Positions 1-63,640 of a stretch of DNA of 63,640 bases are shown piece by piece. The translations under genes were made by a program, and so were the position numbers. The notes below the pieces were generated by a model that did not search any database, was not told the origin of the DNA, and saw only the letters and a list, made by a program, of their open reading frames with translations. Origin of the DNA: Octopus bimaculoides (lineage: Eukaryota); contig NC_068999.1 of the NCBI RefSeq assembly GCF_001194135.2, positions 52,047,590 to 52,111,229 on the forward strand. Direction: 5' to 3'. Positions within the stretch are counted from its first letter, which is position 1, and the number at the start of each line of letters is the position of its first letter.

Positions 1-42
<42 letters not shown>

Positions 43-52
43 TATGTATGTA

Positions 53-82
<30 letters not shown>
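1..82. repeat. (TA)n microsatellite; others include (TA)n 15575-15612, 25021-25087, 40520-40589, 47505-47542; (ATT)n 39726-39785; (CA)n 48924-48968; (CT)n 26690-26725; (GA)n 63437-63474
   Basis: Directly visible. Confidence 0.95.
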
Positions 83-83
<1 letters not shown>

Positions 84-149
84 TTCAGACTTCAGACTTT
101 GCTTTCATAGATGTCTTCAATTACATTAATGGCTATGATATTTTGAAAT

Positions 150-231
150 CATCATCATCGTCGTCGTTTAACGTCTGCTTTCCATGCTGGCATGGGCTGG
201 ACAGTTTGACTGAGGGCTGGTCAGTAGCCTC
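150..231 (-). mobile_element. RTE-type 3' tail fragment inserted upstream of serpin 1
   Basis: catcatcatcgtcgtcgtttaacgtctgctttccatgctggcatggg is the reverse complement of the tail at 55810-55865. Absent in copy 2; flanked by aaat...aaat. Confidence 0.75.
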
Positions 232-304
232 AAATGTTTGCAAGAATTTATTTTGTATATTTTCTCTTCATATTCTCTATTCTCCAGACACTATCGCATA
301 CAAT

Positions 305-1459
305 ATGGACTCTGCAAAGAAACAAGACATCAGTAATCTTGCTGCTTCAGTTGATTATTTTACAAACAGTCTTTATCAAGCTGTGGCTACAGGAACCAAC
401 GAAAATGTCTTCATGTCACCATTCAGTGTTGCTACTGTTTTATCGATGGTTTATTTGGGAGCAAGACAAAACTCTGCCAAACAGTTTGAAAATGTTTTGA
501 AGATAACTTCTAATCCAGATTCTGTAGCTTTGGCTTTCAAAGAATATTTTTCCCTTTTGAAAAACTCAGATAAACTTGTCACATTCAATTCAGTGAATCG
601 TTTGTGTGCCAGTGAAAAATTCCCTATTTCAGAAGACTACAAGAACAATATTTCAAACTATTTCTTTTCTGATATTGAAAATGTAGACTTTATAACAAAT
701 GCTGAAAAAACAAGAATAGCTATTAATGATTGGGTTAAGAATAACACAAATAACAAAATTACTGATCTGTTACCAAGTGGAAGTTTGACACCTCAGTCGG
801 TTCTAGTTCTTATTAATGCTGTGTACTTTAAAGGAATGTGGGCTGAAAAATTCCCAGAACATGCAACATCATCTAGAAAGTTTTATTTAAGTTCTGACAA
901 GACTGTTTCTCATGATTTTATGTTTAAGTCTGAAGATTTTAATACAAAAATAAGTGACAACTATAAAGTAGTTGAATTACCTTATATAGGAAAAGCTTTT
1001 AGTATGTTTGTAATTCTTCCCAATGAAATCAATGGTCTTGCTGCTTTAGAGAAGGAGATTAATGCTGAATTTCTCAAAGACATTGTAGATAGAAAAGGAT
1101 TTGAAATGACACATCTAGAATTATATATGCCAAAATTTCATTTAGAGAGTAGTTTTAAGTTGGGTGATGTTTTGAAAAAGCTTGGACTCTCTGATATTTT
1201 TAATCCACAAAAAGCTGACTTATCTGGAATGACCGGTGGTGAAAAGAATATTTATGCCAGTGAAATGTTTCATAAAGCATTTGTTGATGTTAATGAAGAA
1301 GGAACAGAAGCTGCTGCTGCTACTGGAATGGTGGTCACGAATTATATGTTGAGAATTGGGATGCAATTTGATGTCAATCACCCATTCACATTTTTAATTG
1401 TTGATAACCGAAGTAAAATGATCCATTTTATTGGTAAAGTAACAAACCCCACAATATAG
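305..1459 (+). CDS. Serpin copy 1, leukocyte elastase inhibitor/SERPINB1-like, 384 aa, single coding exon; predicted P1-P1' Tyr-Met
   Basis: Serpin motifs NVFMSPFS, VLINAVYFKGMW, VVELPY, MPKF, hinge EEGTEAAAAT, FDVNHPF..HFIGKVTNP. Start placed at the ATG at 305; the ORF-track extension from 44 runs through (TA)n and a retroposon fragment. Confidence 0.93.
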   Translation: MDSAKKQDISNLAASVDYFTNSLYQAVATGTNENVFMSPFSVATVLSMVYLGARQNSAKQFENVLKITSNPDSVALAFKEYFSLLKNSDKLVTFNSVNRLCASEKFPISEDYKNNISNYFFSDIENVDFITNAEKTRIAINDWVKNNTNNKITDLLPSGSLTPQSVLVLINAVYFKGMWAEKFPEHATSSRKFYLSSDKTVSHDFMFKSEDFNTKISDNYKVVELPYIGKAFSMFVILPNEINGLAALEKEINAEFLKDIVDRKGFEMTHLELYMPKFHLESSFKLGDVLKKLGLSDIFNPQKADLSGMTGGEKNIYASEMFHKAFVDVNEEGTEAAAATGMVVTNYMLRIGMQFDVNHPFTFLIVDNRSKMIHFIGKVTNPTI

Positions 1460-1622
1460 ATGATATTGTCCTGTCAGAGATTTTTCTCTTATGGAATACT
1501 ACATTGTATTATGTAGACAATGTAACTGAGCAAATTTATTTAGAATATTTTTCAGTAGCATAACTTAAGTCATTATAGTAGTAATCGTGCAGGACCATGG
1601 TCATATCTATGCAATGAAATAT

Positions 1623-1764
1623 TATAAGACAGTTTTAATTTAGTTCTATATTTAAGAGATGCGGAATTATGTACATTATCTACAGTTGACGGATATAAGA
1701 CAGTTTTAATTTAGTTCTATATTTAAGAGATGCGGAATTATGTACATTATCTACAGTTGAAGGA
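1623..1764. repeat. Tandem duplication, 71-bp unit x2
   Basis: tataagacagttttaatttagttct...ctacagttga starts at 1623 and again at 1694. Confidence 0.9.
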
Positions 1765-1787
1765 TATTTGTCATCTTGTTTGTCGTT

Positions 1788-1833
1788 AACACAACGTTTC
1801 AGCTGATATACCCTCCAGCCTTCATCAGGTGTC
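1788..1833 (-). ncRNA. Minimal type-I hammerhead ribozyme motif, near-intact
   Basis: gacac CTGATGA a ggctg-N10-cagct GAAAC GTT gtgtt; AACGTT palindrome suits a dimeric stem III. Confidence 0.65.
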
Positions 1834-1886
1834 TTGGGGAAATTTCGAACCTGGGTTCTCATTCCTAAGGTTTGAAATTTTCCCAA

Positions 1887-1932
1887 GACACCTGATGAAG
1901 GCTGGAGGGTATATCAGCCGAAACATTGTGCT
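1887..1932 (+). ncRNA. Minimal type-I hammerhead ribozyme motif, degenerate
   Basis: gacac CTGATGA a ggctg-N10-cagcc GAAAC ATT gtgct; the cleavage triplet G appears changed to A. Confidence 0.6.
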
Positions 1933-2128
1933 AACAACAAACAAGATGAGGACAAATATCTGTCAATTGTAAATAACGTTAATAGGTTTTAATTTAAATC
2001 AACATTATTAACTTGTGTGTGCTATACATTTATGGAAAAATATTACACTCTGGAAAGTATCTTTTCTTAGCAAGTTTATTATTTTAACAATATACTTATT
2101 GTTGCCTGTAAATGTTATTTACTTGTTA

Positions 2129-2179
2129 AATAAAGTGAAATCAAGGCTTGTAAGTTTTATTTCTGTTTTTATTAATAAA
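2129..2179 (+). terminator. Two AATAAA poly(A) signals of serpin 1 (2129, 2174)
   Basis: Both hexamers are conserved at homologous positions in copy 2 (7286, 7321) and copy 3 (minus strand, 10394-10399 and 10348-10353). Confidence 0.6.
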
Positions 2180-3641
2180 GTATCTCAGTAAATATTTAAT
2201 CATTATGTATGTGTTAATTGCATCTGGCTTTTATTTTCTTTCAAACATAGACATTTGAAATTCTTGAGCCCTCATATTAACCTCAGGGATTTTAGTCTTG
2301 GATCTTGATAGAAGAATTCCATTGATTCTGTAATTTTGATGTTACAAAACTTTTGAAAAGTTAACAGCTAACACGCTATATACATATGCATAAATACATA
2401 CCATGCATGTGTGGTTATGTTACTAACTATCTAATTAATAATTATTTCAAATTTTTGCTACAAGGGCAGTTTGAAGAGTCGGGATCAAGTCAATTACACT
2501 GACCCCAGTGTTCAACTGGTACTTATTTTATTGACCCCGAAAGAACGAAAGCAAAGTCGACCGCAGTGGAATTAGAAAACATTTCCCTTGGCATGTTAAT
2601 GATTCTGCTAGTTCATCACCTTAACTGTCTAATTAATAATGTAGTAAAGTTGGCATTCTCAAAATAACACAAAGAATGACTAATGTATATTCTGGAGTGT
2701 TCTATCTATAAGTGGAACAAGAATCAGTGAAGAAATTCTTATGTACCTTTTTACTTTTGTTAGTGTTACTAAGATTCCAATGATGGGCTTCATTTATTAT
2801 TTACAAACCAACATTTCTAAATACAAAAATAATTTGAAAGAATTAAGCAAGATACAAAGAAACGTCTATACATATCCATTTGTCTATTATACATAATGTA
2901 AATACATTGCAAAAGGCCAGTTTACTACAATATTCATGCAGAGATAATATCTCACATGGACATGCTGTGTTTAAAAAGGCAATTTATATCAGGCATATGA
3001 AGATTGTCCTTTTCATAGCACAAGTCCTGTACTTTTCGAACAGAGATTTTAATTGTGTTCATTAATTATTTACTTATTTCATGGATTTATTGCTCCATAT
3101 TATAAAAGTAATTCAGTCGAGTATTAGTTAATGATTTTCCTTGGTAGTTGAGAAAACTATCTTTATTATTATTATTATTATTTCTGGCTCATCACTCATA
3201 AAAAGAAGTTAAACAAAATAAAGGTTGGGCAACTGAAAGTGGCACATTATACGCCGAGATCGTTAATTAGTTTACTGTACACTTTCTGGAGTCAACTGAT
3301 GAACCCTCTACGTGGTCGCTGGCAGAACCCCTTTTCTACTTTATGCTGCAGTTAACTTCTTTTTTGTGCTACAGAAATTTCAGAAAAAAAAAGTTTCTAC
3401 CATTTTCACTATCAACAAGGGACATAACTCTCGACATACTAATTACTTCACATTCATTGCCACAACGGTCGAACTTTCCTCACAAAGTCTCTTCATAATC
3501 GACAATATTCCATAGTTTTGTCATGCATTATTTGAAAAACAAATCACGGCAAAACTTCATCATGTAGCAGATTAGATTGTTTTTTTCACTTCGTCTTTTT
3601 AGATAAAATAAGACAAGTTATTCAAAAGAATGTTTAGTTAA

Positions 3642-4485
3642 TGTTTATATAAACGTTAACCTGTAAACGACCGTGCGACGGAGAGGTGACGAGAATGGCT
3701 CCTTTAATACATCGCACGGTCGATACAATAAAATATAAGAAAGGATAAATGAGTATAAGTGCCAGAAGGAAAAGAGAGAGACACAACCGGGTTAGAATGT
3801 TTAAGAGAAGATTTTATCTATATGTTAACGTGTGTGCGTTATGTATACATAAGAATAGATAGGCCGTCATGTATACATAATGTGTATGTGTGTGCATTAA
3901 GTACAGACCATCGAAAGAGTCTATAATGTGACGTTAGAAGAATGTTCAGACACAAGAATGATAAATACCAGTCCGTAGTTAATGTACACGATAGTTGAAA
4001 TGCTGTATCAAGAAGTTGTAGCTGTAATGCAGAGCCGGTTGAGGTACTGTGGTATAAGAAGTTGTGGGTACAATGCAGAGCCGGTTGCAGGTCGTATTTG
4101 CTGTTAACCATGGTGAAGTAATACACAAACAGCGTGGAGATAGAACCTGTGCAAGTGTTGCTGGTTGGTGTGTATGTAGAGAGATGGTGTTTATGTTAGG
4201 ACGAATGCTGCGTGGATGAAGTGTTGATGAGCCTCCATGTGGCTGCTGTTGAGTCATCGCTGGAACTGGCTGTGTGGTTAGTGGCTAGCCCTGTCGGCTC
4301 ACCGGAAGTTTAGAAGAGACTGTCTCACGTGACCTTATCTGAAGGCTGTGATTGGTTGGGTTGCATCTTGGCGCACAATAGAGCAAGAGACAAATTGCGC
4401 CAATACCAGCCAACCAGAGTAGTGGACACAACAGGTTCCAAAAGGGCGGCTGTTATCTACTACGTCCGTATTTATGTATATAACA
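3642..4485 (-). mobile_element. Probable solo LTR
   Basis: TG..CA ends with imperfect inverted termini (tgttatata / tatataaaca), CpG-rich. On the minus strand: CCAAT, CACGTG and CCGGAAG motifs, then ATTAAA near the 3' end inside an 11-bp hairpin (3668-3678/3712-3722). No TSD found. Confidence 0.5.
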
Positions 4486-5815
4486 GAGAGAGAGGAATTT
4501 CCCTAAAGTCGTATGCTACAAACCGAATGTTTTTGTATAAAGTAAAATAATGGAAATTATTTATTATTAACGTGTTCATTTTCGACCCCGAAAGGGTAAA
4601 AGGCAAAGTCGACCTCGGCGGAATTCGAACTCAGAACATAACAGCAGACGAAATACCACTAAGCATTTCATCTGTCATGCTTACGATTCTACCAATTCGC
4701 CGCCTTATGGGGAGGAAAATTTTGAAAGACAGCAATACATGCGAGAGTGAGAAAGAAACGAGGAGCGTTGCCTTGGGATGTGCTCGAAACGACAGCCAAA
4801 TCTCCTTTAAATCACAAGTTTTCCTCTGAAAATATTTACAATTTTATTTTATTTTATTTTTTTACACAAAAGGCTCCTCTCATATTTTTGAAGTGCAAAA
4901 AATTGGCCAAAATCGGTCTGGGTGGGTGGGTAAGAAAAATGAACTTATGTGGTCTTCCCAATCCGAAACTGTGTTTTCTCAATACTCCCCTCCCCACTCC
5001 CCGGAAAAAATTTTCCTCATAAATTTCTTTATAATCGTACTCAATGCCATTTGAAAGGTGTTTATATAAAATTTCATTAAAAGGGAAAAAATCGAATTGT
5101 GTGAATTTTGCGGAAGTCCTCTCTCCACCCCTTGGTTCGTTTGCACAATTTTTGATTTTCAGATTCATTTACTACTCATTGTTTTACAAATATTACACTT
5201 TTTTTTTTGTTTTGTTTTGATATGGCGGCAAAGTGTTAAACTAAAGATTAACCATTGAGTCTAAGTTTACGGGATCCGGTCTGGTTTGGTATTACACTAA
5301 TTAGTTCAACATCACCTCCAGGCACATGGAGGCCTTTTTAGAAAATGTCATTTTGTTGCAAGTATTTGGCCAGGCTCTCAGCAGATGGAGTATGTCATTG
5401 TACCTGATACAGTATCTTACCATAGATGCAAAATACTAAAACTAAACCCGCTCCATTCAAATTTGTCTCTGAAATGTAAACATGGATAAGTTGCAACATC
5501 ATTTTATAAATGAAACTTTTAAGATATGTGCCAAATATCAGATAAATAATGGGGGGAAAATGGTTATATTAATTAATCTTACAAATTCTTAATTATTTTT
5601 AAAAACTGTTTAAAACACAACTGTGTGTTATGTTAAGAAATATGTTCATGTAAAAGTTAGAATTAGAGTTTGATCAGAAGAGATTTCAGACTTTGCTTTC
5701 ATAGATGTCTTCAATTACATTAATATCTAATAAAATATTTTGAAATGTTTGCAAGAATTTATTTTGTATATTTTCTCTTCATATTCTCTATTCTCCAGAC
5801 ACTATCGCATACAAT

Positions 5816-6970
5816 ATGGACTCAGCAAAGAAACAAGACATCAGTAATCTTGCTGCTTCAGTTGATTATTTTACAAACAGTCTTTATCAATCTGTGGCTA
5901 CAGGAACCAACGAAAATGTCTTCATGTCACCATTCAGTGTTGCTACTGTTTTATCGATGGTTTATTTGGGAGCAAGACAAAACTCTGCCAAACAGTTTGA
6001 AAATGTTTTGAAGATAACTTCTAATCCAGATTCTGTAGCTTTGGCTTTTAAAGAATATTTTTCCCTTTTGAAAAACTCAGATAAACTTGTCACATTCAAT
6101 TCAGTGAATCGTTTGTATGCCAGTGAAAAATTCCCTATTTCAGAAGACTACAAGAACAATATTTCAAACTATTTCTTCTCTGATATTGAAAATGTAGACT
6201 TTATAACAAATGCGGAAAAAACAAGAATAGCTATTAATGATTGGGTTAAGAATAACACGAATAACAAAATTACTGATCTGTTACCAAGTGGAAGTTTGAC
6301 ACCTCAGTCGGTTCTAGTTCTTATTAATGCTGTGTACTTTAAAGGAATGTGGGCTGAAAAATTCTCAGAACATGCAACATCATCTAGAAAGTTTTATTTA
6401 AGTTCTGACAAGACTGTTTCTCATGATTTTATGTTTAAGTCTGAAGATTTTCATATAAAAATAAGCGAAAACTATAAAGTTGTTGAGTTGCCTTATATAG
6501 GAAAAGCTTTTAGTATGTTTGTAATTCTTCCCAATGAAATCAATGGTCTTGCTGCTTTAGAGAAGGAGATTAATGCTGAATTTCTCAAAGACATTGTAGA
6601 CGGAAAAGGATTCAAACTGAGGCGTCTACAATTAAACATGCCAAAATTTCGTTTAGAGAGTAGTTTTAAGTTGGGTGATGTTTTGAAAAAGCTTGGACTC
6701 CCTGATATTTTTGATCCACAAAAAGCTGACTTATCTGGAATGACCGGTGGTGAAAAGAATATTTGTGCCAGTGAAATGTTTCATAAAGCATTCGTTGATG
6801 TTAATGAAGAAGGAACAGAAGCTGCAGCTGCAACTGAGATCCACTTAGTGCTTTGTTCAGCAAAAATTGGTATGGATTTTGATGTCAATCACCCATTCTC
6901 ATTTTTAATTGTTGATAACCGAACTAAAATGATTCATTTCATTGGTAAAGTAACAAACCCTACAATATAG
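5816..6970 (+). CDS. Serpin copy 2, SERPINB1-like, 384 aa; predicted P1-P1' Cys-Ser
   Basis: Same motifs and length as copy 1 (offset 5511). Loop reads EEGTEAAAATEIHLVLC|SAKIG. Confidence 0.95.
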   Translation: MDSAKKQDISNLAASVDYFTNSLYQSVATGTNENVFMSPFSVATVLSMVYLGARQNSAKQFENVLKITSNPDSVALAFKEYFSLLKNSDKLVTFNSVNRLYASEKFPISEDYKNNISNYFFSDIENVDFITNAEKTRIAINDWVKNNTNNKITDLLPSGSLTPQSVLVLINAVYFKGMWAEKFSEHATSSRKFYLSSDKTVSHDFMFKSEDFHIKISENYKVVELPYIGKAFSMFVILPNEINGLAALEKEINAEFLKDIVDGKGFKLRRLQLNMPKFRLESSFKLGDVLKKLGLPDIFDPQKADLSGMTGGEKNICASEMFHKAFVDVNEEGTEAAAATEIHLVLCSAKIGMDFDVNHPFSFLIVDNRTKMIHFIGKVTNPTI

Positions 6971-7704
6971 ATGATATTACCCTGTCAATGATTTTCCTCT
7001 TATGGAATACTACATTGTATTATGTTGACAATGTAACTAAGCAAATTTATTTAGAATCTTTTTTAGCAGAATGACTTAAGCCATTACAGTTGTAATTGTA
7101 CAGGACCATGGTCATATCTATTCAATGAAATATTATAAGACCACTTTAATCTAAATCAATATTATTAACTTGTATTTGCTATACATTTACAGAAAAATAT
7201 TACACTTTTTAAAGTATCTTTTCTTAGCAACTTTATTATTTTAACAATATACTTATTGTTGCCTGTAAACATTATTTACTGGTTAAATAAAGTGAAATCA
7301 ATATTTGTATGTTTCATATTAATAAAGTATCTCAGTAAATATTCCATTATCATGCATGTGTTAACTGCATCTGGTTTTTATATTCTTTGTTTTAAATATA
7401 GACATTCGAAATTCTTGAGCATTCATGTTAACCCCTGGTAATTTTGTCTTGGTTTTTGATAAAATAATTACACTGATTCAATAATTGTGGCATTACAAAA
7501 CTTTTGAAAAGTTAACAACCAATGTACCATATACATATACATTCTCAAGGTAGCAAAGAGTATATATAATATCTATTCTAGGATGTTCTATCAATAAGTG
7601 GAACAAGAATCAGTGAAGAAATTCTCATGTACCTTTTTATTTTTGTTGCTGTTACTGAAATTCCAAAGTGTGTAGATTGTGATAATCTAAAAAAAAAAAA
7701 AAAA

Positions 7705-7982
7705 GGTCAAGTTTCAAATAAGCAGAATCTCCTTGACTGTGTTGAAGAAGATGAAAACTTTTGAAAACTGATATAAGAGGTGATAAATCACAGATCTATG
7801 GCTATGACTCCAAAAACAAGTCAAAAATCAAATTCCACTTGAACAAGATTTCAAGACATCATGAAAATCCAAGGAAACTGCTCACTGTCCCCAAAAAGAA
7901 GTTCCAAGAATACTTCCATCAATGGAAATGGCACAGGATAAAGTGTGTGGCTTTAGAATGGGACTACTTTGAAGAGGATTAA
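7705..7982 (+). mobile_element. Internally deleted mariner transposase relic
   Basis: IRGDKSQIYGYD resembles the first catalytic-D motif TGDESWIYGYD; FQEYFHQWKWHRIKCVALEWDYFEED* is a mariner-type C-terminus. Confidence 0.7.
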
Positions 7983-9769
7983 ATGCTGAATTGATATGTG
8001 TGTTGTAGTTTTCCTTTTATAGCACAAGTTCTGATACTTTTCAATCTGACCTCATAGATAAAGTGACATAATATACATATTAACAACTAAAATAAATTCA
8101 TAGAAAACATGGTTTGAGAATATATTTTCAACTTAGCACAAAAATGCTCTTTGCTGACAGGAAAGTTTAAATGGCATAGATATTATTGAAGAGAAAGAAG
8201 AAAGACTTTTATTTCTACATAAAAATAATGTTGAAATGGTTAATGGATGCCTTGTAAGTTAAAACAATATAAAGCAGTCATAAATTACTATAATCGGTCA
8301 ATCTAAGAATGAGTGAAAAAACAAGGAAGCATCAACCAATATATTCAGTTAGAGTTATATGTATTTAATAACACTTTGACTGAATTCCACATTACTTAAA
8401 ATTTTAGGAATGGAGAACAGTTTCACATCATCAGATATTCGAGGAGAAAGTGAAGACAATTTAAAATAAATTTGAAATGGCATGAGGTCTGATGCATTTA
8501 AGCCACCAATGGTCACTTTTTGCTCTCATAGCAACATCAGTTCATTTATAGGAAGCAAACATAATGTTGGTGTTATATAGAGGATATTCTGCAGGGTGTG
8601 ATATTTCAGCAATATCTGATTCTTATATTAGATGCTACATGTGATAAAGCAGATAAGATGTTGGTGTTACTTGGCCAGCATTTAGCAGGATGTTGTATTT
8701 CAATGACAGCAGTTGCCATGTAAGGAGTTAACTGACAGACAGCATGGTGTCAGGTTACACATGAATTTGCCTAGGGTTGCATACCAGTAGCCAATGGTTT
8801 GGAGATTATTAACAGGGTGTGCCTTTGTTAGCAACAATAAAAGAGCTCAGTTTTCCTATAGTTGGATATTGCAGATTAAAGGAATATGTGCAGTTTCTTA
8901 GGGACATTGCTCCAGAGTATGGAGGAATCCTTTAAGGATGCTCTATGCATTTATAATGGGACTAGAAGGTTTGTGATACCTGTGGAATATCACCTTCTCC
9001 CATTACAATTATTTCTGTAGTCTTAGGATCTGGAACTCGAAAGAAGAAGCTTACAAGCGGGTGCAATTCAATAGTTGTTTATTGTAGTTCTTGTTCATGT
9101 GGCTCGCTCCCAGTGACCATCTGTATGGCAGCATGTGGTCCGTTATTGTTCTGCTCACGTGAGGTACATTAACTCTAGAGAAATCGGGTAAAGTAAGAGC
9201 AGGATAAGAATCCACTGTGAGCTGCCAGTTAGCAGTATTTCTCAGAGTAAGCGGGAAGGTGAGTTTTTAAAAAATGCATCCGATTTCACTCAAATGATCA
9301 TTAATTCTGGTACACTTTGTATTAACTTGTCCGACTAAACAGGGGAGGGAACTCAGGGTGGGACTAATTGCAGGTGGTGAGCGTGACTTCTGGAAGTGGT
9401 CACGTGGTCAAACTCAAAGGGTTGTGAGTCACAACAGCTGTTTGTGTTTTGGTATGAACATTATGCATTATATAGTTTAGGCATGGATGACATAGAAAGC
9501 AGACATGCTGCGTTGCGCTGGACTGGAAACGTGAAACATCAACAGGGCACTTCTGGAGAATGGATGAATGGGTTTGTTGTGCCTTTACCCAGCAGCACAC
9601 ACACGCATTTGGCCCAACATGAAACATCAACAGGGCGCCGACAAAATTGGGCAAAACATTATTCATGAAATATTATACGCTACTTATAATGCATAAGTAG
9701 TGTCAATGTTTTATCGTTGGAAAATGGTCTAAAACAAAGATAAAACCCAGTGCAGTATATTCAAATCTG

Positions 9770-10090
9770 ATCTGATAATTCTGCATTGAAGGGGGCGAGG
9801 CATAGACAGTGTCTGAAATTTTTTGTAGTCAACAGCAATTTGAGGTGCCTGATTAAAGTTTGTTGCAAATTTAGAGAAAAGCAAATGGATACTCCTCAAG
9901 TTACAGGCTTCAATGCTGCAAAAATGCTTTAAAAATGCGGTTTATCTGCCCCTCAGCCCGTGTTAGGCAAGAAGTCGAAAATGTTTTTGGCCCATGACAC
10001 TCCATGGACCCTATGCCACGCATGTGTAAAATTTCATTAAAATCGGTTGGGTGGATCTCAAGTTATAACGACATGACAGACACACAAACA
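9770..10090 (+). mobile_element. Possible non-autonomous Helentron/DINE-like 3' end
   Basis: aaatttcattaaaatcggttgggtgg..gacagacacacaaac..ttttatataaagat, a style typical of such elements (recollection only). Confidence 0.3.
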
Positions 10091-10712
10091 GTGTTTTATA
10101 TAAAGATTACTTGTACAAATAGTAGCAAAACCACAGACATATATGGTATGTATTTAAATATATGTGTATGGTATGCTGGCTGTTAACTTTTCAAAAGTTT
10201 TGTAAGACCACAATTATTGAATTAATTCTTTAATCAAGATCCAAGACTAAATTACCAGAGATTAACAAGGAGGCTCAAAAAATTGAAAATGTCTATATTT
10301 AAAACAAAGCTAATAAAAGCCAGATGATGGAGTATTTAATGAGGTACTTTATTAATATAAACAGAAATAAAAACTTACAAGCATTGATTTCACTTTATTT
10401 AACCAGTAAATGTTTACGGGCAACAGTAAGTATATTGTTAAAATCATTAACTTGCTAAGAAAAGATACTTTAAGCAGTGTAATATTTTTCTGTAAATGTA
10501 TGGCAAATACAAGTTGATAATGTTGATTTCGATGAATGCTGTCTTATAATATTTCATTGGATAGATATAACTTTGGTTCTGCACGATTACAACTGTAATG
10601 ACCTAAGTAATTTTACTGAAAAAGATTCTAAATAAATTTGCTCAGTTACATTCTCCACATAATACAATGTAGTATTCCATAAGAGGAAAATCATTGACAG
10701 TGCAATATCATC

Positions 10713-11928
10713 TTACGTTGTAGGAATTGTTACTTTACCAATGAAATGGATCATTTTAGTTCGGTTATCAACAATNNNNNNNNNNNNNNNNNNNNNNNNN
10801 NNNNNNNNNNNNNNNNNNNNNNNNNNNNNNNNNNNNNNNNNNNNNNNNNNNNNNNNNNNNNNNNNNNNNNNNNNNNNNNNNNNNNNNNNNNNNNNNNNNN
10901 NNNNNNNNNNNNNNNNNNNNNNNNNNNNNNNNNNNNNNNNNNNNNNNNNNNNNNNNNNNNNNNNNNNNNNNNNNNNNNNNNNNNNNNNNNNNNNNNNNNN
11001 NNNNNNNNNNNNNNNNNNNNNNNNNNNNNNNNNNNNNNNNNNNNNNNNNNNNNNNNNNNNNNNNNNNNNNNNNNNNNNNNNNNNNNNNNNNNNNNNNNNN
11101 NNNNNNNNNNNNNNNNNNNNNNNNNNNNNNNNNNNNNNNNNNNNNNNNNNNNNNNATACTAAAAGCTTTTCCTATATAAGGCAACTCGACAACTTTATAG
11201 TTGTCACTTATTTTTGTATTAAAATCTTCAGATATATACATAAAATCATGAGATATAGTCTTCCCAGAACTTAAATAAAACTTTCTAGATGATGTTGCTT
11301 GTTCTGGGAATTTTTCAGCCCACATTCCTTTAAAGTACACAGCATTAATAAGAACTAGAACCGACTGAGGTGTCAAACTTCCACTTGGTAACAGATCAGT
11401 AATTTTGTTATTTGTGTTATTCTTAACCCAATCATTAATAGTTATTCTTGTTTTTTCAGCATTTGTTATAAAGTCTACATTTTCAACATCTGAAAAGAAA
11501 TATTTTACCATGTTGTTCTTGTAGTCTTCTGAAATAGGGAATTTTTCATTAGCATACAAACGATTTACTGAATAGAATGTGATAAGTTTATCTGACGTTT
11601 TCAAAAGTGAAAAATATTCTTTGAAAGCCAAAGCTACAGAATCTGGATTAGAAGTTATCTTCAAAACATTTTCAAACTGTTTGGCAGAGTTTTGTCTTGC
11701 TCCCAAATAAACCATCGATAAAACAGTAGCAACACTGAATAGTGACATGAAGACATTTTCGTTGGTTCCTGTAGCCACAGCTTGATAAAGACTGTTTGTA
11801 AAATAATCAACTGAAGCAGCAAGATTACTGATATCTTGAGCCTTTGCAGAGTCTATCTTGGATACAGTAATCTCTGGAGAACATAGAATGAGAAGTAAAA
11901 AAAGTGCAAAATAATTTCCTGCATACAT
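10713..11928 (-). CDS. Serpin copy 3, inverted, interrupted by a 380-N gap covering the reactive loop; possible N-terminal signal peptide
   Basis: 11928-11156 translates MYAGNYFALFLLLILCSPEITVSKIDSAKAQD...LPYIGKAFS. 10775-10713 translates IVDNRTKMIHFIGKVTIPTT*. The missing segment in copy 1 is 391 nt versus 380 N. Start codon uncertain. Confidence 0.85.
10776..11155. other. Assembly gap; others at 16750-17310, 26451-26478, 40590-41167, 47453-47462, 56078-56569
   Basis: Runs of N. Confidence 1.
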
Positions 11929-12448
11929 TTTCTGTTTAACATTTCAAAATGTATAATAGACATTAATGGAATAGAAGACATCAATGAAAGCAAGACCTGA
12001 AACCTCCTATGTTCAAACTCTGAATTTAACTTTTGCACGGACATCTTTCACATGCAATATGCTCTCCATATGTTTGAAACAGTTTTTGAAATATTTGAGT
12101 ATTTGACAGGATTAAATATATAACTAATTTTATTATTATTATTATTATTATTATTATCTGGTGTCTGGAACATTCATATATGAAATGACGGAAGGTTTTC
12201 ATTTAAATGCAAACACTTGAAAATGAGAGTTTTTATATGATGAAATGAGGTCTGGTCTTAGGTAAATCAAAACTGTTGATTAAACTGTAAATAATGAAAA
12301 CAAATGAACTATTTTGTAGAATTTTTATCTGTGAATGGTACGTTTCTGTTCGCACGCATGTGTGTGTGTGCCATTCTTGTGTTTGTATCCTGTGACTTTC
12401 CAGTTCAACTGATCATTTGTCTGAATGTTGCCATCTTATTATTTTGAG

Positions 12449-13279
12449 TTGCTATAAAAGTAGATAGTAATTTTACCTTGTACTTATTCTTAGTGCAAGT
12501 TTTGAAGAGTGCAGTTAGATTTTAACAGTTATTTTTTTAAAGCTACAATGCAAGTGACAAAGGAGCATATTCGACGTATTTTGCTTTGAGTTCAATAAAG
12601 GCAACAACACAACAGAAAGTGCAAGGAATATCAATGCAGTGTATGGGGATCGGACAATAAGCATAAGCCAGTGTCAACAGTGTTTCCTGGAAATTCCGAG
12701 CTGGAAACTACAGCCTAGAAGATGAGCCTCATCCTGGAAGATCTGTAGAGCTTGACAAGGACATCCTGCAGACCATGGTGGAACAAAATCCCATCATAAC
12801 TGGCAGAGAAGCTTTGATTTGGTCATTCAACCATTCGTTGACACCTGCATGCCATTGGAGAATGACCATCTTTGGTTTCAAGATGAAAAGTCTTCTTCCA
12901 TCAGGATAATGCTCGGCCACATACAGCAAGGATGACATTCCAAAGGCTGGAGCAGTTTGAATGGGAAACGATGCCCCACCAACCATATTTGCTAGACATT
13001 GCTCCATCTGAATATCCTTTATTGCGCAGTCTTCAAAATTATTTTTGGATGGAAAAAACATGAATTCTGTAGATGAGGTCAGAACAGTAGTGGAGGAGTA
13101 TTTTTTGTCACAGACAAGGAATTTTGGAAGAAGGGCCTTGCAAGTCTACCAGGTAGATGGAAGAGCATTGTAGAAAATGAAGGAGAGTATATTTTAAATT
13201 AAAAAAGAACTTTGTTTATCTTAATTTTGTAAAATAAAAGAAGTATAAAAAAAAACGCATTATTTATGGGATGACCCAA
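12449..13279 (+). mobile_element. Mariner element, internally deleted, left TIR missing
   Basis: ATG at 12548 opens MQVTKEHIRRIL (HTH). Later HQDNARPHTAR, a DIAPSE motif (degenerate YSPDLAPSD) and RWKSIVENEGEYI. Right TIR aacgcattatttatgggatgacccaa. Confidence 0.85.
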
Positions 13280-15569
13280 CACACACACACACACATGTAG
13301 ATACATATTTACACACAATGCCATATGTGTACATTTTCAAGTGTTTCTTTATATTTAAGGTGACACCTGAAATTTACAGGAAGCAGCATTTCACAAGAAA
13401 TATAAAGGCAATATACTCTTTCTTGCGAGACATTGGAATTTTTGGCTGTCAGATGAGAAATCTGATAGCCCCAACTGACACACCCTAAGAAAGAGCAGAT
13501 GAAGGTGAAAGTTGAATGGTTATGGAGTGAATGGCAGGAAAGAAATTACAGTACAAAATTTAAGTATCAAATTGTGTTTTTGTTTATCTTCAGTAAAAGA
13601 AAAAGAAATATAAAAAGAAGGAAGTGTATATACCTGAGGCTGTTTGTTGTGACACAAGGTAAGACAATCAAGATTATAAAACAACTGATTACTTCTGCCA
13701 TGTCTGGATCGCTGTTAAATTGTTAGAATGATAACCATGTGAATGAAAGATAATTTAGTCTTGGTAGTGCTAAGTATATGAAATAAAACTAAGAATAACA
13801 ACCAAAATTATACCAAAACAGCTGTTTGTTGCTGCTATCTATTTCTGGGAAAAAAAAATCCTTTTAGAACTTAACTAAGAGAGCAACTTTTAAAACCAAA
13901 ATGACCAAATGGAAAAACTGCTTCGAAATAAAAATAGGAGAGGCAGTGGCTGTTACTGCTGCTGCTGGTGATACTGATGATGATGATGATGAATGCAACG
14001 ATGACAATGACAAACAGACATGATGACAACAATGGTGACAAAAAGAAATGAAATACCAAGACTAATTAATTGCAAGAAACATTTTATTGTAATAATTATT
14101 TATCGTCTTTTAGTTGTCTACACAACAACTAAAGTATTTTAGTTGAAAGAAAACATAAGTCTGTATTTTTATATATCCATTTATTTACTTATCTATTTCT
14201 TTATTTTATTGTTTCAATTGACTGCATCTGGTATTTTCATTAAAATTGACAATAAAATGACTGCTTACAACATCTGTTCAGGTACTTGCCATTTTGGGAA
14301 GGTAAGTTCAGCCTTTTAGCCAATAAAAGGTGGAAATCATCATCATCTTCATCATCTTTTAATGTCTATGTTCCCTGTTCACATAGGTTGGATGGATTGA
14401 AAAGGATCGAATGAGTCAAGGACTGCATTGTACTCCAGTGTCTGCTAACAAAATGATTATTTACTTGGAGAATCCGGGTAACATACAAATGTCAATTAGT
14501 GACAATGATTGGCTTAAAATTGAACTCCCATATAACAAACAAACAAAAAAATACATGATCTTAGGATGCATTTAGCAAGTTTTGCTCCAGGACACAAATT
14601 TAGATTAAATTATTTAGTAAGTCTTTATTTACTGCATCTTGCTTGTGTTATTCTCTCCAGAATACAGCATATTATCAGAAGATATATTACTAGCAGAAAA
14701 TATTTCTCAAAAACATCTTTTACATGTAGGACCATTATCATATAGTTCATGGCACCAACTGATAAATAATACACCTCTGGAAGATTTTCATTGGTGGCTC
14801 CGAAATCATGTGACTTTGTCCTTTTCCTACTTAATTACAAGTCAAAGGCATTTAAGATGTGACAATCTTATTCATTTCTTTCAAACATAGTCTATCTGGG
14901 ACACCATTGTTTGGTATATATACTTCGTTTCTTTATGATGGCCTGGGGAAATTTGAATGAGATTCACTTCTTAGATTAAAATTTATCAATCCTGAATTTG
15001 TTATTTTCTAAGTAGCTTTGGACAGCCAAATTGGATTCAAACAAAATATCTAATTCAAAGAGATAAGTTTTGAGTTTAATACTTTACACAACCTTCATAT
15101 TTATTATCAAGAAAGATTAATCTTATGGAATCAAGTTACTTGTAAAAACTATGACTCTAGAATATCTTGGAATGTCATTTGTTTACAGTGGACAAGACAA
15201 AGCGTCAGTCATTTCCCAGAGGTCCTTTGTTATTTAACATAATACAGAATTTAAAACTGGTCAATGAATTTGATTCCTTTGACATAAATTAATGCTTCTT
15301 AAGAATAAAGAAGCATAACGGCTGTCAGATTAATGCCTCCTTTTTTATGGCTGTAATTGTGATTTATCACTGAATATGCCTCCATTCGCACTTGTTTGTG
15401 ACACATATATTAATCTAAAATAAATTATGTCACAATTAAATAACAAGCTGTTAAAAGAAGAAAAATGCTCCAACAAATCAACAATCTACCACCTACTGGG
15501 AAGAAAGAATGTAAAACAATATATATTTGTTTGGTCGTTTACACACACGCACACATATTATATATATGC

Positions 15570-15616
<47 letters not shown>

Positions 15617-15828
15617 TGAGGAGGGTATTGGATTTAACCAAACCCCGGAGGATACAGGTAATACCGAGTAAGTGCTGTATACCTCTATCCATAAAATTCT
15701 TCAACCTTACCTTTGCTCTCTTTATCCTTGTTTTTATATATTTACATATATATATGTATATATATACATACATACACACACACATATATGTGTATGTATT
15801 TATGTATGTATGTGCATATATCTATCTA

Positions 15829-15870
<42 letters not shown>

Positions 15871-15872
15871 CA

Positions 15873-16020
15873 TGTGGTAAGAAGCTTGCTTCCCTGCTAC
15901 ATGGTTCCAGGTTCAGTCCCACTGTGTGGCACCTTGGGTAAGTGTCTTCTACTATAACCTTAGGCAGACCAAAGCTTTGTGAGTGGATTTGGTAGATGGA
16001 AACTGAAAGAAGCCTGTCAT
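15873..16020 (+). mobile_element. SINE family A head; other heads at 23938-24075(-), 24854-25015(+), 27413-27575(+), 34665-34800(+), 44770-44930(+), 47352-47510(+)
   Basis: gtggtaagaagcttgcttcc..caccttggg..gtggatttggtagatggaaactgaaagaagc. Confidence 0.8.
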
Positions 16021-16368
16021 ATATCATCATCAGGCAGTACTGGCAACGGCCACGCTCAAATGGTAAACAGTCAACAATACGTAAACAGAGGCATACAAAC
16101 TGCCTTAGTTATACATCGCACCATGGGACACATTTGTGTCACACTCTATACAATTTTAGAGACTACTCCATAACGCTTATGGCATTACCACAGGTAATTT
16201 CAATGCGTGGATGAATCACCTGATAACTCCACGGGCGGTGCGTGCTCATGTCAAAATATACAAAATAAAAAATAAAATTAACATTTAATTTTTTATCCAT
16301 CTGTCCATCCATAGTTAAAAAAAAACTTCCTCCCTTTCTAATCCTTGCCATCGAGCTGATGTATAACT

Positions 16369-16610
16369 ACTTCCGGTTGATGTACGCAAGTCTGTGGAAT
16401 TTGTTCTGTTTGGAGGTTGTTTTGTTGGCGCTAAAATCAAACATGGTTAATGTGAAAGAAAGCAAAAAATCTAAGAATACCACCCATGAAAAAGAAAATG
16501 CACCCAGTAGGTCGGTATAGAAATATATTCAGTGACATGCTTTGAGCATTCTTTCATATTTTTTTTATTAGATCTCCCAGAAAATTTAATCTGGTGTTGT
16601 CTTTTGGCGC
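16369..16610 (+). promoter_or_regulatory. Putative SKP2 proximal promoter and intron-1 elements: ETS core and E2F-like sites
   Basis: ACTTCCGGT at 16369-16377, TTGGCGC at 16425-16431, TTTGGCGC at 16603-16610; locally CpG-richer sequence. Confidence 0.45.
16443..16510 (+). CDS. SKP2: SKP2 exon 1 (MVNVKESKKSKNTTHEKENAPS)
   Basis: ATG follows promoter-like motifs. Donor ag|gtcggt in phase 2 matches the phase-2 start of exon 2. No homology support for this exon. Confidence 0.65.
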
Positions 16611-19600
16611 TTCACTATCTCCTGGTTTTATGTTATTTTTTGGTTATGAATTTTTGCTGTGTTTGTCATTTTCGGGCATAATTATACATACATTTGCAAG
16701 TGTATATGCACACATAGACGTGTGAGTGTGTATATATATATATATATATNNNNNNNNNNNNNNNNNNNNNNNNNNNNNNNNNNNNNNNNNNNNNNNNNNN
16801 NNNNNNNNNNNNNNNNNNNNNNNNNNNNNNNNNNNNNNNNNNNNNNNNNNNNNNNNNNNNNNNNNNNNNNNNNNNNNNNNNNNNNNNNNNNNNNNNNNNN
16901 NNNNNNNNNNNNNNNNNNNNNNNNNNNNNNNNNNNNNNNNNNNNNNNNNNNNNNNNNNNNNNNNNNNNNNNNNNNNNNNNNNNNNNNNNNNNNNNNNNNN
17001 NNNNNNNNNNNNNNNNNNNNNNNNNNNNNNNNNNNNNNNNNNNNNNNNNNNNNNNNNNNNNNNNNNNNNNNNNNNNNNNNNNNNNNNNNNNNNNNNNNNN
17101 NNNNNNNNNNNNNNNNNNNNNNNNNNNNNNNNNNNNNNNNNNNNNNNNNNNNNNNNNNNNNNNNNNNNNNNNNNNNNNNNNNNNNNNNNNNNNNNNNNNN
17201 NNNNNNNNNNNNNNNNNNNNNNNNNNNNNNNNNNNNNNNNNNNNNNNNNNNNNNNNNNNNNNNNNNNNNNNNNNNNNNNNNNNNNNNNNNNNNNNNNNNN
17301 NNNNNNNNNNTATATATATATATATATATACACACATGTGTGAGAGATATCTAAACTATGTATCAGCTGTAAGCTGCTATGCCCTTCCTTGTGCGTAATC
17401 AGGTTGAAAGAAAATGAAAACCATAAAACAAATGCAGCGGGAACAAATTCAGAGGAATTTATTAGTATTTTTTCGTTTCTTATTTTTCACAGTAAATAGC
17501 TAACATAAGACTTGATTGGATTTGTATGAATCAAGTTTCAAAATTAGTATAAATTTAAATATTCCTTGGATCTACCAAGCATTATAGAACGTTTCTTAAA
17601 ATGATTGCTTTTTCTTCCTGTTGACATTTACGATGGTGCCGAATCTTTATTTAAAAGAAAATGCCCAAATCTTTATGCTTAAAATCTAAACCCTTTTTCT
17701 TCATCTGTGCATCATCACATTCATTTATTTGCCTTTTTGTTGTTCAAACCTATAATCAACCTTGATTGAAGAGACCCATTGATTAAAGGCATTCTAAGTC
17801 GTGACTGCTGTCTTTTGAATAAGGATCTGTTCAGATAATTTGAACAGAAATTGGCTGCTATTTTGCTATTTCTTACATATCAAGTGACCACATAGTGATA
17901 CTAAGTGTTTTGTTGTCTTTGAAATACCAGATGTCATGAAGTGTCTGGACATCTGCCGTGGAGTATTATTGTTGTTGTTGTTGTTGTTGTTAAGTGAAGA
18001 CAACGAAATGTCTGTTCAAATCTCTTGTCACCATTTATCATCAGCTGTCCTGCTATTAGTTTCCACACTTTAACTTCTCAATCGATAATTGCAATTTAAA
18101 TGATAAAAAGAGACAAAATTCAGTAACTGGAATATCGATTCCCTCTTAACAACGAAGGTTTATTTAGCAGTTTTTTCCTTTTCTCATCAAAAGTCTTTTT
18201 GGATACAATTTCTTTGTATTAAATATATCAATGTTATTTGGAATAAAAAGGCGGTGAGCTGACAGTCATTAATTAGCAGGCCCTGCGAAATGCTTAGCAG
18301 TATTTCGTCTGCTGTTACGTTCTGAGTTCAAATTCCGCCGAGGTCGACTTTGTCTTTCATCCTTTCGGGGTCGATGAAATAAGAACCAGTTACGCACTGA
18401 GGTCGATGTAATCGACTAGCCCCTTTCTTCAAAAATTTTCAAGGCCTTGTGCCTAGAGTAGAAATAATATTATTTGGAATAAAAAGTTGTTTTTTTTAAT
18501 TTTTAAATACAGATATAATTTAGAAAAGATTTTGCCATTGAAATTTATATTTATACAGGGAAGAGAACACTTAATAAATCCATACCGGTAGTGATATATA
18601 TTTTCTAAAACCTCTTTCACTGAATTTAATGTAATTCAATACCGATTGTTCCCTTTGCTACCCTTATGGATTTTATTGACTTTATTAGGAATTTTTTAAT
18701 AAGTTTTTTAAATGGAAAATTTTAAAATATATAATCTACAAATATACATAAAAGAATGTACAAGCAACCTGATTGAATTAAAGTTTTTTATGTTCTCTTT
18801 ATTTTATTTGTCTATATGTAGAACAGATATAAAACCTCAGTTATGACAGTAATAGTTTTCTGTCAAAAAATTACCAGTTTTTACAAAAGTAGAACATAAA
18901 ACAGAAATTGGTGCTGGCTGACGAATCCAGTAATTTCATGGTTTGGTGTTGTTTGATGATGAGTCAAATAAATTTATACTTCAGTTGCCAGCTGGGATGA
19001 CGCCTGTTTTGTTATTTATGAAACCATTTTTACAGGTGAAAGTTTAGTTATAGTAAGTTTGTGATAGATTCCAAACAGAAATTAGCTTTTCCTTTACAAC
19101 AATCACACCATATCAAGACAAGGAGACAAACATACACACACTCACACACATTCATATTCAGGAATTTCTCTACATAAATTCGAATATCTTTGAATAAATA
19201 ACATCTGTACATCAATTTTTTAGATTCTTCCTTTTCTCATTCATTAAGTTTTTAAATACCTATACGTTTCAATGATAAACTAATGTACTTAATTTTCTCT
19301 GAACATTTGTATAAACCAAAGAACTAGGATGCTTGCATCCCTTAAGTGACTATAATCCCTTGACTGAATAAAATTATATATATATCATTTCCAAATTTAT
19401 GGTACAGTGATTGACATTGTGGAGGGGTTGCTGCTTTTAAATTGCTTGGTCTCAGAATATAAACTTGGCCGAGCCTTGTTGTGCACTCATCAATTTTTAT
19501 ACACATTTGAGAGGGAACGTAAATTTCCTTTTGATTTTATGCTTAACAGAAAGCGTAAAGCCAGTGGTTCACTACCAGGTCATCCTGCTTCAAAACAAAA

Positions 19601-22600
19601 AGAATCTTGGTTCATGGATTCGGAAAACTACATGTACAAAGAACTTGGTGTTGGCCCATTAACAGATAACAGTCAAGATAGTAATTCCAACGGTTGCCCA
19701 CTGAAAACATCTGTGGAAAAGACACCAGCAATCCTAATATCTGACAGTTGCCAGGTTCCTGATGTAAGTTGAATTCAGAATTTCTGTTTACCTTTTACTT
19801 TTTACATGTGAACAGTCCCTGAGAACAGAACAGAGATATGAGATTTCAACCTACATAGGTTTAAAAAAAAAAAAAGTAGTTGTAATCACATGGTTTCAGG
19901 TTCAGTTCCACTGCTTGGCAACTTGAGTAAATGTCTCCTTCTATAGCCCCAGATAGACTAATGCTTTAAGGGTTCACCCTGACACCTTATCACCACTGTT
20001 TGTATCTCCTTCCAGCTCCACCCCAGCCACTCCTACCCTCTCTTCTATAATGTGAGTAGCTGGGTAGCTCCCTTACAGTAAGAAACCTGTTTTGTTCTGG
20101 ACCCCTCTCTCACTTTAATCCTTCATCCCATAGCATAAAGCTTCTCTACTGCTCCTCCCCCACTCAATCAAAGGAGCATCTTAGTGTTGCAGGCTGGTGC
20201 TACCCAGTACCCACTATAAAGTACTTTGCATTAGAAAGGGTATCCAGCTGTTAGAAACCATGCCAAAACTGACATTGAAGTGCAATGCAGTCTTAGGAAC
20301 TGCTGGATTCTGTCAAACCATCTGACCCCCCCCTCCCTGCTAACATGGAATATGAATGTGAAATGATAATGGTGATCTGCATTTGCAGATTTATCAAACA
20401 AATGCTAACACAAAACAGTAAAATGAATTGATTAGTAAAAACAAAACAAAACTGTTTTGATTTTGTGCTTGAATTAAGATTATAGGAATCAGTGATTGTT
20501 AAATTGTTTCAGGCACCTTGCGTGATGGCCACCAGTCATCTTGTAAATAACTCTGACAGCAGTAGCCCCCAGAACCCTCGTATTTTAAAGAGCTTGCCTC
20601 AGAGAGATGATGATTTCATTCGAAGGCGGAAGAAAGTTCTTTGTCGATCTGGTTCAAGTAAGTTACTATTTTTTTTCTTTCTATTATTTTAAAATCTATT
20701 TGCACATAAAGTTGTTCGTTATCTTTATTTATCACAGTTTAAAAAAAAAAAAGTAGAAAGTGGATTCTTCTTGTCCACATTACTGATGTCATTTAACTAT
20801 CAATGGCTCAATTCATTTCCTTGTAAACAGAATAAACAATAAGAATGAAGGGCTTCCGTTGGTCAAGTCTGACCATGCATCTGCCCAAGTATGAACAGGC
20901 CTGAACAAGGTTTTTTCTCAATGAAAACTGACAGGTGCCCATGCATGCAAGTTTATCCTTTCTACTCCAAGTGAAAGGCTGCTAGTTTAGGGAATTACAA
21001 CTTGGTGCTAATATCATTACACATATTCTATCAGAACATACAGACTGGAGCAGCCTTGTTACATTCTGTGTCATATTGATTCTCCCTAAGAACTACATTA
21101 AGTTTACATATCTCTGTGGAGTTATATGTTACTGGCCTTTAATCTGTCACCAGCATGGGTGCCTTTTACGTGTCCCCAGCACTGGCCACAACTACAATTT
21201 CACTAAACTTGACATGTCTTCTCAAGCACAGCAAATCACCAACAGTCTCAGTCACTTGTCATCACCTCCGTGAGACTCAACATCCAAAAATCATAGTTCA
21301 CCACCTTATCCCACGTCCTCCTGGGCCTACATCTTCCATACATTCCCTCCACAGTTACAAAATATTCTATGTACAACATTAAGCTCTTTCATAATTATGA
21401 ACTAAAATGATTACTAGATAGAAATCTTATATATATGAGATTCTTTTTTTTTTAACCATTTGTGAATTCATAGGCTTGCCAATTCTTCATTGCAGGTTTG
21501 GCTGAGATGCTTCCTGACTTGGTTCTGCTGAATATCTTCAAATATTTACCCAAAGTTGTACTTACCAAGTGTGCGCAAGTGTGTAAAAAATGGCAAAGAA
21601 TCATGTAAGTAGCTAATGAAACACTTCAACCCTTTGTCCAATATCTTTTCCTAAATATATTGAAGAATTCTTCCCAATATTAGAAATCTAAATAAACCCC
21701 ATGTCCAGTGATTGCAGGAATCATTCTAGACATTTACACTAGACTCACTCTATTATATCTTTTATCTATAACTTGTTTCACTCATTGAGCTGTGGCCATG
21801 CTGCAATCCCAGTACTTAATTTTTTAAGCCTGTTACTTATTCAATTGGTCTCTTTTGCCAAACTGCTAAATTACAGTGGATGTAAACAAACCAACATCAG
21901 TTGTCAAGTAGTAGTGGAGGACACAAATGCACATACATGACACGTCTCTTTCAGTTTCTGTCTACCAAATTCACTCACAAGGCCATGGTTGGTCCAGGGC
22001 TAAAGTAAAAGATATTTGTCCGAGGTGCCACTCAGTGGGACTAACCCCAAGACCATATGGTTGGGAGGCAAGCCTCTTACTGACACAGCCATGCATGTAC
22101 CTAGCTGTGCTGGCAGAATCATTTAGAGTCTTGGATAGATTTCCTTGTGGTATCTGTTCTGTTCAAATTCCTCCACAGTCAACTTTGACTTTCATCCTTT
22201 TAAGGTCATTTACAGTAAAACCCCAATCTAGGTCTATGGATTGGCAGAATTGTTAGTGTACCAGATAGGGATTCTTTTAGTATCAATTTTGACTCTTTTT
22301 CCCTTTTTTATTCTGATGGCAATACCTGTGACGATACTGTGGGACCAAGTTATATTGACCTTGACTTTCCTTTGGACATCATTGAAGATGGTGGGGGGTT
22401 GCATGCATGAGCAACTGGTGGTTTCATGCACACTCGCGCACACATGCATGCACTGTTCAAGCCTGAAACTTTGAGAAAAAATTTTCAAGTGCTGAAATCT
22501 ATGGTTCAACCCTGACTATGGACAGGTGGGGGCTAATTCTACCAAAAACTTGTGAGTCCGAGAACAACATCTGTAGATATTTTATTGTGCAGGGATTGTT

Positions 22601-22886
22601 ATAACATTCTATGGAAGTGTTATCTGAAATAAAATTCCCCTTTTCTTTTTTATTTAATCGTTTAAGAATGTAAAAGAATTTGTTACTACTTTACCTTCTG
22701 CATAATGTCATTTGTAGGGAATCTGAATGTCTTTGGAAGCGCCTAGATCTTGGCAACAAAACATTAACCGAAGGAGTTCTTGGTCAGATTCTCAACAGAG
22801 GTGTTGTTGTACTCCGACTAACAAGAGCTGAGGTAAGCCTGATTATTTAATGTTACTGGCTTTCTTCGTTTGGAATTTTGTATGTA

Positions 22887-22923
<37 letters not shown>

Positions 22924-23447
22924 TTGAATATATGTTGAACCAATTAATTCAGTTGTAAATGAATCACTTGTTCCCCAACATTCTGTGGAATGTCTAGCCA
23001 TGGAAATATATTATCTTGCTCGGAAATGGATAAGGGTTGACAAAAGGAAGGGCATCCAGCTGTGGAAAATTTGCCTCATCTCCATCAGACCCGTGCAAAC
23101 ATGAAAAGGTGACCATAAAAATTAGTGTGAGTGATACCAAATGATAGGATGTGTTTCATAAATTAATGAATCTTTTGATTGTTTTTTTTATATTTTCAGA
23201 TCTCTTCTCCAATCTACACTGGTCCAACCAGTGTCTTCAGTTCTACAAAGTAAGTAATTTATTCTTTTACTTGTTTCAGTCATTTAACTGTGGCCATGCT
23301 GGAGCACTGCCTTAAAGGGTTTTAGTCGAAGAAATTGACCCCAAGACATATTCTTTGTGAGCCTAGTACTCGTTCTATTAGTCTCTTTTGCAAAACCACT
23401 AAGTTACGGGGACATAAACACACCAGCACTGGTTGTCAAGGAATGGC

Positions 23448-23493
<46 letters not shown>

Positions 23494-25037
23494 GTATATG
23501 ACAGGCTTCTTTCAGTTTCCGTTTACCAAATCCACTCACAAGGCTTTGGTTAGCCCAAGGCTATAGTAGATGCTCGCCCAAAGTGTCACACAGTGGAACT
23601 GAACCTGGAACCATGTGGTTGGGAAGCAAGCTTCTTACCACACAGCCATGCCTGCGCCTATTTCATCATCATGGTTTTACTGTCCATTTGTCTATGCTTT
23701 CATTGATCAGACAGAATTTATTGAGGCAGTTTTCTATGGCCAAATGCTCTTCCTGTCGCCAACCCTCACCTGTTTCCAAGCAAAGCAAGGTAATATTTTT
23801 CCATGGCCAGACCTGTTTCCACAGAATATTGGAAATAAATATTTATCACACTTACTCCATATCAAGACAAAATGACACAAACACACACTCACACATACAT
23901 ACATACATACATACATACATACATACATACAAATGTATATGATGGGCTTCTTTCAGTTTCCATCTACCAAATCCATTCACAAGGCTCTGGTAAGCCAGGT
24001 GCTGTAATAGAAAACTCTTGCCCAAAATGCATCATAGCAGGACTAAATATGAAACCATGTGGTTGAGAAACAAATTTCTTCTATGCTGGTGCCAAATAAA
24101 AAGCACCCAGTACACTCTGTAGAGTGGTTGGCATTAGGGAGGGCATCCTGCTATAGAAACCATGCCAGAACAGACAATGGAACCTGGTCCATCAAAATTT
24201 CATGTTAATTATGTTCCAAACACCAGTTTAACCCTTTTGAGATACATGGTATTTTGGTATGTGTAGTTAAAAAGACCAAATTTTTTTCTCTATTGAGATA
24301 CATCTATTGAAAGACAATCCCTGATTAGCTTTTGCACTTCAAAACCAACCATCCACAACATTTGTTCCATCAGGCCGATGGATCAGCCTCAAAGTTCTTT
24401 CAGCTTGTATCACTTAGGCTGATCAATCGGCCTGGGTGTTTATACATGTTGGCCTTGTGCCATCTTGCCTGTGATATGCTGAAGTTTTATATAACTACAT
24501 CAACCTAAAATACACCCTGCTTGCTCCCCCCACCCAATTAGCATCTTGTATATTTTCCTCTTTACCTTCTGAAGTAATTATATAACAAATTTATTCATGA
24601 AAATTGTAGTCATAAATGGTTATACCTTGCTTTCTTGTGAACTAAATCTTTTTTTTCTTCTTTTTTTTTTACTTACAGGCTTTCTAAGCTGCAGTATTTA
24701 GATTTGAGTATAGCAAATATATCTGTGAAGGGCTTAGGTGAGATTCTGGCTAAGTGCCATGACTTGCGTAAATTGAGCCTTGAAAGTTGTGACGTTGATG
24801 ATGCTGTGTGTAGGTAAGTAAGGAGGGTGGGTAATTGTTTTACATAATATTCAGGCTCGGGTATAGCTATGTAGTTAAGAAGCTTTACTTCCCAGCTGTG
24901 TGCTCTTGGGTTCAGTCCCACTGTGTGGCACCTTGGGCAGGCGTCTTCTACAATAGTCCTGGGTTGGAACAAGCCTTCTGAGTGGATTTGGTGGATAAAA
25001 ACTGAAAGAAGCTTGTTTTATATATATATATACATAC

Positions 25038-25092
<55 letters not shown>

Positions 25093-26685
25093 GTTTGACA
25101 GGAGCTGGCCAGGCCAAAGACTGTACCAGATTTCTGTGTCTGTTTTGGCATGGTTTTTACAGCCGGATGCCCTTCCTAACATCAACCATACAGCAAAGTG
25201 GACTGAGTGCTTTTTACACGGCATGAGCACATGCGAGGTCAGTTTTGGCATGGTTTTTACAGCTGGATACCCTTCCAAATGCCAGTATAGACTGGATGCT
25301 TTTTACATGGCACCAGCACTGGCAGGGTCACCAAGTAACTTGCAAGGCAAAGATTCTTTGAAAGGGGAGGAGGGGATCTTGTCTCAAATGATGAAAGATT
25401 AAAGTGTAACAGAGAGACAAAGAGGCAAAAACAGGAGGTACATGATTACCCAGCCAGAGAGAAAGAGAGAGTGATCAAGAATGAGGATAAACAAGTGTGC
25501 TGCTGTAAAGGAGATACATAGTTACCCAGCCTATGCCTTGTGGTGTTGAAATAATTCCAAAGGTTTAATGAAGAGTTTATATTTTCATTCCAGTTATATT
25601 GGTGAAAACAAGCAGCTTGAAGTTCTGAATATGTGTATGACCAGAGGAATCACAGATAATGGCCTCATGCCTATTGCTTCCAACTGCAGAAAGTAAGTCA
25701 GTTCACCATTTATTACTTATGATTCTTCTATCATTACTGCAGTAATATTTTTTTTTCTATCTTCATTATTTGTGTCATTATCACAAATATTACTACATCA
25801 AGCTAAAATACACCCTGCTTACTCCCCCCACCCAATTAGGATCTTGTAATGTAACTAGGCCTACCATAATAGCTGACCAAAAGGTGTCAGACTAAATTTT
25901 CATTGTTCCTATACTTATAAATGTGTAAGACATTCAGCTAGGAGATTTGGGGTTAGCTGCAGTTTTTTATATTTTTGTTAATTAGGGTGTGCCTTTATGC
26001 CTGAAAATACAGTATACACTTCAGCCATATAACCACGTGCTGTTTGTGAAATTTTTCCTTCTTTGGACTTTTCCGTTTTCCTTTCTGATGAAGAGCTATG
26101 CTTGAAATGTTAAAAACCTACTCTTTTTTACCACCTTTACCGAGCATCAAATTAATACATTCCGTGTGTATGTCCTTGTTCTTTTGATTTTGTCATTTTT
26201 AATGTTTGATTGTCCAACTTTTAACATTCGATTTGACTACAATAAATACTATTTCTTTTTCAGACTGGAATCTTTAAATCTTGCCTGGACAGGACTTGAA
26301 CAACACAGCCTTATGTATCTTAGCTTATGTTTACCTGAAAGTTTACTCAAACTAAATATAAGTGGGTTTCGAGAAAATTTGACAGATGAAGGTAAGTTAG
26401 TTTTTAACCCTCTTTCTTGTGTTTTATATTTTGGTTTTTTTTTTTTTTTTNNNNNNNNNNNNNNNNNNNNNNNNNNNNGGGGGGGGGGTTGTGTTTATTT
26501 AGTTAATGTTTCTTTCATATTGAACCCTTTTGAACCAACCCACCTGAGATCACAGCTGGTTCTATGACATAAATTTCTCATTTTGAAGAGACCTAAATTA
26601 AAGCATTCCTTCAAAATTTCATGTTGTTCCAAACACCAGCTTAAAGAAGAGTTAGTTTTTACTAAATAGTTCATTATTTTCAAAA

Positions 26686-26728
<43 letters not shown>

Positions 26729-29126
26729 ACTCTCTCACTTACAGTTGCACTGTTTTTACATATTAATTTTAATACTCAATAACCATTAAATGGTTGTCTG
26801 ATTATAACTTTGATTCAACAGTTTGATTAGTCCTTTTGAGTTGCACAGCACCAAGTTTATTTTGTTACTATTGTCAAGTGCTAGTTTTTTTAAAACTTTT
26901 TATTAACTTAATATGGACAGAGTCTAAATAATTAACTGTTCAGAAATGCCTAACTAGAAATAGAACCTGAAGTCATTCATACCATTGTTTCAGCTCCAAA
27001 CTAAAGCTATTTCATTTTACTTGTGCTACTGGTTCATGGGCAATGCATGACTCCACAACTTCCTATCCCTCCTTTACTAAAATATAAAACTTTTGTGCTT
27101 AATCAGAAAAAAAAAAAATCAATATTATTTGGCCATTTGTTTTATATTTAAGATTTGAAACCTATTTATAGTCTCCAAACGCTGTTATTTTTCCAGAGGT
27201 TACCCAGTTAGTGACGACTTGCCCTAATCTCATAACCGTGGATCTCAGTGATTCATCATTACTCACAGAAAACTCTGTCAATGCAATTGTTGGTTTGAAA
27301 AACTTGGAACATCTTTCTTTGACAAGATGTAATCGTATCTTACCAGTTTCACTTTAGTAAGTATGGTATTCTTGTGTCAAATTTTTACTGAGAATTACTA
27401 GAGATGAGTTTGGTGGCAAGCCTGTGTAGTTAAGAAGTTTACTTGTCAACACACGGTTTTGTGTTTGTTTGTAGTGTGTGTGTGTGTGTGTGGCACTGTA
27501 GGCAAGTGTCTTATTATAACCTTCTACTGACCAGTGCCTTGTAAGCATTGTTGGTAGATGGAAACTGCACGGAAATCTCGAGGTGTCATTGTTTGTTTCT
27601 GCTGTACAAACATGGGCAGCTATTAAGCTGTTTGTTCGTCGAAAGAGCAAGGGAAGAAGTTACATTACTTGGAAACGAGTGATGGTTGATGACAAGAACA
27701 GTAATGAGCCATAAAATACTGCTGCAGCAAAACCTCATCCAACCCATGTCAGTATGTAAGAGGTGGACATGAAAACTGTGGTGGTGATGGTGGTGCTGCT
27801 ACCACAACTATCAGTATTCCTATTTTACATTGCTGTAACTTATTTTAGGATCATAGTCATTGTTTTAACATCCACTTTTCCATACTTGTATAGGTCAGAC
27901 ATGATTTATTGAGGCAAGCTTTATATGACCAGACGACCTTACTGTCACCGATCCTTGCCTGTGTCCGAACAATGTAATATTTCCCTATGACCAAAGATGT
28001 TTCCATAGAGTATTGGAAGTGAATGGCATTCATTTACAACAGTCAACCAGCTCAAGACAAAGACATACACACACAAATACATAGAGATATATGATGTGCT
28101 TCTTTCACTTTCTGTCTACCAAATTCTCTCACAAGGCATTGGTCAGTCCTGGGCTATCGCAGAGGAAGGACAAGATGCCAGAATAATTGTGGCAGAAAAT
28201 TGGTCTGATGGGAATACTAGTATCAAATGTCTTTCATGATTAGATATGGAAAAGACAATGTCTCGACTGTTTTTGATCTGGCTTGTACATTGTGCACGAG
28301 TTAAAAGAGAAAAAAAGGTGTGGAGAAATAACCCATGTTGGCCAGTAATATGAATTCAGATGAGTTAAGGAGTGATGCACTGATTAGTAATGAATTGGCA
28401 GTCACTAGTCAGAGATATACTGGCTGAAAATTTTTGTAACTCTTTATCTAATGCTAATTTGAACAGATTTGACTGATGAAGTCTAATAAGGCAAAAATGT
28501 CTATTTTTGTCTCCCTTGTCTGTAACTCCCCCCCACCCTTCTAAGTATGTAGATTTAGTAAAATTCATTTTATGAAATTATCTCCCCTTTATTATATATC
28601 ACTAATAATTTGGGGGTTTTGAGTTTTTTTGTTTTTGTTTTTTAATTCAGAAGAAATTTCATTTAGTTAGCTTTTTGCATACATCAGTCAGTACAGCACT
28701 TTCCCCCCACCTCCATTTTCATTATTGCATTTTGCTAATTCTTATTTTTAGAAAGATATTTTAGGGTAGGTGTGAGAGGCTGGATCTGGCTTTTTTGAAG
28801 AAAAAATAGGTAGATTATTTTGGCGAGATGTGGCTGGATAATATTCTCACTGAAAGTTTTAATTTGTGTCTTCCTCTCTACTTTTACATATTTTCAATGT
28901 TTCATTTTCTTTTTTTTTATTTTCTTTCAGTTCCTTGAGCAACTTGCCTCAGCTGTCTGTCTTAAATATTTATGGAATGTTACCTGATGGAATATTGCAA
29001 CATCTCAGCGACGCCCTTGGAAAAGTGGCTATCAATAAATGTCCCTTCACAAAGATTTCTCGCCCTACAACTGGTATCCATAGAACCAGTATCTGGGGTT
29101 TGAGAGTCAGAGACAATCCTCTATGA
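16443..29126 (+). CDS. SKP2: S-phase kinase-associated protein 2 (F-box/LRR), 11 coding exons, 472 aa
   Basis: join(16443-16510,19550-19763,20513-20657,21496-21604,22718-22832,23200-23249,24679-24813,25594-25692,26264-26391,27197-27356,28931-29126) = 1419 nt. All introns GT-AG with compatible phases. F-box LPDLVLLNIFKYL, LRRs, and the SKP2-like C-terminus PFTKISRPTTGIHRTSIWG. Confidence 0.92.
18250..18470 (+). mobile_element. SINE family B; other copies at 2455-2622(-), 4572-4703(-), 35150-35245(-), 36228-36435(-), 36466-36670(+), 47752-47950(-), 51638-51745(-), 58197-58400(-)
   Basis: Same consensus as 60171-60398. Confidence 0.8.
19550..19763 (+). CDS. SKP2: SKP2 exon 2 (RKRKASGSLPG...CQVPD)
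   Basis: aacag| acceptor, |gtaagt donor, open frame. Confidence 0.8.
20513..20657 (+). CDS. SKP2: SKP2 exon 3 (SSSPQNPRILKS..DDDFIRRRKK)
   Basis: tttcag|, |gtaag; resembles the human SPPRKRLKS..DKDFVIVRRPK segment. Confidence 0.85.
21496..21604 (+). CDS. SKP2: SKP2 exon 4, F-box
   Basis: LPDLVLLNIFKYLPKVVLTKCAQVCKKWQRI; canonical splice sites. Confidence 0.93.
21765..22094 (-). mobile_element. SINE family A, diverged
   Basis: Head and tail recognisable. Confidence 0.75.
22718..22832 (+). CDS. SKP2: SKP2 exon 5 (ESECLWKRLDLGNK..RGVVVLRL)
   Basis: Matches the human DESLWQTLDL..QGVIAFR region; canonical splice sites. Confidence 0.92.
23200..23249 (+). CDS. SKP2: SKP2 exon 6 (ISSPIYTGPTSVFSST)
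   Basis: ttttcag|, |gtaagt; phase 0 to 2 is required to join exons 5 and 7. Confidence 0.85.
23261..23658 (-). mobile_element. SINE family A, full-length
   Basis: Colinear with 36673-37050. Confidence 0.85.
24679..24813 (+). CDS. SKP2: SKP2 exon 7, LRR
   Basis: LQYLDLS..ILAKCHDLRKLSLE; canonical splice sites. Confidence 0.92.
25594..25692 (+). CDS. SKP2: SKP2 exon 8, LRR
   Basis: ENKQLEVLNMCMTRGIT; canonical splice sites. Confidence 0.9.
26081..26115 (+). ncRNA. Degenerate minimal hammerhead motif in SKP2 intron 8 (Penelope-like remnant)
   Basis: ttt CTGATGA a gagc tat gctt GAAA T GTT aaa. Confidence 0.45.
26264..26391 (+). CDS. SKP2: SKP2 exon 9, LRR
   Basis: LESLNLAW..LLKLNISGFRENL; canonical splice sites. 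Confidence 0.92.
27197..27356 (+). CDS. SKP2: SKP2 exon 10, LRR
   Basis: CPNLITVDLSDS..LEHLSLTRC; canonical splice sites. Confidence 0.92.
28931..29126 (+). CDS. SKP2: SKP2 exon 11, terminal
   Basis: LNIYGMLPDG..RPTTG..SIWGLRVRDNPL*. Confidence 0.93.
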
Positions 29127-30944
29127 AGTTCTTATTAATTTTTTTTTTTCTTCTTCCTCCAATCATTTCTCAGCTTATCATCATCATCATCATCATCATC
29201 ATTTTAATTGAACTGATCTAAGTAAATACAAGGGTAGCCCTTAATCCCACGTATTTGTTCCTAAAGCTCCAGTGATTGAAAGGATCCACTTGTAGGTCCT
29301 TTTCTTTTTAGGCACCACCCAGATTGTGATTTTTATCCTGCTTCAGGATAGCACATTGTACTTTATTACATCCTAATCTTTGTATTTCATTGTCTAATTA
29401 TCTCGAGACTTACTGTAAAAATCAAACCCATTCGTTGACCTGAAATTGTTGTATATTGTTTAAAATTGTAGGTTTTATTTACCTTGATGTATTGGTTTCT
29501 TTTATTTAAAGACTTTTATTTGTTTTTAAGTGTTAAATTTCATTGCATATTCTCTCCTGGCAAATTCTATGTAAATTTTTAATGTCAAAGCAAGGGAAGT
29601 TTTGCAAAATATTTCGATTTAGTTACTAATGATTTATCATATTTGATGTTACCTAAAAGACATACAAGCATATTAAATGCACCCCAATGTCAACAACACA
29701 TATTCAGGAAAAAATGTCTTTCATGCATTGAAGCTTATAAGAGGTCCAACTTCATGTAAAGGACTTGGGTTTTTTTTTTGTTTTTTTTGATGGTGCCTCA
29801 TGCCGTCAAATAATACAATAGTTAAATTCAGAGAGTATTGTAGTTTGCTTGAAGCATTATGTATTTGTAAAGGATAAAAAGTTTTGAATGGTATAACAGT
29901 GCACTATAATACAAACAATGGGCTATAATGACTGTTGTAATTTAGTCATCCATAGTCTGATGATATTTCGGAATAAAATTCCTTCTTCAGATATTCTTAG
30001 ATGGAGTCACTGCTATAATCGGTTTTAAATTATATAGGAAGCAATGCTCAGAAACAAGATTTTCCATGCAGCACTTGTTACAGTTAATGGATATTATTTC
30101 TTACCTATGCTGTCTGTCAGTCTGCTTCGATTGGTTTGTTTGTGTGCGTGCAGTTCATACAGAATCAAATGTTTACACAAACAAATGTATATTCAGTCAC
30201 ACTATTACAAATTCTCACATAAGCACACATTCATATACACTTGTGCTCCTACCTGTGACCTGTCTCCCATTGAAATTTCCTCCTGAGAATTTTCATAACA
30301 TCCTCATGGGACTTCTGTTAGAATCATTGATAGAGGCTGAGGTGGAGTGAGAAACACTAAGCTGCCATGCAGTACCCACAAATAAGTTATGTCATCTCTA
30401 GAGACTTGTGTCGCCCCAAGTTGTGGTCCTCATAACGCCACATGATGTATATCTGTGGCACAACAACATTGGTTGTTAACTAAAAAATAAATGGTTCAAG
30501 CCCACCCAGGAGCAGTCAAATTTCCTAGGGTACAGGTGTAGCTGTATAATTAAGAAGCTTATCCTTGCATGTAGATTTGGTAGATGGGAAGTTAAAATCG
30601 TGTGTGTGCATGCTTACTCTTGTCTTGTCATCATGTGGTGATTGTAAGCAAGCATCGCCATTATACAAATGTACCTGTATCTCGATAGACAAGTATATGC
30701 TGAGTAGGAAGTAGTTGTGGAACAGGATTATGTTGAGAAATTCTAAACCAAATTTAGGAAATTAATGTGCTGGGGCGGGGAATTGGTCAATGTAACTAAG
30801 GGCCAATAAATGGAAAATTGCGAAAGTAAAGAATGTGGTCTTTTGGAATTAAAAACAACAAAATTAAAAGATAGGTAAAGACTCAGGCAAAGAAAAGCAT
30901 TAGGGTGTAAGAGGAATACTGCCAAATACAACTTCTGTAGGATG

Positions 30945-31169
30945 TTACCCTTTTGTTAGCCGCTTTCTGTTGCAATATACTGCCTTTTGTTTCAATTAAT
31001 TTTGAAAGTAATGAAGAATCTAGTAAGATAACTTTGTCATTATAGACCTGGTGTTTGGAACATAAATTAACATGAAATTTTGATGGAAGATCTTTTAATC
31101 AAGATCACTTTTAAAAGAGGAAATTTGCATCAGAACCAAGGTTCTCTGCATTGTTATTGAAAGGGTTAA
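30945..31169. mobile_element. MITE with (TTAA)CCCTTT...AAAGGG(TTAA) ends, piggyBac-like
   Basis: Inverted termini; related fragments near 24190-24240 and 26565-26645. Confidence 0.5.
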
Positions 31170-32597
31170 TAAATAGATGTAGTGGGTTATATTGCATTAA
31201 TTCAGCTGTTTATAACAAAGTGATTGGGTTCTTATTCTTGATTTTAAATAGGACAGAACTAGTCTATGTCCTTAGTTGAGTTATTATAGTAGTGGCTTGT
31301 ATAATGGTACCAACAGAATAATCAAAGGCTTATGTTAAATTTTATAAGGGATTTTTATGAACGTTGATAGTATCAATTCTTGAATTCGAATAGCTATAGA
31401 TTTTATAGTACTTTGACCTTGGACTGTCTTTTCTGCTTCTCTCCAGTTGGACCACTGCTGTTTCAGCCCTGTCTCAGTACTCTACTTCCAGCTGTTTTTA
31501 TAGGGCATCCTCTCCCAGGTCTTGTTTTTTTTTAATTGTCATTGATACTTCTGTAACTATTTTTCTAGGTAGGTGTGTCAACCCTTCACAACCCCATTTT
31601 TACCTCTGGGAAGAAGCAGTCCATATTTGAGTTTGACTTCTATTCTTGGACCTGTCCAGAACATGAGGCCCTACCAAGACTTTGTGTTCTGCTGGTATAG
31701 CTCTCAGGTTATTGAGACACACAAACCACCATAATACACAATAAAGACTAGATCTTGAGATTTTATAGTAATCTAACTGCCCGTCTCTTTCTCCTTGTCC
31801 TGGTTTGTTTGTCCCCCTAATATGCACATCAAATCAATTAACCTGTATGGTACTTTTACTATATCTTCATTTTCCTCTAAAAACACTGACAAGTTGTTTA
31901 GTTTGCCTAGTATTGAACAGAAATGTATATTTTTAAGGTTTAATTAATTACTCATGTATGAATTGTATGAAGTTTTATAATTGTATATTTTATTATTTAT
32001 TAAATGACAAAAGTGAAACATGTATTTTGATTTAATTAATCCCTTCAAATGCAGTTTGGCACAAGTTACTAACTATTGAACTCAACCCTGATCACTTCAA
32101 ATTTTCCAAGTGTACTCATTGGTATCAATCTAATTTCTAGTTTTGAAATAGGTCAAGTCTTGTAACTTAAAAAACATATCCTAATATTTAAAAATGCAAT
32201 AAAATAAAATAGGAAAAAGTAGAAATACCTGTACGATTAAGCAATTATTAGTACAATATATAAAGTGCCAAGGTTTTATAATAATAATCATCTGTCAAGT
32301 TAAAGGCATAATTTGTCTAATGAAGAAATACTTTCTGTAGATTAAAAATAGGAAAACATATAGAAAGATAGTGTTATTAACTATTAAATGAATTCAGTAG
32401 TATTAATAAAAAGAACAACATCAGTTATCTTGTCGAAGATTCTTTGTTGACTGTAGTATTACCCGCGAAGTAGTATTATCACGTGACAAAATGGCATTTA
32501 TTCGTGACCACAGATATTAAAATTTCCATGTTTCACTACCATGTTGCATGGCCATATGTACAGGCATCATACAATCTGCCTTAAAAATGATGATGAT

Positions 32598-32636
<39 letters not shown>

Positions 32637-32815
32637 GTTGAGAAGTAATGGTGTCGGGTAATGCTGAGTAAGTGCTATAGTTAAGCTCCAGGTTCGGTGA
32701 TTATGCGAATGAGTCCAATGTAGGTCATATATCAGCATGCATATATATAAAAAAAAAATTTTTCAGAATGAGATAAAAAACCAACGCTGTGAAGATTTTA
32801 GGACATTTATAAATA

Positions 32816-33040
32816 GGTTTTACAGCTGTTTCCAGGATATTTATCATATCCCTTCGTCGGAGACGGTGTGAGAAAATGGTTAAGCAATAGTTAATTTAGA
32901 TAAGATATGAAATAGAGACTGAAGTGGAGGAATGAAAATAGACGTGAGATATGCAGGGATATTGCATTTGTAGATCCATTATTTAGGCAGAATGGTATAC
33001 ATATAAGATTCCAATAGTATTTAAAATTGGTCATTGCAAG
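32816..33040 (-). mobile_element. Penelope-like 3' remnant with a degenerate hammerhead (32816-32865)
   Basis: Minus strand reads gtct CCGACGA a gggata-tgataaa-tatcct g GAAAC agct GTA. Upstream ILLESYMY..P resembles a GIY-YIG C-terminus (weak). Confidence 0.45.
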
Positions 33041-33748
33041 TATAGAGTTTGTACATAGTGCTGTTGAATCAAGGCATCAGATGTGTGCAGGAGAGAAGAC
33101 TGTGCTGGTTTCGTCATGTGGGTTTTATACATATATAGAATAGGAAGAGTTTCGGTCACCGGTGATTTAACCCAATGGGTATGGGTCTGAGTGCCCCAAT
33201 TGATAGGCTACTAGCATCCAAGTTCACAACGGGGCTGGAGTTGTGTTAGCCACCATCCAGTAGGGAGAGAAGCAGGGATCTGTAGCCTGCTTCCGAGTCA
33301 GCAGGTATAAATTGAAGGAAAGAATGAAACAAAATCAAGGCAAGACAATTAATTTAATGATGAATCGAAGTAAGCAAAAGTAGATTCTTTCTGAGATATC
33401 CTGGTAATGGATCAATGTGTTGATCCACATTTCCATATACTGGGTATTCTGTCGTAAGAGACAAAATATATACAGGAAACGCTTATGTGATGTAGAGAGA
33501 AAATATGCGGTGCTTGAGAAGACTTGTCAAGCCAAGAGAAATCGTAGTAATGGTTGTTGCCAGTCTCATGTAAACAACACCCATTACACTCCTGGAGTGG
33601 TTGGCATCCAGCTGTAGAAACCAAGTCAAATCAGACTGGAACCTTGTGCAGCTTACCAGTTCCAGTCAAACTGTCTAATCCATGTCAGAATGGAAAGCAG
33701 ATGCTTAATGACAACGATGATGATGATATATATATATATATATATGTA

Positions 33749-34112
33749 GGCGCAGGTGTGGCTGTGTGGTAAGAAGCTTGCTTCCAGTTTCAGTCCCACT
33801 GTCTTAGGCAAATGTCTTCTACTATATAGCCTCAGGCCGACCAAAACCTTGTGAGTGGACTTGGTAAATGGAAACTGAAAGAAGCCCATTGTATGTGTGT
33901 GTATATATATATATATGTTTGTCCTCTCTACCATCGCTTGACAAACGATGTTGGTGTGTTTACATCCCCGTAACTTAGTGGTTTGGGAAAAGAAACCAAT
34001 AGAATAAGTATTAGGCTTACAAAGAAGTAAGTCCCATGGTCGATTTCTTTGACTAAAGGTGGTGCTCCAGCATGGTTACGGTCAAATGACTGAAGCAAAT
34101 ACAAGAATAAAA
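33749..34112 (+). mobile_element. SINE family A, full-length
   Basis: ggcgcaggtgtggctgtgtggtaagaagcttg head plus tail. Confidence 0.85.
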
Positions 34113-36009
34113 GTATATATATATATACATGGAATTGCGAATGCTTAAAAAAACTGAAGCTAGCATGCTTCAATGGGTGGGTAATGTAAGTGTATGAAAG
34201 ATAGTGCAAATGATTTAAGAGGAAAATTGGGTATAAGAGGCAGGAGAGAAGACTGCTGGTTTGGTCATGTGATGCATATGGATGAGGACAGCTGCATAAA
34301 GAAGTGCCGAGCTCTAATTGTGGAAGCGGTAGATCCAGGAAGACGTAGAATGAAGCAGTGAGAAAGGATCTTTGAACACTGGGCCTCACTGAGGAAATGA
34401 CAAGGGACCAGGAGTTGTGGCAATTTGCTGTACTTGAGAATATGCATGAAGCTAAGCAAAATTGCTGTCATCCATAAATACAGGCTTGTCCTTTACAGGT
34501 GCTGCTGCGACATAAGACACCCGGCACATTCTGTAATGTGTTTGGTATTAGGAAGGGCATCCAGCTGTAGAAACCATGCCACAAAAGACAACTGGAGTCT
34601 GGACAGCTCCGGTCAAACCATCCAACCCATGCCAGCATGGAAAACAGACATTAAACAATGATAATGATATGCCTGTGTGGTTATGAAGCTCATTTTGCAA
34701 TCGTTTTAGGTTTAGTTCAGCCGTCATGGCACTTTGGGCAATTATCTTCTACTATAGCCTCAGGCCCACCAATGCCTTGAGTGAATTTGGTAGGTGGATA
34801 AAAAAACGATAAAACTCCTTCCTAAGTCATATAAACTCATAGGGCCAGTTTCCATGGTGTGTATATTTACCTGCTGGATGAGATGCCAGTCCATAGCAAG
34901 TTTACTCAATTTTACCAGATGAGTGAACTGGAGCAACATGAAATGAAGTGTTTTGCTCAAAAACACGTGTGCTGGTCCAGGAATTGAAACCACAATCTTA
35001 CGATCATGAATCCCACACCCTAACCACTAAGCCATGTGGCTCCACTTTAGTAGATGGAAACTTTATAAACGTGTGTGTGTGTCTTTGTGTTGGTCCCTGC
35101 CTCACTACTCAACAACCGGTGTTAGCACATAACCATACTTATATTCAGGTACAAGGCCAGTAATTTCGACTCTGGAGAAATGAAAGGCAAAGCTGACCTC
35201 AGTAGGATTTGAACTCAGAACGTAAAGAGCTCGAAGAAATACCGGAAGTCTTAATTATCGACGTGTGTGTGTAGGTGCGTACGTACACACACGTGCGTAC
35301 GTTTGTATGCCTGTCCGTATGCATGTATATAAGTATACACCCGTGACTCATTGTTTCTTTCGTTCTTTCACTCCCACCAAGTCTGGGAAGCTCTATAGAA
35401 AGGTCACAGGGACAGCCCTTCCTCTTCCGACTGATTAGAAAACGAGGTAAAAGAATAGCAAGAAAACATACATGCCAAGGAAGTATATTCATATTTACAT
35501 CCTTCTACTACATTCGACCTACTCAAAATCTCAACCGATTTCAAGTGGTGGCTGGTGGGTGTACATCAGTGCAAACTCGATCTCCTCTGAGAGCTAAATA
35601 TTTATTGTATAAATGAGGGGGTATAGGAAAAAGTTAAATACGCAGCCAAAAGAATATGTTAGACTACCAAAACTATAGCAGTGTGCTATATTTAACTGCA
35701 CTGGACTTATTTTAGCTTTACTAAAGAAAAATCACTTGCCATAACAATTTTCCTGCCTTTCCCTATTAACTTATTGATCCTGTTTTTCGCGGCGACTACG
35801 ACATTGTTGCTTACCGCCGCCGCCACAATGACGACGAATGACAACATTGTCATTACTGCCGCCGACACCTCCTTCATGACTAAACACTGACTTCATCATC
35901 GTCTGCCATAAATCAATACCCTTATGACAACGCAAAGAACAGAGTTGATGTTTTTCTTGAGAAAATCTCTTTGAAGTAGCCAGCGTGTGGTGAACTGTAA
36001 CGATGTGCA

Positions 36010-36103
36010 TCACCTGAACGAATTCTTAGCTTTTTCTGCTGCCTGTTGATCCTCCTCCTCCGCCTTCTTCTTCTCATTGAGTTCAGCTACGTTTTTCGTG
36101 CTT
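36010..36103 (-). CDS. Candidate terminal coding exon of an unidentified gene (STKNVAELNEKKKAEEEDQQAAEKAKNSFR*)
   Basis: Pyrimidine-rich acceptor ..gaacctcag|, charged helical peptide, about 400 nt of non-repeat 3' UTR and AATAAA at 35601-35606 (minus). No recognisable homology. Confidence 0.35.
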
Positions 36104-36672
36104 CTGAGGTTCATAATACAGAATAACAGTCAAGGACTGAGGATGATATAATTAATCTATTCCTATCAGCAAAATTCCTGGCTTTGTGTCTAAGGCAAAT
36201 TATTATCAACATTCTCTCAAAATATTGGTTTCAAATTTTGGTACAAGGCCAGCAATTTCGGAGCAGTGGGATTGTTGGTTATATTGACTCCAGTGCTCAA
36301 CTGGTACTTATTTTATCAACTCTTGAAAGGATGAAGGACGAAGTCAACTTTGGTGGAATTTGAACTCTGAAAGTGAAAACGGATGAAGTGCTGATAAGCA
36401 TTTTGTCTGGCATGCTAAGAACTCTGCCAGCTCACTCTTTTCAACCTTTCTCTCGAAACATTAAGGTGGTGAGTTGGTAGAATCATATGCATGTTGGACA
36501 AGATCCTTGGCAGCGTTTCATTTGGCTCTTTGCATTCTGAGTGCAAATACTAGCAAGGTCAGCTTTGCTTTTCATCCTTTTGGGGGTCAATACAATAATT
36601 AATTATCAGTTGAGCACTGAGATCAATGAACTTGACTGGGCCCCTCCCACAAAATTCCAGGTCTTGTGCCTG

Positions 36673-37050
36673 TACTCTCTTTACTTTTTTACTTGTTTCA
36701 GTCAAGTGACTGCGGCCATGCTGGAGCACTGCCTTTTAGTCGAGCAAATTGACCCCAGGACTTATTCTTTGTAAGCCTAGTACTTATTCTATCGGTCTCT
36801 TTTGCCGAACCGCTAAGTTACAGGTACATAAACACACCAGCATTGGTTGTCAAACGATGCTGGGGGGGACAAACATATGCATATACATACATATATACGA
36901 TGAGCTTCTTTCAGTTTCCATCTACCAAATCCACTCACAAGGCTTTGGTCGGCCTTAGGCTATAGTAGAAGACACTTGCCCAAGGTGCCACGCAGTGGGA
37001 CTGAACCCGGAACTATGTGGTTGGTAAGCAAGCTACTTACCACACACGCC
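36673..37050 (-). mobile_element. tRNA-derived SINE family A, full-length copy
   Basis: Head gtgtggtaagtagcttg..ggttcagtcccactgcgtggca (A/B-box-like), central microsatellite, tail ..aaacaagtaaaa. Confidence 0.85.
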
Positions 37051-38657
37051 TATAAGCTTGCCATTTTCAATTTGGTTTTCGTGCTATCCTCACCTATAAA
37101 TGTTGGGGAATGATCAAAAAAGTACAATTGCAAATACAGCCAGTTGGTATGGGGTACTCCAGGGGATTTCTGAAGTAATGTTACTCAGTAAGGGGCATAG
37201 CTTGGAGGTCAGGGGGTCTCTCCTGTTTGAGCCACTATTTCTCTGCATTGAGAGGCCACAACTTTGGTACTTGCGATTAGAATGTCACAGGAAAGAAACA
37301 CAAGGTGGACTGATCAAGCCAAGCCAACTGGCAGCAGATCTGGGGATAATCCAAGAACGTGATGGTTGGATAATATTCATAGTCTTGATCATTCTTGGAA
37401 ACCCAGCTGGAAAGTGTAATAACAGTTGCTTCTGATAGAATCCTGTGGAGGTGGTGATTGAGAACTCTACTCCAAGGACCCTCACAAGAACAGTGGGCAG
37501 AGAAAAAAGATGGATGGAATGGAAAGATAGTTTCTTCAGTTCAATTGAAAGATTGACTACAACCACCAGGATACAATTTGAGGTAAGTTTGGCTGCTTTG
37601 TTTACAAATCAAGAAACCACAGAGAGGCTCCTAACCTGGATAGTAGAATATTGTTCTCAATATTTTCATATTATTTCAGTGAAAAATTAATCAACATCAT
37701 TTGATTCCAGCAATAATGTAAGTTTACAACTTTGCTTGCCGTAGGTGGCTCGTGCCTAAATCTATTAAACAACAGCTGCACAATAACAAAACTTGCTTTC
37801 CTGTATTTACATCCAAAATGATAAATAAGAGGGAATGTTGGTTTTGTTAAAGTTATGAGGTAATTTAGAAGTTTCTCTAGACAGATATTGATGTAGAACA
37901 AACTGAAATTTATTCAATTGAACCATAATATTAGAATTAAAAAAAAAAAAACAGAAAGATCAGTAGTGGTGGGAAAAGGAAGATGGTTACTGGAAAGATC
38001 AAAAGAATTCTGAGAGAATTAACATTCCTTCAAATCTCTTCATGTATTTTTAACAGAATGAGCAAGTTGTATCAATAGGAATATGAAGTAAAATACAAGT
38101 AAACTGATGGATTGAAAGCTTCTTTTGAAAGCAATTTCCCAATGAATACTGCCTTTTGACGTCAGTTTAATATAGTTTGCAATCGGTTAGCAACATGAAG
38201 CTCATTTTTAACTGCAACCATTCAATAAATTAATGAAATGGAAAGATAGAAAATTTGGCTTGTTTCGCTTTAAGGATTTATTTAAACATTGGTAATAAAT
38301 GGACTACAGAATTCTGAGGCAGTTAAAAATCTTAAAAGCCAGCCAAGAAAAATACTTCCAGACTGTTCACATCAGCTAATATGAGAATCAAATTGACGTG
38401 TTTGTAAACTGAATTTATCAATTCTCATCTAATGGAAAAATTAATTTAAGAATGTTGCTTCCAACAAATATTCTCTCTTTTCCTTTTCTCGCTCTCTTTC
38501 TTTCTTTGTTTGTCTTTATATTTTTCTTTTCTTTTAATCAAAACCCGCTTTAAAGTTACAATTATGGAAGCATAGATGTAGTGAAATAGCACGGAGGCTA
38601 ATTTTTGTACAACTGAAGATGGTTCCTTAATTTAAAATACAGGGAAGAATGGCTTAC

Positions 38658-38717
38658 ATCAATTGGGGATTGGACATAAAAAGCTGTGCTTGAAATTTGG
38701 AAGAACAAGGATTGTTG
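38658..38717 (-). other. Candidate 60-nt internal exon, in phase with the 36103 exon; contains an ATG at 38677
   Basis: aattttag| acceptor, |gtaagc donor; open as NNPCSSKFQAQLFMSNPQL. Confidence 0.25.
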
Positions 38718-39724
38718 CTAAAATTAATTTATATTACGTTAATTACTAAATAAGACAATTCTGAACAGCTTGAGATATTGCCACAAACGGACTATGTATA
38801 TATAAACAGACATGCACATATATGTATACAAATATTTTTCCTTTTTAAACAACAGATAGATCAAAGCTGTAATTTCACTTGTTTTGGGGAAAGAACCAAT
38901 TATTTTCTCTCTCTCTCTCTCTCACTCATGCTTTCTCATTCATTCTCTTACCTTCTTACTCGCTCTCTCTTTCACACTCTTCCTCTGGTTCTTTTCCCCA
39001 CCAATCACCTTCTCTCAAGCTTTTTCTCCATTACTCCAAAGACAATTTCACTAGTGTTAAAACTATTTTCAGAAAAATTTCCATATTCTCACAAATCATT
39101 TGATAAAATATTTTCCGTAACTGTTTTTGGTTTGTGATTCAATCGTACCAATAGGGAAGCAATCAGATCAAAGATCTGCATGAATCAAAGAATTGCATGA
39201 ATCTATAATTCAAAGTAAACATTGTAACCCAAATAGAGTTTCTTTTGAGCTGATACTTAATCAAGTATGTTTATGCACTTCCATGTATTTTTGCTGTGTG
39301 TATTGAATCATATTTAAGTTTTGGGGGAAAACTATCTTTTAACATATTTCTCTATTACATGTAACTAAGTACAGTTTCAAATCTGCATAAATTGGTAAAA
39401 ACAATAAATGGTCTGTTTCAGTTTCTTTTCCGATGTCACAGTGATAGGAAAATGCATTTTTGCAATGGTATGGCATTTTATCTGCTTTGGCAAAGACAAT
39501 TCACATGTCTTATAAATGGCACAGTTTGCGTTTCTTTAAATGGGTTTCTTATGATGCACAAACATATTAGATACACCCCAATTTCAGCAGCACATATTCT
39601 ATAAAAATAGTTTTTAGTACATTAACACCTTAATGTTTAGAGTGGTTAATTCTTACCAAAATATTCTACCCATTTTATGATCAAACCAGATCTGGCTTCT
39701 CACACTTATGCTAATATGTCGTTC

Positions 39725-39761
<37 letters not shown>

Positions 39762-40528
39762 GTTATTATAATAATTATTATTATTAGATAAATTATATTT
39801 TGGATAATTTCAAATATTCAAAGAACCAACCTGTTGACTGCACACATCACAAATGTTCAGTAGATATAGAACTAAGAAAGTGGTACTGCCTGCTGTTTGA
39901 TAGCAATAAAACTATCTTAATAATTTCTGCTTATTTCTGGGTGCTGTTGTAACGAGATGAAAACCTTGAAGGAACTTGGCAATGGAAATAGCATTTTCAC
40001 CATTAGAATTTAGTACTAAAAGGAATGTCGTAATTTATCTGTTCCATGTCTGAATTGAAATTATTGTCTATATTTTTATTTCGGTGTCACGATAGCAACG
40101 TTCTCTACACTTTACCAATCACATTCTTTTGTTATATTTGTCTTTAATTTTCTCTTTTTCATTTTCTCCTCCTCTCTTTCTCTCTCTCTCTCTCTCTTCC
40201 TCACTCTCTCCCTCTCTTTCATTCTCCTCTCCTGTACCTCCCCTATCTTTCACAGATTTCATGTTGACTTTTGATTTTAATGGTCTGATGTAACTATGTG
40301 CTACCTATGTCGAATGTGTGATCTCTCATTGTCGATTGATTAGCCTCTGCTTTTCTGACCAATCATGAAAAGAACAATAACATTGGCCTGTCAGCTTCCG
40401 CCACTATTTAAGTATCAATTCATGCTCAGAGGTTTTTGTTGAGAGAAGTTTCTAAATTCATTTCAGGCAGCCGTTAAAATAACTAATGATAAGACATGTG
40501 TTATAACATATGTGTGTGTGTATATATA

Positions 40529-40589
<61 letters not shown>

Positions 40590-43500
40590 NNNNNNNNNNN
40601 NNNNNNNNNNNNNNNNNNNNNNNNNNNNNNNNNNNNNNNNNNNNNNNNNNNNNNNNNNNNNNNNNNNNNNNNNNNNNNNNNNNNNNNNNNNNNNNNNNNN
40701 NNNNNNNNNNNNNNNNNNNNNNNNNNNNNNNNNNNNNNNNNNNNNNNNNNNNNNNNNNNNNNNNNNNNNNNNNNNNNNNNNNNNNNNNNNNNNNNNNNNN
40801 NNNNNNNNNNNNNNNNNNNNNNNNNNNNNNNNNNNNNNNNNNNNNNNNNNNNNNNNNNNNNNNNNNNNNNNNNNNNNNNNNNNNNNNNNNNNNNNNNNNN
40901 NNNNNNNNNNNNNNNNNNNNNNNNNNNNNNNNNNNNNNNNNNNNNNNNNNNNNNNNNNNNNNNNNNNNNNNNNNNNNNNNNNNNNNNNNNNNNNNNNNNN
41001 NNNNNNNNNNNNNNNNNNNNNNNNNNNNNNNNNNNNNNNNNNNNNNNNNNNNNNNNNNNNNNNNNNNNNNNNNNNNNNNNNNNNNNNNNNNNNNNNNNNN
41101 NNNNNNNNNNNNNNNNNNNNNNNNNNNNNNNNNNNNNNNNNNNNNNNNNNNNNNNNNNNNNNNNNNNGGACGTTAAACGATGATGATGATATATACATAT
41201 ATATTCAAGGGAAAAGATCCCATTACACTGCTAGAACGTGTTGTTTACATTCCACAGCAGTAATTGTTTTCACCTCAATAGACGTCAGTGATTGGTTGAA
41301 ATTACCAAAATACGACAACTTTTAACATGAAATAACTTCGAATATAAAAATTTTTCTCTGTTCTATAAGACAAAATATACAAGTATACGAAGTTTTAAAG
41401 TTTCAGTAGGAAACACACTAAATAAAACAGATAAAAAGTGGCGCCTGCCAAATCAGAAAGATCCCGAAATACATCGTTCATGATGTTATTCTTGTTTTCT
41501 ATCTTTAACTATCAGTAACTTCCTAATAAATCATAATTTGTGTACTTATTCTTCCTTATACACAAATTCAAAATAAATCATTAAAAATATTATTTTGGAT
41601 GGAAATTGAAAAACAATTGGTGTGTTAAGAGGTTTGATATAGGCGCGGATTTGGTATAATACAGGCATAGGCGTTCAGATCACTTCGAAATCGCGGGTTT
41701 TCACCTTCATTCTACATAGTACGAGAGTTAAAAACATTTAAAACAACATTAAGCTTAAAATAAGACATTTTCGATACATTTTCATGTCCAATGTCTTTGA
41801 AAGTGAAAGTATTTATTTCATCAAAAGTAGATGGCTTCCAAACCAACAAGAAAGGGCTTCCTATAAAATGAAACTATTAACTATTGACCTAATATGACGT
41901 TACCATTATTGAAGTTGATGATCCACCAAATACTTTAACTAAATTCCTAATTAGTATGGGTAAAGTATTGCAGCTATCTAATCAGACTTATCGAATGATG
42001 ATGCACAGTAGATGGTGAAATTGGTGACTGTTCGGATAAAAAAATAGTTTATATTAGATTACGGCCCTTACATTCAGTATCCAAATCCCACCTTAGTTGC
42101 TTTCTATCTGCCTCGAGTCAATCAAATATGTTCATGAGTTGATGTAATCAAGTGCAATGACTGAAACAATTATATTTAAAAAATAAAAATAAAAAAAGGA
42201 AAGTTTCGCAACAGGCGATAACTCCCTTAAATCAGCTCAATATGTCTGAAACAAACAAGATTAGTAAACTAAACCGAATTGGTCAGTGGACAAGAAAAAA
42301 AGAATTCTAACATTTCAAAGAAGTCTTTTCTTCCTTCACAATGCACAAATTTATCGAATTTGAGCAATCTTATTAACATTTTTTTATTTATTTTATTTTA
42401 CCGACACAAAAAAAATTATTAACTTCATCAAGTTTCTTTAGATTTTTTTTTTTCTTTTTTGTTGTGGGAACAAGCGGTGAAACAAAAATAATTTCTTGAA
42501 TATGTACCAAGAACAATGATAATTAATCGCCAGAAAGAGGGTTTTGCGACAGGACGAAAGACTTCTCTCTACTCTGTCTTGGTTTTAATCAAACTCACTG
42601 CTCTCTTTGACGAGTTATCTGCGTGCCACTTGCAGAGTCCACATCTCTTTCTTTCGTTTCTTCATATTCGACATGATTTTACAATTTAATGGCCTTTCCA
42701 TCACCAATCAATCTACAATGTTAACAGGATGCATTTTGTCAAACCATAGACACAAAGGAGTTGTCTGTGGCAGGACTGATCAGTTCTCTCACTCTTGTAT
42801 TAAATTTTAGTTAGTCATGGCTCGCTTGTACAAGTTGCCTGCATGCAGCTGATGGAATCCCCTTCTCTTTTGTCTGTTCCTTTATTTTAGCTTTTTTTTT
42901 CTTTCTTTCTTTTTTTTTAAATGGACGTTCTTCCTTTCGCCAATCACTTAATATCATTTCTGGATACATTTTATTGTGTTTCCGGTATTAGAACCACTAT
43001 ATTGCAGAACTAAAATGTTCCCTCTATACTCTTATCTTCTAGGTTATCAAGAGGAGCCCTTGTTAGGGGTACAATGAGAAACGGGAAAGCATAGAGAGAT
43101 GTGCACAGCAGAAGATAGGTGGTGTATTTAAGTACCGTGGGCTTCTTATCATGGTATCCAAACTTAATTAATTAGAGCAAGCTAATTGTAAATTTTCCTT
43201 AGATCAAACCACAAAGAACAGACCTATGATCAAAAACAAATTGTTTCTCTCAATATTTGCTATTCCTTATGACACAAACTTTCACATCATTTCAACAAGA
43301 CATTTTGCATTACAACTAAAGACAACCAGACTTAGGGATTTTTAATAAGATTTATTAATTAAACATAACATATTTCACAAATAAAAACAATTTTATACAT
43401 TCTTATCTTATGTTTTAAATTTAATCATTTGCAAAAACTCTTCTCTTTTCTTCTTGAAGTTTTTTGGGGGTTTTTTTTTGCATTTTGTTTTAAATTTTTA

Positions 43501-43918
43501 TAAAAATATGCTTATAACTGAAGGAAGAAAAAGGTGGTCCTTAAACTTTTGGAATCAAGGACATAAAAAATTAACTTGGGAAGGTAAAAATTATTTGAAA
43601 ATAATTATTTGATTGACAGCAACTCTATGTTAATGCATTTTTATTTTTTATTTATGGTATGTCTTTAATATAAAGGAAAATTTTAATTTTAGTAATGCCT
43701 TTTTCGGGGATGCATGTGTGTGTGGCATAGCTGAATGATAAAGCTATTTACTCTGCAATCATGAAGTCCAGGATTTAGTTATATTTAGTTAAATATATTG
43801 TTACAAATGAAATATATATATCTATAAAACAACACTATTCCTTATAACCTAGATCTGTAATATGTAGGAATCAAACACAAACAAGGAATGATCTTATAGT
43901 CTGAAATGTTAAGCAACA

Positions 43919-44008
43919 TTACAGATTTGCCATGTTCTCAAAGAGTTTGGATAAACGTTGGCTCAACAACATATTTCCAGATACTTTCAGTTTCCCAGAA
44001 AAGAAGGC
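43919..44008 (-). CDS. HSD17B4: HSD17B4 last exon ([29 protein letters not shown])
   Basis: ttttcag| acceptor, TAA stop; PTS1-like ANL terminus. Confidence 0.93.
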   Translation of the reverse strand, partial: AFFSGKLKVSGNMLLSQRLSKLFENMANL

Positions 44009-47000
44009 CTGAAAAAATAATGAATGAATGAATGAAACAAACAAGCTAACAAACAAACAAAAGAAAGAAAAAGAGAAAAAAATGAAAGGAAGGAAGAAAG
44101 ACAGAAGGAAGGAAAGAAAGAAAAAGAGAAAGACCATAGTTATCTACAATAAATTGTAAAATGGCTGGTAAACAATATTCTATCAAACTCTCTCATTTGT
44201 TGATAAACGTCATTTCAAGGTCAAGAAGAACAACTGTTAATTCTTTTGTGGTTTTAAAGAATCCAACACTTTGGTTTCCTTTGATTCTTTCCAGTTCTGA
44301 TACAAGATTGAGAGATTGAAGAAGAGAGAGAGGGTGCCAGAGACTGTTGCTGAACCCCATGTCAGCCCAATCCAGTAAACCTATGATTAAAGACATTCTA
44401 GATATGATCATTATCATCATTTAGCGTCCGTTTTCTATGCTGGCATGGGTTAGACGGTTTCACTGGAACTCATACTGGTTTGGTTTCTATGGCTGGATGC
44501 CCTTCCAAACATCAATCACTCTAAAGAGTGTAGTGAGTGCCTTTTATATGTCACCGGCACAGGTGCCTTGTATGTGTGACTGGTATAAGTGCCTTCTAAA
44601 TTTTTTTCTAGATACAGTCTATGTAGCACATCATTATCCAATGTGCCTCTTTTTAAAGTGGTACAGATGGTTTGAGAGAGATTTGCTATTTGGCTGCTAT
44701 TTCTTAAACACCAAGCAATCACGTAGAGGAATCTTCATTAGCTTATAAACATAAGATATAACAGATACAAGTATGGCTGTGTGGTAAGAGGCTTGCTTTG
44801 CAACCACATGGTTTCAGATTCAGTTCCACTGAACGGTACCTTGGGCAAGTGCCTTCTACTTACTACAGGCTTGGGCCAACAAAAGCCTTGTGAGTGGATT
44901 TGGTAGATGGAAACTGAAAGAAGACCATAACATATATACACATATATAAAAAGTGTAGGTAGAAACTCCATAAGATGCACTCAATGTAAGCTTTGGACAC
45001 ATAAAAGGTGCAGCAACATCAGAGGAAGGTTAACAGGGAAACTAGCTTTTGTATGTGGAAGATGCACAGGTACAATAAATGCTGAAAATGCACAGAAAAT
45101 AGACTCCATCAACTGCCAGGGAGGCAAGCTAGAGGTAGTAGATAGCATCCATTATCTAGGTGACCAAGTTAGTAGTGGATGCTCCAAGAGCATAGCTGTG
45201 AGGATGAGATTAAACTGGGCAAAGTTCAGAGCTCATACTCTCTCAGAGTGAAAGGCAGATTGTTCGATGCCTGTGTGCAAACAGCTATGCTGCATGGCAA
45301 TGAAACATGGGCTATGACAACTGAGGACATGTGTAGGCTTGAGAGAAATGAAGCCAGTATGCTTCACTGGATGTGCAATGTCAGTGTACATGTTTGACAG
45401 AGTGTAGTAAGTATCTTGAGCGAAAAGTTAGGCATAAGAGGAATCAGATATGGTGTGCAAGAGAGATGACTGCGCTGGTATGGTCATGTGATGCATATTT
45501 ACGAGGACAGCTGTGTAAAGAAGTGCTGATCTCTAACTGTGAAGGGAACTTGTGGTAGAGGCAGACACAGGAAGACATGAGACGAAGTGGTGATGCATGA
45601 TCTTCAACTGAGCCTCACAAAGGCAATGACTGGTGATCAAGATCTTTGGCAATGTGCTGTGCTTGAGAAGACCCGTCAAGCCAAGTGCACCCATGCTGGT
45701 GGCAACGTGGAGAACATCTTTTGAACATTGGGCAAAGTGGATGAGTTCCATTCAAGCGTTGGGCCTGATGGACGGAAAGTGGATGAGTTTCTTTCGAGTT
45801 TTGGGCCTCACGGAGGCAAAGTGACTGAGTTCCTTTCGAATGCTGGGCCTCAAGGAGACAATGACCAAGACCTTTGGCATTCTGTTGTGCTTGAGAAGAA
45901 GACCCATCAAGCTGATCAAAATCCCAGTCATGGCAGATCCTGGTGTCATGCTAATTGGCACCTGTGCCGGTGACACGTAAATGCACCCTGGTGTCACGCA
46001 AATGGCATCCGTGTTGGTGGCATGTAAAAGTACCCATTACACTCTCAGAATGGTTGGCATTAGGAAGGGTATTCAGTTGGAGAAAACCATACCAAATCAG
46101 ACTTGAGTCTGGTGTGGCCTTCCAGCATGCCAGCCCAGTCAAACCATCCAACCCATTCCAGCATGGACTACAGACGTTAAATGATGATGATGATAAATAC
46201 ATATAAGTGTGTATGTCTTTGTGTTTGTCTTCCACCACCGCTTGACAACCGGTGTTGGTATGTTTACATTCCCATAACTTAGCAGTTCAGGAACAGAGAC
46301 TGATAGAATAAGTACCAGGCTTATAAAAAAAAAAAATAAGTACTGGGATCAATTTATTTGAGTAAAAATTCTTCAAGGTGATGTCACAGCATGGCTGCAG
46401 TCTAATGACTGAAACAAGTAAAAAATGAAAGATAAGTGTAATAGAAGCACTGTGAGCTGGCATTATGACATAGGAATAAGAACCACAAATATCATCCTCT
46501 ATGTTATCCTACAGCACAACACTGTCTCCTCAATTTTTAATTACAACCCAACTATTGCCAACACAGAAACTAAGTCTAATAGCCAAATCACTATGCAAGC
46601 CATAGATCTATTTCATCAGAACTGGCTTGAAGCCCTGTTAAATTCACTTATTCTCTTCAATGCAATGATCCCAGTCAACTGACGAATCCAGTATATTCAT
46701 TGCAGAAAATTAAGAAATACAGAACATGCAGATGTAAATTACAAATTATCATGAACATCATCATCAACATTTAATGTCCGTTTTTCATGCTGGCAGGGGT
46801 TGGACAGGAATTGTCAAGGCCAGGGGCCACACCAAGTTCAGTAATTTGTTTTGGCTTGGTTTTTGTGGCTGGATGCCCTTCCTAATGCCAACCACTCTAC
46901 AGAGTGTACTGGATGCTTTTTATGTGGCACCAGCACCAGTGCTTTTATGTAACACCCATACTAGTCCATTTCCCATGCCACCAGCAGGTGGAACCAGCAC

Positions 47001-47501
47001 CAGTACTTTTTTTGTGGCACCAGCATCCACACCAATGCTTTTTATGTGGCACCTTCATCTTAGGATCTTAATTCTGTTATGATAATGTATGTATGATGGG
47101 TATAATGGAGAGAGGGAAGAAGTACTCTAAAATCTTGTTTAACATACAAGGGGGTGCTGGAAAGTTCCTGGCTTTAAGGGTATTGCAAAAGGCCTGGTTG
47201 GAGGCCAAACCTTCTGAGTTCTTTTACAGGGTTTAGAAAAATTTAATGACCACTGCAATAAGTGTGTGAATCTGAAAAAGGAATATGTTTAATAAAATGA
47301 TAATTAACTGATCCTCCTGTATTTTCTTTTACCCAAAGCCAGGAACTTGTAGTTGTGGACATGGTTGTGTGGTAAGAAGTTTGCTTCCCAACCACATGGT
47401 TCCAGGTTCAGTCACACTGTGTGGTACTTTGGGTGAGTGTCTTCTATATATANNNNNNNNNNCAGGTTCAGTCACACTGTGTGGTACTTTGGGTGAGTGT
47501 C

Positions 47502-47544
<43 letters not shown>

Positions 47545-48922
47545 CTGTACTCACCTTTTGTGGATTAATCTCTCGCCGAAACAGCTGAAGTATGACATCA
47601 TCATCTGTTAGTAGGGTACACTGAGCTTTCTTGTCTTTAGGGGCACCATGGTATATACCTCCTCCACCAGGTGTCAGGTCTAAGGCTGAAATGATAAAGT
47701 GTGATGGCAATGATTTGAGTACCTTCATAGTATTGGTTATAATATCAATTTCAAATTTTGGCACAAGGCCAGCAGTTTGTGGGGAGGGATTAAGTTGATT
47801 AAATCAACACCAGTGTTCAACTGATACTTATTTTATTGATCTCAAAAGGATGAAAGGCAAAGTCAACCCCGGTAAAATTTGAACTCACAATATAAAGATG
47901 GACAAAATGTCAATAAGTATTTCACTTGGCATGCTAACAATTCTGTGAGCTTGCAGTTGTAAGACGGACAAAATACTGTATTCTCAGTGTTTTATAAGTC
48001 TTGGAGGTATGAGTCTGTGTCTGAGAATAGGATTGACTTCCTCGTCTGGATATCAGGTCTGAATCAGTCTTGGTTTTCCACTTTTCTTTCAGGAATTATT
48101 GAGGCACTTTAACTAAATGCAAACAGGCTGAGGTCAGGCCACATCAGAAAAGTAACTAACCAACATTAGAGGAGTTTATTTTAAATCACTTATATGCCCA
48201 ACATATCCGATATCTGAAAACACAAGACATAGACTGTCTTATGTTGCACTGTCCAGCCACTTTGGCCCCAGTGGGAATGTGGAATAATCCACAAAGTTGG
48301 TAATGTATACATCAGTTAGATTTTGAGATGTGAAAGAGATCAAATAAAACACATATAGCATTATTGTGAATTTAGTAGAGTACTTTCAGTAGTATTGATA
48401 TTGTATTAGAGAAAGCACTGATAATAATATTTGTGGCATCACTGATATAGTGTAAGGAGCATTTGTATGGTATTGGAAACAGTATTGCAACAATGATGAT
48501 AATACAGTATAGGTGGCAATAGTTGTAAACAGAAGCTGTGTTAGTAGATGTATTACACTGTTTTATTACAAATTCATGCTTAGTAGAGTTGTTGTTGTTA
48601 TTTAGTCCCAAGTCAGCCTTTATCATGCTAGGTTTTTTTCTCTTCACTATAAGGAGTTACATAAGTGAAGGAGCTCCTATGTAGTCCTGAGGATTGTTGA
48701 ATGTAAGAACAAAACTTTACTCAGTTAACTTCCTTCTTCCTTTAAGATAGGGAATACACGAACCAATGAGGCTCATAAGATCCCTATTTCAGTTAATTAT
48801 TTTGCTCAAGGAACCAACCAATCACGTTACAACACATACTAACCAATTTTGTTATAACACACGAACCATCCATATCATAACATTACTCAGTCATATCACC
48901 ACACAACCAACATTCATGACAC

Positions 48923-48970
<48 letters not shown>

Positions 48971-51900
48971 AAGCACATCACAGCAAACAGTCACAACACT
49001 AACATAAACAAACATTTCATGACAGAAATCAGCTGTCCACGTCATAACAACATAAACGAATCTGATCTGTTACAACACAATACAAAGAGACAACTTACTC
49101 CACTGTGATACAGGTTCATTGCCATTTTTTGTAATATTCCAAAGAAAAACAGCATTGATCTTGGTCATTATTTGAGGTTTGTTTTGTAAATGGATTGCTA
49201 GCTCTTTGAAAAGAGTGTCACTCTTCAAATTGGTTACATTAATCTGGCAGAGATTAAACAAACAAGGAAATTGTCTTTCAACAGGTATAGCAATTAAAAG
49301 ATTTAGAAAATAACAAATTAAAACAGAGTAGCATGTAAGTTTGTATGAGTGTATATCAGAGTTATGCCATCTGGGGTGTCAAAATAAGCATGCTTACAAA
49401 GACTACAATTGCAAACATTAATTAATTAAAAAGTATAAAAAGTATGACCATGTCATATGTGTGTGTGTATACAGACACAATTACAAAACAAGATAGAGAA
49501 AATAGTACTCGAATACCAAAGGTAGAGTAAAATACAGTATTCTATTTAAACTGAAAAAACTTCACAAATGTTATTTAGAGATCATCAGTTAGAAATGAAT
49601 TGAGCATAAAATTCAAAGAACAAAGGAACAAGCGGAGGGCAAGCAGGTTCATCCATCCGTACTTACATACATGTATACATATAAGTATGGATGGATGGAT
49701 GGACCTACCTGCCCTTTGCTTGTTCCTTTGTTCTTTGAATTTTACCCACAATTCACTTCTGTCTAGTGATCAGTGTACCGACCAAAAAATGTGCAATTAC
49801 CTCTCCCGTCTCAAATAATAACAATCACCAATTACCTCCCATTAGATTTTTCTACATGCTGGTTCATTTAGAAACAAACTCTCATACAAGCAACATGGGC
49901 TAAAAACTCCATAAGATAATACAAAATTGCAATATTTTCACTAATTTCAATGTCAGACTATCATAATATTCTATCCTTTAAAATATATTAAAAATATATA
50001 AATTGTGTGCATTTTCCTTCTTTAGTTATATATAAATGTAAGTTCATAAGTATTTATATGCCATAGCAAGAAGAATCTGCTCTTTTGAGATTGACTCTTC
50101 ATCTATGAAAGCAAAAGATAATTTTTTTCTCATTTTTGCCTGATAGAAATTATTTCTTTTTATCAAACAAAAGTCAGTCTCAAACAGGAGTTGCCTCTTC
50201 TCTCCTAAAGCATACAAACTTATCTAAGCTCATGAACTTTTTGCCAATGCAGACCACAATAATTTTAGATTGAAAGTTAAACATAGAGATTTGTTTCCTA
50301 AAAACCCAAAACTTTTACATCAATGGTCTCTATCTCCTCTGTTCTATACAACAAGTGCAGAAACCATCTAAGTATTGACAAAGATATATCATACAAAGGT
50401 TCAATAAACAAAGATTGAGCCACCAAAGAACATCATGCCAGACTTGGCAGTTAGAAATTTCCTCATACAAGACAATGTCCCACAAAGCATTTGCAAAAAT
50501 TGTACTGATACCAACATCTGAGATATTTGAATGATCTATTAAGAAAATTCACTCCATAGATATTAAAATCTGCCAAAGAGAAGCTTCCACAGAAACAGTG
50601 ATATTACTCAGAAGAAAAGAGGGAGGAAGAGTTTTAAGATCTGTCCAGACAGCCTACAAGTTTTGTATGGTATCAGACAGAATCTGCTAAATAACAACAG
50701 AAATTTAAGCATTTAAGCATTCAGATTATTCTATCAAGTGTAATGCTTATTTATTCACAGTTTTTTGCGTTAATCATACATTATCTTGTAGCTCTGAGAT
50801 TTTGATAATGTAATTGTATATTTTTAGAATGATATTGTAGGATAGATGTAAGAGGCCAGATCTGGTCAGTCTAAACATAAAACAGGTAAAATATTTGGGC
50901 TTGATATGGCCGGTTTGAATGCTAAAGGGTTAAACACAACCCAATTTTAACAGTGCATATTCAGAAAAAAATTTTAGTGCATTAAAGCTTATGAGAAACA
51001 CAAATTTACATATGAAACCTGGAGTGATTTTTTGAGAGCTTAAAAGCAAAGATAACGTTCTATGGGTCAGAATAAACGCCTCAAGAACTCTTCACTTCCT
51101 TATGACATATATGACCCTGAAATTGCTGAACTACAGTACCTAAACAAAGACCTAGAAGAGAGACATAACCAAAAAGATTATGCATGGGTATGCATCCCAT
51201 AAACTTGAGGACGATAATAACATTAACATGAATTGTAGTCTCTTTGATTCATGAACATTAACATCACATTCAGACATTATGCTTTTACAATCCAGGAGCT
51301 TGAGATAACTACAAAATACTTAGTAAGTAAGAGACTATAAAGTCCTTAAACTCACCATGATAATACCCAAAATGTTAATTGTCCCATTTCTGTAGAATAT
51401 ATTACACATGCTATCAGTAGCTGCTCAAAAACATCATTATTAAAGTACTACCTTCCAATTGCTAAAACAATTTACAATATCATCCATAGAAAAGGCAGCC
51501 TTACTATAAATATAAACAATACTTCTTTTATAGATATATTCCTAACAAAATTTCTGCTAAGTGCAAATATAATAGGCCTGATGTAGTTGATTAGGACAGG
51601 AATGAAAAATTATACAGTTATAGTGGCCAACTACCCTGCAAGCGTGAATGTCGACCTCAGCATGAATTTGAACTCAGAATGTAATGACAGACGAAATATC
51701 GCAGAGCATTTCGCCGGGCGTGCTAATGCTTCCGCCAGCTCGCAAATGTTTTTGAGCAGCTACTGATAGCATGTGTAATATCTTCTACAGAAATGGGTCA
51801 ATTAACATTTTGGGTAATATTATGGTGGGTTTAAGGGCTTCATAGTCTCTTATTCACTAAGTATTTTGTAGTTATCACAAGCTCCTGGATTGTAAAACTT

Positions 51901-52201
51901 AACATCTGAATATGATGTAATGTTCATGAATCAAACGTGAAAATATCTTACAAAATCAATGAGAATATTTATGAACAACTACTTTGAAAACTCCAGATTT
52001 TCTATACAGATTATAAATTCATATTTGTATACCTATAATTAATAGCAAACTTGGCTATGGTTAACAAGCAAGGGTTTTTATGCAAAGAACATTTCAAATA
52101 AAAACTCTAAGTGGAACAGAAGAAATACACAAAACTTTTCTACAGACCAGCTCTTTTCTTAAAGAATTCAAATAATTAAAAATAAGAGATAATGCATATG
52201 C

Positions 52202-52232
<31 letters not shown>

Positions 52233-55200
52233 AGATAACTTGGCTCATGTTCTAGAAATTCTAATGGAAGAGCCTTGTTTCTGGACAAGGAACTAACTTT
52301 CTATCTCTAAGTGAGGAATTTGAAAATTAAAGTCATAAGTGCATACATATGTTTATATATAATGTACATATGTACTCACATAAACATGAACACAATTACA
52401 TATATGCAGGTTACAAAGTAAGAGTGTTAAACAGTGATATGTATAAATACCATATTACTACCAGTTCAAATATGCTTGTGGCATGTTTGGACTAGTAAAC
52501 AAGCCATTCACCCCATGACAAAACACAGTGAATGGCCTGTTTATTAGTCCAAATGTGCCACAAGAATATTTGAACTGGTAGTAATATAACATATATGCAT
52601 GTGTATGCATAGACACACATACAAGCAGCAACAATCATGTAAAATATGTTTTGGGAATCAAATCAATATAACAACAACAAATATAAAGGGAGAAAATAAC
52701 ATCACTTACCTGTTGTTTTTCAGTAGTTACTCCTGTGTCAGGAAAAGAATGGACATTTATAAAACCACCAGTTATACACATTTTCCCAGTTTCCACAATC
52801 TGAAATAGTCAAATAATAAAATATTAAATATCAGGTTGAAAACAGACAGAAGAAAAGACAAAGACAGAAGATGGACATCATTTATCAAAAAGAGGTCATG
52901 ATTTTCAAGACATCAGATATTTGAGAAGCATCTCTCCCTTTAGATAGATGGTTCATGCATTGTAGATTTTTTTCATGAGTGGGTATGGTCTGGGCATTGT
53001 AAATTCGTTTTATCACCTGATTTTGTAGTTAATAGTCCATCTACTTAACTTGACATCACTGTAGTTCTTTGTGTATAGTTAAACCTTCTGGAAAAACTCA
53101 CCGAGCATTGGAAATGAACACCAGAATCAACTTTCCACATTTCTGTTCGCAGAGTTTGCCCTGGTACAAATGGTTTAGAAAACCGTGACTGAAAGAAGAA
53201 AAGACACAGGTGGCAGATTATTTTAAATGAAAGAGTATGTTAGGATTTTAACGGTAATGTAGAATAACACAACAGAAATGTGATTAGCTTATTTTAGCTG
53301 AGTATGGAATACAGGGGCAGATATATTACCACAAAAAATAGTTGAACACAGTTGCTAATATTGGACAAAATCAGTGTGGGACAAATAGAGTGCTACTAAG
53401 CTACATTTCAACAAATTACAGTGGGGCAAATGTTATGATATTTAAAGACAGCTACAGACAGACATAGGCAATGCTACAAAGCTGAGAAGGTAGTATTGCT
53501 ACCAGATTACTATGGTACAAACTACAGTGAAACAATGTTGAGGCTAAACACAACAGCAATATGAAAATACTTCAGAGCATCTAAACTATAAGTTATGTTG
53601 AGTTGTAATGGCACAAAGACAGCAGTACAAAATTAGAGATATTAAGCAATGAAGTAAAAGGTACAAAGCTGTACTGCTTGCACAAAGCTGTGATGATTGT
53701 ACAGTGTTGTATTAACTGTAATAGTATAAATCTATACAGAAACCAAGATACAATGATAGAAAACAGTAACGATACAAAATCCAGTGGTACTAAACAACAA
53801 TGATACAAAGTTATAGTAGTACAAAACTATAGTTTGATAATGAAAACATATGTTAAGCCAATCTTTGACCACAGTTTACTTCTTGTTCATTATATGAGGC
53901 TTGTTTTGCAAATGAATTGCTAAATCCTACAACGGAGCTATACAGCAGTTTTTCATTACAGGACAAAACAACAATATTATATTAACTTACACATAAAACC
54001 AGAAGTGCTGCAATTCAAGACTGTTGAAAGATCAAATCATGCTAAAAGAATGCTGTGTTTCTCATGGCTTAGGCTATTTAAAATGTTTAGTCACAGGAAG
54101 AAGAGCAGCACTCATGATATTTGTAGGATCATCAAGACCAAAGGTTCTCAATGGGGGCCATTTGGAGAAGGGGGAGTGTTTTGGAGCAAAGAGGCACTAG
54201 GGGTGGGCGTTAAGAGACTTGGGGGGCACTGGAAGACCCTCAACTTTGGTAAGTTTAATTTGAAATTAATGAGTAGTAGCCATATTTTCACATCTCTGCA
54301 ACAGTCAGTTTAAAAAATCATGTCTTTTTGTTTCAAATTTTCAGAAACTTGAAAAACACTTTTTCCACTGAAAATTCCTGGTACCATGTGTAACTGGTGT
54401 AGCGCAAGTGAAACCCCCAAAACAAAGAGATGAAAAGTGACAGACAACTAAAAGACAAAAAAAATGAATAAAAGCGAAAAGCTGATAGAATGTGTGTGTT
54501 TGTGTGCAAATATATAAAGAATGGCGATCAAAATTTTGGAAAAATCTTGGCTTTTGGGAATGGCTGATACGTATGTATCTGTGTATGTGTATGTATGTAT
54601 GTATGAGTATGTTTGTATATATATGATTGTGTGTGTTGCCATTTTGAATTCCTTTCTGCAACTGAACTTAAATTGAGCCCTGGCTATTAAAGACCCAACC
54701 ACACACACGCACACACATTTGTTTTAGGTTTTGTACCCATTTGAACTGCAACCATACACAAGATAATGTGGTAAGTCTTATGCTCTGAAATTTAAATTCT
54801 GAAATTGTTTCAAGTTATAAAATTACACCTCAACTGGAAACACATCTTTTGGCTTTTGGTAAACAGAACCCTTTCTTTCTCTTTCTATAATTTTGTTAAG
54901 TTAGAATTTCTCTGTTTTGGTCAGGATTTTCCAATTTCCTGTATCAAGCAATGGACGGAAGCATTTACAAAAAATTAGTTTCATAGAGCCAAACAAAATC
55001 AAAAAAATTAATTTTAATCGTAGTAATGGAGAGAAGTAAGCATTCTCCCTTTCCTTAATACTAACAAGAGCATAGTATGATGGAGATTAGGCTTTATTTC
55101 TAGCAAATTGAACAACCATAGAGAGAGTACCTCATTGGCTCATTTGTTAATGTGTATAAGTAAACAAAAACTGAAGGAAAAACAGACATTAGCAAACACA

Positions 55201-58200
55201 CACACACACACACACACATATATAAAATTTAAATCTCAACCTAACATAAATAAGAATAAAATAAATAGATAAATATTATCGATCAAACTGCAGTAATTTT
55301 TTTATCGTTAAGGGGAGACAACTAGTACATGAGATGCATGCTAATGGAATTACCTACAAAAAAATAATGCTGAATCTTACATCCTAGATAACCAGTAAAA
55401 TTCCAAGTGGTGGTAATAATGGACAAACAAGTAAATGTATACACATTCCTAAGTAAATTCTGCCCCATAGGTACACGAAAGGGCAAAAGCACAAAGCCAG
55501 TCTTCTCCCCTGCACCTTTTATTTACTGGTTTGTTTTCTTCTTTATTTACATATCCCCTGTAACGGTCTTAACTTTTGCCCTTGGTTCAAATATAATTGA
55601 CCAATTATCGAGATGGATAGACTTTGGTCAACTCCATTGCAGACAACAAGTGGTGATCTCTACAATATTTCAGTAAGTACATTATAAGAACCCTACAGTT
55701 TTGATTTTGAGTGGTTGGCGTTAGGAAGGGCATCCAGCTGTAGAAACTCTGCCAAATCAGATTGGAGCCTGGTGTAGCCATCCGGTTCACCAGTCCTCAG
55801 TCAAATCGTCCAACCCATGCTAGCATGGAAAGTGGACGTTAAACGATGATGATGATGATGATGATTAACTAGCCCTATTTACGATAAGTACTATTCTTTT
55901 TCTAGACATATTGGTAATTCTTGTCTTATTTTAGTACTAACTTCATTTGACTACTATTCAAACACCCTGGTTACCCCTTTATATGGAAATAACCTGTGAA
56001 TATTTCCATAGGCCACTGCTAGTTCACTCTTTTGCCTATCAACTTCAAGCTCCATACTCCGTCATCGAAAACCTAGGNNNNNNNNNNNNNNNNNNNNNNN
56101 NNNNNNNNNNNNNNNNNNNNNNNNNNNNNNNNNNNNNNNNNNNNNNNNNNNNNNNNNNNNNNNNNNNNNNNNNNNNNNNNNNNNNNNNNNNNNNNNNNNN
56201 NNNNNNNNNNNNNNNNNNNNNNNNNNNNNNNNNNNNNNNNNNNNNNNNNNNNNNNNNNNNNNNNNNNNNNNNNNNNNNNNNNNNNNNNNNNNNNNNNNNN
56301 NNNNNNNNNNNNNNNNNNNNNNNNNNNNNNNNNNNNNNNNNNNNNNNNNNNNNNNNNNNNNNNNNNNNNNNNNNNNNNNNNNNNNNNNNNNNNNNNNNNN
56401 NNNNNNNNNNNNNNNNNNNNNNNNNNNNNNNNNNNNNNNNNNNNNNNNNNNNNNNNNNNNNNNNNNNNNNNNNNNNNNNNNNNNNNNNNNNNNNNNNNNN
56501 NNNNNNNNNNNNNNNNNNNNNNNNNNNNNNNNNNNNNNNNNNNNNNNNNNNNNNNNNNNNNNNNNNNNNAAAAAAAAAAAAAGAAGAACATGATGGTACA
56601 ACCTTACACAGGGTACAACCCTACACAGGATACAACCCTACACAGGGTACAGCCTTACATAGGGTACAATCTTATAGTTAACACCATTCGCTACAACAAG
56701 AGTTTATTATTAGCTAAAAATAGATAGCTTTTCGATTTTTAAACATCTGTAACATTTTCCGTCAAATACCAACCTCCACAATTTGCTACTCATATGAAGT
56801 ACATATGTATTTCAACAATTCTATCAAATACACTCTCTTTCTTGAACATAAAAAATCCTTTTCCCAGATGACAATAATTTATATGTCAGATTGTTGCACA
56901 AGTTCTAGGTGTTTTGATAAGGGAAATTGGAAAGGTTTGAAATGATTTCATAGGCATTTACTTGTACCTAAGAGCACTCTTTCGATAACAACACGTTGAT
57001 CTTATGTGGCGTGGTGGAAATAAACGCAATTACCAAACTTTCGTTCATAAAACCATTTATTATTTTGTTTTTTTTTCTTTTGCATTCCATTTAGTACACT
57101 TGTACTCCCAATTGCGTACAAGCGCACATGTAAAGTGACGTCCTTTATTTTTTAATCTTTATTTGCTGATATCAAAATAAGTAGTATATTGAAAAATAAA
57201 AATATTTTGTAGGAGGGCCATTTGTGACTCCAAGGGTCAAAAGAGGGCGTTTGGCCCAAATGGGTTGAGAACCTTTGATCTAGACTCATTAAAGCAATAC
57301 AGTTGATGTTCAGCTTCAACATTTTTACAGCTGATGGAGTGAGTTGCGGGAAGGAGGATGAGCAGGGAAAGAATTCCAAAGGAATGCAGTTTCTGCAGGC
57401 AAAGGTAAGGGAGATTACTCAGCTGGTACAATATTAAAAAAAAAAATACTGTAAAAATTATTCTTTTTACATTAACACAAGGAGAGGAAATGAGATTGCA
57501 GGATACTCATGCTACTGAAAAGGCATGACTGACATAAATGATGGACAATTTTTACAATGAAGAACCAGAAAACAGGTGTTTATCTCTACCTCATTGCATT
57601 TACCACAGTAATTTGTAAAATATAGTATACTAAAGAATCTATATTATACTAAAGAATCTGTTTAAAGAAAGTGAGGAAAACGGGTATGAATTGTCAAAAG
57701 AAAAAGCCAGATTACTCGAAAATACTGTTCTTTGGGAAAAGACATGAAAATCAAAATAAAAATAAGATTTGTCAACTTACTTTCATGCTTTTTATAAGAC
57801 TGGCATCATTATTAAGAAACTTTTTCATAACATGGCGCATTGCAAAACCATAAATGCAGAGACCGTGAAGTGGGGGTTTCTCTTGACCTGTTCATAAGAT
57901 TAGAAATAATGGAAAGATATAATTTTGATATAATTTTGATATCAAACAATATTTTTCTGTAGAAGTGTATCATACATCTTACACATACCTGTATGCTCTG
58001 CCTTTTATTTAGAAGTTCTTTACTGTGAACACTAATGTAAGTTTTTTGAATAATCTCAACATATTTTGAATCCTAACCACTATTCTATCAAAAGCTCAGT
58101 CTGCATATTGAGAAGTAGGATATGAATTTTGCTAATCTAATGTAAATGCTAATTTATCAAATAATGATTTAGCATCTAAAATTTTTATCTTATATTGGTT

Positions 58201-61200
58201 TCAAATTTTGTCACAAGGCCAGCAATTTAAGGGAGGGAGTAAGTCAAATACATTGACCCCAGTATTCATTGGTACTTATTTTATCGACCCCAAAAGGATG
58301 AAAGGTAAAGCCGACCTCAGCAGAATTTGAACTCATAACATGACGAAATGCCACTAAGCATCTTACCCAGTGTGCTAACGATTCTCCCAGTTCAACGCTT
58401 TAATTTTATCTAATATTGAATCACTAAGTTAAATATAACTGAAATTTACAGGAAAATGGCCGGATAAATAACATCAATGATATGAAATATAACAGTCTAA
58501 AAAGTTACACTTACCTACCATCTTGGCAAAATTGGGATCAATGTGTAAAGGGTTGTAATCTCCACACAAACGGTAAAAGGCAGCCTAAAATTAAAACCAA
58601 ATTCAGGATGAAATAAAATATGTAAAATATTGAAGATTTTATGAAGTACAGTTGAGTAGTGGTTCTCAACTGGAGTCTATATAAGATTTTGTTTTTAAAA
58701 TTTATGTGCAATAAATTGGTTATACTTCTACAATACACAAAATATTTTAATTTTTTTGCTACACAATTCCTAATGATATTTAATTATAAAAATATATGAT
58801 TTTTTTTTTTTTGACATCGGATGACTAGGAGGGTACGTCCAAGTAAAATAGGAATGAAAGGGGTTCATAGGTAAAAAATGGATGAAAAACATTGTAGTAG
58901 GGTGTATGAAGTGTAGTGAAATGTATGGTATGTATTGTTTAAAGAATGCAGTCAGATGTATTATGTAAAGATGGGTGTGCTATGTAAAATTAAGCAACTA
59001 CACATAACACCTACACAGGAAAAGATATTAAAATCATGACATAATCAACACTGTTTGCTAAAAAAAAAAGGGTGAGGAGAACATGGAAATTACTCACCTG
59101 GTCAAGTAATGTGTTTTCTTCAATTACAGCATGAGGTTGTGTTGAAGGAGGTTTTGATAGGGCTTTAATAAATGATGAATCTTTTGGTCCTCCAAATCCT
59201 CCAGAACCAATTTGGAAAATACTGAACTGATTAAAGGCAACCTTTTCTTGAGCTTCATTGAAAGACTCCACTGAAATTATTTAAAAAATTTGTGTCTGTC
59301 ATGTCACATAGTCAAAACTGCATCAAAAAGGTCCAGTTACTACTTCAGGTCAAACAAAATGTTTGTATCATAAATGGCTGCTTAACCTTTAATAAATACA
59401 CATACACCCAACAATGGAGTATTTATTGCTCGTACAGTTGGTTAAGTGTAGTCATCACACAATGCACTTGAAAGGCAAAGCAACACTCACTCCATATCCA
59501 AGAAAAAGTTGTTCACTTTACAGACAAAGTCAGATGACCCTTGTAAGCTCTCCAAGACTGGTGAAGTTGGTACTATTAACATACTGCTTAACAGTTGCCA
59601 ATTGACAGCTGCGGGAAATACTTAAACAAAGAGGGATTCCAAAGGCTAATATTTTGGAGAGAATATCAGCCTTTTGGACATCATGGTTAATTTGGGGCTT
59701 GGATAGAAGTAGGGTGGAACAACATGGCTAGTGACAGGAGGAAAGATATAAAAATCAGAAATGCTTGAGTGGAAGTAGCATGAAATCAGCTAGCTCCAAG
59801 AAACAGAGGCCATTACAGTAGGACCAGAAAAGCAGAGAGAGAAAACAGCACACAGTGGGCCAGAGATTGAATCATGTTTGTGATTGGCTTGATGCCAATA
59901 AGTCAAGATGATGTTCTCGGGATATGGTCAAAGTGTTTGTGTGTGCAGTGACAGTAACATCCTAATTGTGGAAGCAATACTTCATTGTGGTTTTCACTTG
60001 AGGATTTATAAAGTGTGAGCATTTTCTGGCCCTGCTCCTTAGGGCCAATCTTTGGTGTCTGGTCCTAGGTATGTTAAGAATGTGCTTCTTCTTGGATATG
60101 GAGTGAGTGTTGCTTTGCCTTTCAAGTGCATAGTGTGATGACTGCACTTAACCAACTGTATGAGCAATAAGGCGGTAAATGGCAGGAACATTAGCACGCT
60201 GGGCGAAATGCTTAGCGGTATTTCATCTGCTGCTACGTTCTGAGTTCAAATTCCGCCGAGGTCGACTTTGCCCTTCATACTTTCGGGGTCGATTAAATAA
60301 GTACCAGTTATGCACTGGGGTCGATATAATTGACTTAATCCGTTTGTCTGTCCTTGTATGTCCCCTCTGTGTGTAGCCCCTTGTGGGCAGTAAAGAAATA
60401 AGAATGTGCTTCTTCTCAGTCTCGTCATGTGTTACATTGGAATGTTCAAAAGGGTTCAAGTTGCATGTTGCTCATGTTTAAAGGTGAGGTGGGGTGTTGT
60501 GATGCTTTCTTGATATGAGCAATACTCCTGTCTTTTGCTGGGTTTTTGTTATTGAAAGAGACAAACTGACACATCTCCATTGAAGGAAGCTTTTAATGTC
60601 TCTGTTCATGGAATCAGAACAGGTTTGGCATGGGGTGTCTAAACTACATGTGGGTGACACACTGTTGAAGATTAAAGAAGAATAAGAATAATAACTCTGC
60701 ATAAGAGTTAATGTTTTTAGACAATGTGGCAAGCAGATCAAGAGAGTTGGGGACAAAACGCAATCCTGGGCCACAGCAGAGTAGACAGAGTGAGAAACAG
60801 AAAAAAACAACCTTCAACCCATGCTACAATAGTGTAATCTGATAGGAAACTACCAATCCAGGAGATAGGAGATGGATGGAACCCATCAGAAGATAGTTTC
60901 CATGGAAGATTCACATGTCAGACACAGCTAAAAGCTTTGCTGATATTGCAAACAACAGCACTGCTTTCATAAAATTTTTTTAAGGTAAGAACCCAATGGT
61001 AGGAAACATCAGAAAGTAAGTCTCCAGTGGAGCTACCTTTATGGAAGGTGTACTCATGGTCATTGAGAGAGAGCGAGATTCGAAGTGTTGGGGAAAAATC
61101 ATTATTCATAGCAGTCATCATTACATTGAGATATTGGAAGTGAGTGTAATAGGACGATAAATGCCAGGAACAAAGAAGTTGTCTTTCTTGGGACTGGAAT

Positions 61201-62445
61201 ATACTGCAGAATGTTTCCAAAGAGCAGGTCATATCCCTGACGAGAGTGGGATGCTGAAGAGTTTGGTAAGTATAAGGTTTAGCTCTGGAGTACAATGTTT
61301 GCAATAGAGACCTTCTTTGTTTGAAGCTGTTTGGAATCAGTTTTGCACTTGGTATGTATATAAGGTAGTGCACCTGGTGAAATGGAAGGGAGATTTGCCA
61401 TGAGTGTGATACATGCAGTTGAATGCAAAGAGGGCAACAGAGCCAGAGACTTTCTAACAGAACCATCATTGCTGAGAAATGGAATAAAAGCAGATCTTAC
61501 AAAATTAGCAGAGATATTTTTGGCAAGGAACCAAAAGAATCAACTGCAGTATGAAAGGTGGGAAAGCATGAGGGGTGTCTGATGCACAAAGACATCTTTT
61601 GTGCAAGATGTGGTCTTGCAAGATGTGGTCTTGCAAGATTTATAGTCCTGGGTAAATGTTACCCAGTTTTATGGGGTAAGCAAGTTTCTTCAGGCATTGT
61701 AGGCCTTGTTTTTATTTTTTTTTGCCAAAACAGGGGCAATATAGTAATGAGTGAAGCACTTGGGTTACTTGTGAGACTGAGTTTTGTTGTGTATGAGATG
61801 TGGACAAGCATACCTAAAAGATTAGTTTCGGTTACCTGCCTTGCTATTTCAGATGAGTGAAGCATGAAACATGTGTGCTATATGTATATAAAACATATAA
61901 TTTTATAGTTGGCATAAAACTAGCGGAGTGTCAACCAATCAGCTGACTTGAAGTGCCATAGGATCCAGTTGGGTGTGTTGAGTAATGTGTGAATATATAT
62001 TGGATAGTTGCAATGAAGCTATGTTTGAATAACCTGAGAGGTGCAGAGACAGTTACAGTCTAGTAGAGGTTAAGCTTGGCTGTGAGAAATAGCTCAAAGG
62101 TATATGAAGTGCCCGGGTGTTGGTCTGGTATGCATGTAGGGGGTGAAAGAAGTTGATGTAGAGAGTTAAGGATTGCAAAAGATTCAGTTTCTGAGCTGGC
62201 ACAATCGGTATGGGATGAGAGTGAGTGTGTGTCACGAAGAGTTATGAACACTTATATCAATGTAAAGATATCAACTTATGCAAGAAGTAAACAGTACAAA
62301 CATGTAGTAAAAAAGACTCACCCTCAAAGAGAATGACAGCACCAGAACCTTTGTCCAGAATATCAACAACTCTGCCCACTGCAGTGATTTCACCACTTGC
62401 AGCCAATGGTTTGAACAACTCTGTATACTGTTCTCCATGAAGGAC
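43919..62445 (-). CDS. HSD17B4: Peroxisomal multifunctional enzyme type 2 (D-bifunctional protein), 3' nine exons: hydratase-2 and SCP2 domains; 5' partial
   Basis: complement join(62445-62322,59270-59098,58584-58515,57887-57781,53188-53102,52799-52710,49243-49099,47685-47555,44008-43919). All phases compatible. Motifs [55 protein letters not shown]. Confidence 0.93.
44985..46192 (+). mobile_element. 5'-truncated RTE-clade LINE: RT C-terminus, 3' UTR and (GAT)n tail
   Basis: [51 protein letters not shown], then the tail ccatccaacccattccagcatgga..gttaaatgatgatg. Shorter relatives at 33420-33725 and 34150-34470. Confidence 0.85.
45732..45857 (+). repeat. 42-bp tandem repeat x3 in the RTE 3' end
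   Basis: Unit aaagtggatgagtt..cttTcgag..tgggcctcacggaggc. Confidence 0.8.
47147..47348 (+). mobile_element. Mariner-derived MITE; right TIR cut by a SINE
   Basis: After TA: caagggggtgctggaaagttcctggcttt ... aaagccaggaactt. Interior resembles a mariner C-terminus (NKCVNLK.EYV). Confidence 0.6.
47555..47685 (-). CDS. HSD17B4: HSD17B4 SCP2 exon ([20 protein letters not shown])
   Basis: tttcag|, |gtgagt. Confidence 0.92.
49099..49243 (-). CDS. HSD17B4: HSD17B4 SCP2 exon ([26 protein letters not shown])
   Basis: tgccag|, |gtaagt. Confidence 0.92.
50705..50933. mobile_element. MITE with ttagcattc...gaatgctaaagggttaa termini, piggyBac-like
   Basis: Inverted termini; related fragments near 28730-28830 and 39620-39720. 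Confidence 0.5.
52452..52587. repeat. Inverted repeat, 60-bp arms, 16-nt spacer
   Basis: 52452-52511 versus 52528-52587, about 5 mismatches. Confidence 0.9.
52710..52799 (-). CDS. HSD17B4: HSD17B4 linker exon ([20 protein letters not shown])
   Basis: tttcag|, |gtaagt; resembles human VQETGDIVISNAYV. Confidence 0.88.
53102..53188 (-). CDS. HSD17B4: HSD17B4 exon ([23 protein letters not shown])
   Basis: tttcag|, |gtgagt. Confidence 0.92.
55706..55865 (+). mobile_element. RTE-tail retroposon, young-looking copy; relatives near 14340-14445(-), 20205-20380, 24100-24190, 25090-25330(-), 34540-34668, 44410-44570(-), 46750-46930(-)
   Basis: gagtggttggcgttaggaagggcatccagctgtagaaac...gacgttaaacgatgatgatg recurs many times. 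Confidence 0.8.
56596..56676. repeat. 17-bp minisatellite, about 5 units
   Basis: Unit gtacaaccctacacagg. Confidence 0.85.
57781..57887 (-). CDS. HSD17B4: HSD17B4 exon ([22 protein letters not shown])
   Basis: aacag|, |gtaagt. Confidence 0.92.
58515..58584 (-). CDS. HSD17B4: HSD17B4 exon carrying the hydratase-2 catalytic Asp/His motif ([23 protein letters not shown])
   Basis: ttttag|, |gtaagt. Confidence 0.93.
58657..58893. mobile_element. hAT/Charlie-like MITE; related ends at about 54139-54361 and 57207-57285
   Basis: agtggttctcaac-type terminus recurs at three places. Confidence 0.4.
59098..59270 (-). CDS. HSD17B4: HSD17B4 exon ([24 protein letters not shown])
   Basis: tttcag|, |gtgagt. 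Confidence 0.92.
59423..60170. repeat. 82-bp inverted repeat pair (59423-59504 and 60089-60170)
   Basis: 3 mismatches by eye. Confidence 0.9.
60171..60398 (+). mobile_element. tRNA-derived SINE family B, possibly Meta-domain type
   Basis: ggcggt..ttagcacgctgggcgaaatgc..gagttcaaattccgccgaggtcgactttgcc..tttcggggtcgat..aagtaccag. The Meta-domain assignment is recollection only. Confidence 0.8.
60420..61560 (-). mobile_element. Degraded CR1/L2-like LINE reverse transcriptase fragment
   Basis: [32 protein letters not shown] resembles QYGFR..RSTGDLL..ALDISKAFDRV; [13 protein letters not shown] resembles SGVPQGSVLSPTL; frameshifts present. Confidence 0.75.
62322..62445 (-). CDS. HSD17B4: HSD17B4 exon ([24 protein letters not shown])
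   Basis: tgtcag|, |gtgagt; hydratase-2 N-terminal half motif. Confidence 0.92.
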
Positions 62446-63380
62446 CTGACAAAGTAAACACCAAATGAACAATAGCCAGAATCTCATACCTTGAATTTCT
62501 AAGATGACAATAATAACAAATCTTCTAATCAGTCTTATCTGTAAAATTTTGACTCTACTTTTCAGTCACATCCAGATGTAACCATTGTTCACTCTCTAAT
62601 ATCACAGAAAATCTACTTCTCACTATATGTACTGATTCAACGTTAAGATGTCACACATGCTAGGTTCTTTTAATATGTATTTAACCAAGACTTTTGCCCA
62701 GTTACATTACCAAAATTGTTTACATTTCCTTAAGAACATAAACTAACATCCATGGAGCAGCTTAGGTACAGGTTCTTAATCTTTCCATGAAACCTTCAAC
62801 AAAACTGCTATTTAAAGCTCTTATTACAAATCAAGTATCTCTGGTCACACAATTTATGTGAAAGTAAAATTTAAAAAGCTTAATATGATAATTTCCTAAA
62901 CTCCAGAATGTCATTACAATATGCATCTGAGTAAGGTACATGATCCTTCTTCCTCCTCCAGATTGTCTGACAGACTTACAGTTATGCTAAGTATAACCAT
63001 AATGTAAACAGTAAAAACTATAGTCATAATAAAATTGCAACATGTATAGAATAAGAGCCAAATCGAATATTTACTTTTGGATGACAACCTTAATATCATG
63101 CAACTTCTCATTTCAAGTGAGTTGGCCGGGGCAACAATAACACAATTAAAGATAAATAGTATTAATGATAATAATTTTTATTATTGGTCACAAGGGCCCA
63201 AGATGTAAGGAAGAGTAAAAATGAGAAATACATAAGAAAACAACAAACAAGAAGCAGTGAGAAGGATACATCAAGTAAAAGGATGGTATTAGCAATTATC
63301 ATAAAGACACATCAGTAAATAGATAACAATAGCAATGATACATCACACAACAAAATAAAAATGAATATGTATGTGTGTGT

Positions 63381-63417
<37 letters not shown>

Positions 63418-63432
63418 CTATATACTATAATG

Positions 63433-63477
<45 letters not shown>

Positions 63478-63640
63478 CATTGCAAACGATGAATGAAATA
63501 AACATGAAATGAAAAAATTGTATGAATAAAAGGGCATTACTACAGATGTATATGCCCCCAACTTTGTTGCCTCATGACATCCAGAAAAATGGATACTTTT
63601 TAACAAAATTTTCTACAAATACCGCTTAGAAGTTGTGGCT

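What the first reader, a model, noticed from the sequence alone, without database searches (positions are those of the whole stretch)
1325..6865. Near-identical serpin paralogs with completely different reactive-centre loops
Seen: copies 1 and 2 differ at only 8 nt over about 700 nt (234-940 vs 5745-6451). Over P7-P3' (1325-1354 vs 6836-6865) they differ at 20 of 30 nt and all 10 residues (GMVVTNY|MLR vs EIHLVLC|SAK), while the hinge EEGTEAAAAT is unchanged. Established: counting from the hinge, P1 sets the target protease; Tyr suggests chymotrypsin/cathepsin-G-like targets, and Cys resembles the SERPINB1 P1 (elastase-like). Inference: a cephalopod serpin array diversifying its bait loop by positive selection or loop exchange on a homogenised scaffold, comparable to rodent Serpina3/Serpina1 clusters.
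Basis: partly seen in the sequence, partly recalled or inferred. Interest (0 to 1): 0.72.

Follow-up and report, generated by a model that had tools for sequence, protein, structure and literature searches.

The report
Octopus serpin array with swapped bait loops
Two neighbouring octopus protease-inhibitor genes are almost identical except for the short bait loop that selects the target protease, because copying between neighbours keeps the body uniform while old, distinct loops persist; this pattern is well known in rodents and insects and is now seen in a cephalopod.

Summary
Window 305-1459 and 5816-6970 are two intact 384-codon serpin bodies of Octopus bimaculoides. They differ at 8 of 707 nt in the 5' part but at 20 of 30 nt, and at all 10 residues, over P7-P3'.

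A recent burst of positive selection in the loop is not.

- **Loop types are old.** Copy 1's loop differs at 3/30 nt from O. sinensis body F. Upstream copy 0's loop differs at 1/30 nt from body A.
- **The 5' body groups by species.** dS between copies 1 and 2 is 0.04, against about 0.2 between species.
- **The 3' end groups copy 1 with body F.** AU tests reject the opposite grouping in each segment, so the genes are gene-conversion mosaics.
- **Homogenisation is partial.** Three beta-sheet C surface patches also vary, almost only by amino-acid changes (31 to 1 in two of them). Two patches align with known antithrombin and alpha-1-antitrypsin exosites.

The copies belong to an array of at least four bodies. 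Only one signal-peptide leader exon lies in the 83 kb examined (which contains assembly gaps), and annotation joins it to several bodies. This is a new member of a known kind.

The parts
150..231 (+). Dispersed-repeat (SINE-like) insertion just upstream of copy 1. Its last 15 nt (CTGGTCAGTAGCCTC) meet the family sequence at the same junction as in O. sinensis body F.
   Evidence: At least 5 further copies of the repeat lie in the window. Only 19 nt across the junction are shared with Os_F, so this is moderate evidence of orthology.
271..304 (+). Copy 1 polypyrimidine tract, the 3' splice acceptor CAG (285-287), and a 17-nt in-frame linker (288-304) that reads DTIAYN after the leader exon.
   Evidence: NCBI model P0001 (413 aa) joins the leader MARIITGFLFLAVLFCMSQQTVS to this acceptor in phase 1.
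305..1459 (+). Serpin body copy 1: 384 codons plus stop, with no intron.
   Evidence: ORF. Pfam PF00079, E 4e-111. AlphaFold2 model, pLDDT 90.5, native serpin fold. Foldseek TM about 0.9 to SERPINB3, antithrombin and SERPINB1.
845..874 (+). Copy 1 codons 181-190 (EKFPEHATSS), the s3A-s4C loop. This is variable patch 1 across the array.
   Evidence: piN/piS of 3-19 in sliding windows. The s3A-s4C loop element (codons 180-188) shows 10 non-synonymous and 0 synonymous minimum changes. It aligns with antithrombin 227-236 and alpha-1-antitrypsin 196-205.
923..931 (+). Copy 1 codons 207-209 (FKS) in strand s3C. These are identical between copies 1 and 2 but variable across the array.
   Evidence: Aligns with antithrombin Tyr253-Glu255 (offset +46), a known exosite (PMC10216295). 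The s3C/s1B element shows 11 non-synonymous to 4 synonymous changes.
1100..1129 (+). Copy 1 codons 266-275 (FEMTHLELYM; copy 2 has FKLRRLQLNM), strand s2C. This is the second hot spot between copies 1 and 2.
   Evidence: piN/piS 2-3. The s2C element (codons 267-276) shows 21 non-synonymous to 1 synonymous change. Strand assignment comes from the model.
1295..1324 (+). Copy 1 hinge, P17-P8 (EEGTEAAAAT).
   Evidence: The protein is identical to copy 2. Synonymous differences at 1315 and 1321 tie copy 2's hinge to the Os_H/J/K type.
1325..1354 (+). Copy 1 reactive-centre loop, P7-P3' (GMVVTNY|MLR), with predicted P1 Tyr at 1343-1345.
   Evidence: It differs at 3/30 nt from O. sinensis body F (GMVVSNY|MSR).
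1433..1441 (+). G|GTAAAGTA inside the codons for G-K-V, a phase-1 donor-like site 8 codons before the stop.
   Evidence: O. vulgaris annotation models chain bodies through this site (...MIHFI|DT...). Real use is unproven.
1623..1949 (+). Insertion in copy 1's 3' region that copy 2 lacks: a 71-nt tandem duplication (1623-1764) and a hairpin element with 82-nt arms (1771-1852 and 1868-1949).
2129..2179 (+). Two AATAAA signals downstream of copy 1 (2129-2134 and 2174-2179), conserved after copy 2.
   Evidence: Downstream homology 1988-2391 vs 7145-7542 is 82.6% identical.
5044..5134 (+). Proximal 5' exon used by NCBI model P0135 for copy 2 (MPFERC...SPPL, donor TTG|GTTCGT, phase 1). It has no signal-peptide character.
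   Evidence: It lies in a repeat and is not conserved upstream of the O. sinensis bodies.
5238..5815 (+). Copy 2 upstream flank, including its acceptor and linker (5782-5815).
   Evidence: 91.6% identical over 580 nt to the flanks of O. sinensis bodies G, J and K, and about 90% to the O. vulgaris body (Ov_X). Combined with gene order, this makes Os_G the positional orthologue.
5816..6970 (+). Serpin body copy 2: 384 codons plus stop, with no intron.
   Evidence: ORF. Pfam E 8.5e-112. 61 of 1155 nt differ from copy 1.
6611..6640 (+). Copy 2 strand s2C patch (FKLRRLQLNM).
6806..6865 (+). Copy 2 hinge (6806-6835) and loop P7-P3' (6836-6865, EIHLVLC|SAK), with predicted P1 Cys at 6854-6856.
   Evidence: The 30-mer is unique in the genome at up to 3 mismatches. 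P7-P1 matches Os_H at 15/21 nt. P1'-P7' matches the Os_A/D type at 20/21 nt, so the loop is chimeric.
7286..7326 (+). Two AATAAA signals downstream of copy 2.
10716..11928 (-). Inverted copy 3. Codons 1-233 are intact. The loop is hidden by the assembly gap 10776-11155, and the C-terminal 19 codons lie at 10719-10775. It carries Met1 to Ile and Pro39 to Leu. An upstream ATG at 11928 opens MYAGNYFALFLLLILCSPEITVSK.
   Evidence: Its 3' end pairs with copy 0 (support 100/97).

Best explanation
**What it is.** Copies 1 and 2 are neighbouring members of a tandem array of inhibitory serpin bodies in Octopus bimaculoides. Each body is one uninterrupted coding exon with its own 3' UTR.

**How the pattern arises.**
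- The duplication is at least as old as the split from O. sinensis.
- Repeated gene conversion between array members has since overwritten the 5' two thirds of the body (helix A to strand s3A, plus about 70 nt upstream). That part therefore looks young and species-specific.
- The reactive-centre loop and the 3' end have kept their older, separate histories.
- Loops also move or recombine as short patches. Copy 2's loop is a chimera: a Cys-type P side joined to an ancestral-type P' side.
- Selection most likely keeps each body's loop distinct, together with three adjoining beta-sheet C surface patches (the s3A-s4C loop, s3C and s2C). These contact the protease and set which protease is trapped.
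- The extreme local divergence may itself stop conversion tracts at the hinge.

**Shown here:** serpin identity and fold, the mosaic phylogeny, loop types shared across species, and the excess of amino-acid changes in the sheet C patches.

**Inferred:** that selection on target specificity maintains the differences, the predicted P1 residues (Tyr, Cys, and Leu in copy 0), and any actual protease targets.
For: 1. **Serpin identity.** Pfam, the AlphaFold2 model and Foldseek agree.
2. **Neutral divergence between the two units is old.**
   - The first 190 nt after the stop codon differ by 13%, and the further downstream flank by 17%.
   - dS is 0.22 in codons 351-384, against 0.16-0.21 between the two species.
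   - dS is only 0.039 in codons 1-212.
   - The heterogeneity is significant: 8/636 vs 33/489, p = 1e-6.
3. **Segment trees conflict.**
   - In nt 1-525, all O. sinensis and O. vulgaris bodies form one clade (95/99), and copies 1 and 2 are sisters.
   - In nt 1051 to the 3' UTR, copy 1 is sister to Os_F (94/92).
   - AU tests reject copy 1 + Os_F in the 5' segment (p = 5e-5). In the 3' segment they reject copy 1 + copy 2 (p = 0.019) and an all-O. bimaculoides clade (p = 0.004).
4. **Loop types cross species.** Copy 1 vs Os_F differs at 3/30 nt. Copy 0 vs Os_A differs at 1/30 nt with identical residues. Argonauta has nearly the same loop as copy 0.
5. **Loop and core are decoupled.** Over 55 pairs, core divergence averages 5.2% and loop divergence 52.8%, with Spearman rho 0.01.
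6. **The same mosaic appears in the gap-free O. sinensis assembly.** Os_A vs Os_F has 0 synonymous differences in codons 261-340, differs at 60% of loop nt, and has dS 0.35 after the loop.
7. **Copy 2's loop is chimeric at nucleotide level**.
8. **Sheet C patches change almost only at the protein level.** The s3A-s4C loop plus s2C show 31 non-synonymous to 1 synonymous change, against 87 to 79 elsewhere (p = 3e-7). Against a neutral 79:21 expectation, p = 0.005.
9. **Two patches align with known exosites:** the antithrombin exosite residues and the alpha-1-antitrypsin/elastase exosite.
Against: - The O. bimaculoides assembly has gaps inside copy 0 and copy 3 and a 2275-N gap just before the window. 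Copy number and some donor sequences are therefore unknown.
- No donor for copy 2's loop exists in the assembled genome.
- Copy 2's positional orthologue Os_G carries a quite different loop (17/30 nt). At least one loop replacement after speciation, or very fast change, is therefore needed. Point substitution under selection cannot be excluded for the Cys-type loops (9 non-synonymous to 1 synonymous vs Os_H).
- The hot-spot windows were chosen from the same data that were then tested, which inflates their significance.
- Counts of distinct codons ignore phylogeny.
- No expression or biochemical data were available.
- The scissile bond is inferred only from loop length.
Confidence: 0.75

Rival explanations
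1. Copy 2 is a recent duplicate of copy 1 (or the reverse), and the loop diverged afterwards by a burst of positively selected point substitutions, as first proposed for rodent serpin clusters.
For: - The 5' 707 nt differ at only 8 sites.
- Loop changes are mostly non-synonymous: 16.3 vs 3.7.
- Within the Cys-type loops, copy 2 vs Os_H shows 9 non-synonymous to 1 synonymous change.
- Loop hot spots of positive selection are documented in rodent SERPINA arrays (PMC12646145).
Against: - Flanks and the 3' end are as diverged as the two species are: 13-17% in the flanks, dS 0.22.
- The 3' segment rejects a copy 1 + copy 2 clade (p = 0.019).
- Copy 1's loop is shared with O. sinensis at 3/30 nt, so it predates the species split.
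- Loop synonymous sites are saturated too.
- Reaching 67% nucleotide difference while neighbouring synonymous sites change by 4% is not plausible by substitution alone.
Confidence: 0.1
2. The near-identity of the bodies is an assembly artefact: paralogues were collapsed, cross-polished or gap-filled from each other in a short-read assembly.
For: The assembly has many N runs in and around the array, and a duplicated C-terminal fragment sits next to a 10-N gap after copy 0.
Against: - Eight differences persist across the near-identical tract, and the flanks are distinct.
- The gap-free O. sinensis assembly shows the same pattern in many pairs.
- Independent protein models for both copies exist in NCBI and UniProt.
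Confidence: 0.03
3. One of the two copies is a decaying, unexpressed pseudogene, and its loop differs through relaxed constraint.
For: - No transcript data could be examined.
- Pseudogenes do exist in the family: copy 3 has lost its Met and a nearly invariant Pro, and Os_C, Os_E and Os_I are frameshifted.
Against: - Both ORFs are intact with the full inhibitory hinge and all invariant serpin positions.
- dN/dS outside the hot spots is about 0.1-0.25.
- Relaxed constraint would spread changes evenly, not into 30 nt.
- NCBI models exist for both copies, and copy 2 has its own 5' exon, which implies transcript support.
Confidence: 0.05

Closest known systems
Rodent Serpina1 (alpha-1-proteinase inhibitor) and Serpina3 (Spi-2) tandem clusters with hypervariable reactive-centre loops
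   Same: - Tandemly duplicated inhibitory serpins that are highly similar overall.
- Divergence is concentrated in the loop from about P7 to the P' side.
- The loop and some body residues are targets of selection (PMC12646145; the older literature, Hill and Hastie 1987 and Inglis and Hill 1991, is from my own knowledge).
   Different: - The rodent genes are multi-exon clade A genes, each with its own promoter and signal peptide.
- Here each body is one coding exon and only one leader exon lies in the 83 kb examined.
- Here the loop types are shown to be older than the homogenised body, so gene conversion rather than accelerated substitution explains this pair.
Human SERPINB3/SERPINB4 (SCCA1/SCCA2) tandem pair
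   Same: - Adjacent paralogues about 92% identical in protein that differ mainly in the loop and inhibit different protease classes (my own knowledge).
- SERPINB3 and SERPINB4 are among the best sequence and fold matches to copy 1.
   Different: - They are vertebrate clade B genes with several introns and no signal peptide.
- This is similarity of kind, not orthology. Antithrombin, a clade C serpin, scores equally well.
Insect serpin genes with alternative loop exons (Manduca serpin-1, Drosophila Spn42Da, Anopheles SRPN10, Pteromalus PpSerpin-1)
   Same: - One constant scaffold is combined with many alternative loops, and variation starts right after the hinge.
- Alternative 5' exons give forms with or without a signal peptide (PMC10513286).
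- In octopus, variation also starts right after the hinge, and both leader-bearing and leaderless models exist.
   Different: [quoted passage not shown]
- The octopus bodies have no intron there.
- In octopus the constant part is kept similar by gene conversion, not by being physically shared.
Antithrombin and alpha-1-antitrypsin exosites on beta-sheet C
   Same: - Octopus variable positions 182-187 and 207-209 align with the antithrombin exosite region (Asn233, Arg235, Glu237, Tyr253, Glu255).
- They also align with alpha-1-antitrypsin Glu199, Asp202 and Glu204, which contact neutrophil elastase.
   Different: - Exosite function in the octopus proteins is inferred from alignment and the variability pattern only.
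- I did not match the s2C patch to a published exosite.
Loci with shared 5' exons and alternative 3' terminal exons (Drosophila lola and mod(mdg4) type)
   Same: If the annotation is right, one leader exon is joined to one of several downstream terminal exons, each with its own polyadenylation signal.
   Different: - In octopus the shared part is only a 23-residue signal peptide, and each alternative exon is a complete protein.
- The comparison is architectural only and comes from my own knowledge.

Membership tests
Serpin superfamily (PF00079) | Full-length match to the serpin domain profile | tested here: met
   Copies 1 and 2 give E 4e-111 and 8.5e-112, covering profile positions 4-370 of 370.
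Serpin superfamily (PF00079) | Native serpin fold: three beta-sheets, about nine helices and an exposed loop | tested here: met
   AlphaFold2 model with pLDDT 90.5. Residues 337-349 are disordered, as expected for an exposed loop. Foldseek gives TM 0.87-0.92 to SERPINB3, antithrombin, MENT and SERPINB1.
Inhibitory serpins | Hinge consensus P17-P8 (E-E/K-G-T-E-A-A-A-A-T/S) with small residues at P12-P9 | tested here: met
   EEGTEAAAAT is present in copies 0, 1 and 2 and in most array members; a few carry Ser or Ala at P8.
Inhibitory serpins | Scissile bond 17 residues after P17, and formation of a covalent SDS-stable complex with a target protease | not testable with these tools
   P1 = Tyr, Cys or Leu follows only from counting. 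No cleavage or kinetic data exist.
Vertebrate clade B (ov-serpins; SERPINB1 or SERPINB3, as NCBI names these proteins) | No cleavable N-terminal signal peptide | tested here: inconclusive
   The body starts MDSAKK with no leader. However, models P0001 and P0003 add a hydrophobic 23-residue leader from a separate exon. No signal-peptide predictor was available.
Vertebrate clade B (ov-serpins; SERPINB1 or SERPINB3, as NCBI names these proteins) | Specific sequence affinity to clade B over other clades | tested here: not met
   Antithrombin (clade C) and SERPINB3/B4 score the same, E about 1e-68 at about 34-36% identity. The NCBI names reflect similarity only.
Serpin genes with alternatively spliced loop cassettes (insect serpin-1 type) | [quoted passage not shown] | tested here: not met
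   Hinge and loop lie in one continuous ORF in every intact body. Whole bodies are repeated, not a last exon.
Multigene family under concerted evolution by gene conversion | Paralogues within a species are more alike than orthologues between species over part of the gene | tested here: met
   Codons 1-212 give dS 0.039 (copy 1 vs copy 2) against 0.196 (copy 1 vs Os_F). The 5' tree groups by species with support 95/99.
Multigene family under concerted evolution by gene conversion | Significantly incongruent phylogenies along the gene | tested here: met
   AU tests: the 5' segment rejects copy 1 + Os_F (p = 5e-5). The 3' segment rejects copy 1 + copy 2 (p = 0.019) and an all-O. bimaculoides clade (p = 0.004).
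One transcription unit with a shared leader exon and alternative terminal exons | A single leader exon with a consensus donor, and a matching in-phase acceptor before each body | tested here: met
   - There is one leader in 83 kb of O. bimaculoides and one in the O. sinensis loci fetched around it, with donor CAG|GTAAAT in phase 1.
- The acceptor (C/T)AG|A plus an open 17-nt linker precedes every same-strand body.
One transcription unit with a shared leader exon and alternative terminal exons | Transcripts that join the leader to different bodies | not testable with these tools
   Only annotation models support this: O. sinensis isoforms X1, X2 and X3 end in bodies A, B and F, and O. bimaculoides P0001 and P0003 end in copies 1 and 2. 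No transcript-derived sequences were in the searchable collections.

The most novel reading that the evidence does not exclude
The array is one transcription unit of an unusual design. A single 23-residue signal-peptide leader exon, about 13 kb upstream of copy 1, would be spliced to any one of several complete single-exon serpin bodies, each with its own loop and polyadenylation signal. One promoter would then secrete a panel of inhibitors with different targets, while body-proximal promoters would give leaderless, cytosolic forms. This would be the whole-protein counterpart of the insect loop-exon system. Gene conversion would do the job that a physically shared scaffold does in insects.
Probability: 0.5. 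Interest if true: 0.6.

Novelty: new member of a known kind. Interest (0 to 1): 0.45.

Why it matters
- **A third independent instance of one design.** Arthropods, rodents and now cephalopods all combine a constant serpin scaffold with interchangeable bait loops. Each lineage reaches it by a different genetic route: alternative exons, gene duplication with fast loop change, and here duplication with gene conversion that spares the loop.
- **Old loops on young scaffolds.** This array shows clearly that loop types can be older than the scaffold carrying them. That warns against reading a loop hot spot in near-identical paralogues as recent positive selection.
- **Natural chimeras for experiments.** The array offers nearly the same body with different loops and different sheet C patches. 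These can be used to measure how much the loop and the exosites each contribute to protease choice.
- **Biology.** A panel of inhibitors with predicted Leu, Tyr and Cys P1 residues suggests several chymotrypsin- or elastase-like targets in octopus immunity, digestion or saliva. None of these targets has been identified.

Tried and rejected
- **Donor for copy 2's loop.** A whole-genome pattern search with up to 3 mismatches found only copy 2 itself.
- **Further leader exons.** A six-frame search with three leader variants over the window and ten loci found one per species region and none in the window.
- **Transcript evidence for leader-to-body splicing.** The protein collection holds only genome-derived models for this family, so I ran no further search on it.
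- **Literature.** Nothing was found on an octopus serpin array or on serpins in the posterior salivary gland. The O. vulgaris "serpin B10" qPCR target was not matched to this array; its forward primer differs from the array's hinge-region sequence by eye.
- **Shared transposon upstream of copy 1 and Os_F as an orthology marker.** Only 19 nt across the junction are shared, so I downgraded it to moderate evidence.
- **Distances on the model.** Coordinates are not exposed, so patches were placed by secondary structure and by alignment to antithrombin.
- **Rest of the window (12-63 kb).** There were no further serpin matches, no Pfam hits in ten of the longest gap-free ORFs, no Rfam families and no tRNAs.
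- **Loop dN/dS as a test of selection.** I rejected this because both site classes are saturated.

Full report
**What is in the window**

The window is Octopus bimaculoides C19:52047590-52111229. It holds three serpin bodies.

- **Copy 1:** 305-1459, plus strand.
- **Copy 2:** 5816-6970, plus strand.
- **Copy 3:** inverted, about 10716-11928 on the minus strand. Its loop is hidden by an assembly gap at 10776-11155.

Copies 1 and 2 are intact 384-codon ORFs without introns. Both match Pfam Serpin end to end. An AlphaFold2 model of copy 1 has pLDDT 90.5 and a native serpin fold with a disordered exposed loop at 337-349. It superposes on SERPINB3, antithrombin, MENT and SERPINB1 with TM about 0.9.

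**Check of the observation**

- 8 differences in 707 nt (234-940 vs 5745-6451).
- 20 of 30 nt and 10 of 10 residues differ over P7-P3' (GMVVTNY|MLR vs EIHLVLC|SAK).
- The hinge protein EEGTEAAAAT is identical.

The loop contrast is far beyond chance (Fisher p = 2e-20). The whole CDS differs at 61 of 1155 nt.

Two points were missed.

1. The body is not evenly homogenised. The 5' 636 nt carry 8 differences and the 3' 489 nt outside the loop carry 33 (p = 1e-6).
2. Codons 263-280 form a second cluster, with 12 nt and 8 residues changed.

**The wider locus**

A search of the whole genome found more members.

- **Copy 0** lies about 7 kb upstream of the window (C19:52039709-52040747). Its loop is GMVMMAL|SAQ.
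- **An inverted N-terminal fragment** lies between copy 0 and the window.
- **More distant paralogues** lie on chromosome 1 (81% identical) and elsewhere on C19 (65%, 43% and 28%).

The duplicated unit runs from about 70 nt upstream of the ATG to about 700 nt downstream of the stop. Its downstream flank is 82-83% identical between copies 1 and 2.

**The leader exon**

NCBI and UniProt models of copy 1 (P0001) and copy 2 (P0003) are 413 aa long. Both begin with the same 23 residues, MARIITGFLFLAVLFCMSQQTVS.

- That leader is encoded once in the 83 kb examined, at C19:52034741-52034809.
- Its donor is CAG|GTAAAT in phase 1.
- Every same-strand body is preceded by a polypyrimidine tract, a (C/T)AG acceptor and a 17-nt open linker that completes the codon.

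The gap-free O. sinensis assembly has one leader and at least seven same-strand bodies downstream. NCBI isoforms X1, X2 and X3 join that leader to bodies A, B and F. Argonauta has the leader and a single body, which is probably the ancestral state.

Copy 2 also has an NCBI model (P0135) with its own proximal, non-signal 5' exon at 5044-5134. That exon lies in a repeat and is not conserved.

Whether the leader really reaches several bodies rests on annotation only. I could not examine transcripts.

**How the pattern arose**

*Divergence along the gene.* Divergence between the species is dS 0.16-0.21 along the whole gene. Between copies 1 and 2 it varies:

| Segment | dS, copy 1 vs copy 2 |
|---|---|
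| Codons 1-212 | 0.039 |
| Codons 213-260 | 0.157 |
| Codons 281-340 | 0.086 |
| Codons 351-384 | 0.22 |

The first 190 nt after the stop codon differ by 13%.

*Segment trees.* A tree of nt 1-525 puts all O. sinensis and O. vulgaris bodies in one clade (95/99) and makes copies 1 and 2 sisters. A tree of nt 1051 to the 3' UTR makes copy 1 sister to O. sinensis body F (94/92).

*AU tests.* The 5' segment rejects copy 1 + Os_F (p = 5e-5). The 3' segment rejects copy 1 + copy 2 (p = 0.019) and an all-O. bimaculoides clade (p = 0.004).

*Loops cross species.* Copy 1's loop differs from Os_F's at 3/30 nt. Copy 0's differs from Os_A's at 1/30 nt with no residue change. Argonauta carries GMVMMAM|SAQ.

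*Decoupling.* Over 55 pairs of array members, core and loop divergence are unrelated (means 5.2% and 52.8%, rho 0.01).

*O. sinensis shows the same thing.* Bodies A and F have no synonymous difference in codons 261-340, differ at 60% of the next 30 nt, and have dS 0.35 after the loop.

The genes are therefore mosaics. The loops and 3' ends are older than the species split. The 5' body has since been homogenised within each species by gene conversion, and tracts end at or before the hinge.

**Copy 2's loop is itself a patchwork**

- Its hinge uses the synonymous codons GCA at P11 and P9, as bodies H, J and K do.
- P7-P1 (GAG ATC CAC TTA GTG CTT TGT) matches body H at 15 of 21 nt, including the P1 Cys codon.
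- P1'-P7' (TCA GCA AAA ATT GGT ATG GAT) matches the ancestral A/D type at 20 of 21 nt.
- Its 580-nt upstream flank is 91.6% identical to those of bodies G, J and K and about 90% to the O. vulgaris body. By position its orthologue is G.
- Yet G's loop differs at 17/30 nt.

At least one short-patch replacement or very rapid change has therefore occurred since speciation. No donor survives in the assembled genome.

**Where selection shows**

In the loop, synonymous and non-synonymous diversity are both saturated (0.53 each). A dN/dS test is therefore uninformative there. The copy 0 and copy 1 loop types are in fact conserved between species.

The clear excess of amino-acid change lies in surface patches of beta-sheet C. 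The table gives minimum change counts over 11 intact bodies.

| Element | Non-synonymous | Synonymous |
|---|---|---|
| s3A-s4C loop | 10 | 0 |
| s2C | 21 | 1 |
| s3C/s1B | 11 | 4 |
| Rest of the body outside the loop, excluding s3A-s4C and s2C | 87 | 79 |

- The s3A-s4C loop plus s2C against the rest gives Fisher p = 3e-7. Against a neutral 79:21 expectation, p = 0.005.
- Sliding piN/piS reaches 3-19 at codons 176-195 and 2-3 at codons 266-280.
- By the HMMER alignment to antithrombin (offset +46), positions 182-187 and 207-209 fall on the exosite region of Asn233, Arg235, Glu237, Tyr253 and Glu255 (PMC10216295).
- By ungapped register from the conserved Trp, positions 184, 187 and 189 fall on alpha-1-antitrypsin Glu199, Asp202 and Glu204, an elastase exosite (PMC12001179).
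- In s2C the variable residues alternate with conserved hydrophobic ones, as expected for the exposed face of a strand next to s1C.

I chose these windows after seeing the data, so the p-values are optimistic.

**Function**

All members keep the inhibitory hinge. Counting 17 residues from P17 predicts P1 Leu (copy 0), Tyr (copy 1) and Cys (copy 2). These are chymotrypsin- or elastase-type baits. Cys344 is the elastase-type P1 of SERPINB1 (PMC11327461). The targets are unknown, and I found no literature on this array.

**Comparison with known systems**

- **Rodent Serpina1/Serpina3 arrays:** the pattern is the classical hypervariable loop seen there (PMC12646145).
- **SERPINB3/B4 pair:** a similar adjacent pair that differs mainly in the loop (my own knowledge).
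- **Insect serpin genes with alternative loop exons and alternative signal-peptide exons:** functionally parallel (PMC10513286). The octopus bodies lack the defining intron after the hinge, so this is not that system.
- **NCBI names** ("leukocyte elastase inhibitor", "serpin B3"): these reflect similarity only, since antithrombin scores equally well.

I file it as a new member of a known kind. The shared-leader architecture is an unverified variant.

**Limits**

- The O. bimaculoides assembly has gaps in and around the array.
- No RNA or protein data were available.
- The tree tests use short segments.
- Selection counts ignore phylogeny.
- The scissile bond and exosite roles are inferred.

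Noticed in passing
window 10716-11928 (minus strand): Inverted copy 3 has lost the start Met (ATG to ATA) and a nearly invariant Pro (Pro39 to Leu). An upstream in-frame ATG at 11928 reads through the former intron's polypyrimidine tract to give a hydrophobic N-terminus, MYAGNYFALFLLLILCSPEITVSK. This is either a decaying copy or a newly made signal peptide. dN/dS vs other copies is 0.14-0.4, and its loop is hidden in the N gap.
   Followed up: partly
window 1433-1441 and 6944-6952; O. vulgaris proteins P0127, P0128 and P0137: Each body has G|GTAAAGTA (codons G-K-V) 8 codons before its stop. This is a phase-1 donor-like site with the same phase as the leader donor. The O. vulgaris annotation chains up to five bodies through it (...MIHFI|DTTIYD MDSAEK...), giving models of 571-1736 aa. 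These may be read-through poly-serpin transcripts or a gene-prediction artefact.
   Followed up: partly
L017 18100-18340 (O. sinensis): An internally deleted body in which the acceptor and linker are fused in frame straight to the hinge, the loop (GMVVSNYMSI) and the C-terminus. It keeps an F-type loop and the F-type upstream junction. It is a relic that could still serve as a loop donor in gene conversion.
   Followed up: partly
L014 4920-5340 (minus strand; O. bimaculoides, between copy 0 and the window); L015 24135-24591, 32609-33065, 35622-36078, 38349-38549: An old inverted fragment of the serpin N-terminus (residues 1-156, about 58-85% identical) recurs in the spacers between bodies. In a read-through pre-mRNA it could pair with the 5' part of a neighbouring body. 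Its function, if any, is unknown.
   Followed up: no
window 1623-1949: Copy 1's 3' region carries a 71-nt tandem duplication (99% identical) next to a hairpin element with 82-nt arms (93% complementary). This is a MITE-like insertion absent from copy 2.
   Followed up: partly
window 5044-5134: The proximal first exon of NCBI model P0135 for copy 2 lies inside a dispersed repeat and is not conserved in O. sinensis. It appears to be a transposon-derived, species-specific 5' exon or promoter.
   Followed up: partly
window 150-231, 4560-4720 and other sites (for example 18287-18374, 33663-33725, 55789-55860, 60167-60292): Two short dispersed repeat families (SINE-like) recur through the window. 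Neither matches any Rfam family or is detected as a tRNA.
   Followed up: partly
window 10776-11155, 16750-17310, 26451-26478, 40590-41167, 47453-47462, 56078-56569: There are six runs of N (assembly gaps), several flanked by TA/TG microsatellites. The long "ORFs" listed across them are artefacts.
   Followed up: yes
O. vulgaris protein P0005: One O. vulgaris family member carries a different leader (MAEVISCLIFLIALSCVSQQTAS) that is closer to the Argonauta leader. At least one further leader exon therefore exists somewhere in the Octopus locus. It was not found in the window or in the loci fetched.
   Followed up: partly
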